DNA of 64,000 nucleotides from a virus. Under the pieces are notes generated by a model that saw nothing but the letters and a program-made list of their open reading frames with translations, ran no database searches and was not told where the DNA came from. The stretch is from positions 43,310 to 107,309 of the IMG/VR virus record IMGVR_UViG_3300047558_000238; one strand, written 5' to 3'. Each line of letters begins with the position of its first letter. The first letter of the stretch is position 1. Position numbers and translations under genes: made by a program. This document shows, one piece after another, positions 1 to 64,000 of this stretch.

Positions 1-549
1 TACGATGTAGTTATGAAGGCTTTCCAGTGGCTTCAGAGCGGAAAGCACCAGTTCAAGTCGCTTATTATCGACTCGATCTCGGAGCTTCAGGTCAAGTGTA
101 TGGACAACATCGCTGGCACAGAGCAGATGAAGATGCAACAGTGGGGAGAGCTACTTCGCCACATGGGTGCGCTTCTTCGTGACCTGCGTGACCTCACCAT
201 GCACCCAACTCAGCCGCTTGAGGCTGTAGTTCTTACTGCTATGGCTCGTAAAGGTCAGGATGGCGTATACCGTCCTTACCTGCAGGGTCAGCTAGCAATT
301 CAGGCACCATACTTCTATGACATCCTTGGAGCGGTTACGGTAGAAACAATGCCGAATCCAGACCCACTCCAGCCACCATACAAGGTGCGACGCATGTACG
401 TTGAGCGCACACCTGAGTACGAGGCCGGAGAGCGTGTCCAGGGTCGTCTAGGTAAAGTAGTCGAGCAGCAAGATCTAGGTATCGAGCGTATGCTAGACAT
501 GGTTTTCGGAGAGAAGACCACCGCAACAACAACAAGTAAAAAGGCATAA
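1..549 (+). CDS. AAA-family ATPase (AAA_24/Sak4-like), 5'-truncated by the window
   Basis: Frame is open from position 1. Walker B-like KSLIIDSISELQ; lies directly upstream of an SSB-like gene. Confidence 0.65.
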   Translation, partial: YDVVMKAFQWLQSGKHQFKSLIIDSISELQVKCMDNIAGTEQMKMQQWGELLRHMGALLRDLRDLTMHPTQPLEAVVLTAMARKGQDGVYRPYLQGQLAIQAPYFYDILGAVTVETMPNPDPLQPPYKVRRMYVERTPEYEAGERVQGRLGKVVEQQDLGIERMLDMVFGEKTTATTTSKKA

Positions 550-562
550 GGAGCCATAACTA

Positions 563-1165
563 ATGAGTACTATTAACTGGGCAGACCTCGTCAAGCAGGC
601 GGGCGATGCAGGATCAAGCACCAACTACGAGCCACTACCAGAGGGCGACTACGAGCTTAAGGTAGTCGACGCTCAGGCAACCACCACCTCGACTGGAAAG
701 GTGATGTTCAAGGTCACCAACGAGGTTCAGGGTGGCCCATACAACAAGCGTCGCGTTTGGGACCAGCTTGTTGTAACCACTGACAACCCAAAGGCCATGA
801 ACATGTTCTTCATGAAGGCCAACGCAATGGGTCTGGGACGCACCTTCTGGGATGCAAACCCTACCAATGCTCAGGTTGAGCAGGCGCTAATGGGACGCGC
901 ATTCCGTGCGACTCTAGGTACCCGTACTTACAACGGTAACGTTAGCAACGAGATCAAGAAGTATTTCCCTGGCCAGGCTGCAGTTGCTGCAACTGCCGCT
1001 TCAGCTGCTCCAGCTGCTGCTCCAGCACCAGCTCCAGCTCCAGCACCTGCTGCTGCTCCAGCTCCTATTGCTACCCCGTTTGACGGTCCATCGATCGCTA
1101 ACGCGCCAGCACCAGCGCCAGCACCAGCACCGGCTGCTCCTGTAACCGCAGAAGAGCCGTTCTAG
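563..1165 (+). CDS. Single-stranded DNA-binding protein (DUF669-like) with Ala/Pro linker
   Basis: YEPLPEGDYELKV N-terminus, (AP)n linker, acidic-aromatic C-terminus EEPF. Confidence 0.7.
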   Translation: MSTINWADLVKQAGDAGSSTNYEPLPEGDYELKVVDAQATTTSTGKVMFKVTNEVQGGPYNKRRVWDQLVVTTDNPKAMNMFFMKANAMGLGRTFWDANPTNAQVEQALMGRAFRATLGTRTYNGNVSNEIKKYFPGQAAVAATAASAAPAAAPAPAPAPAPAAAPAPIATPFDGPSIANAPAPAPAPAPAAPVTAEEPF

Positions 1166-1179
1166 TAGTTAGCTAAAGT

Positions 1180-1215
1180 AGGCGACGGGGCATCTTTTAG
1201 GTGCCCCGTTTGCCT
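1180..1215 (+). terminator. Stem-loop after the SSB gene
   Basis: AGGCGACGGGGCATC-TTTTA-GGTGCCCCGTTTGCCT inverted repeat. Confidence 0.6.
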
Positions 1216-1229
1216 CATAGGGAGATAAT

Positions 1230-2240
1230 ATGAAAGTTCTATTTACTGGTATGGCTTCGCACCATTGCAGCCCGTCAGCGAATGTTGGATTTTTCAACAC
1301 GCTAGCCGAGGTAGTCTCCAGGTCCGCTCAGATTACCTGGGCTAGCCCAAAGTTGACTTGGACTAAAGCTGAGCTAGAGTCATATGATGCTATCTTTTTA
1401 GGGTTTATTCCACCAACTGCTTTAGGTGCAAACAAAATTTATGGGGCTATGCATGTTCTTGGCCTAATGTTTGACTCACCTAAACTCCATTTAGTAGCGG
1501 ATAGCGCTCAGATTTGGCAGTACAAGAACAGCCTTGAAGCCGTAAAGAGGGACATCTCCGGGCTATTTACGCCTTTTTACTCGAAGAGGCTAGACTACTC
1601 TAAGGCTAGAGAGCCTAAATACATCAAAACAATTGTTGCTGCAGCGGAAAAAATGTCTAGCAGCGCTTGGCCAAAAATCCTATACCCGATTCTTCCATGG
1701 CAGAGCCCTGAAGATTCTTTTAAAAAGCTAGGGTTTGGCTCTCAGAGCAACTCTCTCGGTCTCAACCTGGACTCGGTTTTATTGAGTAATAGCTCTTACG
1801 GGCTGGATCGGTCGAACCAGTGGGCCGCTGACAACACAAAAAGTTCTTGGCTCGCTACCCTCGAGGCTACCTTACAGTTTCCAATTGTAAGCACCAAACT
1901 AGCTAGAGTTTCTTCTGATGCTGATGCTATCTCGGTTATGTCATCTAGCATCGGACTGATTGTTCCCCCTCAGGACCGCGGCCTGGGAACATGGTGGTCA
2001 TATCGGTACGTTCAAGCATTGAACTCAGGTACTCCGGTTTTGACCTACTGGCAAGATACTGCAAACTTTGACCAGTCTTGGTCTCAGCTGGCTTACCAAG
2101 TAGAAGACATGCACCCGACTGGACGAGTGGGGCTGGCTCGAGAGCAGTATGAAAGCTATAGAGCCTCGCTCCTACCAAAACTAGAACTTATAAGCCACGT
2201 AAACACTGAACTGCTAGAATCAATCAAGGAGAGGATCTAA
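1230..2240 (+). CDS. Hypothetical protein, possibly a GT-B fold glycosyltransferase
   Basis: MKVLFTG start and C-terminal WWSYRYVQALNSGTPVL resemble the GT-B donor-binding segment. Confidence 0.4.
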   Translation: MKVLFTGMASHHCSPSANVGFFNTLAEVVSRSAQITWASPKLTWTKAELESYDAIFLGFIPPTALGANKIYGAMHVLGLMFDSPKLHLVADSAQIWQYKNSLEAVKRDISGLFTPFYSKRLDYSKAREPKYIKTIVAAAEKMSSSAWPKILYPILPWQSPEDSFKKLGFGSQSNSLGLNLDSVLLSNSSYGLDRSNQWAADNTKSSWLATLEATLQFPIVSTKLARVSSDADAISVMSSSIGLIVPPQDRGLGTWWSYRYVQALNSGTPVLTYWQDTANFDQSWSQLAYQVEDMHPTGRVGLAREQYESYRASLLPKLELISHVNTELLESIKERI

Positions 2241-2677
2241 TGCCTGAATTAAATCAAGAGTGGATTAAAGAGCAGCTAACTGCTGCAAAAGTTAAAGTAG
2301 CGTCTGGTAAAGCTGTTCTCAAGCTATTGGCAGCCTGGGAAGAGCTTCCCGAGCTTTCCCCTGCAATTGTAGAAGAAGTTCTATCAGTATTCCCTGTGCT
2401 AGCTAGGGGCCATGCTTTAAAGCAGGAAGAGTCAGACGATGACTATCGCTGGATAGATGCTCAGCCTGGTGGGATTATTGTCGGTGATGTTGTCCGCGTT
2501 AAGGCTGATGCATACACCGAGAAGCTAGGCACTGTCCACAATGGTAGAGTCGGAAAAGTTATTGCCGTTAGATACGGCGACATCATTGTAAATTCAACAG
2601 ATGATAAGAAGCCTCCCCTAGCCGGAGCTCACTACTCGCCGTATAAGCTAGAGAAGCGCGTAAGGAAGGCTAACTAA
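2240..2677 (+). CDS. Hypothetical protein with SH3/KOW-like C-terminal domain
   Basis: IIVGDVVRVK...GRVGKVIAV; overlaps both neighbours by 1 nt. Confidence 0.55.
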   Translation: MPELNQEWIKEQLTAAKVKVASGKAVLKLLAAWEELPELSPAIVEEVLSVFPVLARGHALKQEESDDDYRWIDAQPGGIIVGDVVRVKADAYTEKLGTVHNGRVGKVIAVRYGDIIVNSTDDKKPPLAGAHYSPYKLEKRVRKAN

Positions 2678-2931
2678 TGCGAACATCATTTGATCTAAAA
2701 ATAGTTGCGTCTACTATTGAAGAAGCAAAAACACTTGCTATCGGCGAGATTTCAAAGTTTCTTGGAATCCCCGAGAGTGAAGTTCCGGATCGAGTCTCGA
2801 TGGAGCTTAAGGTCTCTTACCCTAAGGCAGAGACTGTTAGTGAGATCGAGCAAGCTGTCTCTGCTGGAATCTTCCAAGTAATTGCCTTTGGCACCGTTAA
2901 GCAGGGAGTTGTAAAACATTTCGGTGTCTAG
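2677..2931 (+). CDS. Hypothetical protein
   Basis: TAATG coupling to the upstream gene. Confidence 0.6.
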   Translation: MRTSFDLKIVASTIEEAKTLAIGEISKFLGIPESEVPDRVSMELKVSYPKAETVSEIEQAVSAGIFQVIAFGTVKQGVVKHFGV

Positions 2932-2960
2932 TTGACAAACTAAAAAGTAAGCGGTACATT
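2932..2960 (+). promoter_or_regulatory. SigA-type promoter for a leaderless mRNA
   Basis: TTGACA-N17-TACATT-N6-ATG(2967). Confidence 0.75.
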
Positions 2961-2966
2961 TGTTTT

Positions 2967-3458
2967 ATGCAAACATTTGTACCGCTTATTTCTTCTTTTG
3001 ACGACATGGCTAAAACGCTTGACCGCGCTCGGCTCAATAAACAAGCCCTTGAGGGGTGGCAGATTCTTATGACTCTGCTGGAGCTGGACCCTCAGGGAAA
3101 TCACCGAACTCCAAAAGGTTGGGTAAACCACCCAGCAGTGAAAATGTGGCGTGGCTACGAGACTGCACTATACCTCTACATTCAGGCTATGGTAGAAGAG
3201 TGGCTCGACCGAGGCTATAAGTCGACTATTGGCATAAAGGCAAAAGCAACGTTTGATGCTGCACTTAGTGCAGGGTTGGCACACTTTAGTCCGACAGAAG
3301 CCCCCGAGTGGATGACCAACAGGGAACTATTTGACTCAATTGCATCTAGTCACCGTACTGCGCTGCTAAATAAGGACTACGAGTGGTATTCTCAGTTTGG
3401 TTGGCCAGAAGATACTGGCAAGCGACCAGAAACTTACGAGTATATTTGGCCTATCTAA
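2967..3458 (+). CDS. Pyrimidine-dimer DNA glycosylase-like protein (MSMEG_6728/endonuclease V family)
   Basis: MQTF.P...LDRARLNKQALE, NHPAVKMWRGYE, SHRTALLNKD motifs. Confidence 0.8.
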   Translation: MQTFVPLISSFDDMAKTLDRARLNKQALEGWQILMTLLELDPQGNHRTPKGWVNHPAVKMWRGYETALYLYIQAMVEEWLDRGYKSTIGIKAKATFDAALSAGLAHFSPTEAPEWMTNRELFDSIASSHRTALLNKDYEWYSQFGWPEDTGKRPETYEYIWPI

Positions 3459-3506
3459 TTTAGTAATTTACACTATTTAAGACATACCGCACGGTAGAAT
3501 CCTAGT

Positions 3507-3857
3507 ATGAAGGATTCGCGCGTAGGAGAGTCGCTCTGGGATATCTGGGAAGGCTCTGGATATACCCAGGGGTTCGCAGACTCTATTGTGTACTATACCG
3601 AGGGCCACGTAGACATCGAACATGATGTAGTACGAAAAGCCCTTGCCTCCTCTATCCAGCGAGATGGTATTACTTACTCACTATTCTCTGCTTTTGGGCT
3701 AATAGATACTGGTATCTGTTCCCAGGGGTGGGTCGGGTTAGATACTACATACGAGGTATACCAAGAGGTATGCGACGAATCTGGACAAACATATAGCGGA
3801 ACCATGCTCAATGCTGTGGTGCCAGTAACTTTCGTCGAGGTTCAAGACATTGATTGA
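3507..3857 (+). CDS. Hypothetical protein
   Basis: TAGAAT-N6-ATG leaderless start. Confidence 0.6.
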   Translation: MKDSRVGESLWDIWEGSGYTQGFADSIVYYTEGHVDIEHDVVRKALASSIQRDGITYSLFSAFGLIDTGICSQGWVGLDTTYEVYQEVCDESGQTYSGTMLNAVVPVTFVEVQDID

Positions 3858-4341
3858 TACACCTGATTGGCATGAAGATGCTGAGTGCTCTAAGCCTGCC
3901 AACAATAAGTTTATTGATAACTTTTTTGCAAATAAACCTTCCCAGCAATGGGAGGCTAAGAAACTATGCGGCGGATGCCCTGTGCGACTAGAGTGCGCTA
4001 AGTGGGCACTAGATAATAAGCAGCTTTGGGGCATCTGGGGCGGTCTAGATTACAAAGAGATTAGACGAACTCTCTCGGTTAACTGGGAGGGGCAAGAAAT
4101 GCGTCACAAGCGTTTCCCGCTATGCCCAGGGTGTAAGGCAAAAACTAAGCATCTAAAAACTGCAACTATTGATAGGCCAGATGGTGGCAGATGGTCAACT
4201 ATGAGAGTAGTACGTTGCGATCTATGCCACTTCACGTGGCAGAGCAGAACAAGTGCTAATGCTGTAGACGCATACCATGTTGGTGTGACTAAGAAGCAGA
4301 GCTCAGCAAAGCCTGACGATAGTAGTAATTATTTGTTTTAA
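3850..4341 (+). CDS. whiB: WhiB-family transcription factor with C-terminal Zn ribbon
   Basis: W..AEC, FF, AKKLCGGCPVRLEC, GIWGG; additional CPGC...CDLC. Confidence 0.85.
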   Translation: MIDTPDWHEDAECSKPANNKFIDNFFANKPSQQWEAKKLCGGCPVRLECAKWALDNKQLWGIWGGLDYKEIRRTLSVNWEGQEMRHKRFPLCPGCKAKTKHLKTATIDRPDGGRWSTMRVVRCDLCHFTWQSRTSANAVDAYHVGVTKKQSSAKPDDSSNYLF

Positions 4342-5365
4342 GTCTCTCATCATTGGGGGCTAGCAACTCTGCCTGTTCCCCGTAAGATACTGATTCTTTG
4401 TTGAGACCAAGATTGTGCGCTGAGATTGCTGCAAGATCGTATGGTAGTGCTCCCCACGCAAACTCCTCGCATAGGTAGTCGAGAGGTTTCTCTTTGATTT
4501 CTAGTGCCTTCAGTGCAGTTCTAAAGCACTCTGCCCAGTCTTGCTGCTCATAGAGGTGCTGAGCTAGCTCGACTAGTGCTTCTCGTCTTCCGGGAGCTTG
4601 GTCTATAGCTTTTAGTAGCCAATCGTGTCGATTATTTGGCTCTATCTTAGCCAGATACCTCATCGAGGCTGCTCGCTCTGGTGCCCAGGTGGCGCTAGGT
4701 AGGTTAAGATGGCGTCTAAACTCGGCAGAAGCTTCTGCATACTTTCCGTAGAAGTAGAGCTCTCTAGCGTAGTAGAAAGCGTTCCTATCGTCATGTAGGT
4801 CTTCTTGTACTGCAATCTTTAGCAGCGGGAGGTATTGCGAGCGTGGCTTAGAGTTGTCAGCATGGTGGTGAATCTCTAGTCCATACCACCCCTGAGTCTC
4901 CGCAGTCTCTCCATATGAGACTAGGACCTCGTGGACTGGGTGCTTCCATCTATAGCCAAATCTGGTGTGTATCTTATCTCCGCCATACTGTAGCCCTGGC
5001 ACTGTCTCGGCATCGTCTTTCCAGTTCCACGTGTACTGGTATCTTGGCCTACTAACACCGTCTGCATAGGCTTTATCAAGCTCAGAGCGCCATCCTGGTA
5101 TGAGGATCTCGTCCATGTCGAGCGCGATGCAGTAGTCGATATCAGCTGGTAGAGCAGCTAATGAAGCATTTCGAGCTAAGTCAAATCGCCAAGGTTTAAC
5201 CGAGACATCTATAATATTTATGCCTAGTGACTTAGCAAGCTCTATAGTTCCATCTGAGCTACCTGTATCTGCAATAAGTAGGTAGTCAGCATCTTTTGCA
5301 GATTCATACCAACTTTTTACAAACTGCTCTTCATTCAGTGCAATAGTGTAGACAGCTACTTTCAT
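4289..5365 (-). CDS. Family 2 glycosyltransferase with TPR repeats
   Basis: VYTIALNEE, DTGSSDGT, RFDLARN, LDMDE (DxD), VHE; TPR-like C-terminal half. Confidence 0.85.
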   Translation of the reverse strand: MKVAVYTIALNEEQFVKSWYESAKDADYLLIADTGSSDGTIELAKSLGINIIDVSVKPWRFDLARNASLAALPADIDYCIALDMDEILIPGWRSELDKAYADGVSRPRYQYTWNWKDDAETVPGLQYGGDKIHTRFGYRWKHPVHEVLVSYGETAETQGWYGLEIHHHADNSKPRSQYLPLLKIAVQEDLHDDRNAFYYARELYFYGKYAEASAEFRRHLNLPSATWAPERAASMRYLAKIEPNNRHDWLLKAIDQAPGRREALVELAQHLYEQQDWAECFRTALKALEIKEKPLDYLCEEFAWGALPYDLAAISAHNLGLNKESVSYGEQAELLAPNDERLKTNNYYYRQALLSSAS

Positions 5366-5580
5366 TTACTAGCCTTACTCTTTCGTATCTCTAGCATGTT
5401 CCAGAGTCTCTCATGGGCATAGTAGTAGCCAAGCTCAAGTAGCGAGCCAGTAACCGCTATACCAGCTGCTGTGGCTGGGTTACCTGACCAACCCCATGCA
5501 ATAAAAAAGAAAATAAGCTCGTGAGTAACGATATAGCTTACGCTTTTTATTGCTGACTTTACTCTAGACTCTTTAGACAT
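5362..5580 (-). CDS. DUF2061-like small membrane protein
   Basis: SRVKSAIKSVSY...YYAHERLW. Confidence 0.65.
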   Translation of the reverse strand: MSKESRVKSAIKSVSYIVTHELIFFFIAWGWSGNPATAAGIAVTGSLLELGYYYAHERLWNMLEIRKSKASK

Positions 5581-5582
5581 AA

Positions 5583-6779
5583 TTAAATCGGTAAGACGCT
5601 AATGAACTCTCGTGGGTCAAAATCTCCACCAAACACCATTGTCAAAAGTCCTGGCTTAGATTCAAGACCGGCACGATCACGGAACCATTCGGACCCTGGG
5701 TCAGTGGTAGGGCACTGAAGCCATAGGCGATCACCAATATCCATAGTGCGGAAGTTGTGGAAGTGCCCGGAGATCCAAATATCAGCGTTGCCTAGCGCGG
5801 TCTGCCCTGCAGCTTGACCAGAGATATATCTTAGGACATTATTCTGGTTAGCCTGGTGCCCGTGGAACATACCGATGTGCGTCCCGCAAATCTCTGTAAC
5901 TAGTGTCTGATGCCCTGAAGCCGGGAACCTAAACTGTACGTGCTGTAGAGCTGGGTTCTCAGCGCAGGCATCTGCCACTGCTGCTGCGATCTCGACATTC
6001 CAGCCATCTGCTGGATCCGCGGCTACCTGACGAGTTACCTCGTCGTGGTTGCCGTTGATAACAGGAACAATCATATTCTCGGCTAGAGGAGCCAAAGCTT
6101 TGATCTGAGCCATAAGAAGACGACGCGCTACACGCACCTGCTCGGTGATGCCTAAGTCAGATGCAGCAAGACCCTGTAGTCGACCATTCTGAGATACGTT
6201 ACCTTCTACGTGGTCTCCAGGAAGTCCTAGGGTGATGGTTCCTAGCCCTAGGCCCATCTTTTGGTACATCTTATATCTGGCAACTGCCTTTTCGGTCAGC
6301 GTTAGGATTCTAGCGACAGACTGCTCGCTGCCTCCGCTTCCAGTCTTTTTTCCTAGCTGCTGGTCGCTAGGGAAGGCTGCAAAAGAGCCATTTCCAGTGG
6401 ACTGCTTAGTTCCACGCTCTGGACGCCACTTCTTGACCTCGTCAATTAGCTTTTCTACGTCTAGCTGATCTGCATAAGTCGGCCCAGCGGGAGTTAGGTT
6501 TACCCGCATAGACTCTAAATACTCGCCATCGTACTTCTGCCACTTACCTCGGCGAAGTGATGTCACTACCCATTCATTTGGGTCTAGGCCAAATTCTTCA
6601 ACCACAGAGGTGGCGTCTGATAGTTGGCCTTCTGGCTTAGGTTGCGAAATTACAAAGCCACCTTTGATGGTGTCTATGTCCATTCTTGAGCGCCACTCTT
6701 CTGGCACTCCTAATTTCTTAAAGTCTGATCCAGAATGTCCTGGACTACGAAATTGCTCTAGCTTGTCAGAGAGACTCAA
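5583..6779 (-). CDS. Calcineurin-like metallophosphoesterase/nuclease
   Basis: SDQQLG, GDHVEG, GNHDE, FHGH, GHFH motifs. Confidence 0.8.
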   Translation of the reverse strand: MSLSDKLEQFRSPGHSGSDFKKLGVPEEWRSRMDIDTIKGGFVISQPKPEGQLSDATSVVEEFGLDPNEWVVTSLRRGKWQKYDGEYLESMRVNLTPAGPTYADQLDVEKLIDEVKKWRPERGTKQSTGNGSFAAFPSDQQLGKKTGSGGSEQSVARILTLTEKAVARYKMYQKMGLGLGTITLGLPGDHVEGNVSQNGRLQGLAASDLGITEQVRVARRLLMAQIKALAPLAENMIVPVINGNHDEVTRQVAADPADGWNVEIAAAVADACAENPALQHVQFRFPASGHQTLVTEICGTHIGMFHGHQANQNNVLRYISGQAAGQTALGNADIWISGHFHNFRTMDIGDRLWLQCPTTDPGSEWFRDRAGLESKPGLLTMVFGGDFDPREFISVLPI

Positions 6780-6780
6780 G

Positions 6781-7053
6781 TCACTTCACCAATCGTCGGC
6801 AAGAACATTTGTTCCCGCGGTGTCTATCCACAGCGCTTGCACTTATATCGTAGCCCTCTGCACGAAGCAGAGCTGCAAGGTGTGAATTTGGAATATATCC
6901 GTCGTCATTTGGTTTTAAGTCTATAACACTTTTTAGTGCAGCTTGGTCTGCTTTAGGTACTTTAGGGTCTACAGTCAGTGCTGCTAGTTTGCAAGTAGAT
7001 ATGACTTGCTTATATGCTTCTGAGGCAGATGCGAGTTTCTGCATTAGCGGCAT
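6781..7053 (-). CDS. Hypothetical protein (HTH-like, C-terminal HR..CSC)
   Basis: AGGAG SD; abuts the phosphoesterase gene. Confidence 0.6.
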   Translation of the reverse strand: MPLMQKLASASEAYKQVISTCKLAALTVDPKVPKADQAALKSVIDLKPNDDGYIPNSHLAALLRAEGYDISASAVDRHRGNKCSCRRLVK

Positions 7054-7104
7054 AGTTTCTCCTTAAATAGGCCTATGCCGTTATGCTACTACATATTTAT
7101 GTAT

Positions 7105-7476
7105 TTAGCTAGACTTTTTTCTAGCTGGTCTTGTTGTCTTTTTTAGTACTGGCTGCTCTGAAGGATAAAAAACAGTGTTTGTTGTAGGAATGCTGTGAAG
7201 ACCTAGAGCTAAGTCTTTGATTAAGTCAATCTCTGTTGAAGTCTTGATTACGTGCTGCTCAATGTTATTAACACGGTCAGCTAGAGAACTTCCGCCATTC
7301 TCCCAGAGCTGGTGTTCGACTCTGCTTAGACGGTCTGATATGGTTCGACCCTCGTGGTCTACTCCAAGCGCATCATCGATTCTTCTAGCTAGTCGATATA
7401 TAGCCATGAATGACCCTATAATTACACCAATAGCAGTTATAACGGCAGCGACAGTTAGAATAAGCTCGGCGGTCAT
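7105..7476 (-). CDS. Membrane protein (N-terminal TM plus coiled coil)
   Basis: Hydrophobic N-terminus; NGGSSLADRVN motif. Confidence 0.65.
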   Translation of the reverse strand: MTAELILTVAAVITAIGVIIGSFMAIYRLARRIDDALGVDHEGRTISDRLSRVEHQLWENGGSSLADRVNNIEQHVIKTSTEIDLIKDLALGLHSIPTTNTVFYPSEQPVLKKTTRPARKKSS

Positions 7477-7710
7477 GTCCTATAATAGTTTCTACTTGGA
7501 AGAAAGCGATTAGATTCGCATTTCTACTATTTTACCTTATTAAGGTGCCCCTGATTAGTGGGTAAAGTCGTTAGTTCGACCGTCTCATGTCAATTTTTAG
7601 TAAATTTTAGTGTAAATTTGCATTTGCAGCATTTCTGTGTATGCTGTACGGTAAGTCTTATTGGCGGAGAGTTTTATGTATTTCTTTAGTGACGAACGGG
7701 TCGGTGCGTA

Positions 7711-10326
7711 ATGGGAGACTGGGAGTCTGCAAATGGTCGCCTTGGTAAAGGTGCTTTGTGGTATGCCAACCAAGGCTGGAAGATTCTTCCAGTGCACGGT
7801 ATCTCGAGAGATGGTCGCTGTACCTGCGGTAAGTCGCACGCTGACCCTAAAGAGATCGGTAAGCACCCGGCTATCCCTTCATGGAACTCTGAAGCATCAT
7901 CAGATACAGACAAGATAAGCGCGTGGTGGTCCGAGAACCCAGACTACAACGTAGGTGTTTTCTGTAAGGCATCTGGATTTTTAGTCATCGATATTGACCC
8001 ACGCTCCGGCGGAGATGAGTCGTTCCTAAAGCTCGAAGAACGTGCCGAGGGAGCACTTCCGCCAACTGTTGAAGCTATTACTGGCGTATATACAGTACGT
8101 GGAAAAGCTGTTCGTGGACGTCACCTAATTTATAGGTGTGACCCTGATGAAAAATTCATTGGTAACTTTAAAAAAGAAGGCCTAGACGGTATTGACGTCA
8201 AGCACAATGGGTATATTCTTCTTTCCCCGTCACGCCACTTTTCAGGACTCACCTATGACTGGAAGCCTGGCCATGCACCGTGGGAGCGAGAGATTGCTGA
8301 AGCACCTGAAGAACTTCTTGCTGTAGTTCGTGCCAAGTCTCTGCGCCGTAATGCTACGGGGGGTAGCTCAACTTACCGCGATGGTAGCTGGGATTGGCTG
8401 ACCGACCTGGAGTTTGCTGGCGAAAAAGTTGACGTCGACAAGATTATGGAAGAAGGCCTCGTTGAAGGCCAGCGTGCGGTTGAGATTTATCGACTAGCCT
8501 GCGCTCTTGCAAATAAGTACGGAACAACTGAAACAGACCGTCTCGCAATTGAATCGATGATGATTCGCTTCAACCACGAGATGGTTAAGCCCCCTATGGA
8601 GCTTGAGGGCCAGAACTCTCTACTTATGCACGTTCACCGTGCTATCGATTTTGTGGCTGCCAACCCTAAGGTCAACCTCAAGTGGGATGGTCTGGGTGAA
8701 TGGGTAAGCAAGCAAGGTATGTCATGGGCCGAGCGTTCTCAGGGGGAGGGTGTTCCTAATGCCGCTTCACCATCTGTAGGTCCTGATTTTGTAGGCAATC
8801 AGATTGCCATCAATATCGAGCAGGGTATGTCAGTTTCCGAGGCAGTTAGCAACGGCAACCTAGATGTTCCTCAGGATGTCGATGCTATTGAAGCTGAAGA
8901 TGGTGGACGTCCTGGCTACCGTACCCTCACTGATGTTGGTAATGGACGTCGACTTGTCGACACGTTCTCATCATCAATTCGCTATTCTGCTGGTCTTGGC
9001 TGGTTCTATTGGGACGGCAACTATTGGAAGCCAGACGTTGAAGAACTTGAAGTTCGAGAGCTCTCTAAGCGTGTAGCTGCAGTTATTGCAGGTGAAGTAG
9101 TTCAGTTCCCTATGAACGACTCTAAGGTCAATGAGCTGGTCTCCTGGGCGAAGCAGGCTAAATCAAACACTCGTCTGAATAACATGCTGAAGAGCGCCAA
9201 CACAGATAAGCGAATTGTCGTAGATGTAGAACGCTGGGATAGCGATGCTCAGCTTCTCGGTGTTGCCAATGGTGTTGTAAACCTAAAGACTGGTGAGCTC
9301 TATAAGGGCAGGCCAGACCTCTACATCACTCGTAAAGCACCTGTTGCGTACACTCCTGGCCTCCGTAATGTCCGCTGGGAGCAGTATGTTGACTTTGTTA
9401 CTGGTGGCGATAAAGAGCTTCAGGATTGGCTACAGAAGGCTGTAGGCTACACGCTTACAGGTCTAAATAGCCAAGACGTGCTCTTCTTGGTTTACGGCCC
9501 TCCAGGCTCTGGTAAGACTACTTTCGTTGAGACAATCTATAACGCACTTGGTATGCATGAATACGCTTGGAAGCTGAACTCTGATGTTCTCGCTGCTGGC
9601 GACAGCCACGGCAGTCGTAGCGACGAGTATCACATGGCAGAGCTTCGTGGTCGTCGCATGATCTGGGTAGATGAGCTTCCTGAGTCAGAGCGTCTAAAAG
9701 AAAACAAGGTTAAGCAGCTAACTGGTTCTGGCCAGATTGAAGCTCGATCACCTGGTGGACGTCCATTCACATTCAGCTCTCAAGGCAAGATGTGGATTAC
9801 CACAAACCACCGCCCTATTATTACGGACGATGCTATGTGGCGTCGTCTACGTCCTATCCCGATTACCAACATCCCTGAGAACCCAGACCCTGAGCTGCGT
9901 CCGTATCTTTCTGACCCAGATGGCGGTCTTCCTGCCGTTCTAGCCTGGGCCGTTGAGGGTGCAATTAAGTATCTAAATTCTTCAGCAAAGGATCCGCTTG
10001 GCTGGTGTAGCGTTGTTGGCGAGGCTGCCGAGATGTATCGCAAGAATGAAGACCGTATTGGTACCTTCTTGGAGGAAGAGACTAATGCTTCTCACGGTGG
10101 CAGTCTGCAGCTAAAGCAGCTGTACGCTATCTACCGTATGTGGTCAGAAGAGCGTGGTGAGCGTGCAATGACCCAGATTGGATTCCAGCGTAAACTTTCA
10201 GACCGTGGCGAAACTATCATTGGTCAAGGCTCGCGTGCTGAGATTAAGAACCGTGTTCTGATTCCACGAGTAGTCTCTAGCGGAGAAGTTGACTGGTCAA
10301 TGCAGACAAGATTTGCTGGGCTATAG
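7711..10326 (+). CDS. Bifunctional primase-polymerase fused to D5-like SF3 helicase
   Basis: GKHP, VIDIDPRSGG, H.IY and PS.H prim-pol motifs; TDVGNGRRL; Walker A GPPGSGKT; TTNHRP, AMWRRL. Confidence 0.9.
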   Translation: MGDWESANGRLGKGALWYANQGWKILPVHGISRDGRCTCGKSHADPKEIGKHPAIPSWNSEASSDTDKISAWWSENPDYNVGVFCKASGFLVIDIDPRSGGDESFLKLEERAEGALPPTVEAITGVYTVRGKAVRGRHLIYRCDPDEKFIGNFKKEGLDGIDVKHNGYILLSPSRHFSGLTYDWKPGHAPWEREIAEAPEELLAVVRAKSLRRNATGGSSTYRDGSWDWLTDLEFAGEKVDVDKIMEEGLVEGQRAVEIYRLACALANKYGTTETDRLAIESMMIRFNHEMVKPPMELEGQNSLLMHVHRAIDFVAANPKVNLKWDGLGEWVSKQGMSWAERSQGEGVPNAASPSVGPDFVGNQIAINIEQGMSVSEAVSNGNLDVPQDVDAIEAEDGGRPGYRTLTDVGNGRRLVDTFSSSIRYSAGLGWFYWDGNYWKPDVEELEVRELSKRVAAVIAGEVVQFPMNDSKVNELVSWAKQAKSNTRLNNMLKSANTDKRIVVDVERWDSDAQLLGVANGVVNLKTGELYKGRPDLYITRKAPVAYTPGLRNVRWEQYVDFVTGGDKELQDWLQKAVGYTLTGLNSQDVLFLVYGPPGSGKTTFVETIYNALGMHEYAWKLNSDVLAAGDSHGSRSDEYHMAELRGRRMIWVDELPESERLKENKVKQLTGSGQIEARSPGGRPFTFSSQGKMWITTNHRPIITDDAMWRRLRPIPITNIPENPDPELRPYLSDPDGGLPAVLAWAVEGAIKYLNSSAKDPLGWCSVVGEAAEMYRKNEDRIGTFLEEETNASHGGSLQLKQLYAIYRMWSEERGERAMTQIGFQRKLSDRGETIIGQGSRAEIKNRVLIPRVVSSGEVDWSMQTRFAGL

Positions 10327-10347
10327 GTAGATCAAACCTATATAGGT

Positions 10348-10614
10348 TTATAGCTCTTTTGGCGCTGTGCCCCAGTGGCCGATTGGGCAGTAGGCATTAG
10401 GTAGCTTAGTTTTTAGATTCATAAAACAGCCGCACTTCCTGCACTGCTTGCTGATCTTAAATAAAAATGGGCACTGTAAACATATCGACATGCGCTCTTC
10501 AGCTACTTCATCAGATACTCTACCTACCTCAGAGTCTAGTAGGTCCCATGGCTTTGCGCTTTTTCTTAGCTCTTCTGGGCTCGGTAGCGGTGGGATCTCA
10601 GGTAGTTGGCTCAT
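10348..10614 (-). CDS. DUF6171-like small Cys-rich protein
   Basis: ER.SIC.QCP...QCRKCGCFM..KTKL...CP.GHW. Confidence 0.7.
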   Translation of the reverse strand: MSQLPEIPPLPSPEELRKSAKPWDLLDSEVGRVSDEVAEERMSICLQCPFLFKISKQCRKCGCFMNLKTKLPNAYCPIGHWGTAPKEL

Positions 10615-10951
10615 TGTCTATAAACTTTCCGTCTATATATCTAGATCCTATTTTAGCAGTAGCTGTAGTATCATCAACTAGAACAAATGTTGGCTGTGCC
10701 AAAAATATATCTGCTAGAGAGTCCTGGGCTCTTAGGATATCATAAACTTCACCATCTAGAACCATTGCAATGGTATGTACCGATGGTCCGCTTAGGTTCT
10801 TCTTCTGTTCCAGTGAGTACTGACTCTCTGTGCCGCTGCCATGGCTGTGTTGATGTTCCTTCGAAAAAGTATTTTTTAGCTTCTGCAGGAATGATACTTG
10901 ACTGGCTAATCCAGCCTGCTTTGGGGTAGGTATCTTATGTCTTGGCTTCAT
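10598..10951 (-). CDS. Hypothetical protein, paralog of 11645-11878
   Basis: Shared A..[LI][DN]..VY...R....LA.[IV]F..QPTF[VI].VD core; TAATG coupling at 10951. Confidence 0.65.
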   Translation of the reverse strand: MKPRHKIPTPKQAGLASQVSFLQKLKNTFSKEHQHSHGSGTESQYSLEQKKNLSGPSVHTIAMVLDGEVYDILRAQDSLADIFLAQPTFVLVDDTTATAKIGSRYIDGKFIDNEPTT

Positions 10952-11640
10952 TAGTCGTACTTTTTTCTGTGCCACATGGTGCGCTTATAGTTAAAGTCTT
11001 TTGTTCGTGCTAGATAAGCAAAGTAGCCTAAGTTTCTAAGGGCCTTGCTGCTAGCTGAGCGTATCTGCATTTTCCAGTCGTAGCGCTTGATAGGGATCAA
11101 CTGGGCTATAGGAGTTCCTTTAGGGATAACCCCTTCAAAATCTTCTTTTATGAAAAACGGAATGTTGCCAGCGTTAAAAAATACATCTGAATCGATGATA
11201 CCAGAGGTCACGTGGAAAGGTAGATCTTCTCTATTTAGTGGATGGGTCAGTAACACACTGAATCCACGGGGAGCCTTAAAATTCCAGAAACCTGTAAATG
11301 CGAGATGGTTTGGCGCGAATCCTGGCAGTCTAGGCATTGTCTCGCCTAGTGCTGCTGGACGTTCGTTAATTATTTGACCAAGAGGGTTTTCCGGGTATGA
11401 AAAAAATATGTTTCCATCTTTTTTAGAGACTTCAATATCAAAAGGAATAGTTAACACATATCCGGTAATCATCGCATCTAAAAAAGGCATACACTGTTTA
11501 AGTCCAGCTGATTTTTCACCTGTAGCGGTTAAAAAATGGCTTTCTGCAGACTTATACCACCCGGGTAGCGCTCTTTTAGTAGGTACTGGTCTTCCGTATT
11601 CAACTAAGTCTTTAGCGATAAAAAACTTTAGAAGTTTCAT
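10951..11640 (-). CDS. DUF6065-like protein with dUTPase-fold-like motifs
   Basis: K.C.PFLDA..GY, GIIDSD, IPKGTPIAQLIP; paralog of 22530-23261. Start moved to ATG 11640. Confidence 0.65.
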   Translation of the reverse strand: MKLLKFFIAKDLVEYGRPVPTKRALPGWYKSAESHFLTATGEKSAGLKQCMPFLDAMITGYVLTIPFDIEVSKKDGNIFFSYPENPLGQIINERPAALGETMPRLPGFAPNHLAFTGFWNFKAPRGFSVLLTHPLNREDLPFHVTSGIIDSDVFFNAGNIPFFIKEDFEGVIPKGTPIAQLIPIKRYDWKMQIRSASSKALRNLGYFAYLARTKDFNYKRTMWHRKKYD

Positions 11641-11644
11641 AAAC

Positions 11645-11878
11645 CTATGGCTTGCTGAAAGTTCCAGTAACTGGGTCGTAAATGTCGCCAGCCTCCACTG
11701 GGTCGTTAACATCTACCTGAATAAATGTTGGCTGGCCACTAAAGACCGAAGCAAGTTGAGCATCTGTTCGCATTCTTTGGTAGACAACATTATTGATAAT
11801 TAGTGCAAAACCATATTCGTTTGCGCTCTGCTGAGGCTGGCCTGGCGATTCTAGAGGCGGAATGCTTGGTAAAGTCAT
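11645..11878 (-). CDS. Hypothetical protein, paralog of 10598-10951
   Basis: Directly follows the Cys-rich gene; QPTF motif. Confidence 0.65.
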   Translation of the reverse strand: MTLPSIPPLESPGQPQQSANEYGFALIINNVVYQRMRTDAQLASVFSGQPTFIQVDVNDPVEAGDIYDPVTGTFSKP

Positions 11879-11879
11879 T

Positions 11880-12689
11880 TTAGTTCCTATCTATTGATAT
11901 CTTATTAATTGTACTACCCTGGCCGTATGAGCTAGGGCTGATTGCTAATCCAAATCGTTTTGTTTTTGTTGGATTGTCTGCTGCATAAGTTAGGTCAGAG
12001 CCAATTTGGCTAGAAAAATTGTAGTCAGAGTAAGCTTGAATCGTAATAACATTATTTGAAGTTTTTACTCTAAATGCCGAGATTAACGTAGATACAGCCT
12101 GAGACCACATGACGGATATCGAACCGGATACTGACTTAAGTATTCTCAGATACTGGGGGTAGCAGGTGCTACATGAAGTTCCAGAGCAGGTGCTACATGA
12201 AGTTCCAGAGCAGGTTTGACAAGTAGTTGTTGTGCCCCCGCCGGTATAGTAGATGCAATAGAAGCCAGTCCAAAATCCGCAGGTAGGTGCAGTATAGGAG
12301 TCAACACAGTTGCAACTATATGAGTAGTTGTAGCAGTTGCAACTATATGAGTAGTTGTAGCAGTTGCAACTTTCTGCTTGACTATATTTTTGTACCCCCC
12401 ACCAACTATTGGATTCAGTCACCCAGAGGGAGACCATGGCCCCTTGATCTGGAGCGGCTAGTTCTACAGATACATTTTCTACGCCCATGTCTGTAGTCAT
12501 CATTGGATATGTTCCAGCACCAGTAACTGTAGTCAGCTTATTGCTTACAATGCTAAATGTTCCTGCTGCTATATCCCATTTGCTGCCATCAGTAGCAACT
12601 CCAGGACTGTTTGTTATGTCAGCTCTAGTGAAAGTATCAACAAACTTTTTTCTTACAGCTTGAGCTTTGATGCCTATTGACGGTCTCAC
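11880..12689 (-). CDS. Putative virion tip protein with Cys-ladder insertion
   Basis: Beta-rich body; 3x CNC, C-x7-C, 3x CxxC; TAGTG coupling to the upstream fibre gene. Confidence 0.6.
   Translation of the reverse strand: MRPSIGIKAQAVRKKFVDTFTRADITNSPGVATDGSKWDIAAGTFSIVSNKLTTVTGAGTYPMMTTDMGVENVSVELAAPDQGAMVSLWVTESNSWWGVQKYSQAESCNCYNYSYSCNCYNYSYSCNCVDSYTAPTCGFWTGFYCIYYTGGGTTTTCQTCSGTSCSTCSGTSCSTCYPQYLRILKSVSGSISVMWSQAVSTLISAFRVKTSNNVITIQAYSDYNFSSQIGSDLTYAADNPTKTKRFGLAISPSSYGQGSTINKISIDRN
12161..12215. repeat. 24-nt perfect tandem repeat, about 2.3 copies (CSGTSCST)
   Basis: AGCAGGTGCTACATGAAGTTCCAG twice plus a partial copy. Confidence 0.95.
12307..12371. repeat. 27-nt perfect tandem repeat, about 2.4 copies (SCNCYNYSY)
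   Basis: CAGTTGCAACTATATGAGTAGTTGTAG twice plus a partial copy. Confidence 0.95.
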
Positions 12690-13405
12690 TATGCCACCGT
12701 ATCCCCAAACAATACCCACAAGTCAGTGCCGCGCTTGTAAAGCGTAGCGGATGACCACTGAGCACGCAGTTTATTTCCAGGAGTATAGTTTAGGGTTACA
12801 CCAGCACCCGGTGACACGGTAACTTGACCTGCTCCAGTTTGCATAATTGATATCGTTGATCCAACTGCTATAGCAGCTGAAGAATTAGGCGGAACTGTGA
12901 CAGTTATTGCAGCCGAGTTGTTTAACTCGATAAAGTAGGCAACATCGCCTGCAACTAAAGTATATGAAGTTCCAGTTTGGTTGTTTACTGGATAAGTAAG
13001 TGAGGCTTTAGAGTTCAACTGTGTCTGTATCGGTGAGGTTACACCGCTAGCGTAGTTTAGCTCAGTGGTGGTTACAGTTGCGCCATCTAGAATGTTAAGT
13101 TCTGCTGCTGTTGCCGTAACTCCCTCTACACCGGGGCCTGTCGGTCCAATCGGTCCTTGAATTCCGTCTGCTCCTGCTGGTCCAGTTGGTCCCATTGGGC
13201 CAGCTGCTCCATCTGCACCTGGTAGCCCATCGGCACCAGGTAGCCCGTCAGCACCCGTGGCACCAGTGGGTCCAGTTGGTCCGGTAGGGCCAACCACCAT
13301 AGCTGTATTTGATGCCTTCCAGAAGGTGCCATTCCATGTCCAAGACTGGTCACCTAAAACATACGTCTGCCCTACAGTAGGGGTGTTAGGGAAATTGATT
13401 GGCAT
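12689..13405 (-). CDS. Short collagen-like fibre protein with C-terminal adaptor domain
   Basis: About 18 Gly-X-Y triplets; C-terminal QTGAGQVT...KLR.QWSSATL.KR domain shared with 27863-30484. Confidence 0.75.
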
Positions 13406-13406
13406 A

Positions 13407-13736
13407 TTACACTAGACCTCTCGATAAAGCATCAATCTCTAGGTCGGTTAGCCCAGCGATATCTTTTAATTTCTGTCTAGCAGTAATAGGGGCTGATATT
13501 TTCTCTAACTCTTCTGTAGTTAGATCACGTAAAGTCCATACTTGACGCCATACCCCATCAATTTCCTGTGGAAAGAGCTCCTGAAGAACTTTACCATCTA
13601 TCAATGCAGGTGGATCAGTTGGTTTTACTAATGTCCACCCTGTAGGTAGACCAAACTCTGGTTCCCAGTCGGGGTTGGCAACTTTGATATCACCAATGTG
13701 TCGTGGATACTCATTATTAGGGCTGATGTATAGCAT
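13407..13736 (-). CDS. Hypothetical protein, possibly a fibre assembly chaperone
   Basis: [16 protein letters not shown] pattern; coupled to the beta-propeller gene. Confidence 0.5.
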
Positions 13737-14974
13737 TATCCTACTTCCGTACCTATATAGTTTACCGCTGCGCTAACCGACTGGTTGGTCACAGAATATG
13801 ACGATGCAACTGAAGAAAATCCTGGGTTTGCATAGCTAAATCCAGCGGTATTGTAATTAAATGATGGGGTAGTCACTTGTAGTGATGACGTGGCGTAGCT
13901 AAATCCTGAGTATGCTCCTAGCCCGGAGCCGTCGCCTTTTAATTTTGTAACGGCCGCTGTTCCCATTATTGCCACGGTACTATCTGGAGCAACGTGCATT
14001 CTGAGCCAGCCCATGATAACGTTGAGCTTTCTAATGAACTGAATTGTTCCGCTACTGTTGAATTTAGCAAATCCGCCACCATAGTTTGGGTAGTCGGTAT
14101 TGTTGTTGTCCTGATAAAAGCTTATATATACGTTTCCAGCACTATCTACTCCAGGAGTAGCATAGTCATTATAGCTATATACACCTGGAATCTCTAGCTG
14201 CCTTGCCCACTGCATGGTGCCTGAGCTGTTGTACTTAACAATAAATGAGTGCCTTGTAGAGCCAGACATCCCGGAGACGTACACATTCCCGGAGGTATCT
14301 ACAGTGCAGCCCATCCCCCACATTGTCTGTCCATCGGTTGGAGTTATGGTTCTTTGCCACTGAACTACGCCGTTACCTCCAGCATACGCTGTAACGTGAA
14401 CTCCGGCTCCACCGCTATATGTTCCTGCTGCTACAGCAATCCCTGCGGATGCACTATAACCTATACCGTTATAGTAGCTACTTGGTGTAGTTAGGTACTG
14501 CGACCAAACCATATTTCCACTACTGTCTAGGCAAGATACGACAGGGTAGTCTGATCCACCAGTATTGTATTGTCCGCAGATGTATGTGGTTCCAATAGTG
14601 TTAGTTACGCTAGCTTGAGCAGAGCTTACAGTGGCATTTGTTGCTAGCTGCCTCTGCCACTGAATTACTCCATCAGAGTTATACTTAGCTGCAAAAAATG
14701 ATCCAGAACCGGCAATATATACATTTTCTGAGCTATCTAGACTCAACCCTTGAGTATTGCTCGGGTTAATTCTTCTACCCCAGACAACTTCACCATTTTT
14801 ATTTAGCTTTATGGTTGTGCTGTATGTTTGGTAGTAGACATTTCCTAGTGCTCCAGTAGTTGCTACACCATACCCAGAGCCAGTTCCCTGGACCACCCAG
14901 TAAAGTCCGAGTATGCGTTTTAGTCTGCCCCATGCGGCAGCTCCGCTATTCCCTAGAGTCTGTAGTAGTGGCAT
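13736..14974 (-). CDS. Beta-propeller repeat protein, putative adhesin/tip
   Basis: Repeated D.SGNVY.SG...KYNS.G..QW.R blades. Confidence 0.75.
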   Translation of the reverse strand: MPLLQTLGNSGAAAWGRLKRILGLYWVVQGTGSGYGVATTGALGNVYYQTYSTTIKLNKNGEVVWGRRINPSNTQGLSLDSSENVYIAGSGSFFAAKYNSDGVIQWQRQLATNATVSSAQASVTNTIGTTYICGQYNTGGSDYPVVSCLDSSGNMVWSQYLTTPSSYYNGIGYSASAGIAVAAGTYSGGAGVHVTAYAGGNGVVQWQRTITPTDGQTMWGMGCTVDTSGNVYVSGMSGSTRHSFIVKYNSSGTMQWARQLEIPGVYSYNDYATPGVDSAGNVYISFYQDNNNTDYPNYGGGFAKFNSSGTIQFIRKLNVIMGWLRMHVAPDSTVAIMGTAAVTKLKGDGSGLGAYSGFSYATSSLQVTTPSFNYNTAGFSYANPGFSSVASSYSVTNQSVSAAVNYIGTEVG

Positions 14975-14982
14975 ATGTAATC

Positions 14983-17900
14983 CTACGCGAACTTAGCTTG
15001 GCTAGCTAGAACAGTAAATGTGTTAGTAGCTGTCTTAATAATAGTGTAGGTGTACATGTCAATAGAGCTAGCGTTTCCGCTAGAAGGAGCAGTTCCACCT
15101 ACCCATTTAGGGGTCACAGCCGTTCCATCGATTTGGTACGACGTTGGGTAGTATGGGGTAGTTCCGTTTGTAATCAGTAGTGCGCATGTCACTGACTGAT
15201 TTACTGACATAAATGCATCCAGGCTTGTGGCACCATCGTAATAGAAGTTAACTATTCCGTTGCCAGCTGCCGCTACAGTGTAGAACTGAACTGCACCATC
15301 TACTAACTTAAATGCACCTCCAGCAAATCCAGTAGCTGTTGCATATACGCCTTCCTTGGTTTGTGAAGTCAGCACTGGGCTAATGAGTGTCTTATTAGAT
15401 AGCGTCTGCGTTCCAGGAATTGTTACATATGTAGATGTGTCTGGAGCAGGGCCAGTTGCACCAGTAGGTCCAATTGGACCTTGAATACCTTGAACACCCT
15501 GAGGGCCTGCAGGGCCAGTGTCTCCAGTTGCACCAGTTAAACCCTGAACACCTTGAGCACCAGTTGCTCCAGTTGCTCCAGTTGGGCCGGTCGGGCCCAT
15601 ATCTCCGGCAACAGCTTCTGCCCAGAAGCCGTCGATATATGTGAGTAGAGTTCCAGTCGCGGTGTCGACCCATACGTCTCCTACGGAAGGCGATGTCGGG
15701 GCTACGTCTGAAACATAGAATTTACCGTCTGCACCTGTAGGACCAGTTGGTCCATCTAGTCCGTCGATACCGGCCGCGCCAGTAGGCCCAGTAGGGCCAG
15801 TTGCTCCTTGAACTCCAGTTGCACCAGTTGGACCTGTCGGACCAGTTGGGCCAATAGCACCAGCACTAATGGTTGTCCTAACGTTTGATGCCTTACCGTC
15901 TTCAAAATAGATGGTGGTAGTGCTATTAGAGTTTCCATATCCAGTAGGTCGGATTGCATAGTACTTAAAGACAAGTCTGTCAGTCAAATCAATTGATGCT
16001 GCAACTGATCGTACATACTGATAAGAAATCTCTTCAATGGTAGTGTTGCTGTGCAGTTCAGAGTCTACAGTTGAAAGTAGAGTCTCGCTCCCTCCGCTAG
16101 GTCCGCACTTATAGACTTCAGTGCGGAACTTAACACTGCCAGAGTCTACAAGCATGTGTAGGGAGTTGACTCCGATTCCTGTTGGAATATTAGTCACACC
16201 AGGAACTCCGACTGGAGTGGCAAATGCTCCAATTAGGTATGGAGTATCTGCCAGAGATAGCTGAATAGTGTAGCTAGTAAGCGCATTTACTGAAGGGCTT
16301 TCACCTGCAATAAAGTATCCAGTTAGGTCAGAGGTATCAGTTCTATTTAGATAGAAAGTTCTACCAGCTGCACCACCCTGAGGTCCTGTCGGTCCAGTGG
16401 CACCAGTCGGTCCGGTCGGGCCAACTACCTGAGAGTTAGTCCAGACGCCAGTAGCCGAGTTATATCTAAGAACGTCACCATCAACTAGAGTGCTTAGATT
16501 TACATCGTGAAGCTCGTCTAGCTCTAGACCATTGGCTACCTTTACATAGATAGACCCGGTTGTGGCTGATTTACGGACTAGGACACCAACCATAACCCCA
16601 TGAGCTGGAGCTTCTGGCCGCTGAGTAGTCATGGTTCCAGCAGTTTCTGATAGCCAAAGGACTGCACCTTCGCTATAGTTACTAACTATTCCACCGAATC
16701 CAACATAGTTAGATGTATCTATGTCTCTAACTAGACCATTAAGGGTCACATATCCTTCACCAGCCACTGCAATATCTTCTGTAGCGATACCAACAGTAGC
16801 TGTAGACTGCAACTCGGTAGAGGCGTCTGCCAAAATAACTTCTGGTCTAGTGCCATTTGCGCCACTAAGAGCGACAACTGACCCATTGGTGATAGTTGAC
16901 CCGGTAGCGTTGTAGACCTTCATCACGAACTCTTGGCCAACCTGGAGGGTTACGTTGTTACCGCCAAGACGAAGGTTTAGCGTACCATCAGCCTCGTTCC
17001 AGGCTAGCTCGCCTGGATTCGAGACACCGTTAACATACGTGGTGTCAAATCCCAGCTTGTCTAGTCCAGAGATTGAAGTTATTTCGGTAACAGCTCCGGA
17101 TGGCATAGGCCCTGTTGCACCAGTTGCACCAGTTGGTCCAGTTGGTCCAGCAACAGTCGAAGCTGCACCAGTCGGTCCAGTCGCACCAGTCGGACCAGTT
17201 GGTCCAGTCGCACCATCAGCGCCAATGTATCCATCTGCACCCTGAGGACCAGTCGCTCCGGTTGGGCCAGTCGGACCTTCTACACCTTGAGCACCAGTTG
17301 GGCCAGTTGGGCCTACCGGTCCAACAGAACCAGTAGGACCAGTCGGACCATCTACACCCTGAATTCCAGGGACACCTTGAATACCAGCAATACCCTGAGC
17401 ACCGGTAGGGCCTGTTGCTCCGGTAGGACCAGCCAAAGTGCCTGAGTCGACCCAGGATAGTGTTGTCTCTGACCAGATATATAGAACACCACCAGCGATG
17501 CTTGCATCGCCTGGAGTTCCAGTAGGGTGCGCTGCAATGAGCTCTGCATAAGTGTTATGAGCGTCAATGATCTGAATACCTTGACCCTGCGCACCAGTTG
17601 GGCCTGTCGGACCCTGAGCTCCAGTTGCACCTGTCGGTCCAATATTCCCCTGAACACCCTGAGCACCAGTAGCACCCGTTGGTCCAGTAACCCCTTGGGT
17701 TCCAGTTAGGCCTTGAGGCCCCTGAGCTCCCGTCGCACCAGTTGGACCGGCAATACCTTGAATACCTTGAGGACCTGTTGCACCAGTTGGGCCCTGGACA
17801 CCTTGAGCGCCAGTTGCACCAGTTGGTCCAGTGACCATCGATGGGGCACCAGTCGGACCGGTTGGACCCTGAGCTCCTGTTGCACCAGTTGGACCAGTTA

Positions 17901-19314
17901 CACCCTGAATTCCTTGGAATCCAGCCACGCCCTGAGGCCCCTGAGGGCCAGTAGGTCCAGTTGGTCCCTGTAAGTTTCCATTAGCTTCCCAGGCTAGGTT
18001 GTCCTGAGACCAGATGTAGATTGTACCGTTTACAACGTGCACGTCTCCGACGTTACCAATTGGGTGATCAGTGACAAGCTCTTGGTACGTAGCATAGGAG
18101 TCTAGAATAGTTAGGCTTTGACCCATTGGCCCTGTTGCACCAGTTGGTCCAGTTATACCTTGTACACCTGCGGCACCAGTTGCACCTGTAGGGCCTGTAG
18201 GGCCTTGAATACCCTGTAAACCAGTAAGACCCTGAGCTCCCTGGGCACCAGTTGCACCAGTTGCACCAGTTGCACCAGTAGCTCCAGTTGCACCGGTTGG
18301 TCCAGCTGGACCCTGCGTACCTTGAGCACCAGTTGGGCCAGTAACACCTGCTGGTCCTTGAAGACCGCTTGCTCCAGTAGGGCCAGTTGGCCCTACGGAA
18401 CCAGTTGCACCAGTGGCACCAGTTGCACCCTGAGTTCCAGTAAGACCCTGAGGGCCAGTTGCACCGGTAGCTCCAGTAGCACCTGTTGGCCCCTGGATAC
18501 CCTGTGTACCAGTAGGGCCTGTTGCTCCGATGGGACCCGTTGCTCCAGTAGGGCCTTGAATGCCCTGTGCACCCTGAGCTCCAGTCGGTCCGGTTGCTCC
18601 AGTAAGACCTGCTGAACCAGTAGCACCTGTTGCACCAGTTGGTCCAGTAGCTCCAGCAGACCCTGCAATACCCTGAGGACCAGTAGCTCCAGTCGGACCA
18701 GTCGACCCGGTTAGTCCTTGAATACCTTGAGGACCAGTTGCACCTGTTGCTCCTGTTGCACCAGTTGGACCAGTTACACCCTGAATTCCTTGCTCGCCCT
18801 GAGGACCAGTAGCACCAGTTGCACCCTGAGTTCCAGTAAGACCCTGAGGGCCTGTAGCACCAGTAGGACCCTGAGGGCCAGTAGAACCAGTAGCTCCGGT
18901 TGGCCCTGCTTGCCCTTGAATACCTTGAATACCCTGCGCACCAGTAGGACCAGTTGCCCCTTGAGCTCCTGTTGCGCCAGTAGCTCCAGTAGCGCCCGTT
19001 GCACCAGTTGCACCAGCTGCACCAGTTGCACCTGGTGTTCCTTGAATACCAGTTAGACCCTGTGGTCCAGTTGGGCCCTGGATACCTTGAGGACCAGTTG
19101 CGCCAGTAGGGCCTGGAATAGTACTAGCTGCACCAGTAGCACCAGTTGCACCAGTTGCACCAGTTGCACCAGTTGCACCAGTAGGACCAGTAGATCCTGG
19201 AGCGCCTGTAGGGCCAGTTGGCCCTCCCGCAGGGCCAGCAGGGCCAGTAGGTCCAGCAGGGCCTTGAGCCCCTACGCCCTTAACTTCTAGATACGCAAAG
19301 TCATCTGAAAACAT
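14983..19314 (-). CDS. Large collagen-like fibre protein (1443 aa)
   Basis: Long [12 protein letters not shown] triplet runs interrupted by globular domains, two of them duplicated (I.D...TY.EL...HP.G..GD...YIWS). Confidence 0.9.
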
Positions 19315-19673
19315 TAGTAAGTAATCTCCGCTCTAACGGTAAACTTTCCAGCAATAAATTTAGTAACGTCTCCGTCAGGGCTTTCAAGTTCTATATCATA
19401 TGTGTAGATGCCAGCTGCTAGTGCCTCAGTTTGAGCTGGAGTAAGTAGAACTTCAACTTTTCCGGTGAGCGGCTCTATCACTAGACTTCTAGTTCCAGTA
19501 ACTAGTGAGAGCGCAATCTCGGAGCTATTGGCTGAAGTTCTTATCTGCATTCGACCGGAGTACCCAGTCAAGTTGATAGGAGTCTTAGTAGATGTCTTAA
19601 GAATTAAGACGCGATTCAGTGTAGCACCTTGATCGGCTATTATATCATAGTAATTGTTCGTTGCGCAATACAC
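19314..19673 (-). CDS. Ig-like virion/baseplate-type protein, paralog of 33119-33478
   Basis: Y.I.ADQG.T..R, GY..RM..R, YD.EL, G.F.VRAE[IV]T. Confidence 0.7.
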
Positions 19674-19729
19674 GGGAATCCTCTGGAGAAAAGGCTAGTC
19701 CTTTATATTTTACCGCAATAAGTGTTTTC

Positions 19730-20329
19730 CTAGTTGCTTAGCCTTTTAATCCAGAAAGCTGGCGACATGTATTTAACTCCTGAGACTACCGGAGTCGACC
19801 TGTGATAGTAGGGCTCTACAGATGGGAAGACCACAATACTTCCAGCTTCTGGCTTTATTTTTATATCGAACTCAGTGAAATGTAGCTCGCCGCCGTCCAT
19901 ATCGTCATTTAGGTAGATAACAGCTGACATTATTGGCTCTAAATGCGGCTCCCCGTGGTAGTCAACGTGAGGGCCCATCTCTGCTCCGCTAATGTATTTA
20001 GAGATACTTATAGGCGCTGGGTCGATATAGTCTATGCCATTCTTTTTGGCATAATCTCTTCCCGCCTCGGTTAAAGCGGTTTTTAGATTTAGATATATTG
20101 ACTTGACGCTATCAGAGCTGGTGCTTAGTTTAGATTCATCAGTAAATTTTTGCTGACCAAATACGTAAGGCTCTCCATCGCCAGAAGCCAACCATTGATG
20201 CCATTTTTGTATAGCATCGTTGGTAGTCAGATTAGCATCTGTTGTCTCGATGAGCTCTATGATCTTTTCTGGGCTCTCTACAATACCCTTGTAGTAGTAA
20301 ATTTTGTCAGCAAAAATCTCGGGGTTCAT
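19730..20329 (-). CDS. 2OG-Fe(II) oxygenase, prolyl-4-hydroxylase-like
   Basis: HVD, YLNDD.DGGEL.F, H.STPV.SG.KY. Confidence 0.9.
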   Translation of the reverse strand: MNPEIFADKIYYYKGIVESPEKIIELIETTDANLTTNDAIQKWHQWLASGDGEPYVFGQQKFTDESKLSTSSDSVKSIYLNLKTALTEAGRDYAKKNGIDYIDPAPISISKYISGAEMGPHVDYHGEPHLEPIMSAVIYLNDDMDGGELHFTEFDIKIKPEAGSIVVFPSVEPYYHRSTPVVSGVKYMSPAFWIKRLSN

Positions 20330-21063
20330 TAGGCGAACTTGTTGCCCTTCTCCCACTCTATTTTCTGCTCGGCCTGTGCCTTACGTACCTCTTGGATTTC
20401 GGCTTCCCAAGCTGCCTTTTTCTCATCAGAGTACACGGCATCGGCAAAGTCCCAGAAGGAGACCATGGTATATCTAGTTCCCTTTAGAATCTCTTTAACT
20501 CCGTGAATGTTTTCTATTCCGCCAGGGAAGCAGATGTACGAGTAGGCAGCTGGCTTAAACTCTAGGTTGTGGTCAGGAAAATAAAGCTCTCCACCCTCGT
20601 AATCGTCATTTAAGTACAAGATACCTACATACTTATTAATCTCAAAAGCGTTTGGCGAGCCGTCGAAGTCCGAGTTATCTGAGTGTGGCGCTGCAAATCC
20701 GCCAACATCCCACTTCTGCGCATGCGAAGTATTGGCTACAACTTCACGATCAAATACCAGCTGAATAGCTTCTTTAAACTTTTCACGAAGAGTCTCGAAG
20801 AAGCGTGGAGGCAAGTCGTAGTCAGCTAGCTTCGGGTCATCAGGGTGAATGCCCATACCGGATGATCCGTAGAAGGCAATATCACCCCACGAAGAAGAAT
20901 ATGACTCTATGTAGTTGATGATGTTTCTTGCGGTATCTGGAGAGACAAAGTTAGCAATCTCTACGATACGGTTCTGAGGGATACCTAGCTCCCCGATGGC
21001 GTTGGGCTCATCTTTATAGACGATGAACTCTTCTGGCTGTAGGTTTTCAATAATCAATGACAT
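20329..21063 (-). CDS. 2OG-Fe(II) oxygenase, prolyl-4-hydroxylase-like
   Basis: HSD, YLNDDYEGGELYF, HGV....G.RY. Confidence 0.9.
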   Translation of the reverse strand: MSLIIENLQPEEFIVYKDEPNAIGELGIPQNRIVEIANFVSPDTARNIINYIESYSSSWGDIAFYGSSGMGIHPDDPKLADYDLPPRFFETLREKFKEAIQLVFDREVVANTSHAQKWDVGGFAAPHSDNSDFDGSPNAFEINKYVGILYLNDDYEGGELYFPDHNLEFKPAAYSYICFPGGIENIHGVKEILKGTRYTMVSFWDFADAVYSDEKKAAWEAEIQEVRKAQAEQKIEWEKGNKFA

Positions 21064-21833
21064 TAGTGGTCTATACCTTTCAAGTTATATCGTCCAGAAT
21101 TACGTTCGACGCGCTCGCGCTCTTTTTCCATCTCGCCCCATACCGTGGGGCCGTACTTTTCCAAACCGTCACGCCACTCCTGAGTGCCCTCCGAGTAGTA
21201 CTGCCAGAATGAGCGAACAAAATATTTTTGCCCTGAAGTAGTTTTATTTACTCCATGGTAGTAAGGTGCTCTGGACGGGAACACTAGCACATCACCGGCC
21301 TGAGGCTTATGAATAAAAAAATCTACATCAGTACCTTCTTCATTCAATACTTTGAAGCAGATCTCTCCGCCTTCATAGTTATCGTTTAGGTACATAGTGC
21401 ATGTCATCACTGGCTTATCGCCAGGAGCATCAGCGCGTTCTTGCTGAAAATCAGTGTGATAGAACATGCCAACATTAGTGTCTGCTCCGCCATCAGTTTT
21501 ATACATGCAAATAGCGGGAGCGCTGAATTTCCAGTTAGGAATCTCTTCGTTGAAGTAGTTATCGTGGTAGTGACTGGTGGCCGTATAAAAAGCTCCCATA
21601 ATTTCTTGTGCAGCAGGTACTAGACCCTGGCTCGCAACCATGGTCTCATGCCACTCATCAGCATCAGGAAATTTACTAAATGTATGGTTTCTAGCCTTTA
21701 CGGTAGTTAGCTCTCCAAAGGTAAACCACTTAGCCCACTCCGCCGAGTCACGGTAATGCTTAGCTACTTCTTCTGGGTTTTGATATAAACCTCGGTAGAC
21801 AACAACATTCGGGTAGAGTTCGATAACTTCCAC
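21063..21833 (-). CDS. 2OG-Fe(II) oxygenase, prolyl-4-hydroxylase-like
   Basis: HTD, YLNDNYEGGEI.F, HGV....G.KY. Start set at the coupled GTG 21833. Confidence 0.9.
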   Translation of the reverse strand: MEVIELYPNVVVYRGLYQNPEEVAKHYRDSAEWAKWFTFGELTTVKARNHTFSKFPDADEWHETMVASQGLVPAAQEIMGAFYTATSHYHDNYFNEEIPNWKFSAPAICMYKTDGGADTNVGMFYHTDFQQERADAPGDKPVMTCTMYLNDNYEGGEICFKVLNEEGTDVDFFIHKPQAGDVLVFPSRAPYYHGVNKTTSGQKYFVRSFWQYYSEGTQEWRDGLEKYGPTVWGEMEKERERVERNSGRYNLKGIDH

Positions 21834-22513
21834 TAGATACCGCACTGGCTTTCGTGAGATAAGATCGTCCAGAAAAACGGAACAGTGTATCTAGTACCGG
21901 AGGTAATCTGAGTTACTCCGTGAATGTACTCCATGTCTCCAGGGAAGAAGTAAGCAGCACCTGCCTTGGGCTTAAACTGAATCCCCTGATTTGGGAAGTA
22001 CAGCTCGCCACCTTCGTAATCGTCGTTCAAGTAGAACAGTCCAGCTAGGTCATAGTAGGGGAAGTCATTTGGCTTACCTCTATCTGCACCTTGGTGTAGC
22101 TCTTTATCTGCGTGAGGCATCTGAAGCTGTCCAGGCAGCCAGCGGACTAAAGCTGGTGAAGTAGGTACCGCGTCTACTTTAAAGAACGCGTCTACTTCCT
22201 TCTTAAGCCGATCAACCATACCGCTGATCACTTCTGGAATCTTTGGATCTACTGCTCGTATGGTGTCATAGGTGGCAACTCGATCTTTCCAGTAGTCAGA
22301 GTCGTAAATTACCGTGCCTTCTTCGTTATAGTGAGTCTCGGTTACATCCCAGGCAGTATTTGATCGAATAAATTTATTAAGAGTCTCTAGCTCGTACTCT
22401 GTCATAAAGTTCTCACGGGTCTGAATGTTTGACGGGCTATTGCCAAAAAATCCAGATGGTGTTATAGAGACTCTATTATTTAGTCTAGAGTTTGCGTAAT
22501 CTTCTGGTTCCAT
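21833..22513 (-). CDS. 2OG-Fe(II) oxygenase, prolyl-4-hydroxylase-like
   Basis: HAD, YLNDDYEGGELYF, HGV....GTRY. Confidence 0.9.
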   Translation of the reverse strand: MEPEDYANSRLNNRVSITPSGFFGNSPSNIQTRENFMTEYELETLNKFIRSNTAWDVTETHYNEEGTVIYDSDYWKDRVATYDTIRAVDPKIPEVISGMVDRLKKEVDAFFKVDAVPTSPALVRWLPGQLQMPHADKELHQGADRGKPNDFPYYDLAGLFYLNDDYEGGELYFPNQGIQFKPKAGAAYFFPGDMEYIHGVTQITSGTRYTVPFFWTILSHESQCGI

Positions 22514-22529
22514 ATTTTTATCTTACTGT

Positions 22530-23261
22530 CTACTCGTAAACTCGTCTGGTCCAAACTTCTTTTTGGTAGACGCCACCGTCAGGTACACGATATTTTTTAC
22601 TATTTTCATTGTTACTCATCGCCATCTTCATGTACGAGACATCAGCATCTACTTCTGACTCCCAGTCTTCTCGCTTAAATGGAAGCATCTGGGCATACGG
22701 TGTTCCGGCTGGAATAATTCCGGTAAAGCCTTTTACTACAAAGAATGGCATGGTTCCCGGAAGGTTTACCTTGTCATTGTCGATAATTCCACTAGTGGTT
22801 AGAAACGGTAGCTCAAAGCGATTGAATGGCTGGGTGTATAGGACGCTGTAGCCTTCAGGGACTGATACGGCCCAGTCTGACCACCATGCGAAGTGGAACT
22901 CGTGGTAGCCCATCGGTGCTTTAAACTGAGGCATTGGTGGTCGGTTCTGGATAAAGTCCTTGTTTTGAGGGTCTAGGACCTTAGCTCTAATGGTTCCGTT
23001 TTCTTCATAAAACTCGATATCGCATGGTGTTCTATAGACGTATCCAGTACCCATGATGTCAAAAACTGCCGGACAAGCTTTCCAGGTAGGGATCTTTCCT
23101 CCCACCATCGGGTCCTGCCAGTATTCACCATCTGGCTTTATTGCAAACCTATCAGCTTTTCTATACCACTCTGGGATAGTCTTAATAGTTGGACGCGGGA
23201 CAGAGGGGCTATCCTCTGTCAGCCATGGCCTGTTCTTGATGAACTTAATCAGTTGTTTCAA
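22530..23261 (-). CDS. DUF6065-like protein with dUTPase-fold-like motifs
   Basis: K.CP...D...GY, GIIDND, IPAGTPYAQM.P. Confidence 0.65.
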   Translation of the reverse strand: MKQLIKFIKNRPWLTEDSPSVPRPTIKTIPEWYRKADRFAIKPDGEYWQDPMVGGKIPTWKACPAVFDIMGTGYVYRTPCDIEFYEENGTIRAKVLDPQNKDFIQNRPPMPQFKAPMGYHEFHFAWWSDWAVSVPEGYSVLYTQPFNRFELPFLTTSGIIDNDKVNLPGTMPFFVVKGFTGIIPAGTPYAQMLPFKREDWESEVDADVSYMKMAMSNNENSKKYRVPDGGVYQKEVWTRRVYE

Positions 23262-23979
23262 TTGTCATTCCTGTCACTGGGCATGTTACTGTCTTTAGTC
23301 TTATTGACTTAGTCTCGTGAGAGCCTAACGAAGTACCATCATAGTTTATGGCGTTTCTATACATCTTCGACCAGTCACCCTTAGAGTTTTTGGCTTGTGC
23401 CGCATCTCCATACTTTCTCAGCTCCTCCCAGTACTCGGGTGGTGGTGGGGTGCTGTCTACTTCTAAAGTGAAGTTGTCTTCTAGCTGACCCAATGAGATT
23501 GGCAGAACTGCTGCTACTGGAGTTCCTGCTGGAATAGTAATCTCTTTGTCTGCTTCGGTTATCTTCCAAGCAACTGGTAGCGGTGCATTATAGAAAGACG
23601 TGCTAATTAGCGTAGTAAAGCATTGAGTACCAGCTATAAACTGATTCGGAACTGGCATAGTTAGCGTTGTAACATCAGCGTCTGTATGGAAGATTAGTCC
23701 AGTATCGAAACTAACTGTTGCACTGCCTCGATTTGGGTTCGCCCACTCTTCACCTTTGAGAATAGTGACATGGTCTCTGGTCGGATCATCGATTCCATCC
23801 CAGATAAATGAAATATCTTCAGGGAAAGATATACCCCACCCTAGCCGATTAGTTAGCGACACTGGAAAGCACATGTAGCCATGCTTTTCTGGCAGTCGAT
23901 CCATCCAGTCTCTGGTCCCTGGTAATGGTTCGATTTTTACACCGTTATCGTAGGCCTTAACTACACGTATAGTTTTCAC
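23245..23979 (-). CDS. DUF6065 family protein
   Basis: RDWMD...GY.CFP...N..GW.I..P.D....WDG. Confidence 0.75.
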   Translation of the reverse strand: MKTIRVVKAYDNGVKIEPLPGTRDWMDRLPEKHGYMCFPVSLTNRLGWGISFPEDISFIWDGIDDPTRDHVTILKGEEWANPNRGSATVSFDTGLIFHTDADVTTLTMPVPNQFIAGTQCFTTLISTSFYNAPLPVAWKITEADKEITIPAGTPVAAVLPISLGQLEDNFTLEVDSTPPPPEYWEELRKYGDAAQAKNSKGDWSKMYRNAINYDGTSLGSHETKSIRLKTVTCPVTGMTIETTD

Positions 23980-24728
23980 TAGCTTCCGGTTTCTACCATA
24001 AATGACGGCTTGTGGAACTTGTCTGAGTAGTCAAGCATAGTTACCATCGAGTACTTAGTACCAGACTTAACTGGCATAGCTCGGTGTGGGTACATAAAGT
24101 TTGACGGGAAGATATATAAATCGCCTGCAGTAGCCTTGATGGTTGCATTTTGCAGTCTGAAGTGCAGCTCGCCGCCTTCATAGTCATCATTAGGGAACGC
24201 AACTAGGGACACTACGCAGTTGTAGGAGAAGCCGTGATCGTGGTGCTCCTGAAAGTGCTGTCCTGGACCGTACTTAATGAAGTTAGTTGCTTCCCAGTAG
24301 CGGAGCTCGCCAATGTTATACATCTTTGTGTAGTGGCGGACTGCCTGAAGCTGGCGATAGTGAGTCTCGTCCCAGAGGGCAGCAAGCTTTTCAGCTGCCT
24401 CCGACTTATCGCTTTGAATGTCTGTCTTCTTGTACTTAAAATCAAAGCAGTCGCGATACTCTGGCATCTTTACGCCATATCCGACCAATGCTTCTTCGTA
24501 GTGGTATCGATTAGTCGGGTCTAATAGGACCTCTTCTAGTCTGCTAATGACGTTTACTGAAGACGGTATTACATTTCTATACACCCAGATACCAGATCCT
24601 GGCGCAACCTCTTCTGCGTGGTCCCAGGTTTTTTCTTCAATCTCGTACCACTTAGTTAGGCGTAGATTGTGGTCTTCAATCTCTCGCTCCATTGCTTCAG
24701 TTGGCTTACTTACGTGAGAGTTTTGCAT
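23979..24728 (-). CDS. 2OG-Fe(II) oxygenase, prolyl-4-hydroxylase-like
   Basis: HHD, NDDYEGGEL.F, FPSNFMYPH...V.SGTKY. Confidence 0.9.
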   Translation of the reverse strand: MQNSHVSKPTEAMEREIEDHNLRLTKWYEIEEKTWDHAEEVAPGSGIWVYRNVIPSSVNVISRLEEVLLDPTNRYHYEEALVGYGVKMPEYRDCFDFKYKKTDIQSDKSEAAEKLAALWDETHYRQLQAVRHYTKMYNIGELRYWEATNFIKYGPGQHFQEHHDHGFSYNCVVSLVAFPNDDYEGGELHFRLQNATIKATAGDLYIFPSNFMYPHRAMPVKSGTKYSMVTMLDYSDKFHKPSFMVETGS

Positions 24729-24737
24729 TATTACCTC

Positions 24738-25481
24738 TTAGTACTTGAGCTTGTAGTCTTGAATTATTGGAGACACCTTGTGATTAACATCTCCGCGATC
24801 GTTGTAGTCGGTCATAATAACAACCGCATACTTAGTCCCGCTAATCATGTCCTGAGATGCGTGCTCATAGATATATGTTGACGGGAATACGACAATATCT
24901 CCTGCCTTAGGCTTAATCGAGAGTCCGTCCATACGGGGGAACCAGATCTCACCACCTTCGTAGTCGTCATTTAAGTAGACGACCACGGAGATGGTGCAAA
25001 CATACGTCGGGCCATGGTCAGCGTGGACCTTAAAGTGGGTGCCAGCACCCTCGTACTTTACAAAATTGAATGCCTCATACGATGCAATGCCAACACCCCA
25101 ATAGCGACCGTAGTCGTCTACGCATTGGCGCACTGCCTGAAACACTGCCTCGTGAACGTCGTACAGTTCGGCGTTGTCTTCGTTACGTGGCCCCAGTCCA
25201 GTGGAGTTGATCTTAAAGTCTTGAGCATTCCTTGCATTAAGGTCGACATCTGCAGATGATGTGACCTTAGCTCCATGCCATTTATATCTACCGCTGCCGT
25301 CAAGCTTACGCTCTAACGTATCGATGTATTGCTGCCCCTGCTCTTTGGTGATTGCACCACTATAAACATTGATGCCTAGAGCTGGGTTAGTTACGGTAAT
25401 AGCTGGATTAGTTGAAGCCTGGCGACCAGGCATACGGTGAGATGCGGTCTCTGACCTGTCTTTAGTAAACCAATCGTTCAT
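24738..25481 (-). CDS. 2OG-Fe(II) oxygenase, prolyl-4-hydroxylase-like
   Basis: HAD, YLNDDYEGGEI.F, EH.....SGTKY; TATAGT shortly upstream of ATG 25481. Confidence 0.9.
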   Translation of the reverse strand: MNDWFTKDRSETASHRMPGRQASTNPAITVTNPALGINVYSGAITKEQGQQYIDTLERKLDGSGRYKWHGAKVTSSADVDLNARNAQDFKINSTGLGPRNEDNAELYDVHEAVFQAVRQCVDDYGRYWGVGIASYEAFNFVKYEGAGTHFKVHADHGPTYVCTISVVVYLNDDYEGGEIWFPRMDGLSIKPKAGDIVVFPSTYIYEHASQDMISGTKYAVVIMTDYNDRGDVNHKVSPIIQDYKLKY

Positions 25482-25499
25482 ATGGTCTACTATACACAA

Positions 25500-26102
25500 C
25501 TATTCAGATTTTTGCTGAAGTCTTTCTAGGTATTTTGGGCTCATTAAATATGACTCTGACTCTGTTAATAGCCCCTGGTCTTGTAGCTTATATCCGTAGT
25601 CTGGACCTTCGGTGAAATACCAATGATCTTCCGGACAAAAATGAAACATAATAACCTCGACCCTGTTGTTATCTGGGTCAGGCATTTCATTGCGCCAATG
25701 AGAATCATAGCCCCCCATAAATGCTAAAGCTTGTCCCTCGGAGAATATAAACTCCTCGCCCTCGACTACTACCCCCCATGGAGTTCTGGCTGATAGGCAG
25801 TAGTCGATTGTATAGGTGCATGCGTTATTGTCCCTATGCGGGGGTAAGCTAGAGGTCGGCTTATTGTAGTCTAGATAGACAGCATAGGTTGACTTAAGAT
25901 TAGGATCAGAAAATATCTCTCTAGCTGTTGGCTCGATAGCCTTACTAAAGTAGTCATCTAGCTGAGTAAATCTTTTAACTCCTCTATCTTTTTTGGAGTC
26001 TTTCCATGACTTCTTAAAGTCGTCAGAGTCTATTAAAGCTCGAAGCTTTTCATGATCTGCTGCAGAGAAAAGATTATCTAGTAGTTTAGGTTCAAAGTGC
26101 AT
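25500..26102 (-). CDS. Divergent 2OG-Fe(II) oxygenase-like protein
   Basis: HRD..CTY, F.G....HWR. Confidence 0.7.
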   Translation of the reverse strand: MHFEPKLLDNLFSAADHEKLRALIDSDDFKKSWKDSKKDRGVKRFTQLDDYFSKAIEPTAREIFSDPNLKSTYAVYLDYNKPTSSLPPHRDNNACTYTIDYCLSARTPWGVVVEGEEFIFSEGQALAFMGGYDSHWRNEMPDPDNNRVEVIMFHFCPEDHWYFTEGPDYGYKLQDQGLLTESESYLMSPKYLERLQQKSE

Positions 26103-26114
26103 TAGAAGCCGCCT

Positions 26115-26918
26115 CTACTTAAGTCTGACGTAGCCAGGAATATGGTCTGTAAAATCCTCTGCAACAATGTTGCACTGACCACATCCGCCAGGATTGCATT
26201 CATAGTTTGACTCGGGTATTCCGGTCAGTCTTGGGCTGTGGCCTATATGTTCGTAGTATCTAATATCGCCATCTAATTTATACTCAGCCATTCGACGATA
26301 TAGCTCTTCATGATCTTTGTCGTCGTAAGCACTTAGGTCGTACATCCAATGCTCTGGGCTAACAAATAAGACGAACATCAATACTACGTAAGCATCTTCA
26401 TCAACGTCTGGGTATGGCGGCCTTGCATGGGTCTGCTGTTGCCCCATAAAAAATACACCGCTGTTTACGGCTTCCTCAAATCGCTCGCCATCGACTAGTA
26501 GGCCCCAGCTATCTATGCCGTGAGTGTCTATGCATATGTCCATAGTGAACTGAGTTCCTGGCTGATCCATGTGCTCCCAGAGATATGGAGTTATGCCTTT
26601 ATATTTTTGATATCTAGCAAACCAGATATTTTTGATTCGAAGTCCCTGCTTTTTCCAATTTTTCTTGGCTAAGTCGTCTAGGTGGTCCCAGACCTCCTGC
26701 GGCAAATCAATCTCGGTCACCCATCTGCCAGTCATGGTGTGGTATTGCGCTGGATTCTCTAGACTCTCGCTGCCTGGCCCCCAGTTGGCTTTTTCAGCCA
26801 GTGCCAAGTTTATCTCCTCGAGCATATCCTCTGGGAATATGCCCTCTACTTTTTTAGCTGGCTCACCTTCTGGCAGGGGCCACTTTATGTTTGGGCTGGA
26901 GTCAGCTGAAATCGGCAC
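26115..26918 (-). CDS. Divergent 2OG-Fe(II) oxygenase-like protein with C-terminal Cys cluster
   Basis: HMD, FMGQQQTHAR, C-terminal CNPGGCGQC; related to 25500-26102. Confidence 0.65.
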   Translation of the reverse strand: MPISADSSPNIKWPLPEGEPAKKVEGIFPEDMLEEINLALAEKANWGPGSESLENPAQYHTMTGRWVTEIDLPQEVWDHLDDLAKKNWKKQGLRIKNIWFARYQKYKGITPYLWEHMDQPGTQFTMDICIDTHGIDSWGLLVDGERFEEAVNSGVFFMGQQQTHARPPYPDVDEDAYVVLMFVLFVSPEHWMYDLSAYDDKDHEELYRRMAEYKLDGDIRYYEHIGHSPRLTGIPESNYECNPGGCGQCNIVAEDFTDHIPGYVRLK

Positions 26919-26938
26919 AATCTCTCCTAAAAACTAAA

Positions 26939-26965
26939 ACGGGGGTGGCATGTAACCACCCCCGT
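26939..26965 (-). terminator. Intrinsic terminator/attenuator after the FN3-(P/F)n gene
   Basis: ACGGGGGTGG-N7-CCACCCCCGT stem followed by a T-rich tract on the minus strand. Confidence 0.75.
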
Positions 26966-26980
26966 ATCAGTCTACGCTAG

Positions 26981-27844
26981 CTACTCTTCTTTCTGAGGCT
27001 CTTCGTTCTCTGCATCTAGCTCTCGCTCATCGATCGAGCTCATGCCGAATCTTGGCGGGAAGAACGGGAAGAACGGGAAGAACGGTGGGAAGAACGGGAA
27101 GAACGGTGGGAAGAACGGGAAGAACGGGAAGAACGGTGGGAAGAACGGGAAGAACGGTGGGAAGAACGGGAAGAACGGTGGGAAGAACGGGAAGTACGGG
27201 AAGTACGGGAAGTATGGCGGGAAGAACGGAGGCGTAGTATTCTGAGTAGAATACGCTGACCACAGCGATGTTCCATTAATATTTACTGCTCTAACTCGGT
27301 ACTGCTGTGAAGTAGCAGCTTCCTGAGCTACGTTGGCTGCCGTACTTACGGTGTTGCCAGACTTAGCATCAGTACTCTCCCAGTAGTAGAGAGTTATGTT
27401 GCTGCCACCGTTATTTGGGGCGGTCCAAGAGACATAGTCTGTTTGGTCATTAGAGAAGTTTTGAACTACTGGAGCAGCAGGGGCATCCGGGACAGTTGTA
27501 ATCGTTACCGCAGCAGACTCGGTAGAGAAAGCAGAAGCACCACTTGCATTTGAGGCAGATACTGTAAAAGTATATGACCCGTTGGAGTCTAGACCGCCTA
27601 CGGTTATCGGTGATGCTGTTCCAGTTGTCCCGGTTGCAGTAGTATCTTCTATGCCAGATTTGTATGCTTTTACAGTATATGAAGTTGCTGGTGGCGACCC
27701 GGCTGGTAGGGTAAACGATACAGACGCAGCGCCGTCGTTGTATGCTCTGTCGGTTGCAACGTTAGTTGCAGACACATTTGTAGGAACAGAAGGCTGTAAA
27801 AAATCATTCTGTTGCTGAGAGTGTCTACCTGCTCTTTTTGACAT
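26981..27844 (-). CDS. Two FN3 domains plus 62-aa Pro/Phe/Tyr repeat and acidic tail
   Basis: PSVPTNVSA...YTFTVSASN.SG and W.AP..GGS.IT.Y...YRVRAVN.NG.S.WS FN3 patterns, then P(P)FF units. Confidence 0.85.
   Translation of the reverse strand: MSKRAGRHSQQQNDFLQPSVPTNVSATNVATDRAYNDGAASVSFTLPAGSPPATSYTVKAYKSGIEDTTATGTTGTASPITVGGLDSNGSYTFTVSASNASGASAFSTESAAVTITTVPDAPAAPVVQNFSNDQTDYVSWTAPNNGGSNITLYYWESTDAKSGNTVSTAANVAQEAATSQQYRVRAVNINGTSLWSAYSTQNTTPPFFPPYFPYFPYFPFFPPFFPFFPPFFPFFPPFFPFFPFFPPFFPFFPPFFPFFPFFPPRFGMSSIDERELDAENEEPQKEE
27047..27232 (-). repeat. Coding minisatellite of CCGTTCTTC / CCACCGTTCTTC units (18 P(P)xF units)
   Basis: Read directly; nearly invariant codons. Confidence 0.95.
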
Positions 27845-27862
27845 AAAATCTAGTTCTCCCTA

Positions 27863-30484
27863 CTAGGCGGACAGGTCTCCATAGACTAACCAAGTATTTG
27901 CTGCACGCTTTAATAGTGTAGCAGATGACCACTGAGTTCTTAGCTTAAGCCCTGGAGTTGCATTTACTGTTACTCCTCCAGCTCCAGCAATAGTTACCTG
28001 TCCAGCTCCAGTCTGGATGATATCTAACGTGGTACCTACGGGGTAGTTTATGGTTGCATCTGTTGGAATTGTTAGAGTTGTAGCCGATGCGCTTCCAATC
28101 TCAACGATAGTGTCTCGCTCATCTAGGCTTGCTAGCGTGTATGATGCGGTCTTCTGAGAGATCGTCGTAATAGATGGCACTCCGACCTTTGTCTGAGTCC
28201 CGTCTGAGAACGCTACTCCACTAGAAGATACTGTAACTAGTCCAGTAAACGTAGGAGCTGCTATCGGCGCGTACGTACTTGCAGCGGTAGAGGTTCCAAG
28301 CTTGGCGTCTAGCTGGCTCTGAATCCCTGATGTTACTCCATCTAGGTACTGTAGTTCTGTATTAGATACGTTTCCGATTACTGCAGACGACGCCTCGAAT
28401 GCTCCGACGGCAAGTGCATCTAGCGATCCCTGAGTGAAGTTGATAGTAGTAGTAGGCTCGTCGGTTACACCTTTAAATAGCTTCCATTTAGCGTCCGATG
28501 AGTCTCTAACAAGTCCGGCATGCTGGTAAGTTCCGTCATTAAAGCTAGCAACCATACCAAGGTCTGATGAGTTAGCATTATTGCCTTCACCAATATAGAT
28601 TAGCGGGTCAGTAATGGCTAAGTCAGTTGCATTTACTGTCGTAGTAGTTCCGTTGACGGTGAAGTCTCCTGAAATTACTAGGTTACCGCCAATGTATGCG
28701 CTATCTCCTGTGCCTAGTCCACCAGCAATTACCAAAGCTCCGGTAGTTGTGCTAGTAGATGGTGTCGTAGCTGAGATAGCAACATTTCCTGTGAAGGTGT
28801 CTCCAGAGAGATCTGCTTTTCCATCTAGCTGAGTCTGGATAGCTGAAGTAACGCCATCTAGATAGCCAACCTCGGTAGCACTTACGGTGCCGATAGATGT
28901 TGTAGAAGGTAGCGTAACTGTTCCAGTGAAAGTTGGTCCAGCTAGGTCAGCCTTTAGGTCTAAAGCGCTCTGAGTTGCAGTTGATATTGGCTTACTAGCG
29001 TCAGAAGTATTGTCTACATCTCCTAAACCAACCATGGCCTTAGTTATGCCAGAAACTATCCCGGTAAAGGTTGGGTTGGCGATTGGTGCCTTAGAGTCTA
29101 TCTGAGATTGAATAGCTGAAGTAACGCCAGAGAGCTGGTTGATTTCTGAGGCTAGAACGGTCACACCATCTAGGGTGTTTAGCTCTGCAGTGCTTACAGT
29201 TGCTCCAGTAAGAATGTTAAGTTCTGCGGTGCTAGCTGTAATTCCAGTAAGAACATTAATCTGGGCGCTAGTTGCTGTCACTCCTGTAAGGATATTTAGC
29301 TCTGCAGTACTTGATGTCATACCGTGCAGAATGTTCAACTCTGTGGTAGTTGCCGTAATTCCAGTTAGCGTATTTATCTCTGCCGTAGTGGCTGTAACTC
29401 CATCAAGAAGGTTTAGCTCTGCGGTGCTAGCAGTAATCCCGGTAAGAGTATTTAGCTGTGCAGTAGTTGCTGTGATTCCAGTCAGAACATTCAGCTCTGC
29501 AGTGCTTGAAGTGATACCATCCAGGATCGCTAACTCCACTGGAGAGATAGTGCCGATAGTAGTATCAGCCGGAAGTACTACAGTACCTGTGAAAGTTGGG
29601 CTAGTCAGGTATGCAAGATTTCCAGTGTCCGAGATTCCGTGAACATTCGAGATTTGGCTGTTGTGCACAGTGATTGCATTAGATACGTCGACTTGATACG
29701 CCAAGTTGGCTGCATTAGAGATTCCGTGCACATCTGTTGTGCGGTTGTGAACTATGATTTCATCGTCCACGTAGCCCTTAGTGGCCGCATGCAGAGGGTT
29801 TACGGGGGCACTAGGGAGTGTTAGTGCTCCAGTCATGGTGTCACCAGACTTTGACACCTTAGTACCGATTGAGTTCGTTATCGTAGTAGCAAAATTAGCA
29901 TCATCATTTATTGCAGCAGATAGCTCATTGAGTGTGTCAAGCAGAGCTGGTGAGCCATCGATAACTGCACTAACTGCAGTATCTACATACCCCTTAGTTG
30001 CTGCATCAGTCGAACTTGCTGGTGCTGCTAACCCTGTAACTGTGTAGTTATTAGCGTCTAGGTTGGAGCCTAAAGAGGTGAAAGGTCCGATAACCTTATT
30101 TCTAATAGTCTGATAGTCAGTTGTACCGACCACATCACCAGCAACGCCGTGAACATCGTGAGTTGCCGATGCGTGAGTGCTTAGGTTAGTTGCTACGGTT
30201 GTGAAAAATGCTGGATCATCGCCAAGAGCCGCTGCTAGCTCATTTAGGGTATCCAATGTCGATGGAGCTAGATCAATGATGCCATTGACAGCAGTGTCAA
30301 TCATCCCCTGAACTGTTGCTGGAGATGCTGTAGCGTAGGCCAAAGCACTCCAAGTACTAGTGCCATCACCAAACTTAATGCTCAGTGTATCGGTCTCTAG
30401 CCCAACCTCGCCGCTGGAGAGTACTGGATTAAACGATGACCAGTTAGCTGCTGTGTCGTGTCTGAGGATGATTTTAACTGCCAT
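27863..30484 (-). CDS. Fibre protein with Mtd/hyaluronidase-type N-terminal domain, 13-aa repeats and C-terminal adaptor domain
   Basis: LRHDTAANW...NPVL..GE.GLETDT...KFGDG; DAATKGYVD motifs; about 11 TAELN.L.G.T repeats. Confidence 0.85.
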   Translation of the reverse strand: MAVKIILRHDTAANWSSFNPVLSSGEVGLETDTLSIKFGDGTSTWSALAYATASPATVQGMIDTAVNGIIDLAPSTLDTLNELAAALGDDPAFFTTVATNLSTHASATHDVHGVAGDVVGTTDYQTIRNKVIGPFTSLGSNLDANNYTVTGLAAPASSTDAATKGYVDTAVSAVIDGSPALLDTLNELSAAINDDANFATTITNSIGTKVSKSGDTMTGALTLPSAPVNPLHAATKGYVDDEIIVHNRTTDVHGISNAANLAYQVDVSNAITVHNSQISNVHGISDTGNLAYLTSPTFTGTVVLPADTTIGTISPVELAILDGITSSTAELNVLTGITATTAQLNTLTGITASTAELNLLDGVTATTAEINTLTGITATTTELNILHGMTSSTAELNILTGVTATSAQINVLTGITASTAELNILTGATVSTAELNTLDGVTVLASEINQLSGVTSAIQSQIDSKAPIANPTFTGIVSGITKAMVGLGDVDNTSDASKPISTATQSALDLKADLAGPTFTGTVTLPSTTSIGTVSATEVGYLDGVTSAIQTQLDGKADLSGDTFTGNVAISATTPSTSTTTGALVIAGGLGTGDSAYIGGNLVISGDFTVNGTTTTVNATDLAITDPLIYIGEGNNANSSDLGMVASFNDGTYQHAGLVRDSSDAKWKLFKGVTDEPTTTINFTQGSLDALAVGAFEASSAVIGNVSNTELQYLDGVTSGIQSQLDAKLGTSTAASTYAPIAAPTFTGLVTVSSSGVAFSDGTQTKVGVPSITTISQKTASYTLASLDERDTIVEIGSASATTLTIPTDATINYPVGTTLDIIQTGAGQVTIAGAGGVTVNATPGLKLRTQWSSATLLKRAANTWLVYGDLSA

Positions 30485-30486
30485 GA

Positions 30487-30831
30487 TTATCCGTTCGCGC
30501 CTCCACCATTTACGGTGACTAGGTAAGTAGAGCCAGCTGTTCCGCCGTCTAGTACGTCATAGTTTGTTCCAGTCAGCACATTTGTGTCGACATTTACCCA
30601 CTTTGATGCGGTTGAGTTGTAGATCAGTACTTGATTATTGGCAAGATTAGTTAGCTCCACATCTGAAAGGCCAGAAATGGCGCTAACTGAGCTGCCTGTT
30701 AGCCAAGACACGCCATTATGAGCGTAGATCTTTGACTCGTCTGTCTTATAGAACAAATCTCCAGCAGAACCTGCCGAAGGGAGGGTATTGCCCTTCGGTA
30801 GGTTTACTGGCGTTAAAAACTTCTTAGACAT
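30487..30831 (-). CDS. Small virion/fibre-associated protein
   Basis: LSDV......NQVL.YN....KWVN motif, also present in the collagen fibre. Confidence 0.65.
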   Translation of the reverse strand: MSKKFLTPVNLPKGNTLPSAGSAGDLFYKTDESKIYAHNGVSWLTGSSVSAISGLSDVELTNLANNQVLIYNSTASKWVNVDTNVLTGTNYDVLDGGTAGSTYLVTVNGGGANG

Positions 30832-30851
30832 GTTCTATACCCTTAGTCTGA

Positions 30852-32792
30852 TTAGCCGATTACAACTACTTGGTAGCTGTCCGAAGCTATAGTTGCAGAA
30901 GCTACCCATGACAATGTTACTTCATTGGTGTTAGTTCTAACAACATCTACTTCAACCTGTTCAAAGGTGTCTAGAGCGTAGACCTGAACAACAACTGTAC
31001 GGATTCCTAGGTTGTGAGCCACTGTCCAAGTAACTGAACCGCTAACTGGTGCCAGCTCAGGGTTGGCTGCGGTGTACTTAGTTGTTGCACCAAGATTTGC
31101 GCGGGCTCCTGCAGCAGTCTCTGCTCCAGTACCACCAGCTGTAACAGCAATGGTGGTTGCGTCCCAAGTACCTGTTGTAATGGTACCGAGGGTGGTGATA
31201 GAGGTTTGACCTGCGTATGTCGAAGCAATATCGATGCTGTCAGCATTTACAGTAACTCGATCTGCGGTTCCAACTACATCTAGAGTATTACCAGTTTTAG
31301 TAAGACCAGCTCCAGCAGTAATCTGAGCAGCACCAGAGAACTGTACCCAGTCCTGGTTTGTGAAGTCAGTTAGGTAGTGGTTAGCCTGAGTCCAAGCAGA
31401 CTGCCCGTATACGGTGCCTTCCTGGATAAATACAGTTGCATTTACTAGTTCTGTATAGACATCTGCATCAGTTGCGCGAGACAAGGTGTATGTGGTGCCA
31501 TTGTCAGCATAGACATAGATACCATTCTCCGAGTCAGTTGACTGGCCAGCTAGCAAAATTCGGTAGCCAACGTGTGAAGTACCTAAAGCTGCATGGCTGT
31601 CGATAACTAGAGTGCTAGTGTCACCAGTCAGTGCAACATTGCTCACTGCAAGAAGGTTTACAGATGCCTTCCAGGTTAGACCTGCAACTGCGTTGTCTAC
31701 ATACGCCTTGTTGGCTGCATCACCTGGGTTAACAGGAGTTGCAACGCTAGTGATCTTGTAGCCGTCAGCATCTAGGTCTGCACCCAGTGAAGTTCCAGTA
31801 CTTAGAACCTTGTTAGTTAGGGTCTGGGCCTCGGTAGTGCCGACAATCTCGCCGACACCGTGGGTGGATATGTCTGAAGCGTGAGTTGATAGTTCAGTAT
31901 CTACATAACCCTTAGTTGCAGCGTCGCTAGCGTTTACGGGGGTGCCTAGGTCGGTTACAGTGTTTCCGTTAGCATCAACGGTAGCGCTAAGAACTGTTCC
32001 GGAACCTAGAGTCTTATTGGTCAGGCTCTGAGCATCAGTATCGCCAACTACATTTCCAACAACTCCGTGAACTCCAGAAGTTGCATTATTGTGGGTAGTT
32101 ACAGCTATAGATGCAGCATCAGTTGCATAAGTCTTTGAAGCAACTGGGCTAGTCTCTCCAGTAAGAACTCTTAGCTGGCTGCTAGAACCAGAAGTGTCAA
32201 TAGATGTTCCATCTACCTTCACCTCTACGTATCCGTTTACACCATTTACTCCAACAGCACCGTAAGTAGATGAGTATTTAAGGCTTACGGCTCCGGTAGT
32301 GTCGTTGTATGCCAGACCCTCGCCTAGCGCGTTACCAACTGCATCCTGAGCACGCTCATCGGTGAAGTAGAGGTTAGTCGTGCCTTCAGCAAGGTCATCA
32401 GTCGTGGAATCTGCTACACCGTTTTCAGCCTCGAAGGTGAACTTATTGTTAGCATCATCATAAGTAATCGTGATGTTGCTGTGGGTGCCAGCAGCAATGG
32501 CAGCTGCAACGGCATCCTGAGCACGCTCGTCAGTAAAGTATAGATTGCTGCCTTCTTCGATATCTGAAGTAGTCAGTAGGTCAATAGCAGCTTGGATAGC
32601 CTGCTCTACGCTTCCACCCTGAGCTAAGGTTAGCCAGGCAGATCCGTTGTAGTAGCGAAGAGTATTGTCGCTGGTGTTGTAGTAAATCTGACCAGCAACC
32701 GGTGCTGTTGGTGGGACACTTAGATTCTGAATTCTTGCATTTAAAAGCTCATTCTTGTTTAGATTGAGCCCTGTTAGATACTGGCGAGCCAT
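30852..32792 (-). CDS. Fibre/virion structural protein
   Basis: Two EG.NLYFTDERAQDAV repeats, DAA.K.YVD motifs, terminal HNLG domain. Confidence 0.75.
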   Translation of the reverse strand: MARQYLTGLNLNKNELLNARIQNLSVPPTAPVAGQIYYNTSDNTLRYYNGSAWLTLAQGGSVEQAIQAAIDLLTTSDIEEGSNLYFTDERAQDAVAAAIAAGTHSNITITYDDANNKFTFEAENGVADSTTDDLAEGTTNLYFTDERAQDAVGNALGEGLAYNDTTGAVSLKYSSTYGAVGVNGVNGYVEVKVDGTSIDTSGSSSQLRVLTGETSPVASKTYATDAASIAVTTHNNATSGVHGVVGNVVGDTDAQSLTNKTLGSGTVLSATVDANGNTVTDLGTPVNASDAATKGYVDTELSTHASDISTHGVGEIVGTTEAQTLTNKVLSTGTSLGADLDADGYKITSVATPVNPGDAANKAYVDNAVAGLTWKASVNLLAVSNVALTGDTSTLVIDSHAALGTSHVGYRILLAGQSTDSENGIYVYADNGTTYTLSRATDADVYTELVNATVFIQEGTVYGQSAWTQANHYLTDFTNQDWVQFSGAAQITAGAGLTKTGNTLDVVGTADRVTVNADSIDIASTYAGQTSITTLGTITTGTWDATTIAVTAGGTGAETAAGARANLGATTKYTAANPELAPVSGSVTWTVAHNLGIRTVVVQVYALDTFEQVEVDVVRTNTNEVTLSWVASATIASDSYQVVVIG

Positions 32793-32801
32793 TATTATTC
32801 C

Positions 32802-33119
32802 TTAGGAGAGATGAGCTTTTCCAGAAATTGCTGAGGAAAAGGTTAGGGTTACGGTTGTTTCATTGGTATGCGTCACTGTGCCTTCTACCTGAGACCCGCC
32901 ACTATCAAAAACGGTCACATTAGGGAAGAAATTTAGGTTATGAACGATAGTCCACGTATCTAGTGGCGTAGTTTGCAGGTGGGTGTAGGACACTAGGGGG
33001 ACAATAGCGTCCGCTTGAACACCGTCTACACCGCCAGGACCCTGAGGGCCAGGAGCCGTGACTACAATCTGGCGAACGTACTTGCCCGTGGTAATGCTGC
33101 TTGGAACATCTCCAGCCAT
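32802..33119 (-). CDS. Virion structural protein
   Basis: GPQGPGG, W.I.HNL...P.VTV.D. Confidence 0.65.
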   Translation of the reverse strand: MAGDVPSSITTGKYVRQIVVTAPGPQGPGGVDGVQADAIVPLVSYTHLQTTPLDTWTIVHNLNFFPNVTVFDSGGSQVEGTVTHTNETTVTLTFSSAISGKAHLS

Positions 33120-33478
33120 TATCGCGTTACCTCCGCTCTTACTACAAAGTTGCCATTTAAAAGTTTGTAGACATAGATGTCTGCACTAGGGCCAACAAGC
33201 TCTAAGTCATAAACGTATCTATCCTCAGGGATGGCGGACATAACGTCATCTGGAATGTTCAAAACTATTTGACCATTAGTTGCGCCCAAAGTTATGCGAC
33301 CATTTTCAGTTGTTAGCTCTAAAATTAGATCAAAAGTTTTAGGATTTCTGACCTTCATTCTTGCTGTATACCCCTCCAAAAGAATTGGTTTCTTCGCAGG
33401 GTCTCGCCACAAAATGGTGCGTGAAAAAGTGGAGCCTTGGTCGGCTACGATATTATAAAGACCAGCGGGAGCACTCAT
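33119..33478 (-). CDS. Ig-like virion/baseplate-type protein, paralog of 19314-19673
   Basis: YNIVADQGSTF.R...YDLEL...GNFVVRAEVT. Confidence 0.7.
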   Translation of the reverse strand: MSAPAGLYNIVADQGSTFSRTILWRDPAKKPILLEGYTARMKVRNPKTFDLILELTTENGRITLGATNGQIVLNIPDDVMSAIPEDRYVYDLELVGPSADIYVYKLLNGNFVVRAEVTR

Positions 33479-33602
33479 CAGACTCTTTCAGCGAGGATAC
33501 AGTCAACTATTATTTTACACTAGTTTTGTATTCGGGAGAAGTGGGTGTATTCTATATATTTAGGGCTAAATACGCAGTCGCAGCCTAGATATCGAGGTCA
33601 CT

Positions 33603-33830
33603 ATGAGTGAGATGAGCACTTTAGAGCAGATTCAGCTAGATCCGGTCATCGGTGAGCCAAAATTTGCTCACTACGCTGAAGCAGTGTCTACTACTCAAGG
33701 GTATGTGCTGGGAACCCCCGTCGAAGCTCTATGCGGTAAAGTTTTTGTTCCTTCTAGGGACCCTAAAAAGTTTCCGGTTTGCCCGATTTGCAAAGAGATA
33801 GCAGAAGCGGTATTCTTAGATTTAGAGTAA
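33603..33830 (+). CDS. DUF3039 family protein
   Basis: FAHY...G.PV.ALCGKV.VPSRDP.KFPVCP.CKEI. Confidence 0.85.
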   Translation: MSEMSTLEQIQLDPVIGEPKFAHYAEAVSTTQGYVLGTPVEALCGKVFVPSRDPKKFPVCPICKEIAEAVFLDLE

Positions 33831-33943
33831 AAATCAGCGATTGATTTTTGTTTTATACTAGTTATCCAACCCATCCTGACGTTGGCCAAGTGGCTAGAAA
33901 AACGTCAGGATTTTGCGTCTCTTACCTCGAAAGGTACCTTCAA

Positions 33944-34168
33944 ATGGTTACTGTGTACACCTTGCCGTCATGCGTCCAGTGCGAGAGCACTAAGAAGTAT
34001 TTAGCAAGACTTGATGTACCGTTCGAGACCATTGATTTGAGCGAAGACGCTGAGGCTATGGACATGATTAAGGGCTTGGGCTATCAGGCTGCACCTGTTG
34101 TTGTAGCTGGTGATTCTCACTGGAGTGGTTTCCGTCCAGACAAGCTAAGCAGCCTAGCTGGCAACTAG
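33944..34168 (+). CDS. nrdH: Glutaredoxin-like NrdH
   Basis: CVQC active site, GYQAAPVV, WSGFRPDK. Confidence 0.92.
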   Translation: MVTVYTLPSCVQCESTKKYLARLDVPFETIDLSEDAEAMDMIKGLGYQAAPVVVAGDSHWSGFRPDKLSSLAGN

Positions 34169-34569
34169 TAGGCGAGTCGTGTGTACGACCTTGTCTACTT
34201 TTCAAATGTATCTAACAACACAAAAAAGTTTGTAGATAAGCTCGGTCTTAATACACTACGACTTCCTATCCGTTGGGACGAGAGCTCTCCAGTAGTAGTC
34301 AGCAGTGACTTTGTTTTAGTTGTTCCGTCATATGGCGGTGGCGCTGAGAGCCGAACTGTTCCAAAATCTGTAATTAAATTTCTCAATATCGAGACTAATA
34401 GGCAGCACCTTCGTGGAGTTGTGGGTACCGGAAATACTAATTTTGGTGTACACTACTGTAAAGCCGCGGAGATCGTTGCAGCAAAACTAGGCGTGCCTTT
34501 GCTGTATCGAGTAGAAATAACCGGCACACCTGATGATGTAGAACAAGTAAAAGAGAGGTTAGAGCTACT

Positions 34570-37652
<3,083 letters not shown>

Positions 37653-37660
37653 TTCCTAAA

Positions 37661-37690
37661 AGAAAGCCCCTCCTTCGGGAGGGGTTTTCT
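37661..37690 (+). terminator. Intrinsic terminator of the nrd operon
   Basis: AGCCCCTCC-TTCG-GGAGGGGTT followed by a T-run. Confidence 0.85.
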
Positions 37691-37708
37691 ATTTGGTAAA
37701 CTTTTCTT

Positions 37709-38512
37709 ATGACTATTGCTCATGTATTTTGGCACGGTGAGTTGACTCGCTATGAGCTAATATCTCTGCAGTCGATAGTTAATCAAGGTTTTGACGTGTG
37801 GTTCTGGTCTTTATCGGACTATGACCTACCTAAATTAGTACGTCATATGGATGCATCTTTGGTGGTCCCAGCAGAATTAGTTACCGCTTACAGACACGAG
37901 CACTGGAATAAAGAGTGGGGAGCAGCAACCGAGCTTACCAGTATCACTCTATATAGTGACATTCTTAGATACAAACTTTTAGAGCTTTACGGCGGGTGGT
38001 GGTTTGATTTAGATACTATCTGCCTGAAGAGTGCATCTAAGTTTGATGAGCTGTCCTCTGGTCTTGATATTTGTATTGGGTGGCAGAGCCCTGCTCCTGG
38101 AGAACTTAGCTGTAACAACGCTGTGCTATCTATCCCGAATAAGTCAATTGCCTATGAAGTAAACGAGATTGTAGCTCAATTGCTCGAAACTAAAACTACA
38201 TTCTCATGGGGCGAGATTGGTCCAGACCTTTGGTCTAAGTATTTAGAGGAAGCTAGACTACTAGACCAGGTTCTGCCTAGAACTGTTTTCTATCCGAATT
38301 CTACTGAACCTAATGTTCAAAATATTTGGAAACGCTTGTCTAAGCTCTCAGCCGGTGAGGTGGAAGATTTAGAAGCCGAGACAGCGGACTCGTATGTACT
38401 GCATTGGTCAAATAACAATCTTTTACCTAGCGACAAAAAGAGTTTTCTACCTTCAGAAGACTCTTTTCTAGGTAGATTATTTAACTCTGTTACTCGTCAA
38501 GTAGTCGAGTAA
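37709..38512 (+). CDS. GT32-like glycosyltransferase (DxD sugar-binding)
   Basis: H.FW.G, SDILRY.LL..YGGWWFDLD, WGEIGP. Confidence 0.8.
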   Translation: MTIAHVFWHGELTRYELISLQSIVNQGFDVWFWSLSDYDLPKLVRHMDASLVVPAELVTAYRHEHWNKEWGAATELTSITLYSDILRYKLLELYGGWWFDLDTICLKSASKFDELSSGLDICIGWQSPAPGELSCNNAVLSIPNKSIAYEVNEIVAQLLETKTTFSWGEIGPDLWSKYLEEARLLDQVLPRTVFYPNSTEPNVQNIWKRLSKLSAGEVEDLEAETADSYVLHWSNNNLLPSDKKSFLPSEDSFLGRLFNSVTRQVVE

Positions 38513-39788
38513 CCATCTCGGCGACTCTGCTTCGCTCTGACCTAGTTAGCTTGATGTGAGCAAATAATTCTTCACCCTTAAGCTTTTCTACGACTGAAGC
38601 AATACCATCGTGACGACCAACACGTAGGTTATCGCGCTGGGCAACGTCGCTGCTAATAAATACTCTAGAGTTGTCACCAGTTCGGCTTAGTGCTGTGAGC
38701 AGCACATTGCGCTCTAGGTTTTGAGCCTCGTCCACGATAATAATCGTGTCAGTAAATGTACGTCCACGAATATGAGTTAGCGGGAGTACTTCAATGATTC
38801 CTCGGTCAATAACGTCTTCAATCACATTCTTTGACGTAAATGCACTTAGCGCATCGTATACTGCTGCTGCCCATGGGTTCATCTTCTCCGACTCTGAGCC
38901 AGGGAGGAATCCTAGGTCTTGACCGCCTACTGCAAAGAGTGGACGGAATACAACAATCTTCTTGTGAGTGCGCTGCTCAATGACTGCTTCTAGTCCAGCT
39001 GCCAGTGCAAGCATACTCTTACCTGTACCGCCGCTACCACTCATCGAGACAATGCCGATCGAGTTGTCTAGTAGATGGGCTAGAGCAATTCTCTGCTCTG
39101 CAGATCTTCCTCGTACACCAAAAGCTTCCAGATCCTGCGGAATGAGCTCAAGAGCACCACTAGTGGTCACTCTAGCAATAGCCGATGATCTTCCGCTCTT
39201 TACAATTACTCCAGTATGTGCTGGAGTATCTAGCAAGTCTTCGCTGACTGAACTTAAACGGAGAGTCTTATTTTCATATAGCGAGTCCAGCACCTCGCGG
39301 TCAACCTGAACTTGAACTAGCCCGGTGTATCCGGAATCAGGGAGAATATCTGCCTTATAGTCTTCGGCAACAATACCTGCAGCAGTAGATGCCAGTAGTC
39401 TCATTGGTAGGTCTTTGCTGACTAGTACTACTTTTCTACCTTGACCCGAGAGGGTTGCAGCCACGGTCAGGATGGCTGTGTCGTGAGAGTAGCTATCTCT
39501 AAGAGTCTCTGGTAGTAAGTTTCTATCGCCCTGCGATACTTCTACTCGGAGGGTTCCAGCTTCCGGGGTAACTACTACTCCAGTCTTAAGGTCTCCCTTA
39601 GAGGTTCTTAGTTCTTCTAAAGATCTAAGTGCTTGTCTTGCTAGGTACCCAATCTCTGGGTCATTCCTCTTGGTCTCTAGCTCTTTGATAACAATCAGTG
39701 GCAGTACCACTTCATGCTCCTCGAAAGAAAAAATTGATTTTGGACTAGCTAGTAGAACGCTAGTATCGAGGATATAAGTAGTGACCAC
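38490..39788 (-). CDS. phoH: PIN-domain PhoH-family ATPase (PhoH2-like)
   Basis: LDTSVLL PIN motif; GGTGKS, GFLPG, HIRGRT, DEAQN, RSERS. Confidence 0.9.
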   Translation of the reverse strand: MVTTYILDTSVLLASPKSIFSFEEHEVVLPLIVIKELETKRNDPEIGYLARQALRSLEELRTSKGDLKTGVVVTPEAGTLRVEVSQGDRNLLPETLRDSYSHDTAILTVAATLSGQGRKVVLVSKDLPMRLLASTAAGIVAEDYKADILPDSGYTGLVQVQVDREVLDSLYENKTLRLSSVSEDLLDTPAHTGVIVKSGRSSAIARVTTSGALELIPQDLEAFGVRGRSAEQRIALAHLLDNSIGIVSMSGSGGTGKSMLALAAGLEAVIEQRTHKKIVVFRPLFAVGGQDLGFLPGSESEKMNPWAAAVYDALSAFTSKNVIEDVIDRGIIEVLPLTHIRGRTFTDTIIIVDEAQNLERNVLLTALSRTGDNSRVFISSDVAQRDNLRVGRHDGIASVVEKLKGEELFAHIKLTRSERSRVAEMVTRLLDE

Positions 39789-39849
39789 AAGCACTCTCTC
39801 GTATTGATACAATTGATACTGTCCATGTTACCAGCTTCTGGGAGATGCT

Positions 39850-40035
39850 TTGCCAACGTATGAATATAAGTGTTCTGAAAATTCTGCGCACACATATAAA
39901 GAGATTCGCGGAATGACTGAAGAAGCTACTCGTTCGATTTGCGCTGAAGAAGGTTGTTCCGGTAGACTGATTCGAGTATTCGGAACACCGCCTATTACCT
40001 TTAAAGGGTCAGGGTTTAGCGCTAAGCGAGGATAA
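39850..40035 (+). CDS. FmdB-family zinc-ribbon protein
   Basis: MPTYEYKC...C...C...FKGSGF. Confidence 0.8.
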   Translation: MPTYEYKCSENSAHTYKEIRGMTEEATRSICAEEGCSGRLIRVFGTPPITFKGSGFSAKRG

Positions 40036-40038
40036 TCT

Positions 40039-40341
40039 ATGCTGCCAAAGTCAACTCTTTCACTTGACTATCCTAAGTTTGAAGAGTTTGGGGCAGCCCC
40101 TTGTTCCGAAGTAGATCCAGAGATTTTCTTTGCAGAAGATCGTCTGCCTTCCGCGCCATCTGCATCTAAGCCAATCTATAGGCACGAGCAAGAAGCCAAA
40201 GCTACCTGTATCCGTTGCCCGTATCGTATGGATTGCTTAGACTACGCCCTAAAAAATGAAGATTTACAAGGCATTTGGGGCGGAACTACCGAGCAAGATA
40301 GGCGTAAACTACTACGTAATAGGCGTGCTCGACTGCTCTAG
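40039..40341 (+). CDS. whiB: WhiB-family transcription factor
   Basis: C...DPE.FF, AK..C..CP.R..C...AL, GIWGGTTE..R. Confidence 0.9.
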   Translation: MLPKSTLSLDYPKFEEFGAAPCSEVDPEIFFAEDRLPSAPSASKPIYRHEQEAKATCIRCPYRMDCLDYALKNEDLQGIWGGTTEQDRRKLLRNRRARLL

Positions 40342-40433
40342 TGGGGCAGTAAACACAACTAATCTTGTGATACAATAGAAGTGCCTTGGGAGAGGTGGCG
40401 TAATTATTCGCACTCTAACTCCCGGGAGAACTT

Positions 40434-40814
40434 GTGGACATCACAAAAATCATATTTAAGAGATCTATTGCTCTTATCATCCTCCGCATTAGCGGAACTC
40501 TAGCTGCTGGTAGCATCGGTGGCGTCGAACTGTGGCAGTCAGCCCTAATCGCGGCATTCATTGGAATTATGGATGTTGCAGAATCGCTTTCTCGTTCATA
40601 CGTTGTTGACGGTGACCTAACTGTAGCTGAGATCAATACTGCGTTTGCAAGCTCGGCAGAAGCAGAGCTTTCGGCAGCCGCAAAGGCATCGGAAGTTGCT
40701 GCTGTAGCTGCTGCACCTGTAGTTGCTACTGTTGCTGTTACTGCAGCACCACTAGATGAAGACGACGAAGACGTCGAGCTAGTGGATGATGAGGACGATG
40801 CTCCAACTGCATAA
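40434..40814 (+). CDS. Membrane protein (holin-like?), paralog of 62952-63251
   Basis: AGSI.G...W.SA...DG.....E.N..F shared with the paralog; acidic tail. Confidence 0.6.
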   Translation: MDITKIIFKRSIALIILRISGTLAAGSIGGVELWQSALIAAFIGIMDVAESLSRSYVVDGDLTVAEINTAFASSAEAELSAAAKASEVAAVAAAPVVATVAVTAAPLDEDDEDVELVDDEDDAPTA

Positions 40815-40825
40815 ATAAGTCAGTA

Positions 40826-40863
40826 AAAGAATACCTAGGCATAATTTGCCTGGGTATTTCTTT
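40826..40863 (+). terminator. Intrinsic terminator
   Basis: AATACCTAGGCA-TAATT-TGCCTGGGTATT followed by a T-run. Confidence 0.75.
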
Positions 40864-40880
40864 TATGCTACGCTTTTTGC

Positions 40881-41123
40881 ATGGATATTGATTTCGAACA
40901 GTGGCTAGCACTAGGTATCAACAATGGTTGGTGTGGTCCTGCAGTATGTTACACTCATGACGGTTTACCTACTTCAGAGCCGGAAGACGCTGACTTTGAA
41001 GAGGGCGGCGATCCTTGTCTACACATCATCAGATTGTATGAAGATGACGAGAACAAGGCTGCTGTAGAAGCAAACCATTCTGCATCAATTTGGCGTGCAA
41101 CTAATCGCGGAATTGATGTATAA
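40881..41123 (+). CDS. Hypothetical protein
   Basis: TACGCT-N6-ATG; CGP.VC.THDG, DPC.H..R. Confidence 0.65.
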   Translation: MDIDFEQWLALGINNGWCGPAVCYTHDGLPTSEPEDADFEEGGDPCLHIIRLYEDDENKAAVEANHSASIWRATNRGIDV

Positions 41124-41154
41124 TTAAATCCCATACAATAAAGAAGGAATGACA

Positions 41155-41283
41155 ATGGCAAAAGGCAAGGGTGGAGCTCCAGCTCCTCAGAAGTCGACTA
41201 CTGACCGCAAGAATGGGAAGGCTTCGAAGAAGCGTCCAAAAATCTTTGATGCAGTCAAGCGTCGTCTAGTGACTAAAAACTAA
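41155..41283 (+). CDS. Small basic protein (42 aa), absent from the ORF track
   Basis: AAGGA SD; MAKGKGGAPAPQKSTTDRKNGKASKKRPKIFDAVKRRLVTKN. Confidence 0.65.
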   Translation: MAKGKGGAPAPQKSTTDRKNGKASKKRPKIFDAVKRRLVTKN

Positions 41284-41291
41284 ACAGGTTT

Positions 41292-41364
41292 TGCCCTATA
41301 ACTCAATTGGCAGAGTGACGAGCTGTTAACTCGTAAGTTCCTGGTTCGAGTCCAGGTGGGGCAG
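41292..41364 (+). tRNA. tRNA-Asn(GTT)
   Basis: Cloverleaf; anticodon arm ACGAG-CTGTTAA-CTCGT. Confidence 0.92.
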
Positions 41365-41502
41365 CGACTTACAACTGCGGTTCGTAATTGTTCAGCACCT
41401 CGCAAGAGATTAAGTTGTAAGCAACTATCTATAGAAGCCCGAAAGGGTCACTATTTATAGCAAAAAGGCTCGCCAGAGCCCGCGTATGCGAATCTGGCAC
41501 TT

Positions 41503-41573
41503 GCGGATATTGCATAGTGGTAGTGCCTCTGACTTCCAATCAGACGGTGCGGGTTCGATTCCCGCTATCCGCT
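41503..41573 (+). tRNA. tRNA-Gly(TCC)
   Basis: GCGGATA/TATCCGC acceptor stem; TCTGA-CTTCCAA-TCAGA. Confidence 0.92.
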
Positions 41574-41652
41574 CGGAGAGCCCCCTGAGGTTTTTAGCTA
41601 ATTTATGGCGTTCATGGCCTGATGGGGGCTGCTCCTTATAACTAAATATCGA

Positions 41653-41997
41653 GGGGATGACTGGTTTCGACAGTCACCCGAAAAATTAGTGAAGCAAGCA
41701 GAGAAGCCTGTACCTCTTGAATCGGGCAAAGAAATAAATGCAAACTCACGTTCCGCATTCGCTCTAGCTGCGTAGCCTAGCTACAACGCTTCGGCCCCTA
41801 GCAAAGCACTAGTCCTAAGTGGGCAGCTAGGTTTTAAATAAGTAGGACAACTAGCATCACGGTAACGATTCAAGCCGCAATTGGATCTGACTCGATGTCT
41901 GGCAGGTCAAACTTCGAGAATACAAGGAAAGCTGCCTAAGCTTGTAGAAGACTAGTTAAACGGTGATTGGACCGGGGTTCGATTCCCCGCATCTCCA
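41653..41997 (+). ncRNA. ssrA: tmRNA; tag reading frame ANSRSAFALAA* at 41740-41775
   Basis: 5' GGGGATGA..GGTTTCGAC; 3' T-arm CGGGGTTCGATTCCCCG and CATCTCCA; resume context AATAAAT-GCA. Confidence 0.93.
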
Positions 41998-41999
41998 CT

Positions 42000-42614
42000 T
42001 TAAAGAAGCTTCTCGATTTCTGAGCAAATGAGCTCATAAGCTTCTTCTTTAGTCATAGCCGGAGCGTCCCCTTCTTTAAGCGTAACTACGCCATTCTTTA
42101 CGTTGTCATAGTAGTAGTCCAGTAGTGTTGAGTTGTGGAATCGCTCGACTACATTGCCATCTCTATCAACTAAAAACTTCTCGAAATTGCCGCCCATAGG
42201 GAAACCTTCTGGAGCTAATGCGGCATAAAGAGGGTGAGTCTCTCTATAGTTGTTTCGCTTCTCTCTCCAGACCTTATCTACTTGAGAAGTAATCATCTCC
42301 GAAAAGTCGTAAGTAACTTGATAAGTATCTAGAGCGTAAGTTCTAGCATCATTGGCGCAGGTAATTCCATTCTCCCACTCGTCGTAGGTAATGCCTGGCC
42401 CACAGAAGTCGTTAGTTGGTATAGCAACTACAGCGAACCCTCTGTCCTTGTACTTCTGATATATCTGCTCTAAAGGAGCTAACTGAGGAGCATTACCGCA
42501 GTTGGCCGTGACATTTACAATCATGGTAACCTTGCCACGATATTTAGCTAAGAAGTTGTCTCTCTCGTCCCAAGACTTTAGGGGGATGTCATATATAGAA
42601 GTAGAGTTAGTCAC
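42000..42614 (-). CDS. Glutathione peroxidase-family protein (Cys type, divergent)
   Basis: GKV..IVNV...CG..PQ...L, P.N.F, NFEKFLVDRDG..V.RF. Confidence 0.85.
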   Translation of the reverse strand: MTNSTSIYDIPLKSWDERDNFLAKYRGKVTMIVNVTANCGNAPQLAPLEQIYQKYKDRGFAVVAIPTNDFCGPGITYDEWENGITCANDARTYALDTYQVTYDFSEMITSQVDKVWREKRNNYRETHPLYAALAPEGFPMGGNFEKFLVDRDGNVVERFHNSTLLDYYYDNVKNGVVTLKEGDAPAMTKEEAYELICSEIEKLL

Positions 42615-42721
42615 GATGTGGTAGTCCTTAGTCCGGGCACATCTCTGGTAGCGTTAAGCATTACCGAGATTGCTATTTCATAGTAAAATTTTACTCTAGA
42701 TGTTTAACACCTATTGAGGAC

Positions 42722-43366
42722 GTGCTTGTGCCATACGATATGGATCCTGTGACTTTAGATAGCTATATCGACGATGCTATGGTTTCAGAATTAGTCGAGT
42801 TTCTTGATCCGCTACTTAAGCCAACTCCACGAGATGGTATGCGTGGCGCTCTAGGCTATGAGACGTCTGAAATTGCAGCAGCAGTTGGTTCTACTATTCC
42901 AGCTATAGGTGGGTATGAAGGTACTGACCATGAAGAGACTGTAGCTAGGCTAGGGCAGCTATATCTTAAAGTTAGAGCATCTATGGAAGAGCATTTTGGG
43001 GTCGAGATGGATCTTGTCAACTGTAGCTATCAGGAGCTCACAAAAGGTGCAGGCAATCCTATGCACTCGGATAGCACTAAATTAGACGGATCGCCGTGGC
43101 GAGATGACGGTATAGAAGAAGAGCTAGAGTTTTCTGCCCTAATTTATCTAAATACCTGGGGAGTTGACTTTACTGGTGGCGAAATAGAGTTTCCGCTACA
43201 AAATACTGTAATTAAGCCTAAAGCCGGTCAGCTTGTATTCTTCAGGGGTGACGTTGAACACCTGCATGAAGTAAAAACAGTAGAGAGTGGCGTACGTAAA
43301 AATTTAGTATTTTTCTACGGTAGGCGCGGAAATACTTCTAAAATTGGCCACTTCTTAAAGGACTAA
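42722..43366 (+). CDS. 2OG-Fe(II) oxygenase
   Basis: HSD, YLN...FTGGEI.F, HEV..V.SG.R. Start uncertain. Confidence 0.88.
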   Translation: MLVPYDMDPVTLDSYIDDAMVSELVEFLDPLLKPTPRDGMRGALGYETSEIAAAVGSTIPAIGGYEGTDHEETVARLGQLYLKVRASMEEHFGVEMDLVNCSYQELTKGAGNPMHSDSTKLDGSPWRDDGIEEELEFSALIYLNTWGVDFTGGEIEFPLQNTVIKPKAGQLVFFRGDVEHLHEVKTVESGVRKNLVFFYGRRGNTSKIGHFLKD

Positions 43367-43725
43367 GCAGTTCCAGTAACATATCTACTTAGCATCTCGT
43401 ATTCTGGATTTTTTGTAGCATATTCCTGAATTTTGTAGTACTGCTCAGCGATGATATTAGACATCTCATGCCACTGGTCCGGGTTTTCGATTAGTGGGTG
43501 CCAAGTTGTTCCGTCAAAAACTGCTGGAGCTTCTTCTCCATACACGAGAACGTAGCCTAAGGTCTGGCCATTCTCTTCGAAGGGGCTAAATAGAATGCGA
43601 TCTGGGTCGTTCCATAGACGAGCTCCTCGCATGATGCCTGCACGTGGCTTAATCACAATGACTCCTTCGATATGTCTAGTAGCTATAGTTGCTTTTATTT
43701 TATATGTCTCTAGGTCAGTAGTCAA
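43363..43725 (-). CDS. Hypothetical protein
   Basis: ORF fills the gap between two oxygenase genes. Confidence 0.5.
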   Translation of the reverse strand: MTTDLETYKIKATIATRHIEGVIVIKPRAGIMRGARLWNDPDRILFSPFEENGQTLGYVLVYGEEAPAVFDGTTWHPLIENPDQWHEMSNIIAEQYYKIQEYATKNPEYEMLSRYVTGTA

Positions 43726-43751
43726 CTATTTTATTGGAGTATACTCTAGAC

Positions 43752-44402
43752 ATGACTAACTTTACTCTAGAGCTAGAAGATTTTACTCAAGCTGGGCTGT
43801 CAGCTGAAGAGGTCTGCACAAATATTTTTGTTGTGCGTAATTTTTTGCTCCCTTCTGAGATTGATGCACTGATGGCGCAGTTCGAAAAAATGTCAGAAGA
43901 AGATTGGAAGCGACAGTACACAGAGAGTCTGTACGAGTTTATAGCCACTCAGTATGGCGTAAATACGTTTGAAGAGGCTCAGGCGCTGGGGCACCGTATT
44001 GATATTGATTCTAACTGGGTAGATAAGAATGCTCTAATTGAAGACCGAGATATTTCTATTGCTCTTAGTAATCGACTAGGGGCTATCTTTGCGCCTCGTG
44101 CTGAGTTTGAGTTTCGAGGCGTAGGTTCTGTTCAGCGTCAATATGAAGGCGTAAAGTTGAATGAGCATCTAGACAGCGAGTCAAATCCTCTAGTTGCATA
44201 CGCTTGCGTCATCTATGTGAATGATGATTTTACTGAAGGAGAGCTTAACTTTCCTCGACTCGGGTTTAAGTACAAGCCAGAAGCTGGTGCGCTAATAGTT
44301 TTTCCGTCTAAGCCTGAGTATCTACATGGCGTGCTTCCAGTTGGTCCAGGGCCTACTAGATACGCACTGCCAGCATTTGTGAACAAGAAGGTAGAAGAAT
44401 AG
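43752..44402 (+). CDS. 2OG-Fe(II) oxygenase
   Basis: HLD, YVNDDF..GEL.F, HGV.....GP.RY; TATACT-N6-ATG. Confidence 0.88.
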   Translation: MTNFTLELEDFTQAGLSAEEVCTNIFVVRNFLLPSEIDALMAQFEKMSEEDWKRQYTESLYEFIATQYGVNTFEEAQALGHRIDIDSNWVDKNALIEDRDISIALSNRLGAIFAPRAEFEFRGVGSVQRQYEGVKLNEHLDSESNPLVAYACVIYVNDDFTEGELNFPRLGFKYKPEAGALIVFPSKPEYLHGVLPVGPGPTRYALPAFVNKKVEE

Positions 44403-44403
44403 T

Positions 44404-45102
44404 ATGCCAATTAATGTAGATGCCTTTACTTCTGCTGGGTATAAGGTAAAAGAGCTAGCTACTGAGGTCTGGGAAGTCGAAGACTTCATGGGTCAGGATG
44501 ACATCCAAAAAATCTTTGAGTTTATCTCTACCCTCGCAGAAGAAGACTGGATTGGTCACTATATGGACCACCTCCGCGATAAGGCCGAGAAAGAGTTTGG
44601 TACTCGAGACATCGAGACTCTCCAGAAGGAGGGGAAGATGGAAATTACCTTCGACTGGGCAGACAAAAATATTAGACTTCCTGACTACGAAATTCTAGAC
44701 AGAATAAACCGTGGAATAGAGAGCATCATCTCGTATGACCCAAACCTGTACTTTACTGGAGCTGGCACTATCCAGCGTCAATATGAAGGGTCTGATCTCA
44801 AAGTTCATGTTGATAATCACGTAGACCCGTATGTTGCATATGCTGCAGTCATCTACTTAAACGATGACTATGCGTATGGAGAAGTGATCTTTCCCGAGCA
44901 AGGATTAGAGCTTAAACCAAAGCCTGGATCGATGTTAATGTTCTCGTCAGGAGAGACTCATCCGCATGGGGTAAACCCTCCTGGCCCTGGCCCGCTGCGA
45001 TATGTTATTCCGTGTTTTATTAAGCAGCACGTCCTGCCTGAAGGGTTCATACATCAGCCGAGTGCCATGCACCTTAAGTATCAAACTAAGAAGAAGTACT
45101 AA
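44404..45102 (+). CDS. 2OG-Fe(II) oxygenase, tandem paralog of 43752-44402
   Basis: QRQYEG..L..H.D, YLNDDY, HGV..PGPGP.RY. Confidence 0.88.
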   Translation: MPINVDAFTSAGYKVKELATEVWEVEDFMGQDDIQKIFEFISTLAEEDWIGHYMDHLRDKAEKEFGTRDIETLQKEGKMEITFDWADKNIRLPDYEILDRINRGIESIISYDPNLYFTGAGTIQRQYEGSDLKVHVDNHVDPYVAYAAVIYLNDDYAYGEVIFPEQGLELKPKPGSMLMFSSGETHPHGVNPPGPGPLRYVIPCFIKQHVLPEGFIHQPSAMHLKYQTKKKY

Positions 45103-45142
45103 CTTTGTAGTATCCTAAGGTCTTGAAATCTAAGGAGACTGG

Positions 45143-45493
45143 GTGGGTAGGAAGAAAAAGGTAGTACAGTCTGGTCCACGGCCTAACGATGAATGGGTCT
45201 ATTTGACTGAGATGCAGATTAATGGGCGCAATGTTACCAAGGGTACCGAACTAAAAATTTCTGGTGAGCGAGGTCGATTTCGCTTTGTTCAGTTTGTAAA
45301 AACTGATAAAGAAATTGAATGGATTGATGTCTGGGGCGGCCCTAAGGGTGCGGAAACTATGAGAAGCTTCAAACTAGATCGAGTAAAGCGCGTTCACTAT
45401 AAAAACCAAACTGTTGGTAATCTGTCGCTTGAATATAAAGCAAAACGTGCTGCTATAAAAGCAGAAAAAGAATCCGAGACAACTTCTGATTAG
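45143..45493 (+). CDS. Hypothetical basic protein
   Basis: AAGGAG SD; GERGRFRF, EWIDVWGG. Confidence 0.65.
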   Translation: MGRKKKVVQSGPRPNDEWVYLTEMQINGRNVTKGTELKISGERGRFRFVQFVKTDKEIEWIDVWGGPKGAETMRSFKLDRVKRVHYKNQTVGNLSLEYKAKRAAIKAEKESETTSD

Positions 45494-45571
45494 GAATAAT
45501 CTAATAGTCCCTGTATACTAGAGATACCCCGAGCACGGGTTCTAACTAATACAAACACTGAGGAGCACAAA

Positions 45572-46003
45572 GTGTCTTTATCTTCACCAGTCCCTGAACG
45601 TATGGCCGCTAGAAAAGCCTACTGGGAGTACAATAAATACCGAGAACTACTTAAAAACATGGGAGACATCGAGCTAGTCCCGTTCGATGAGGTTGCAGAC
45701 CATCTAGATATGGATCTAGAGTCCTGGCAGTCCGGATCTCTCTACCCTCTTCATCCTGTCTTTCTACTGGCAGAGCACTTTATGTCAGAAGATGGTAGTG
45801 GTTATGAAAGGCCGTACGTTAATATCCACTGGCGTGGGAATACTATGCTTATTCCAGCGTACTCGGAGTACGGAGATGTATACCTTATTGCTTTAGGATT
45901 TCATAAAGGAGAGACAAAAACCGGACTTGTTAGGTTTATCAACCCTCCAACTGAAACTAAAGAAAAACTACTGGAGATTGTCCAGATGTACGAGACGCGC
46001 TAA
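45572..46003 (+). CDS. Hypothetical protein
   Basis: GAGGAG SD; upstream TATACT. Confidence 0.6.
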   Translation: MSLSSPVPERMAARKAYWEYNKYRELLKNMGDIELVPFDEVADHLDMDLESWQSGSLYPLHPVFLLAEHFMSEDGSGYERPYVNIHWRGNTMLIPAYSEYGDVYLIALGFHKGETKTGLVRFINPPTETKEKLLEIVQMYETR

Positions 46004-46022
46004 GACAAGGAAAAAAAAGAAT

Positions 46023-46499
46023 ATGTGTAATGGTTCATGCAGATGTGGTAGAGCAGACGGCCCTACCGTTAATATTCAGCTAATCGATAATGGTGTAGCT
46101 CCTGCGTACGCTAAAGCAGGGGATGCTGGTGCAGACTTAGTTGCTCGTGAAGAGGTTAGAATTCCAGCCCATCAGTGGGCACTAGTTCCTACTGGAATCA
46201 AGATTGAGATTCCTGAAGGGTATGTGGGTCTAGTACATCCTCGCAGTGGTCTTGCTCTTAAGCAGGGCATCACTGTTTTGAATACTCCTGGAACTATTGA
46301 TGCTGGCTATCGTGGTGAAGTTGGCGTTGTGTTATATAACGCTAGCCCTATTGACTTTACTGCTAAAGTTGGCGATAGAATTGCTCAGCTGGTTATCCAG
46401 AAAGTAGAGACTGCTAACTTTAAAATAGTAGACGCGCTAACTGATACTGATCGCGGATTAGGTGGATTCGGATCTACAGGTGTAGAATTGAATAGCTAA
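46023..46499 (+). CDS. dut: Trimeric dUTPase
   Basis: AGADL, PRSGLA, GTIDAGYRGE, DRIAQL, RGLGGFGSTG. Confidence 0.93.
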   Translation: MCNGSCRCGRADGPTVNIQLIDNGVAPAYAKAGDAGADLVAREEVRIPAHQWALVPTGIKIEIPEGYVGLVHPRSGLALKQGITVLNTPGTIDAGYRGEVGVVLYNASPIDFTAKVGDRIAQLVIQKVETANFKIVDALTDTDRGLGGFGSTGVELNS

Positions 46500-46506
46500 A
46501 TAGCTA

Positions 46507-46580
46507 GGTCCTGTAGCTCAGTTGGTTAGAGCGCCGCCCTGTCACGGCGGAGGTCGACGGTTCAAGCCCGTTCAGGATCG
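46507..46580 (+). tRNA. tRNA-Asp(GTC)
   Basis: Cloverleaf; CCGCC-CTGTCAC-GGCGG. Confidence 0.93.
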
Positions 46581-46585
46581 CGTTA

Positions 46586-46657
46586 GGCCTCATAGTTTAT
46601 CGGTTAGAACGCCGCCCTTTCACGGCGGAAGGGCGAGTTCGATTCTCGCTGAGGCTG
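46586..46657 (+). tRNA. tRNA-Glu(TTC)
   Basis: Cloverleaf; CCGCC-CTTTCAC-GGCGG. Confidence 0.92.
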
Positions 46658-46675
46658 CGACACAACTAAATACTT

Positions 46676-46751
46676 GCCTCCTTAGCTCAGTTGGTAGAGC
46701 GCGATACTTGTAATATCGATGTCATCGGTTCGATTCCGGTAGGGGGCTCCA
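46676..46751 (+). tRNA. tRNA-Thr(TGT), CCA encoded
   Basis: Cloverleaf; CGATA-CTTGTAA-TATCG. Confidence 0.92.
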
Positions 46752-46797
46752 ACAGGCAGAGATACTGTCTCGGAGGCATCTGAGATAAGTCAAACCT

Positions 46798-46880
46798 GGA
46801 GCTATAGTGTTAGGGGCAGCACGCGGAGGTCTGAATGCAGGACATAATCCGAAGCCTTGGTTCGAATCCAAGTAGCTCAA
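46798..46880 (+). tRNA. Anomalous tRNA (Gln-like body) with 11 extra nt in the anticodon arm
   Basis: GAGCTA/TAGCTC acceptor stem, GTGT/GCAC D-stem and CTTGG-TTCGAAT-CCAAG T-arm are intact; CGGA/TCCG closes 20 nt instead of 9. Confidence 0.7.
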
Positions 46881-46896
46881 TTTAACTAAATAATAT

Positions 46897-46984
46897 GGAA
46901 GCGTGGCCGAGCGGCCTAAGGCGGCAGTCTTGAAAACTGTTGTAGTGAAAGCTACCGTGGGTTCAAATCCTACCGCTTCCGCCA
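46897..46984 (+). tRNA. tRNA-Ser(TGA), CCA encoded
   Basis: GCAGT-CTTGAAA-ACTGT; long variable arm. Confidence 0.93.
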
Positions 46985-47058
46985 CGAGACTTAGCTCAGC
47001 CGGTTAGAGCAGCGGACTCATAATCCGTCGGTCGTGGGTTCAAGTCCCACAGTCTCGA
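46985..47058 (+). tRNA. tRNA with CAT anticodon (Met or Ile2)
   Basis: GCGGA-CTCATAA-TCCGT; starts immediately after the Ser CCA. Confidence 0.88.
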
Positions 47059-47063
47059 CTTGG

Positions 47064-47618
47064 TTATGGCAGCATGTCATAAAAGAAAACTAGTAGGTTT
47101 ACTCTAGAGCCTTTAGTAATTAAGTTGACTCCGTGTGATACATAGTATCCAGGAAAGAGAACTAAACTACCTGGCTTTGGCTTAACCTGAGCACCTTGGT
47201 CGTCAAAAAGCAGCTCTCCGCCTTCGTAATCATCGTTCAATAAGATGCTACAGACATGCGAACGCTTTTTCCCATCAAACTCTCCATCTGGGTTAGGGTC
47301 TTCATCTTTATGGGACGGCAGGAATGCTCCTTGGTCCATTACGTTTCCGAAGATTCTGCTAAATACAAACTCTCCATGCATCTCGTAAGTTGATATGTAA
47401 TAGTCCCTAATTTTTTCTACTAGACTCTCTAGCTTTCGCTCGGGGTCTTGGTGGATTGGGTAGTACCCTTGAGCAAGAGTGTGGTTGTCGAAGAACCCCA
47501 TGCCTCTGAAATTTGGTTTTGGGTCTGGTGATGAATTGTCTAGTACTATGCTAAGCAGCTGTGCACATTCTTCAGCTGTGAAGAAGTCTTCGATAATCTC
47601 AAAGGTGCGCTCACTCAT
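47064..47618 (-). CDS. 2OG-Fe(II) oxygenase inserted antisense in the tRNA array
   Basis: HKD, LNDDYEGGEL.F, HGV....GSR. Confidence 0.88.
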   Translation of the reverse strand: MSERTFEIIEDFFTAEECAQLLSIVLDNSSPDPKPNFRGMGFFDNHTLAQGYYPIHQDPERKLESLVEKIRDYYISTYEMHGEFVFSRIFGNVMDQGAFLPSHKDEDPNPDGEFDGKKRSHVCSILLNDDYEGGELLFDDQGAQVKPKPGSLVLFPGYYVSHGVNLITKGSRVNLLVFFYDMLP

Positions 47619-47663
47619 TTGGCATTTTCCATTCTATTAAGTACACTTATATTTTACAGCCAC

Positions 47664-47749
47664 CCTCCCGTGGTGAAACTGGTAGACGCGCTAGACTTAA
47701 AATCTGGTTCCGTAAAGGAGTGTCGGTTCGATCCCGACCGGGAGGACCA
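47664..47749 (+). tRNA. tRNA-Leu(TAA), CCA encoded
   Basis: CTAGA-CTTAAAA-TCTGG; long variable arm. Confidence 0.92.
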
Positions 47750-47750
47750 A

Positions 47751-47823
47751 CCCCACGTAGCTCAGTGGATAGAGCAGCGGCCTTCTAATCCGCTGGTCGT
47801 AGGTTCGATTCCTACCGTGGGGG
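47751..47823 (+). tRNA. tRNA-Arg(TCT)
   Basis: CCCCACG/CGTGGGG acceptor stem; loop CTTCTAA. Confidence 0.92.
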
Positions 47824-47841
47824 CTCTGGTAAAATAGGTAG

Positions 47842-48075
47842 ATGTCCCTAAAAAATCTCCCGGGGGATCTTCCTGATGACTACGCTAAGTTGAAAGACTT
47901 AGTCGATCAGGCGGTCCATAGAGCTATTGAGTTAGCTGAGTCTGCTCAGCGATTTGAGTTTTTTCAGGCGCTTCGAGATTTAATTCAAGAAAAAGACCTA
48001 GCTGGAGATCAGATTGCTGTAGATACTCTTAACTGGGCCTGTGAGCAGATAGCTTCTAGAATTCCGCTAGATTAG
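47842..48075 (+). CDS. Hypothetical protein
   Basis: TAAAAT-N6-ATG. Confidence 0.6.
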   Translation: MSLKNLPGDLPDDYAKLKDLVDQAVHRAIELAESAQRFEFFQALRDLIQEKDLAGDQIAVDTLNWACEQIASRIPLD

Positions 48076-48110
48076 TTGGAATACTTCACGTCACGCTATA
48101 GGATTGTGGT

Positions 48111-48821
48111 GTGACCGATATTACTTTTAGATCTGATGTAACCGTTGAACTTATCCAGTCCATGGGAGGAGATGAAGCAGTTGTTAGAAGTGCTCGTGTT
48201 TCTACCACTAGTGGTACTACTGGTGATCTTAGTTTGGGCGAACGAGAAAAAGGACTAATCAACTTTTTGATGCGTGACCGACACGGCACGCCGTTCGAAC
48301 ACAATGGTTTCACCTTCTATATCGAAGCACCAATCTTTGTGTTCCGTGAGTTTATGCGCCACCGTATGGCTTCATATAATGAAGAATCAGGACGATACAA
48401 GGAACTAGAGCCAGTCTTCTATGTGCCTGGCGATGACCGTAACTTAATTCAGGTTGGTAAACCAGGCGCATATACTTTCGAACCTGGCAGCTATTCTCAG
48501 GTTAAAAATGCTCAGGCTCTGACTCGTCTATCTAGCGAACGTTCCTATGAGCTATACAAGAAGATGCTTAGTGAGGGTATTGCTCGTGAAGTTGCTCGTG
48601 GAGTGCTTCCAGTAAATACTTATTCGAGTATGTACGTCACTATGAACGCACGCTCACTAATGAATTTTTTGAGCCTGCGCACCATGCGAGAAGGTACGCA
48701 CTTTCCTTCGTTCCCGCAGCGAGAGATCGAGATGGTAGCTGAGAAGATGGAATGCTTCTTTGCTGAGAAGATGCCAATTACTTATGAAACCTTTAACAAG
48801 AATGGTCGCGTGGCTCCGTAA
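48111..48821 (+). CDS. thyX: Flavin-dependent thymidylate synthase
   Basis: H.TPFEH, RHRMASYNEESGRY, ARGVLP, NARSLMNFL.LR. Confidence 0.95.
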   Translation: MTDITFRSDVTVELIQSMGGDEAVVRSARVSTTSGTTGDLSLGEREKGLINFLMRDRHGTPFEHNGFTFYIEAPIFVFREFMRHRMASYNEESGRYKELEPVFYVPGDDRNLIQVGKPGAYTFEPGSYSQVKNAQALTRLSSERSYELYKKMLSEGIAREVARGVLPVNTYSSMYVTMNARSLMNFLSLRTMREGTHFPSFPQREIEMVAEKMECFFAEKMPITYETFNKNGRVAP

Positions 48822-49102
48822 TGCTAGACATTGATCCAGTACATGAAGAAGCAAAGGGTCGTAAGACCGCAGCGAGTCTAGCTATCAATAAAGCAATGAC
48901 TGCTAGAAGAGTTGCAGAAGAGTCGTTTGAAAACTCTCTTGATGCTGCTTTTGAGTCTGGTTGGGAGCTAGGCATTATCGATGAGCGTAGTCGTGTAGCC
49001 GATATTCTTACTGCCTTAGAGCGTCGCTTGACAGATTCTGAAGAAGATGCTAAGCTCACTATCGAAATCATAAGAAAGCTGATTTCTACAGATTCTGACT
49101 AG
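48821..49102 (+). CDS. Hypothetical protein
   Basis: TAATG coupling to thyX. Confidence 0.55.
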   Translation: MLDIDPVHEEAKGRKTAASLAINKAMTARRVAEESFENSLDAAFESGWELGIIDERSRVADILTALERRLTDSEEDAKLTIEIIRKLISTDSD

Positions 49103-49109
49103 GAGTGAC

Positions 49110-49340
49110 ATGGAAGAGCGACAGAACGACAATGATGAGCTTTGCTCTAGTTTTGATGAACTAATTCGTAAAGAGCACTCTCCGGTAGATAAGCAGCGTC
49201 TTATTGAAGTCTGGTCTAAGGTCCAGATTGCAGAGATTATGCAGAAGCATGCTAAAAGCCTTCTAGACTCTGCCCAAACGGATTTAGAGTTCTACAAACT
49301 AATTAGAGCTGAGCGTGAGTTAAATGACGGACTACAGTAG
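49110..49340 (+). CDS. Hypothetical protein
   Basis: AGGAG SD. Confidence 0.55.
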   Translation: MEERQNDNDELCSSFDELIRKEHSPVDKQRLIEVWSKVQIAEIMQKHAKSLLDSAQTDLEFYKLIRAERELNDGLQ

Positions 49341-49602
49341 TCAGCTTCGCTCGACTCGAATGCAGCTAGAGCATACTGATATCTATCTAACCTGCCATGA
49401 TGAGCTATCTTGCCGTGGCGAGTACTGCACTCTACATAAGCGTTCAGACCACTCGATGCGCTCTTTTCCGCAGCATTGGCGTGCTGATCGTGCTCTGATG
49501 GAGCGAATTTGTCCTCATGGGGTTGGCCACCCTGACCCTGATGATATCTATCTAGACCTAAATGAACGCGGTGTCCACGGTTGTGATGGTTGCTGTGGCT
49601 AA
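49324..49602 (+). CDS. Cys/His-rich metal-binding hypothetical protein
   Basis: ER.CPHGVGHPDPD...HGCDGCC. Confidence 0.65.
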   Translation: MTDYSSQLRSTRMQLEHTDIYLTCHDELSCRGEYCTLHKRSDHSMRSFPQHWRADRALMERICPHGVGHPDPDDIYLDLNERGVHGCDGCCG

Positions 49603-49720
49603 ATTTGGTTGGTGCTTGACAAATCATCATGAGCTTTGTATAGTAAAACTTGTATCTAGCGATACCTACTGTGACTGTAAGTGTCATGAGAAGAATTCAG
49701 AGGACGTAGATGATAAATAA
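49595..49720 (+). CDS. Small Cys/His protein (41 aa), absent from the ORF track
   Basis: MAKFGWCLTNHHELC...CDCKCH; overlaps both neighbours. Confidence 0.55.
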   Translation: MAKFGWCLTNHHELCIVKLVSSDTYCDCKCHEKNSEDVDDK

Positions 49721-50180
49721 AGAGACCCTAGACAAGATTGCAGAGATTACTCGTCTCCATGACGAAGCATTCTGGCACTTGCACCAGTTTGATGGCCATG
49801 CTAAGAGCAGTGATGGCTATGTAGCAATAAAGATTGGATTTGGTACAGTATGGGATCGCCAGGAAGAGCCAGTAGAGCCAAGTGTGAGCGTGGACATCTA
49901 TTCCTATGTAGTTGCTTCGAATACCCCTTCCTATCCAAACTTCGGGGACAGAAGCCACTACTTCGAGACGGTGGACGAAGCACTTCAGGTGATGAAGGAG
50001 TGGCACCAGAGAGCGATGAGCTACCAGCCGACAGAAGACGAGCTGAAAGAGATTGATGATTTTGCTCGTGAGATGTGTGAAGTTATTAAAGATAAAACCA
50101 CGGTCTACGAGCTAAATGATGGTGAAACTACAAAAGTTTGGCCACCAGAGAACTTTAGAGATAAAGCAAACGGAGAGTAG
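49710..50180 (+). CDS. Hypothetical protein
   Basis: GAGGA SD; tightly packed operon. Confidence 0.6.
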   Translation: MINKETLDKIAEITRLHDEAFWHLHQFDGHAKSSDGYVAIKIGFGTVWDRQEEPVEPSVSVDIYSYVVASNTPSYPNFGDRSHYFETVDEALQVMKEWHQRAMSYQPTEDELKEIDDFAREMCEVIKDKTTVYELNDGETTKVWPPENFRDKANGE

Positions 50181-50181
50181 C

Positions 50182-50475
50182 ATGGGTAAGAAAAAGTCAG
50201 AGCGTAAGGTCTACCGGGACTTCACGCTGGATGAGTTTGATGAGTTCACTCTTGGTCGTATGATTGAAGGTGCTGCTGAAGAGCGTGGCAACATTATTGC
50301 TGAGCTTCGACGTCATGCTCTAGAGCTACGTACTCTATCTAGCTACTCTAAGCTGCCTCTGCCTGAAGATGTTTTTGCTCATAGGGCTATGGGTCTAGAG
50401 ATGGCAATCTCTATTATCCAGAACTTGCCTGACCTTGAAGAGAACGTTGGTTGTCGTGAGTGTGGCGCGTTCTAG
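50182..50475 (+). CDS. Hypothetical protein
   Basis: GGAG SD before ATG 50182. Confidence 0.55.
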   Translation: MGKKKSERKVYRDFTLDEFDEFTLGRMIEGAAEERGNIIAELRRHALELRTLSSYSKLPLPEDVFAHRAMGLEMAISIIQNLPDLEENVGCRECGAF

Positions 50476-50573
50476 TGGACTGTTCCAACTGCAAGATTGA
50501 ACTAACTAAAGACCCTCATGGTTGGCATGAATGTGTAAGGTGTGGAGCTATCTGGATAGGAGTTGTTGAATGA
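50475..50573 (+). CDS. Tiny Zn-ribbon protein (32 aa), absent from the ORF track
   Basis: CSNC...CVRCG; coupled at both ends. Confidence 0.5.
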   Translation: MDCSNCKIELTKDPHGWHECVRCGAIWIGVVE

Positions 50574-50893
50574 GCTACGCAAGAAGTAACGGTGTAGACA
50601 GCGATGTCTACGTCTATGAACACTGTGCTGGTTTTATTGAATGCTGTGGTTGTAGGTTAACAGCTCCAGAAGAGCATGAAGACGTTGGCTTCGCTAGATT
50701 GAGCACTGCTCGTGAGGCTCTTGCCCATTTGGAGTGGCATGTACGCGAAGGCGATAAAGTCCCTGATCGAGCCTTTGAAAGAATTAAGGAAGAGCACCCG
50801 GACCTAGACGCCGCTATTCAGCCGTATGTTACTCCACCAGAGGTTCGTGAGCGTCAGCTTAAGCGTATGCGGGAATTGTTTAACCGTGATTAG
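50570..50893 (+). CDS. Hypothetical protein
   Basis: MSYAR...SDVYVY...CCGC. Confidence 0.6.
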   Translation: MSYARSNGVDSDVYVYEHCAGFIECCGCRLTAPEEHEDVGFARLSTAREALAHLEWHVREGDKVPDRAFERIKEEHPDLDAAIQPYVTPPEVRERQLKRMRELFNRD

Positions 50894-51059
50894 GTTTCGT
50901 TGGTACCCGAAGAAGCCATTGAAGTACACTGCTTGGGATACGCACTGGGGTTGGCAGCTTTGGGGGCATAAAGGTAATGGTCTTCGTGGTCCATATAAAT
51001 GGACACTTGACATTTATTTGGGAAAGCGTATACTTGTAGTTATCTTTGGAAGGAGATAA
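50886..51059 (+). CDS. Hypothetical protein
   Basis: Overlapping GTG start; fills the operon. Confidence 0.45.
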   Translation: MIRFRWYPKKPLKYTAWDTHWGWQLWGHKGNGLRGPYKWTLDIYLGKRILVVIFGRR

Positions 51060-51062
51060 CAA

Positions 51063-51404
51063 ATGCCATGTCAAGTAGAGACGTATGATGATGGATATTC
51101 ACGAGCACGTGAGGCAAACGCTGAAACGCAGAAGTGGAAGAAAATTGCTGACAAGCTAACCCATGAGAACGATATTCTCCGTGAAGGTATTCTTGCTGCT
51201 GCAGAAAAGGCACCTAAGGCTTTTACCGCTAGCTTCTTGAAGAAGGTGAACCTAGATCAGGTTGCTCACCGCAAAGAAGACCTACGCCGTCTAGAGAAGA
51301 CCTTCCGTGCAGCTAAGGACGCAGAGAAGTTGGGTCTTGTTATGTTGGCTGACCCAAATAAGCCATTACAGAAGCAACTTGGATTTGATCCAGATGCTTA
51401 CTAG
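51063..51404 (+). CDS. Hypothetical protein
   Basis: AAGGAG SD. Confidence 0.6.
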   Translation: MPCQVETYDDGYSRAREANAETQKWKKIADKLTHENDILREGILAAAEKAPKAFTASFLKKVNLDQVAHRKEDLRRLEKTFRAAKDAEKLGLVMLADPNKPLQKQLGFDPDAY

Positions 51405-51521
51405 ACTTAAGTACAAATTTCGCGGATATGTTAAGCGCCGTGAAGATGAAGCTGCATTTAAGGCATTTATTGCTGGTATGCAGTATGGCAAATATCTAGC
51501 CGAGAAAGACGTGAAGTCAAA

Positions 51522-52439
51522 GTGAAGAAGAAAAAGGTAATTATCCCCCGTGGGCTGCCAGGTTCTGGTAAGAGCACTTGGGTCAAAGAGCAGTTGGCTA
51601 CGCACCCTGCTGGCACTGCTGTTCGCTTGAACAACGATGATCTTTCTATGATGCTCTACAACGAGATGTGGGGCAATATGTTTAACAACGCGAGCAAGGA
51701 GTTGCTACATCACTTGCGCTTGGCTATGCTTAAAACTTTTCTTGCGCAGGAGTACATCACGCACATCTACGTTGATAACACCAACCTTGCACGCGCAACC
51801 GTAAAAGCTTTGCAGGATGTCACTTTGTTGGCTGGTGCTGAGTTTGTTGTTGTAGACACTTTTCTAGACGTCCCTATTGAAGAGTGCATTGAGCGTGACT
51901 CGAAGCGCGAGAAGGTTGTTGGCGGAGATGTTATTCGCAAGATGGCTGGTCAGCTGAAGGGCATTAGGTCGTGGAAGGTCCCCGAGACTCCTACGATTAA
52001 AGCGCATGACAACACTAACTCTGAGTTGGAGTCGGTAGTTCTCTGCGATATCGACGGAACTATTGCATTGATGAACGGCCGTAGCCCGTATGAGTTCGAC
52101 AAGGTTCACACGGACGTCCCTAATTTTTCTGTAGCTGCTTTGGTTGCAATGCTTAAGGCTAATGATGTTCGAGTCATCTTTATGTCTGGACGTGGCGAGG
52201 AGTCTCGCAATGAGACAACTGTCTGGTTATGGAACGAGCTAGGATTTAAGCCAGAGCTATACATGCGTGCAGCTGGAGACGTACGTCCTGACTGGATTGT
52301 CAAGTATGAGCTATTCCAGGAGCACATTGCTGGTAAGTATCATGTTTGGTTTGTACTTGACGACCGTGATCAGGTTGTTGATCTTTGGCGTCGCAAGCTT
52401 GGCCTTCCAACTTTCCAGGTAGCGGATGGTGGCTTCTAA
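51522..52439 (+). CDS. pnk: Polynucleotide 5'-kinase/3'-phosphatase (T4 PseT-like)
   Basis: GLPGSGKST P-loop; HAD motifs DIDGT, SGR, DDR.QVV..WR. Confidence 0.92.
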   Translation: MKKKKVIIPRGLPGSGKSTWVKEQLATHPAGTAVRLNNDDLSMMLYNEMWGNMFNNASKELLHHLRLAMLKTFLAQEYITHIYVDNTNLARATVKALQDVTLLAGAEFVVVDTFLDVPIEECIERDSKREKVVGGDVIRKMAGQLKGIRSWKVPETPTIKAHDNTNSELESVVLCDIDGTIALMNGRSPYEFDKVHTDVPNFSVAALVAMLKANDVRVIFMSGRGEESRNETTVWLWNELGFKPELYMRAAGDVRPDWIVKYELFQEHIAGKYHVWFVLDDRDQVVDLWRRKLGLPTFQVADGGF

Positions 52440-52609
52440 TGAAGTGTGATTACTGCGAGAGTCAAGCTGTGTTCCGCCTATACCATCGAGATGGTTCTGA
52501 AACTGCACGCTGCGGTGAGTGCAAGAGTCCGGAGACAGTATTTAGTATCGCTAAGCTCGGTCTTGAGTTTAAGAATGATAACTACATCTATGTACGAACG
52601 GAAGACTGA
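52439..52609 (+). CDS. Small Zn-finger protein
   Basis: CDYC...CGEC; TAATG coupling. Confidence 0.5.
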   Translation: MKCDYCESQAVFRLYHRDGSETARCGECKSPETVFSIAKLGLEFKNDNYIYVRTED

Positions 52610-52950
52610 TGGCTAAAAGTCCGCTAGGCCCTAGCTATTGCACTATATGCTCCGAGTACTTCTGGGAGAGCAAGCACGAGTGCGAATGGGGTGTTGAGAA
52701 GTTTACTGATAGCGATGGACACCAGTCCCTAAGAATTATAGCTACAACGTCAGAAGAGCAGAATACCGCTCGGATACTACTTGAAGAGTTTGAAAGAACC
52801 ATGAATCTGCTTAAGGCAAATAATGGTAAAGGCTCCATGACTGAAGCAATGTGGTTGCTACTTGAAGATGCGTACTACGGTGGGGTACAGTGTAACTGGC
52901 CTAAGTGGAAGAAGTATCTAAAAAGTCTGAAGGGACAAACAAATGAGTAA
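52609..52950 (+). CDS. Hypothetical protein
   Basis: Coupled ORF with CTIC. Confidence 0.55.
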   Translation: MAKSPLGPSYCTICSEYFWESKHECEWGVEKFTDSDGHQSLRIIATTSEEQNTARILLEEFERTMNLLKANNGKGSMTEAMWLLLEDAYYGGVQCNWPKWKKYLKSLKGQTNE

Positions 52951-53269
52951 ATGGGTTTGTAAGACCTGTGATGACATAATCCCTCACGAGCACTACCCTA
53001 CAACTGAAGGAGTACGTAGGGCGTATGTCTACCCGTCCCCTAGCGGGGCAGTTTGGGATGAACAAGACGCGGAAGTAGAGTTCAATCTTTGGCTAAAATA
53101 CCACGATGAAGACGTAGCCAAAGAAACCGAGGACCGCATTATCAAACGACTTGAAGAAGAACGTGAAAAGCACATTCCGTGGTGCGGAGAGGTTCAGCCC
53201 TGTCCTAAGTGTTATCAGACAGTTGGCTTAGAAACTGCTATCGCTCTTACCGAGGGAGAGAACAAGTGA
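52943..53269 (+). CDS. Hypothetical protein
   Basis: Coupled ORF with CKTC and CPKC. Confidence 0.55.
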   Translation: MSKWVCKTCDDIIPHEHYPTTEGVRRAYVYPSPSGAVWDEQDAEVEFNLWLKYHDEDVAKETEDRIIKRLEEEREKHIPWCGEVQPCPKCYQTVGLETAIALTEGENK

Positions 53270-54363
53270 CGCACCTATTTAATGTCGTAGACCGAGCAAC
53301 CTACAAGAAAGCTGTAGAGGCTGGCTACATTAAAGTTCAGTCGCACCCTGAGATTCAGGGCTACACTATCCACAATTACACTGATGCTTGTACCTGGGAT
53401 CAAGCTTGGGATGGAGCAACTCTAAACTGCCGTGGGCTTATTACAGATGACGATGGCAACATCATTGCACGAGGTATGCCTAAGTTCTTTAACTCTGACC
53501 AAGAGCAAGCACCTGTCTTTGCTTTGGACGATGAGGTTATCGTTTCGGACAAGATAGATGGCTCTTTAGGTATTCTTTACTATCCGCCAGACTTCTCTGA
53601 AGCTATTGCAACTCGTGGTTCGTTTGCATCCGAGCAAGCAATGTGGGCAACTAACTGGTGGCGCGAGAATCGTCCAGACATTGCTTTAGAGGCTGGCAAG
53701 ACTTACTTGTTTGAGATTTTGTATCCAGAAAATCGCATCGTAGTTGACTACGGCGATAAAGAGGGATTGGTCTGGCTAGGCACTGTAGATAATGAAACTG
53801 GTAGGTTTGAGCCTGGGTGGAGTCTACCTATTGACTCTGCTCAGCAGTATAGCTATAGGACTTGGGGCGAAGTGTTAGCCGCTCCTGCACGCGATAACGC
53901 GGAGGGCTTTGTAGTTACCAGAGTGTCGGACGGCGCTATGGTAAAAATTAAGTACGAAGACTACAAGCGCCTACACAAGTACATGACTCGTGTCACCGAG
54001 CGTCATGTGTGGGAGTGTTTATCAGAAGAACGCTCGCTGGAGGCTGAGTTCGCTGGAGCACCAGATGAGTTCCACGTATGGCTTCGTGAAGTAGCCAATA
54101 GGTTGTGGGCTGAGTTTGAGAAGCGTCACCTACAGATCATTCTTGACTACCGCGCTATTCGTTTTGGTCCGGGGGAGGCTTCGTTCGAAGTTGAAGACGC
54201 TCGTGAAGCTAAAAAGAACTTTGCTATGGCTGTTAAAGACGAGAAAGATAAAGCCTACTACTTCACTTGCTTTGGTGACGGCAGCATTGTTGCGCAAGTT
54301 TGGAAAGAGCTGAAGCCTGCTGGCGGAAATACGTTCCGTGCTGTCAGCTCGGACGCAGATTAA
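53266..54363 (+). CDS. RNA ligase (T4 Rnl1-like)
   Basis: CRGL, KFFN, motif I KIDGSLG, ATRGSF, EGFVV, VKIKY..Y. Confidence 0.9.
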   Translation: MTHLFNVVDRATYKKAVEAGYIKVQSHPEIQGYTIHNYTDACTWDQAWDGATLNCRGLITDDDGNIIARGMPKFFNSDQEQAPVFALDDEVIVSDKIDGSLGILYYPPDFSEAIATRGSFASEQAMWATNWWRENRPDIALEAGKTYLFEILYPENRIVVDYGDKEGLVWLGTVDNETGRFEPGWSLPIDSAQQYSYRTWGEVLAAPARDNAEGFVVTRVSDGAMVKIKYEDYKRLHKYMTRVTERHVWECLSEERSLEAEFAGAPDEFHVWLREVANRLWAEFEKRHLQIILDYRAIRFGPGEASFEVEDAREAKKNFAMAVKDEKDKAYYFTCFGDGSIVAQVWKELKPAGGNTFRAVSSDAD

Positions 54364-54370
54364 GGAGATA

Positions 54371-54589
54371 ATGATGGCACTACCAAAAATTCCTATGATT
54401 CTGGGCGCTCACGGTGTTCAGGCTCTTGTTCGTAGAGACACTGCCGCTCGCTGGGAAGAAGTTAATCCTGTGCTTAAAGCAGATGAGATAGGGTATGAAA
54501 CAGATACCGATATCTTTAAAGTTGGTGATGGTATCCGTGAATGGGTTGACCTGAGGTCTTATAGGAAATCAAATGATAATCAAAACTGA
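54371..54589 (+). CDS. Stand-alone Mtd/hyaluronidase-type fibre N-terminal domain
   Basis: RRDTAARW...NPVL...EIGYETDT..FKVGDG...W..L matches the N-terminus of 27863-30484; AAGGAG SD. Confidence 0.75.
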   Translation: MMALPKIPMILGAHGVQALVRRDTAARWEEVNPVLKADEIGYETDTDIFKVGDGIREWVDLRSYRKSNDNQN

Positions 54590-54827
54590 GAGCGGATCTC
54601 GCTACGAGATTGATGACCACGGCATCTGTAGAAAGTTCGACCGTGACGGTGATGTAGTTGATGTCTTCAAACTGTACTGCATGAAGGCTATTCCTACTGG
54701 TGTCATCACCCAGATAGCTCAGGTGTGGGACTATCCGAACGGTGAGCCAGAGGTTGGCAAGCTTCTATTTGTTCTTGGTAAGGATGTCTCTTGGTTGAGC
54801 ACTGAGGTTGTTTCAATTGAAGCTTAA
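54573..54827 (+). CDS. Hypothetical protein
   Basis: Overlapping start in the operon. Confidence 0.55.
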   Translation: MIIKTESGSRYEIDDHGICRKFDRDGDVVDVFKLYCMKAIPTGVITQIAQVWDYPNGEPEVGKLLFVLGKDVSWLSTEVVSIEA

Positions 54828-55065
54828 ATTTGCTAAGGCGTACTACTGGGGCGTCATATCTTTCCTGAGTTTGATTGCTATTTCTTATATTATTTTTGCA
54901 ATTGGATTTATTGGTAACGGGATTCTTGGTGAAAATCCTCTTGATTGGCGCGGGTATGTTTTATTAGCTTGCGTTTTTGGATTCCTTGCTGTAGTATGGG
55001 GTGCAATTGCCCTTTTTAATTGGGCTGAAGCATATATTGACAGAAATGATGGGCAAAGAAAATGA
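54808..55065 (+). CDS. Two-TM membrane protein
   Basis: Two hydrophobic helices. Confidence 0.55.
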   Translation: MFQLKLKFAKAYYWGVISFLSLIAISYIIFAIGFIGNGILGENPLDWRGYVLLACVFGFLAVVWGAIALFNWAEAYIDRNDGQRK

Positions 55066-55613
55066 CAGAAGAGACAGAAACAGAAGAACCAGCTCTAACT
55101 CCAATAGAGAAGAAGCTTCTTGATCGCATTGATCCTAGCTATGGTAAATGGATTAGCTGTGATAAGGGCTGGTATCGAATTTTAGAAGAGCTAGACGCAA
55201 AGTTGGCATACCTATATCCTGACTACAAGATTGCCCAGGTCAAGGAGAAGTTTGGCACTCTTCGGTTCTACACTGAAGGAGTGCCTGTTGGTGTTGTCGG
55301 AGAACTGATGGATGACGCTATTGCAGAAGCTTCACGCCTATCTGCTAAGACCTGCGAAATTTGTGGTAAGTCTTCTATGCGCGGTGGCAATGGTTGGATC
55401 TATGACCCTTCTGTTGGAACTCGTGTGCGTGGCGGTTGGTACAAAACTGTCTGTGATGATTGCGGTACTCCACTTGGGTATGCTCCGTATAAAGACTCAT
55501 ATGAAAGTGCGTATGATGACTGCATTACAGATCTTAAAGATTTTTATGGTAGCAAAGACCTTGAAGTTCCTGAAGGCCTTATCAAGTATCTGACTGGAAA
55601 AGACGATGAATAA
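55062..55613 (+). CDS. Conserved-type phage hypothetical protein
   Basis: GW, QVKEKFGTLRFY, CEICG, T.C..C. Confidence 0.7.
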   Translation: MTEETETEEPALTPIEKKLLDRIDPSYGKWISCDKGWYRILEELDAKLAYLYPDYKIAQVKEKFGTLRFYTEGVPVGVVGELMDDAIAEASRLSAKTCEICGKSSMRGGNGWIYDPSVGTRVRGGWYKTVCDDCGTPLGYAPYKDSYESAYDDCITDLKDFYGSKDLEVPEGLIKYLTGKDDE

Positions 55614-55755
55614 TGACCTGCTGCACGCCATCGAAATGTCTAAGGATATTGTCTCGATGTTGGCTGGCGTAAAGAAGCAAGCTATGGATAGCGGATTCAG
55701 TGAAGAGATCGCTGAGCTAATCGCGTTGGAGATGCTTAAGAAGAGTGGCTCTTAG
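55606..55755 (+). CDS. Small hypothetical protein (49 aa), absent from the ORF track
   Basis: MNNDLLHAIE...GFSEEIAE; coupled. Confidence 0.5.
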   Translation: MNNDLLHAIEMSKDIVSMLAGVKKQAMDSGFSEEIAELIALEMLKKSGS

Positions 55756-55756
55756 T

Positions 55757-55957
55757 ATGGATATTAAAAAATATAGTGAGCGAATAGTTCTTGGCATTGA
55801 AGAAGAGACTCCTGAGTTTCTTGCTGTAAAAATAGTTATGCAAGAAGGCGCTCTTCGGTTTCAGGAGCAGGTCATCGAGGCGCTAAATGCAGCTGGTGAA
55901 CTTGATGCAATCAAGATAATTGAACAGGTGGAGTTTGATGTCACAAAAGGAATTTGA
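55757..55957 (+). CDS. Hypothetical protein
   Basis: ATG directly after the upstream stop. Confidence 0.5.
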   Translation: MDIKKYSERIVLGIEEETPEFLAVKIVMQEGALRFQEQVIEALNAAGELDAIKIIEQVEFDVTKGI

Positions 55958-56525
55958 ACTATATAGGTTTGAGTATATCTATCAGGGTGAGCGTAATGTT
56001 GACTGGGTGTGGTTGAAGGGTGAAGAAGAGACTCGTGACTATATGGCTAGTGAAACTGATATTGCTGCCATGACATACCGCAAAGCTTCTGATGATGAAG
56101 TTGCTTTATATGAAGAAGCTTTTGAAGATGGCAGAGGGTTAGGCATTGCAGAGACTCGAATGGAGTTGAGCAACGGAGTCGTCTTCAGATTAGAGAGCTT
56201 TACTGCCGATGAAGACGGCATAGATATGAAGACAACTAAGATGTTCACCTGCGGTGAGTGCGGTACATCTAGTCTAGATTTTGAAGTAAAAGCTGCAACT
56301 ACTGGTGACTACTTTGTCTCTTTCGACAAGGAAGGTACTCTTTGGCATATATGTACCGATTGTGCTTCAGATTGTCGTCATGACTGGACGCACTTTAGCT
56401 CTGAGGTGTGTAAGTGTGGCTCTATCCACAACTACTGCGATACGTGTGGCGAAGCGATTAATTGTGAGCTAGACTCAGATATAAGTACTGATAGTCCGTA
56501 CAGAAGAAAAAAGAAGGATAACTAG
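55938..56525 (+). CDS. Hypothetical protein with multiple CxxC motifs
   Basis: CGEC, CTDC, CKC, CDTC. Confidence 0.6.
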   Translation: MSQKEFELYRFEYIYQGERNVDWVWLKGEEETRDYMASETDIAAMTYRKASDDEVALYEEAFEDGRGLGIAETRMELSNGVVFRLESFTADEDGIDMKTTKMFTCGECGTSSLDFEVKAATTGDYFVSFDKEGTLWHICTDCASDCRHDWTHFSSEVCKCGSIHNYCDTCGEAINCELDSDISTDSPYRRKKKDN

Positions 56526-56812
56526 TGGATATCGAAGAATTTAAAGAAGAAGCAAAGCCTTTCTATAGCGAAACCTTTCAGGTTCTAGTTAAGAAGCAAA
56601 GCGACTATGGGCCACTAAACATTGCTCGGGCCCCCGGTGGTGCTCTTAACGGTCTTCGTGTTCGTATGCACGACAAGATGTCTCGGATCAACCATCTAAT
56701 CGATTCCGGTGCTACACCAGAGAACGAAAGTTTGCGCGATTCCTTCTTGGACCTGGCTAACTACGCAATTATTGCAATGATGGTTCTAGACGACAAGTGG
56801 CCTAGCGAGTAG
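56525..56812 (+). CDS. DUF1599/Nmad1 (nucleotide-modification-associated) protein
   Basis: KK..DYG, R..DK..R, ES..D...DLANY. Confidence 0.8.
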   Translation: MDIEEFKEEAKPFYSETFQVLVKKQSDYGPLNIARAPGGALNGLRVRMHDKMSRINHLIDSGATPENESLRDSFLDLANYAIIAMMVLDDKWPSE

Positions 56813-56872
56813 TAAAAATAGGTAATCCTAACCGCTGTTAAAATTTAAGTAACAACCGAAGGATTATTTATC

Positions 56873-57055
56873 ATGGTTTCGTACCCTCCTAATTTTGTAT
56901 CTAAAGTTGCTGAAGAGCAGTGGGATGCCGGATTTAAAGCTGGCCTTCAAGAGGTACTACATGCACTAAAGCTTGAAGACACTGATGCTAAAGGTTCTCC
57001 TAACGAGCAGTGGATTAAAGATTTTTCCGATAAGATAACTAAAAAGTACAAGTAA
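56873..57055 (+). CDS. Hypothetical protein
   Basis: Upstream TAAAAT and AAGGA SD. Confidence 0.5.
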   Translation: MVSYPPNFVSKVAEEQWDAGFKAGLQEVLHALKLEDTDAKGSPNEQWIKDFSDKITKKYK

Positions 57056-57078
57056 CCGTAGTTCTTCAGGAGAGTACG

Positions 57079-57387
57079 ATGAAAATTAATGAACGCCAGC
57101 TTCGTAAGCTCCAAAAGCAGCGCCATATGTATGACATCCAGCAGATGATTCTGGCCAATCCGATGTTTAAGAACCTAAATAAGCGAGACCAGAGCGTCTT
57201 GGCTAAGCTAATTTATAGGGCTGAAATGACGGAAATGTTTATGCGTGACCGCAATGTGGTTAGGATGAACCAGTCATTTGAGCAAATTGTTGGTCAGGTT
57301 CTAGATATGCTTGACGAATCAATGGTTGACCAGGATGGCGATGATGACGACTATGATCGACGTAATCGCGATTTTGATGACAACTAG
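57079..57387 (+). CDS. Hypothetical protein
   Basis: AGGAG SD; acidic tail. Confidence 0.6.
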   Translation: MKINERQLRKLQKQRHMYDIQQMILANPMFKNLNKRDQSVLAKLIYRAEMTEMFMRDRNVVRMNQSFEQIVGQVLDMLDESMVDQDGDDDDYDRRNRDFDDN

Positions 57388-57411
57388 TCAATTTAGGTAT
57401 ATACTGTAACT

Positions 57412-57505
57412 GTCTGTTGGTTTATCTCGTTTTTCCAATTGGCTCCTTTCTGTTAATCATAGGGTGATTAAAGGAAAACCCCTCGAGGTTTCTCGGGGGG
57501 TTTTT
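57412..57505 (+). ncRNA. Candidate small RNA with an anti-SD sequence
   Basis: TATACT at 57400-57405, no start codon at +1, CTCCTTTC, a hairpin and a terminator. Confidence 0.45.
57475..57505. terminator. Bidirectional intrinsic terminator
   Basis: AAAACCCCTCGAG-GTTT-CTCGGGGGGTTTT between convergent transcription units. Confidence 0.85.
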
Positions 57506-57522
57506 CTCTGCTTGTTAGCTAA

Positions 57523-58323
57523 TTACTTAAGACGAACCTTGTCGCCAGGGTTTAGACCCTTGTTCTTGTTTAGCTTCTGAAGAGTCTTGGTGTACTCACC
57601 GATTGAAGCACCATCACCATACTTGCCAACATACTTCTCGGCGATTGCCCAGTAGCTGTCGCCAGCCTTAACGGTGTAGGCAGGAACCTGCTTCTTTGCC
57701 GCAGGTGCTGCTGGTGCTGGTGCTGGGGTTGCTGGCTTTACTACAGGGGCTGGGGTAGCAACTGGTGCTGGAGTATCTCCGTGGATTGGCTCTGGAGCTA
57801 CAGGATCAGATTCTGAGGCAACTACTGGTGCAGAGGCGATAGCCTTCTCCTTGGCAATAAGAGCCTTGAAGAATCCGATTGGCTCGATGTAGTTCTTGCC
57901 GTTTGCATCCCAGATGTGTGACTTACCTAGGCGAAGCTCCCAGTGTAGGTGCTTGCCGGTAGACATGCCAGTTGTCCCCATTCGGCCTAGTGGAGTTCCA
58001 GCAGTAATCTTCTGGCCCTTCTTGACCTTGATTGAGCCATCCTGCATGTGCGCAAAAAGAGTTGTGTAGAACTTACCATCGATCTTCATAAGAAGAATGA
58101 CATAGTTACCAAAGCCACCGCCAGCTGCAGTTGACTTCTTGGCTTCAATTACCTTGGCATCGTATGGAGCTTCAATCCAGCATGGTTCGTGGTGTGACCA
58201 GATGTCAGTTCCGTTGTGGTGCTTCTTGGTCTTAAGAACTGGGTGGATTCGGTACCCCATAAGGCTGGTAATCTTGAAGTCTTTACCTAGCTTCCCGTCA
58301 ATTGGGAACTGTGCTTTTGCCAT
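57523..58323 (-). CDS. Endolysin: M23 peptidase, Pro/Ala linker, LysM
   Basis: HNGTD, HMQ, STGKHLHWE; YTVKAGDS.W.IA...L.PG..V.L. Confidence 0.88.
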   Translation of the reverse strand: MAKAQFPIDGKLGKDFKITSLMGYRIHPVLKTKKHHNGTDIWSHHEPCWIEAPYDAKVIEAKKSTAAGGGFGNYVILLMKIDGKFYTTLFAHMQDGSIKVKKGQKITAGTPLGRMGTTGMSTGKHLHWELRLGKSHIWDANGKNYIEPIGFFKALIAKEKAIASAPVVASESDPVAPEPIHGDTPAPVATPAPVVKPATPAPAPAAPAAKKQVPAYTVKAGDSYWAIAEKYVGKYGDGASIGEYTKTLQKLNKNKGLNPGDKVRLK

Positions 58324-58335
58324 TTATATTGTCCT

Positions 58336-58587
58336 CTACTTAGTTTCTGCTAGTTTCACCGTTGCTATTTCATGGCAACGCTGGTTCGTATACGCACGCT
58401 GAAAAGCTATAAACTCTTCGCGGCGGAAATTGTAGTCAGCTACTCGCGGGTATGGGTTTGAAGCTGTGCGTAGTGGTCTTGCTGCATAGTAATTCTGTGC
58501 AGCTTGAAAGGCCTCGGTACGTAGCTCTTTAGTCTCTGCCTGCAAGAAATAGAAGGCATACCTAAAAACTCGGGAGATAGTTTTCAT
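58336..58587 (-). CDS. Hypothetical protein
   Basis: TAAAAT-N6-ATG on the minus strand. Confidence 0.55.
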   Translation of the reverse strand: MKTISRVFRYAFYFLQAETKELRTEAFQAAQNYYAARPLRTASNPYPRVADYNFRREEFIAFQRAYTNQRCHEIATVKLAETK

Positions 58588-58632
58588 AAGGTAATTTTAC
58601 CAGCGCTAGTGGGTGGTGATTTGGTACTAAAT

Positions 58633-58660
58633 TTGACATATGTGCATTTAGCAGTATCAT
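58633..58660 (+). promoter_or_regulatory. SigA-type promoter for a leaderless mRNA
   Basis: TTGACA-N16-TATCAT-N6-ATG(58667). Confidence 0.7.
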
Positions 58661-58666
58661 GGTTTT

Positions 58667-59212
58667 ATGACTATTCAGATCATTAAAGCAGACATTACTG
58701 AGCTAAAAGTAGATGCAATCGTAAACGCCGCTAACCCTGGACTAGTTGGTGGAGGCGGTGTAGATGGAGCAATTCATGCAGCTGCTGGACCTGAGCTAGC
58801 TGAGGAGGCTAAGAAGTTTGCACCGCTGGCTACTGGTCAGGCTGTGGCTACTCTTGGGTATGGTTTGCATGCTAAGGCTGTTGTGCACACGGTTGGTCCT
58901 ATTTGGAAGGGTGGAGAGTCTGGAGAGATTATCGCGCTCGCGGAATGCTACAAGAACTCTTTAGACGTTGCTAATCAGATTGGTGCTCGTAGTTTGGCTT
59001 TTCCGGCTATCAGCACTGGTGTGTATGGCTTCCCTGCATACGAGGCTGCCATAATTGCAATCGTTACAGTGAATCGTGAGATCGCAAAGTATCCGCATAT
59101 GGATGTCTTCTTTACTTGCTTTGATGATGAGATGTATCAGATTTATAAGCGTGCAGTTGAAGCCTTGTCAAACAACAAAACCCCCGATGAAATCGAGGGT
59201 TCTGCTGACTAG
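58667..59212 (+). CDS. Macrodomain ADP-ribosylhydrolase (MacroD/YmdB-like)
   Basis: DIT...DAIVNAAN..L.GGGGVDGAIH.AAG, HTVGP, FPAISTGVYGFP. Confidence 0.92.
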   Translation: MTIQIIKADITELKVDAIVNAANPGLVGGGGVDGAIHAAAGPELAEEAKKFAPLATGQAVATLGYGLHAKAVVHTVGPIWKGGESGEIIALAECYKNSLDVANQIGARSLAFPAISTGVYGFPAYEAAIIAIVTVNREIAKYPHMDVFFTCFDDEMYQIYKRAVEALSNNKTPDEIEGSAD

Positions 59213-59303
59213 CTTTTTTGCATATCTGGTAGACTTGTGATATAGAAGTACCCCGCGATGGCTGGAACCACCCGGGGTTGTGACCGACTTGAAAGGAGTC
59301 GAT

Positions 59304-59969
59304 ATGTCTAGTCTACCAGAGACTAAGGTCTGCAGCAAATGCGGAGAAGAAAAGCCGCTGGATGCTTTTGGTAAGCGCAACGATACTAAAGATGGTAGGC
59401 GCTCCCAGTGTCGGGTTTGCCGAAATGAAGTCAATAATAAATGGCAACGCACTGATGGCGCTAAACAGACTAGCCGAGCTTGGGGTAGGGCTAATAGAGA
59501 TAAAGTTCGTGAGTATGAGAAACGCTACTGGGGCAATAACCCTGAAAAACTGAAAGAAAAAAGAGCTCGCGGCGGGAAGATTTGGCGGAAGCGTTACCCA
59601 GAAAAATCTCGAGAAAAAACAGCTAAATGGAGAGCTGCTAATCCAGACAAAGTTCGTGAAATAAATAAACGATCCAGAGACAATAGCCCTGGAAAATCAG
59701 CAAAAGATTCAAGAAGACGTCGAGCTCGCGAGTTAGGGGTCATTTCTGAGAAATACACTGAACAAGACATTCTTAGTCGCTGGGGGACTGACTGCCATAT
59801 TTGTAGTGAACCTATAGACCTTAGCGCCTCTAGAGCACCTGGCGCAGATGGCTGGGAGAGTGGGCTTCATCTAGATCATGTTATCGCTATAAGCAAAGGC
59901 GGGCCTGACACTATTGAAAATGTCAAGCCCGCTCATGGGGTTTGCAACTTAAAAAAGAGTGTTGGCTAG
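59304..59969 (+). CDS. Free-standing HNH endonuclease
   Basis: N-terminal CSKC/CRVC, basic repeats, CHIC...HLDHVI...GG.....N....H..CN..K. Confidence 0.88.
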   Translation: MSSLPETKVCSKCGEEKPLDAFGKRNDTKDGRRSQCRVCRNEVNNKWQRTDGAKQTSRAWGRANRDKVREYEKRYWGNNPEKLKEKRARGGKIWRKRYPEKSREKTAKWRAANPDKVREINKRSRDNSPGKSAKDSRRRRARELGVISEKYTEQDILSRWGTDCHICSEPIDLSASRAPGADGWESGLHLDHVIAISKGGPDTIENVKPAHGVCNLKKSVG

Positions 59970-60163
59970 TCCTCTAATTTATCTTCTTTTTCGTATCTAA
60001 ATACTGGGAAGGTAACTACCCAGATTGAGATCGTAACTAGAATCATGTTTCCGACCAACTCACGAGCCGAACCCTCTAGAAGTACCCATGCGGTAGCCAA
60101 TCCCAGCAGGGTATATGCCTGATCTACCAGGTCTTTTAGAAGAGCCTTAATAAAGTGCTTCAT
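59966..60163 (-). CDS. Small membrane protein
   Basis: Two hydrophobic segments; AAGGA SD. Confidence 0.6.
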   Translation of the reverse strand: MKHFIKALLKDLVDQAYTLLGLATAWVLLEGSARELVGNMILVTISIWVVTFPVFRYEKEDKLED

Positions 60164-60171
60164 CTTATTCC

Positions 60172-60582
60172 TTACTTGCCTTGCGATGCTGCTCGGCGTT
60201 GCTTCAAAAGATCAAAGTCCTTGATCTTGGTCTCTCCCATGTACTCCCATGCGTAGCCTGATGCAATCATGGCTTCGTTGAAAGATTGCTCTGCGCCGTC
60301 TAAATAAAGCCAGCCAAGAACGCGTCCATACTTTTCGGATGAATCTGGCTTTTCGGTTTTAATCACAACGGTTGTTGCTTTCTTAAGAGTTTCCTTAAGA
60401 AGATTTTTAACTTCTAGTCCTAGAACCTTCTCAGCCTTGTCTGAAGTTCTTGACTCTGGAGTATCAATACCAGCAAGACGTACTCGCTTAGTGATAGAGA
60501 TGTCGAAGCCTAGGTCGATGTCAACATCAATAGTGTCTCCATCAATTACTGCTAATACTGATTTGACTCGGTATTCGTACAT
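60172..60582 (-). CDS. Staphylococcal nuclease-like (SNase) protein
   Basis: VIDGDT, RVRL.GIDTPE, KYGRVLG. Confidence 0.9.
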   Translation of the reverse strand: MYEYRVKSVLAVIDGDTIDVDIDLGFDISITKRVRLAGIDTPESRTSDKAEKVLGLEVKNLLKETLKKATTVVIKTEKPDSSEKYGRVLGWLYLDGAEQSFNEAMIASGYAWEYMGETKIKDFDLLKQRRAASQGK

Positions 60583-62951
60583 TACTTATTCCTTCTTGAT
60601 GATGCAGATGCTCCACCTGCAGATGCGGTGGCTGCTACTGCAGCTCCTGCGATTTGACCGACGATCACCGCTGCAACCGTAGCTTTTTGTGCTTCTGCTC
60701 TAACGGTAGGATTCATATCTGCTCCGACGTTAGACAAAAGGTTTAGAACTGCAACCACTGCTTCAGCACCTGGAATGGCTGCAAGCTCTTCTGAAAGAAC
60801 AATGTCATCAGCCTGGGCTGCAACCATCAATGCATCAAGTGCTTGCTCGTAAGCTGCTGAGCCTGGAGCTGCAGTTTCGAATACTTCAAGAGCTGCTTCC
60901 TTGATTGCTTCTGCCTGTACAGGAGTTAGGTCAGTTGGAACAATTTCGTCTAACTTGATATCAAGAAGAACAGTGGCAGTAATCTCTTCCGGTAGATCTT
61001 CAACTGAAGTGATAGGCTCTTCTATAGCAGGTTCTTCAGAAGGAGTTGGTTCAGGTGAAGGTTCTACTACAGGTGCTACTACTGGCTCTTCTTCTTTCAC
61101 TGGTGCCGGTGGTGTTGGTGTTGGCTCTGGCTGTGGCTCAGTGGTGGGCGTTGGTTCTGGTGTTGGCTCTGGCGTTGGTTCCGGCTCTGGTGTTGGTTCG
61201 ACGGTCGGTGTTGGCTCTGGTATCACTACCGGAGTTGGAGTCGGAGTCGGAGTCGGGGTTGGGGTAGGCGTTGGTTCAACTACTGGTGCAGGAGTTGGTG
61301 TTGGGGTTGGTGTTGGCGCTGGCGTTGGGGTGGGCGTTGGCTCTGGCTGTGGTGAAGGGGTTGGAGTCGGAGTCGGAATCGGAGCCGAGTCAATTGGAGT
61401 GCTTAAGCGTAGAGTTTTATAAGTTCCAGGGCAAGGATCAGTAAACGTTCCGTTGTCTGCATAGAAAGTTGCAGTAGTGTTTCCAGTAATGTAGCTGGCA
61501 ACAATTGATGAGACATCAATTCCGCAAGTTCCATCTGGTGCTCCATACCATGCACGAGGTGTTGCGAATATGTGACCTTCAGGTGCAGCTATGTTTACTT
61601 GCGCACCTTCATTGAAGGATACTTGCCACCACTGTGGCTCCTGTGTAGTGACGGAAACAATATTTGACTTTGGTGAGTAGATTGCAAGCGTGTCATTGTC
61701 TGCGCGAATCGCGAACTGGAAAGTACTGCCTAGTGGTGCGGTTGAAGCTAGAATGTCCAGCGGAATAGTTACAGATGTCTGTTCGTGTGACCAGGCCCAG
61801 CCGTTTGCTTGGAAGTTATCTGTAGACCACATAATTGCGTATCGCTCTGTGGTTACGCCTGAAAGGTTTGAAGTCGGGGCAGTCCACGTAAGTTCTACTG
61901 CGGTAGAGGTTAGGGTAGCAGTTAGATTAGTTGGAGCTACTAGATGTGGAGTTAGGTCCTGGATCAGCTGCTCTAGACGTTGAATCTCTGCAACGGCTGC
62001 ACTAACTCTAGCTTGAGCCGAAGAGAGATTAGATTGAGCTACAGCTAGCTCGCTTTGAGCCGACTGTAAAGCTTGAGCTGCTAGCTGTAGCGACTGTGTG
62101 GCATCTTGCAGAGCTTGAGTCTCCGCTGCACCATATGTATATGTGTCTGGGGCTGTAGTAGTGGTAGTCGTTAGAAGTTTAACGTTGTCAAGCTCTGGAC
62201 CGTAGTTACCGTTCCAGTATCCTGAGTCTTGTAGGCGGAAGCCAATATCCCATCTAACTGCATCATCTGCAAGGTTATAGGTAGCACCTCTAGTTAGCCA
62301 GTCGTGCCATGCGCCTGAATACTCTAAGTTGTAATAGTTAAGACGAGTACCTGCGGCATTGTATGTGCGGAACTCGATTCGGTAGTAGTCATAGCTAGTT
62401 GCACGTTGGTTGTCGTTAGTGTCGTTGTCTTTCACGTCAACAGCAAAAGTTACCTGACGAGTCGGAGTGGAGAATGTACCAGTCTGTTGATAGTAGACAC
62501 CAGCTGTGTACGAACCTTTTAAGGTTCCGCTTGGCATAACTAGTGCAACGGATGAGTTGTTGTACTTAGATGCGTCATACATCTGAATGTTGGTCCAGTT
62601 GCTGGCAGTGTCGAACGTTCCGTTCTGGACAACGTTAGTCTGCTGGGTAGTCTGAGCTCCAGGGTGTGTGACCTTAGATGCATTGTATGCAGCTAGGGCA
62701 GTAGTGTAGGTTGCTTGTGCTGTGTCGTAGGCAACCTGAGCATCCTGCACTGCCTGAGTTTTTTGTGTTACTACATCTTGGGCAGTAGTTAGGTTGGCAG
62801 TTGCGTCAGCAAGTTCTTGCTGGGCAGCAGTAAGTTGAACTTGCGCTTCTTCTAGTGTTATGGTATTGTCTGCGAAAGCGATGCTTGCAGAGGCTAAAGG
62901 CCACCCTAGCGCTAAAACTAAAGTAAGGTATACTCTGAAAATCTTTTGCAC
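60582..62951 (-). CDS. Large secreted/membrane-anchored protein (signal peptide, coiled coil, CBM-like, FN3, SUEL-like lectin, PT/PE linker)
   Basis: Signal peptide ending ASIAFA; NG.FD beta-sandwich; APTNLTA FN3; YG.P...C...[10 protein letters not shown]; (PT)n; hydrophobic C-terminus followed by RRNK. Confidence 0.7.
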
Positions 62952-63251
62952 TTAGTTCTTCCCCTCTAGTTCTTCGGCGTTCTTTAGGCGTACAACCTGA
63001 GAGAAAATAGCATTTACTTCGTCTTGGTCGATTTTTCCATCTTCTAGGAACGCTAGAGCAAGCTTCTCTACAACCTTGGCAACAGCTAAGAGTCCGCCGA
63101 GCGAGGCAGAAAGCCAGACGTCAATACCAATGATTGAGCCAGCACCGATAACGGATAGGGCAGACGCGATAAAGGTAGCAATGACTCTATAAGAGATGTC
63201 AAGAGTTAGCTTTAGTTTTTTGGTACGCTTCGGCGTAGGTTTTTTAGACAA
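62952..63251 (-). CDS. Membrane protein, paralog of 40434-40814
   Basis: R.IA.F...GAGSI.G...W.SA...DGKI...E.N.IF. Confidence 0.6.
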   Translation of the reverse strand: MSKKPTPKRTKKLKLTLDISYRVIATFIASALSVIGAGSIIGIDVWLSASLGGLLAVAKVVEKLALAFLEDGKIDQDEVNAIFSQVVRLKNAEELEGKN

Positions 63252-63315
63252 TGGAGGCTCCGGAAGTTAAGCCTCTCCCCGCATCTAGTTTATCATAAAT
63301 AGGCCATATCTAGCC

Positions 63316-63344
63316 TTGACAACCCCTGTAGTAGGTGTTAGAGT
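63316..63344 (+). promoter_or_regulatory. SigA-type promoter for a leaderless mRNA
   Basis: TTGACA-N17-TAGAGT-N6-ATG(63351). Confidence 0.75.
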
Positions 63345-63350
63345 GTGCCT

Positions 63351-63494
63351 ATGGAAATTTCATTTGTACTTGACTGGGCATCATTCTTTGTTGGTGTGAC
63401 TGCAACCGTACTACTGTCTTTCGTTGCTTTGGTTGGTATTGCTTATGGGCAGTACCGTAAGCAGCGTGGTGGCGGAGTCCGTCGTAGCCGCTAG
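63351..63494 (+). CDS. Small single-TM protein (47 aa), absent from the ORF track
   Basis: MEISFVLDWASFFVGV...RKQRGGGVRRSR, with its own promoter. Confidence 0.65.
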   Translation: MEISFVLDWASFFVGVTATVLLSFVALVGIAYGQYRKQRGGGVRRSR

Positions 63495-63530
63495 TAGTAG
63501 TAGGTAAATATGTGGGGTTATACTGGAAGT

Positions 63531-63716
63531 ATGACCTCGATGCCTTTTCCTGTGTGGATAACCGTAGCCCTGCTTCTAGCGTGGGTCTTATCTGTCGTAG
63601 CCGTTGCAGTGTTCTATTGGATTAGACTGCGTCCAGTAATTAAGAAGTTACAAGAGACAGATGAAGGGCGTAGAGTCTTAATTAAGACTATGTTTCCGCC
63701 TAGATTTCATAAGTAA
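63531..63716 (+). CDS. Small single-TM protein
   Basis: TATACT-N6-ATG(63531). Confidence 0.55.
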   Translation: MTSMPFPVWITVALLLAWVLSVVAVAVFYWIRLRPVIKKLQETDEGRRVLIKTMFPPRFHK

Positions 63717-63735
63717 TAGATAGTACGTAGCGTAG

Positions 63736-63975
63736 CTACTCGTACTCTTCTTCTTGGGCTTCTGGCCCCCACGCATATAACTTTGCTGTGCGCAAAAGGT
63801 CTAATACCTCGTAAGCAAGGTTCTCTGTAGCTAATAGAAGGTCAGCCTTCTGTTCTGAATCCTGCGGATCTTCTAACTCTAAGTGCAGCTCCTGAACGGC
63901 ATAGGTGCATAGCTCTAGACGGCGGAGGGCAACGTCTAGGGGCATTGGCATGTAGGTGTGGTTGCTGCGCTCCAT
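63736..63975 (-). CDS. Hypothetical acidic protein
   Basis: TAAACT-N6-ATG on the minus strand. Confidence 0.55.
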   Translation of the reverse strand: MERSNHTYMPMPLDVALRRLELCTYAVQELHLELEDPQDSEQKADLLLATENLAYEVLDLLRTAKLYAWGPEAQEEEYE

Positions 63976-64000
63976 GAAATAAGTTTAAGGGGCAGGGGAG

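Follow-up and report, generated by a model that had tools for sequence, protein, structure and literature searches.

A conserved late-gene module pairing a Pro-Phe tract protein with prolyl-hydroxylase-like enzymes in an uncultured freshwater phage lineage

RESULTS

Gene content of the locus

The window analyzed here is a stretch of 64,000 nucleotides from an uncultured virus (IMG/VR record IMGVR_UViG_3300047558_000238), and its relevant features are collected in Table 1. The tract gene encodes, in order, an fn3 domain (residues 35-110, 35.1 bits against a Pfam cut-off of 25), a second fn3-like domain (residues 113-205) that is sub-threshold (E 0.0032, profile positions 2-82 of 84), a tract of 62 residues (205-266) consisting of 32 Phe, 26 Pro, 3 Tyr, and 1 Arg, and an acidic C-terminus of 21 residues. 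The tract is specified by a minisatellite of 9/12-nt repeats with periods of 9, 21, and 51, the 51-nt units being 100% identical. It is followed by an intrinsic-terminator-like hairpin of 11 pairs (8 G-C) with a 5-nt loop and a T-run, the strongest such site in 19.5 kb, and then by ten packed genes on the same strand (-) with gaps of -28 to +16 nt, encoding six PF13640 oxygenases, two divergent oxygenases (E1 and E2), and two DUF6065-like proteins (D1 and D2). Upstream lie fibre genes, one with a T7 tail-fibre N-terminal hint and one with an Mtd_N domain, and downstream the 1443-aa collagen-like protein. A sequence-only reading had described this same layout, from the two FN3 domains and P/F/Y tail through the hairpin and the ten co-directional genes to the position between fibre sets, and its observation is confirmed.

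Table 1. Features of the module and its neighbors in the window
Feature	Coordinates	Strand	Basis
Fibre protein, 646 aa, opens upstream fibre set	30852..32792	-	Weak T7 tail-fibre N-terminal domain match
Small fibre-set protein, 114 aa	30487..30831	-	ORF
Fibre protein, 873 aa, Mtd_N domain	27863..30484	-	PF18454, 45 bits vs cut-off 26.3
FN3-FN3-(PFF/PPFF)n protein, 287 aa, candidate substrate	26981..27844	-	ORF, fn3 matches
Coding minisatellite for Pro/Phe/Tyr tract	27047..27232	-	Tandem repeat, sequence read
Intrinsic-terminator-like hairpin, between tract gene and E1	26939..26965	-	11-pair stem, T-run
E1, divergent 2OG-Fe(II) oxygenase, 267 aa	26115..26918	-	Paralogue of E2, predicted fold
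E2, divergent 2OG-Fe(II) oxygenase, 200 aa	25500..26102	-	HxD...HxR set, phrog_2954
E3, P4H-like oxygenase, 253 aa	24738..25499	-	PF13640, 46.4 bits
E4, P4H-like oxygenase, 249 aa	23979..24728	-	PF13640, 48.6 bits; synteny
D1, DUF6065 protein, 244 aa	23245..23979	-	PF19541, 96.7 bits vs cut-off 26.6
D2, DUF6065-like, dUTPase fold (predicted), 243 aa	22530..23261	-	phrog_7084, predicted model
E5, P4H-like oxygenase, 226 aa	21833..22513	-	PF13640, 35 bits
E6, P4H-like oxygenase, 260 aa	21063..21845	-	PF13640, 38.5 bits; catalytic motif
E7, P4H-like oxygenase, 244 aa	20329..21063	-	PF13640, 31.9 bits; catalytic motif
E8, P4H-like oxygenase, 208 aa	19730..20356	-	PF13640, 49.1 bits; catalytic motif
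Small protein, 119 aa, preceding collagen-like fibre	19314..19673	-	ORF
Collagen-like fibre, 1443 aa, alternative/additional substrate	14983..19314	-	G-X-Y triplets
D3, third DUF6065-like paralogue, separate fibre cassette	10951..11712	-	34% identity to D2, alignment

Enzymes and DUF6065-like proteins

Six enzymes pass the Pfam cut-off for PF13640 (27 bits) with 31.9-49.1 bits, and all six retain an intact HxD...H motif together with Lys or Arg ten residues beyond the second His (Lys in E4, a core module member in related loci). Among solved structures, the B. anthracis P4H (3itq/5hv0, profile match at 2.7e-6) stands nearest to E3 in sequence, and lysyl hydroxylase LH3 is also matched, while E5, the most conserved enzyme of the set with 587 relatives in viral contigs, matches P3H1 (8k0e) at 6.8e-6, the B. 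anthracis P4H, and the PBCV-1 P4H (5c5t). E1 and E2, for which the Pfam search gave no match above cut-off, are paralogues (E 3e-12) with a common HxD...HxR set (invariant H116, D118, H164, and R166); E2 also matches phrog_2954 at 3.8e-10 and, below cut-off, Asp_Arg_Hydrox (E 0.0087). The predicted model of E1 (pLDDT 93) has the chlorovirus prolyl hydroxylase 5c5t as its top fold match (E 6e-8), further matches being the Dictyostelium PHD 6t8m, a Pseudomonas P4H with EF-Tu (4iw3), HIF hydroxylases, and the small-molecule enzyme OkaE. E1 and E2 are divergent oxygenases of a predicted prolyl-hydroxylase fold, and the placement of the enzymes in the peptidyl prolyl/lysyl hydroxylase neighborhood, the class that had been read from the sequence, is supported by their nearest solved relatives.

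D1 has more than 1000 homologues in metagenomes. D2, for which a Pfam search returned no matches, matches phrog_7084 at 8.5e-33, has nearest Atlas clusters that carry DUF6065, and aligns with D1, an invariant Cys (C63 in D2) being common to both. The top 22 structural matches of the D2 model (pLDDT 89; fold comparison also run with Foldseek) all belong to the dUTPase or dCTP-deaminase superfamily, with a best Z of 9.1, and the DUF6065-like proteins combine this predicted fold with the invariant Cys. D3 adjoins a Cys/Tyr-rich insert protein (11880-12719).

This predicted fold raises the prospect of a module directed at nucleotides or DNA, in which the dUTPase-fold proteins would bind a pyrimidine nucleotide and the oxygenases would oxidize bases. 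D2 retains motif-III/IV-like strings where it is aligned with the phage's own dUTPase, and D2-like genes adjoin ribonucleotide reductase, not oxygenases, in haloviruses (HF2) and cyanophage S-RIM4. However, the motif-III Asp is absent from the D1 sequence, D2 and the phage dUTPase give a weak match in profile comparison (E 0.092), a regular dUTPase is encoded elsewhere by the phage, the genes are set in a fibre operon, and the oxygenases are P4H-type rather than TET/JBP or AlkB-type, with Tet_JBP scores far under the cut-off. We regard a nucleotide substrate as highly improbable.

Linkage of tract and enzymes in related phages

Relatives were sampled from the FN3 side, from the enzyme side, and by the bare Pro-Phe DNA pattern, and by each route the co-occurrence that the sequence-only reading had proposed as a check was strongly positive: the tract gene and the enzyme core accompany each other in almost all loci with sufficient sequence, a pairing that recurs in hundreds of related phage fragments. 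The FN3 protein has at least 433 homologues, conserved from residue 1 to about 205; a tract was present in 80/80 relatives fetched, with the enzyme core downstream wherever DNA was available. Among loci found through E5 that include upstream DNA, 44 of 48 have a Pro-Phe tract ORF just upstream and 3 more have a Pro-x-Phe-Cys variant. Nearly all loci recovered by the DNA pattern carry E3/E4/D1/D2/E5 downstream, and the larger exception records carry an E5 orthologue elsewhere. The tract keeps this position also in loci where a single, different FN3 takes the place of the N-terminal domain.

In every related locus the ten genes are co-directional and packed between fibre genes, E3 usually coming first among the enzymes after the tract gene. 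In nearly all of them the tract gene is immediately preceded by the Mtd_N fibre gene, homologues of the 646-aa fibre protein sit upstream of the module, and the 114-aa protein is kept between both fibre genes; the 119-aa protein accompanies the collagen-like gene, and a Pfam search assigned neither small protein to a family. Across loci, each enzyme paralogue is conserved as its own orthologue (55-90% identity), an argument that the substrates are distinct and specific. The related loci contain 169 distinct tracts of 24-182 residues, and since their codons vary synonymously while composition is retained, the tract is not a product of chance and points to selection at the protein level. Outside the lineage the tract is almost absent (4 matches in 185,579 genomes, all freshwater MAG contigs). 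The genes make up a late-gene module conserved in an uncultured lineage of freshwater (lake) phages, whose hosts are probably actinobacteria; all linkage comes from this one lineage, and therefore shared descent may partly explain the conserved synteny.

Tract context and additions in relatives

The same Pro-Phe tract is also found inside large fibre proteins (960-1566 aa), where it serves as a linker. What follows the tract in relatives is a Cys-rich, acidic, or Hint (self-cleaving) module: in at least 19 of 173 distinct tract proteins a domain of ~180 aa, with Cys at its start and His-Asn at its end, matches the Intein_splicing, PT-HINT, and Hint_2 models, all below cut-off. Because no splicing-suited residue follows this domain, only cleavage or transfer at the tract end would be expected of it.

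These features bear on the proposal, made from the sequence alone, that the locus yields a RiPP-like product; read in this way, the tract would be a core peptide cut from an FN3 carrier and released, or the cluster would make a small secondary metabolite. The order of gene, hairpin, and enzymes in the window fits it, as do the tract's downstream junction, a recurrent boundary that often reads '...PPRF' and is followed in relatives by the Hint domain, and the resemblance of the E1 model to OkaE; tandem dioxygenase arrays have, moreover, been tied to peptide-derived metabolites (Iyer et al. 2010, PMC2938197). On the other hand, the supposed precursor is a conserved two-domain folded protein with a conserved N-terminus, the tract is also embedded in fibre proteins, no sign of cleavage is seen at its N-terminal edge, and the module is devoid of leader peptide, recognition element, protease, cyclase, synthetase, halogenase, and exporter. 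The hairpin, taken as a sign of such clusters, is missing from most loci (a comparable one in 28/102 distinct related loci), and in some the genes abut. A released peptide or metabolite is decidedly unlikely.

Ten related loci additionally encode a glycosyltransferase of family PF11397 (E 5e-21 to 1e-40), placed either between E1 and E2 or next to E2/E3-like genes, and in one metagenome protein this domain is fused to a D2-like domain; it is absent from the window itself. We take PF11397 to be the family of the Skp1 hydroxyproline GlcNAc-transferase (Gnt1).

DISCUSSION

The module can be explained by hydroxylation of fibre proteins, chiefly of the Pro-Phe tract, by the cluster enzymes, a reading to which we give about an even chance and which partly upholds the interpretation first drawn from the sequence. 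The proposed mechanism has four parts: (i) the tract protein, encoded by the last gene of the fibre operon, would be located in the virion, where its very hydrophobic (Pro-Phe-Phe/Pro-Pro-Phe-Phe)n tract may form an extended polyproline-like stalk; (ii) the eight 2OG-Fe(II) oxygenases would hydroxylate prolines, and perhaps other residues, in phage structural proteins, with the tract as main substrate and each conserved paralogue serving a different position or carbon, making the stalk stiffer and more soluble; (iii) in relatives with PF11397, hydroxylated sites could then be O-glycosylated, as in the Skp1 pathway and plant hydroxyproline-rich glycoproteins; and (iv) the dUTPase-fold, invariant-Cys proteins might be accessory factors that keep the substrate in place or deal with a uridine nucleotide sugar. 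Several points count against hydroxylation of the tract. Known P4Hs target Pro beside small or polar residues, while here Pro is flanked by Phe-Phe; in cyanophages and marine viruses, PF13640 relatives are present with no accompanying tract, and within the window four more PF13640 genes lie away from fibres; the window has no PF11397; and D2-like genes lie beside ribonucleotide reductase in haloviruses and S-RIM4.

The enzymes could instead modify other structural proteins, above all collagen-like fibres, with the tract gene a mere neighbor at the end of the fibre operon. The collagen fibre had been named as a possible partner from the sequence, and it does lie directly downstream in the window, with 244 G-X-Y triplets; a second collagen-like protein is encoded at 12689-13405. 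Bacterial P4H is thought to modify BclA-type proteins, BclA is rich in Gly-Pro-Thr triplets like the 1443-aa fibre, E3 has the B. anthracis P4H as its nearest solved relative, and a set of distinct paralogues could be divided among several fibre proteins. In that fibre, however, Pro occupies X in 87 triplets and Y, the collagen P4H position, in only 5, Y being Thr in 136 and Lys in none of the 244; and a collagen-like gene follows the module in only 12/32 related loci having at least 8 kb of downstream DNA, whereas practically every covered locus has the tract gene upstream. We consider collagen-like fibres unlikely as the principal target, and the two readings are not mutually exclusive.

Host targets or metabolism offer another explanation, in which host translation factors or ribosomal proteins are hydroxylated, 2-oxoglutarate is drawn down, or DNA is repaired. 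Roles linked to 2OG and to repair were proposed for cyanophage enzymes (Sullivan et al. 2010, PMC3037559), 4iw3 and HIF hydroxylases are among the E1 fold matches, and four additional PF13640 genes at about 42.7-47.6 kb, remote from all fibre genes, sit amid metabolic genes (glutathione peroxidase, dUTPase). Against this, related loci without exception keep the ten genes tightly grouped amid the fibre genes, the separately conserved paralogues argue for distinct specific substrates, and the glycosyltransferase of relatives points to a protein hydroxylation-glycosylation pathway, which makes host targets unlikely. For the preferred reading, in which fibre proteins are hydroxylated, the recurrent pairing with the enzymes in related phage fragments makes the tract a testable candidate substrate.

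Comparison with known systems

The locus resembles several known systems, each in part. Like a RiPP cluster, the window places the gene of an odd peptide segment directly before tailoring enzymes, with an attenuator-like hairpin between, but the segment belongs to folded structural proteins rather than to a short precursor. Hint autoprocessing (the Hedgehog C-terminal domain, bacterial intein-like domains) resembles only the post-tract domain of relatives, the window's own tract protein having an acidic tail instead. The bacterial-type P4H of B. anthracis, with BclA, offers the closest sequence likeness to E3, and plants reportedly have several P4H paralogues differing in site preference (PMC11252719); the substrates in BclA and plant hydroxyproline-rich glycoproteins are nevertheless collagen-like or Ser-Pro-rich and hydrophilic, whereas the tract here is almost purely Pro/Phe. 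In the Skp1 pathway of Dictyostelium and Toxoplasma (PhyA, then Gnt1), the GlcNAc transferase Gnt1 acts on hydroxylated Skp1 (PMC3515798). The transferase between E1 and E2 in relatives and the 6t8m match of E1 recall this pathway, although there a single Pro of a cytoplasmic regulator is modified, not a repeat tract.

Eriksson et al. 1999 reportedly described PBCV-1 as encoding a P4H together with proline-rich repeats thought to be its substrates. That virus-encoded P4H (vCPH, 5c5t) is matched by both E1 and E5, but PBCV-1 infects a eukaryote and has a single enzyme, its repeats are of the type Pro-Ala-Pro-Lys instead of Pro-Phe-Phe, and there is no dUTPase-fold partner. In the tandem dioxygenase array of Synechococcus phage Syn9 (gp41-gp54), metabolite synthesis was proposed and the substrate was not named (Iyer, Abhiman, de Souza, and Aravind 2010, PMC2938197). 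Syn9 is a T4-like phage of a cyanobacterial host, and its array differs in adding two tryptophan halogenases and a JmjC enzyme, in being without a Pro-Phe tract, and in its upstream low-complexity protein gp36, which is Gly/Cys-rich. Yet gp43 is homologous to D2, the DUF6065-like proteins match an array protein noted in 2010, and the dioxygenase array directly follows fibre and fibre-assembly genes, which we count as an independent parallel to the module of the lake phage lineage.

Gene layout and viral lineage

The genes predicted in the sequence-only reading are all real and all lie on the minus strand of the window. A gene for a protein with two FN3 domains and a Pro/Phe/Tyr-rich segment (referred to here as the tract) is followed by a terminator-like hairpin and ten packed genes, whose content was correctly described as six prolyl-4-hydroxylase-like 2OG-Fe(II) oxygenases, two divergent HxD...H oxygenases and two DUF6065-like proteins. 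The 2OG-Fe(II) oxygenase genes are designated E1 to E8 and the DUF6065 or DUF6065-like genes D1 to D3; the gap between E1 and E2 is 12 nt. The description of the FN3-tract protein also stands: its first fn3 domain scores 35.1 bits against a Pfam cut-off of 25, while the second, at 18.1 bits, is under the cut-off yet spans nearly the whole profile. The tract itself (residues 205-266), composed of 32 Phe, 26 Pro, 3 Tyr and 1 Arg, is encoded by a 9/12-nt minisatellite and followed by an acidic 21-residue tail at the C terminus.

Features of the fibre-linked cluster and of the D3 cassette in the window
Feature	Coordinates	Strand	Position or remark
Fibre protein, 646 aa	30852-32792	minus	First of upstream fibre set
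114-aa protein		minus	Upstream fibre set, between the 646-aa and 873-aa fibre genes
Fibre protein with Mtd_N domain, 873 aa		minus	Upstream fibre set
FN3-FN3-tract protein, 287 aa	26981-27844	minus	Last gene of upstream fibre set
Terminator-like hairpin	26965-26939	minus	Strongest of 19.5-kb region
Ten packed genes: E1, E2, E3, E4, D1, D2, E5, E6, E7, E8		minus	3' of hairpin, in this order
119-aa gene		minus	After E8
Collagen-like fibre, 1443 aa, 244 G-X-Y triplets		minus	After 119-aa gene
D3, third DUF6065-like paralogue	10951-11712		Separate fibre cassette

The window belongs to a 107-kb IMG/VR record, estimated to be 63% complete, and this available sequence holds one tract gene only. Two WhiB-family genes (window 3850-4341 and genome C1:83402-83620), together with a primase-helicase that is closest to those of Actinomycetia phage DSL-LC01 and Microbacterium phages, make an actinobacterial host likely. 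A megablast search of the region against isolated phages gave no DNA-level match, and tblastn searches with the FN3-tract protein and with D1 returned no match.

Linkage of the tract gene to the enzyme core

Related viral contigs were sampled in three ways, namely, with the FN3 protein, with enzyme E5 and with a bare DNA pattern for FFPPFFPFFPPFF. In the first sampling, a Pro-Phe tract follows the FN3 part in 80 of the 80 loci, and those with downstream DNA keep the order fibre gene, tract gene, E3, E4, D1, D2, E5 and E7/E8, with the variant order E3, D2, E4, D1 in some. Sampling from E5 placed a Pro-Phe tract ORF just upstream in 44 of 48 loci with upstream DNA, the rest having a Pro-x-Phe-Cys variant (three loci) or being truncated (one locus); several of these loci encode a different, single FN3 domain N-terminally, with the position of the tract unchanged. 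The DNA pattern led to the enzyme core (genes of the E3/E4/D1/D2/E5 type) in nearly all loci with room downstream. Of five exceptions that were followed up, the three larger records have an E5 orthologue elsewhere (one of them is a complete 114-kb genome, with 12 matches), and the remaining two represent small parts of a genome (26% and 8% complete).

The co-occurrence of the tract gene with the oxygenase/DUF6065 set, proposed as a check on the sequence-only reading, was thus found in all three samplings. The linkage is real, and it is tighter than the linkage to the collagen fibre, a collagen-like gene being present in 12 of 32 related loci with at least 8 kb downstream. It lies within one lineage, so function and descent are not fully separable; outside this lineage, PF13640 enzymes occur without any tract. 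The tract itself hardly occurs beyond this lineage: a search of 185,579 prokaryote genomes found its pattern in four contigs (L280-L283), all from freshwater metagenome-assembled genomes (MAGs); these MAGs are of four different phyla, and the contigs are probably phage sequences that were misbinned. The hairpin was discarded as a defining feature of the cluster, since no more than 28 of the 102 distinct loci have it, and some loci leave no gap between the genes.

The tract in related proteins

The relatives provided 169 distinct tracts of 24 to 182 residues (median, 64). Their Phe and Pro codon use differs (TTC share, 0.5 to 1.0) while the composition is kept, which indicates that selection acts on the protein; the alternative that the tract is merely a recent slippage artefact was rejected on this ground. 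Near-identical contigs differ only in tract length, with tails of 162 versus 185 residues (L042, L043 and L044) and 242 versus 234 residues (L014 and L015), showing that the copy number of the minisatellite changes between close relatives.

The setting of the tract varies as well. Fibre proteins of 960, 973 and 1566 aa contain it internally, as a linker, and it can also be preceded by a PASTA domain. Among 173 distinct tract proteins with a complete 3' end, 57 close with a short Cys-rich peptide, 11 with an acidic tail like that in the window and 18 with no further sequence past the tract. At least 19 of the 173 continue past the tract with a domain of some 180 aa that has Cys as its first residue and His-Asn as its last and that matches the Intein_splicing, PT-HINT and Hint_2 models, in every case below the cut-off. 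Examples of this Hint/intein-like domain lie at L038:9995-11359, L127:5705-7039, L153:6910-7806 and L127:14073-15044 in related contigs, and one Hint-bearing tract protein has a PASTA (peptidoglycan-binding) domain ahead of the tract. The location of a putative self-cleaving domain exactly at the end of the tract suggests that the mature product ends there.

Taken across relatives, these features agree with a role as stalk or linker within structural proteins and not with a released peptide. The sequence-only reading had also allowed for a RiPP-like product, for which the arrangement of substrate gene, hairpin and enzymes had been the motive. This is unlikely: the gene in the window encodes a 287-aa carrier with two folded domains instead of a short precursor with a leader or follower, and no recognition, protease or transporter domain was found in any of the ten genes.

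Oxygenases

E3 to E8 score between 31.9 and 49.1 bits with PF13640 (Pfam cut-off, 27), and all of them keep the HxD motif, the distal His and a Lys or Arg ten residues past the second His. No Pfam model reaches its cut-off with E1 or E2; these two are paralogues in whose alignment H116, D118, H164 and R166 are invariant (HxD...HxR), and they lie outside the conserved enzyme core of the related loci. The solved proteins nearest to the profiles of E3 and E5 orthologues are the Bacillus anthracis prolyl 4-hydroxylase (P4H), prolyl 3-hydroxylase 1, lysyl hydroxylase LH3 and a chlorovirus P4H (E of about 1e-6). Searching PDB sequences with the E1/E2 profile yielded no usable match. The double-stranded beta-helix fold was sought on a model of E1 alone (pLDDT 93) and was found there: the model's best match is the chlorovirus prolyl hydroxylase 5c5t (E 6e-8), with further matches to HIF hydroxylases (PHD2), the Pseudomonas EF-Tu hydroxylase 4iw3, the Dictyostelium PHD 6t8m and also the small-molecule enzyme OkaE. 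Judged by motifs, profile matches and the E1 fold, E1 to E8 are all credible as 2OG oxygenases that group near the prolyl hydroxylases.

Four further PF13640 oxygenases form another group on the minus strand, at 42722-43366, 43734-44402, 44404-45102 and 47064-47618. They sit among metabolic genes, including those for glutathione peroxidase (42000-42614) and an ordinary dUTPase (45927-46499), and far from any fibre gene.

DUF6065-like proteins

D1 clearly belongs to DUF6065 (PF19541, 96.7 bits; cut-off, 26.6). D2, which is more divergent, has no Pfam match, dUTPase families included; it aligns with D1, and its nearest Atlas clusters carry DUF6065, so it is termed DUF6065-like and not a proven member. 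The D2 model (pLDDT 89) shows the dUTPase/dCTP-deaminase fold: every one of its 22 best structural matches comes from this superfamily, the first with Z 9.1 and an rmsd of 3.2 over 120 residues, and Foldseek agrees (E 6.5e-4). The profile match of D2 to the phage's own dUTPase is weak (E 0.092) and confined to the motif II-IV region, and a string resembling SGIID is kept in D2 and missing in D1. One Cys (C63 of D2) is invariant across the D1, D2 and D3 orthologues, which share no conserved His. A cupin or oxygenase fold for DUF6065 was rejected, as cupins reach a Z of only about 3 and no His is conserved. A PDB sequence search with the D profile gave chance nucleoprotein matches only.

With 3,237 cluster representatives (E up to 0.001), DUF6065 is a large family; our literature search found no paper that mentions it. 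A D2-like gene adjoins ribonucleotide reductase, with no oxygenases nearby, in two unrelated viruses, halovirus HF2 (L089) and cyanophage S-RIM4 (L284), so the DUF6065 family is not always tied to oxygenases. A search for longer fused forms of D2 yielded one protein with a transglycosylase domain, from a short contig and possibly a gene-calling artefact.

The separate fibre cassette that contains D3 spans 10348-13405. It also encodes a collagen-like fibre of small size (12689-13405), a beta-rich protein into which a Cys/Tyr-rich repeat is inserted (11880-12719) and a zinc-ribbon-like, Cys-rich protein of 88 aa (10348-10614). The last has homologues in 64 related loci, and in several of these (e.g., L056, L058 and L061) it stands beside oxygenase genes.

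A glycosyltransferase in related loci

One representative of the D family, the metagenome protein P0258 (552 aa), carries an N-terminal PF11397 'Glycosyltransferase (GlcNAc)' domain (E 2.4e-30) followed by a D2-like domain. The fusion is a singleton, and P0258 was not found in the viral or metagenome contigs searched. Separate PF11397 transferases are encoded in 10 related loci (E 5e-21 to 1e-40), between E1 and E2 in the closest relatives of the window and beside E2/E3-like genes elsewhere; positions include L115:5385-6389, L107:1134-2027, L121:6032-6925, L010:7142-7807, L041:1063-1938 and L196:5129-6001. PF11397 is absent from the window and from the whole 107-kb record. This family is built around Gnt1, a transferase that attaches GlcNAc to hydroxyproline of Skp1. 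The substrate of Gnt1 is hydroxylated Skp1 (PMC3515798). The occurrence of this transferase speaks more for a pathway of protein hydroxylation and glycosylation than for metabolite or nucleotide chemistry, and it suggests that a uridine nucleotide may be what the dUTPase-fold proteins handle.

Interpretation

The original interpretation is supported in part, and its RiPP reading is unlikely. For a fibre-linked battery of hydroxylases the tract is the best candidate as substrate, a reading that we hold to be about as likely as not. A more ambitious joint reading, to which we attach little probability, would see a phage pathway of the hydroxyproline-rich-glycoprotein type acting on an aromatic stalk, in which (i) a (Pro-Pro-Phe-Phe)n rod would be modified at various positions by a number of dedicated hydroxylases; (ii) some phages would glycosylate this rod with a Gnt1-like transferase; (iii) the Cys-bearing proteins of dUTPase fold would represent a novel class of enzymes, with a part in the uridine-sugar step or in cross-linking; and (iv) in the Hint-bearing relatives, cleavage would free the end of the tract as a thioester, which would become covalently joined to a partner in the virion or the cell wall.

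To our knowledge, no substrate is known for phage tandem 2OG oxygenase arrays since their description in cyanophages in 2007-2010; the roles proposed for them are DNA repair, nitrogen signalling and metabolite synthesis. Since the tract is distinctive, easily synthesized and tied to an oxygenase array and, in relatives, to a transferase, the question of the substrate becomes testable at the bench with a defined set of proteins and peptides. If true, the proposed modification would be the first multi-enzyme post-translational tailoring of a phage fibre component and would give a function to the large DUF6065 family, and it may bear on the binding of Gram-positive hosts by abundant lake phages.

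Comparison with known systems

Our literature search found no paper linking actinophages with prolyl hydroxylases. In a closely comparable arrangement, the array of cyanophage Syn9, several distinct dioxygenases in tandem are accompanied by a protein of dUTPase fold in which a Cys is conserved (Iyer et al. 2010, PMC2938197). The window likewise has such a run, here of eight dioxygenases, together with D1 and D2, the latter with a predicted dUTPase fold and the invariant C63, and Syn9 gp43 is a D2 homologue (E 1e-4). The Syn9 array (gp41-gp54) also comes directly after fibre and fibre-assembly genes (gp32-gp39). In the Syn9 locus (L286, record 21068-43144), gp36, which precedes the array, is Cys-rich with 35% Gly and may correspond to the tract protein, which is likewise of low complexity. 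The two systems differ in that the Syn9 array includes tryptophan halogenases and a JmjC member, whereas the ten genes of the window do not: PF04820 (tryptophan halogenase) has no match in the 107-kb record, and there is no JmjC member among the ten genes. Systems of this kind have precedents in the Syn9 array and in viral P4H accompanied by Pro-rich repeats; what is new is the candidate substrate, the link to a transferase and the Hint-type endings of the tract.
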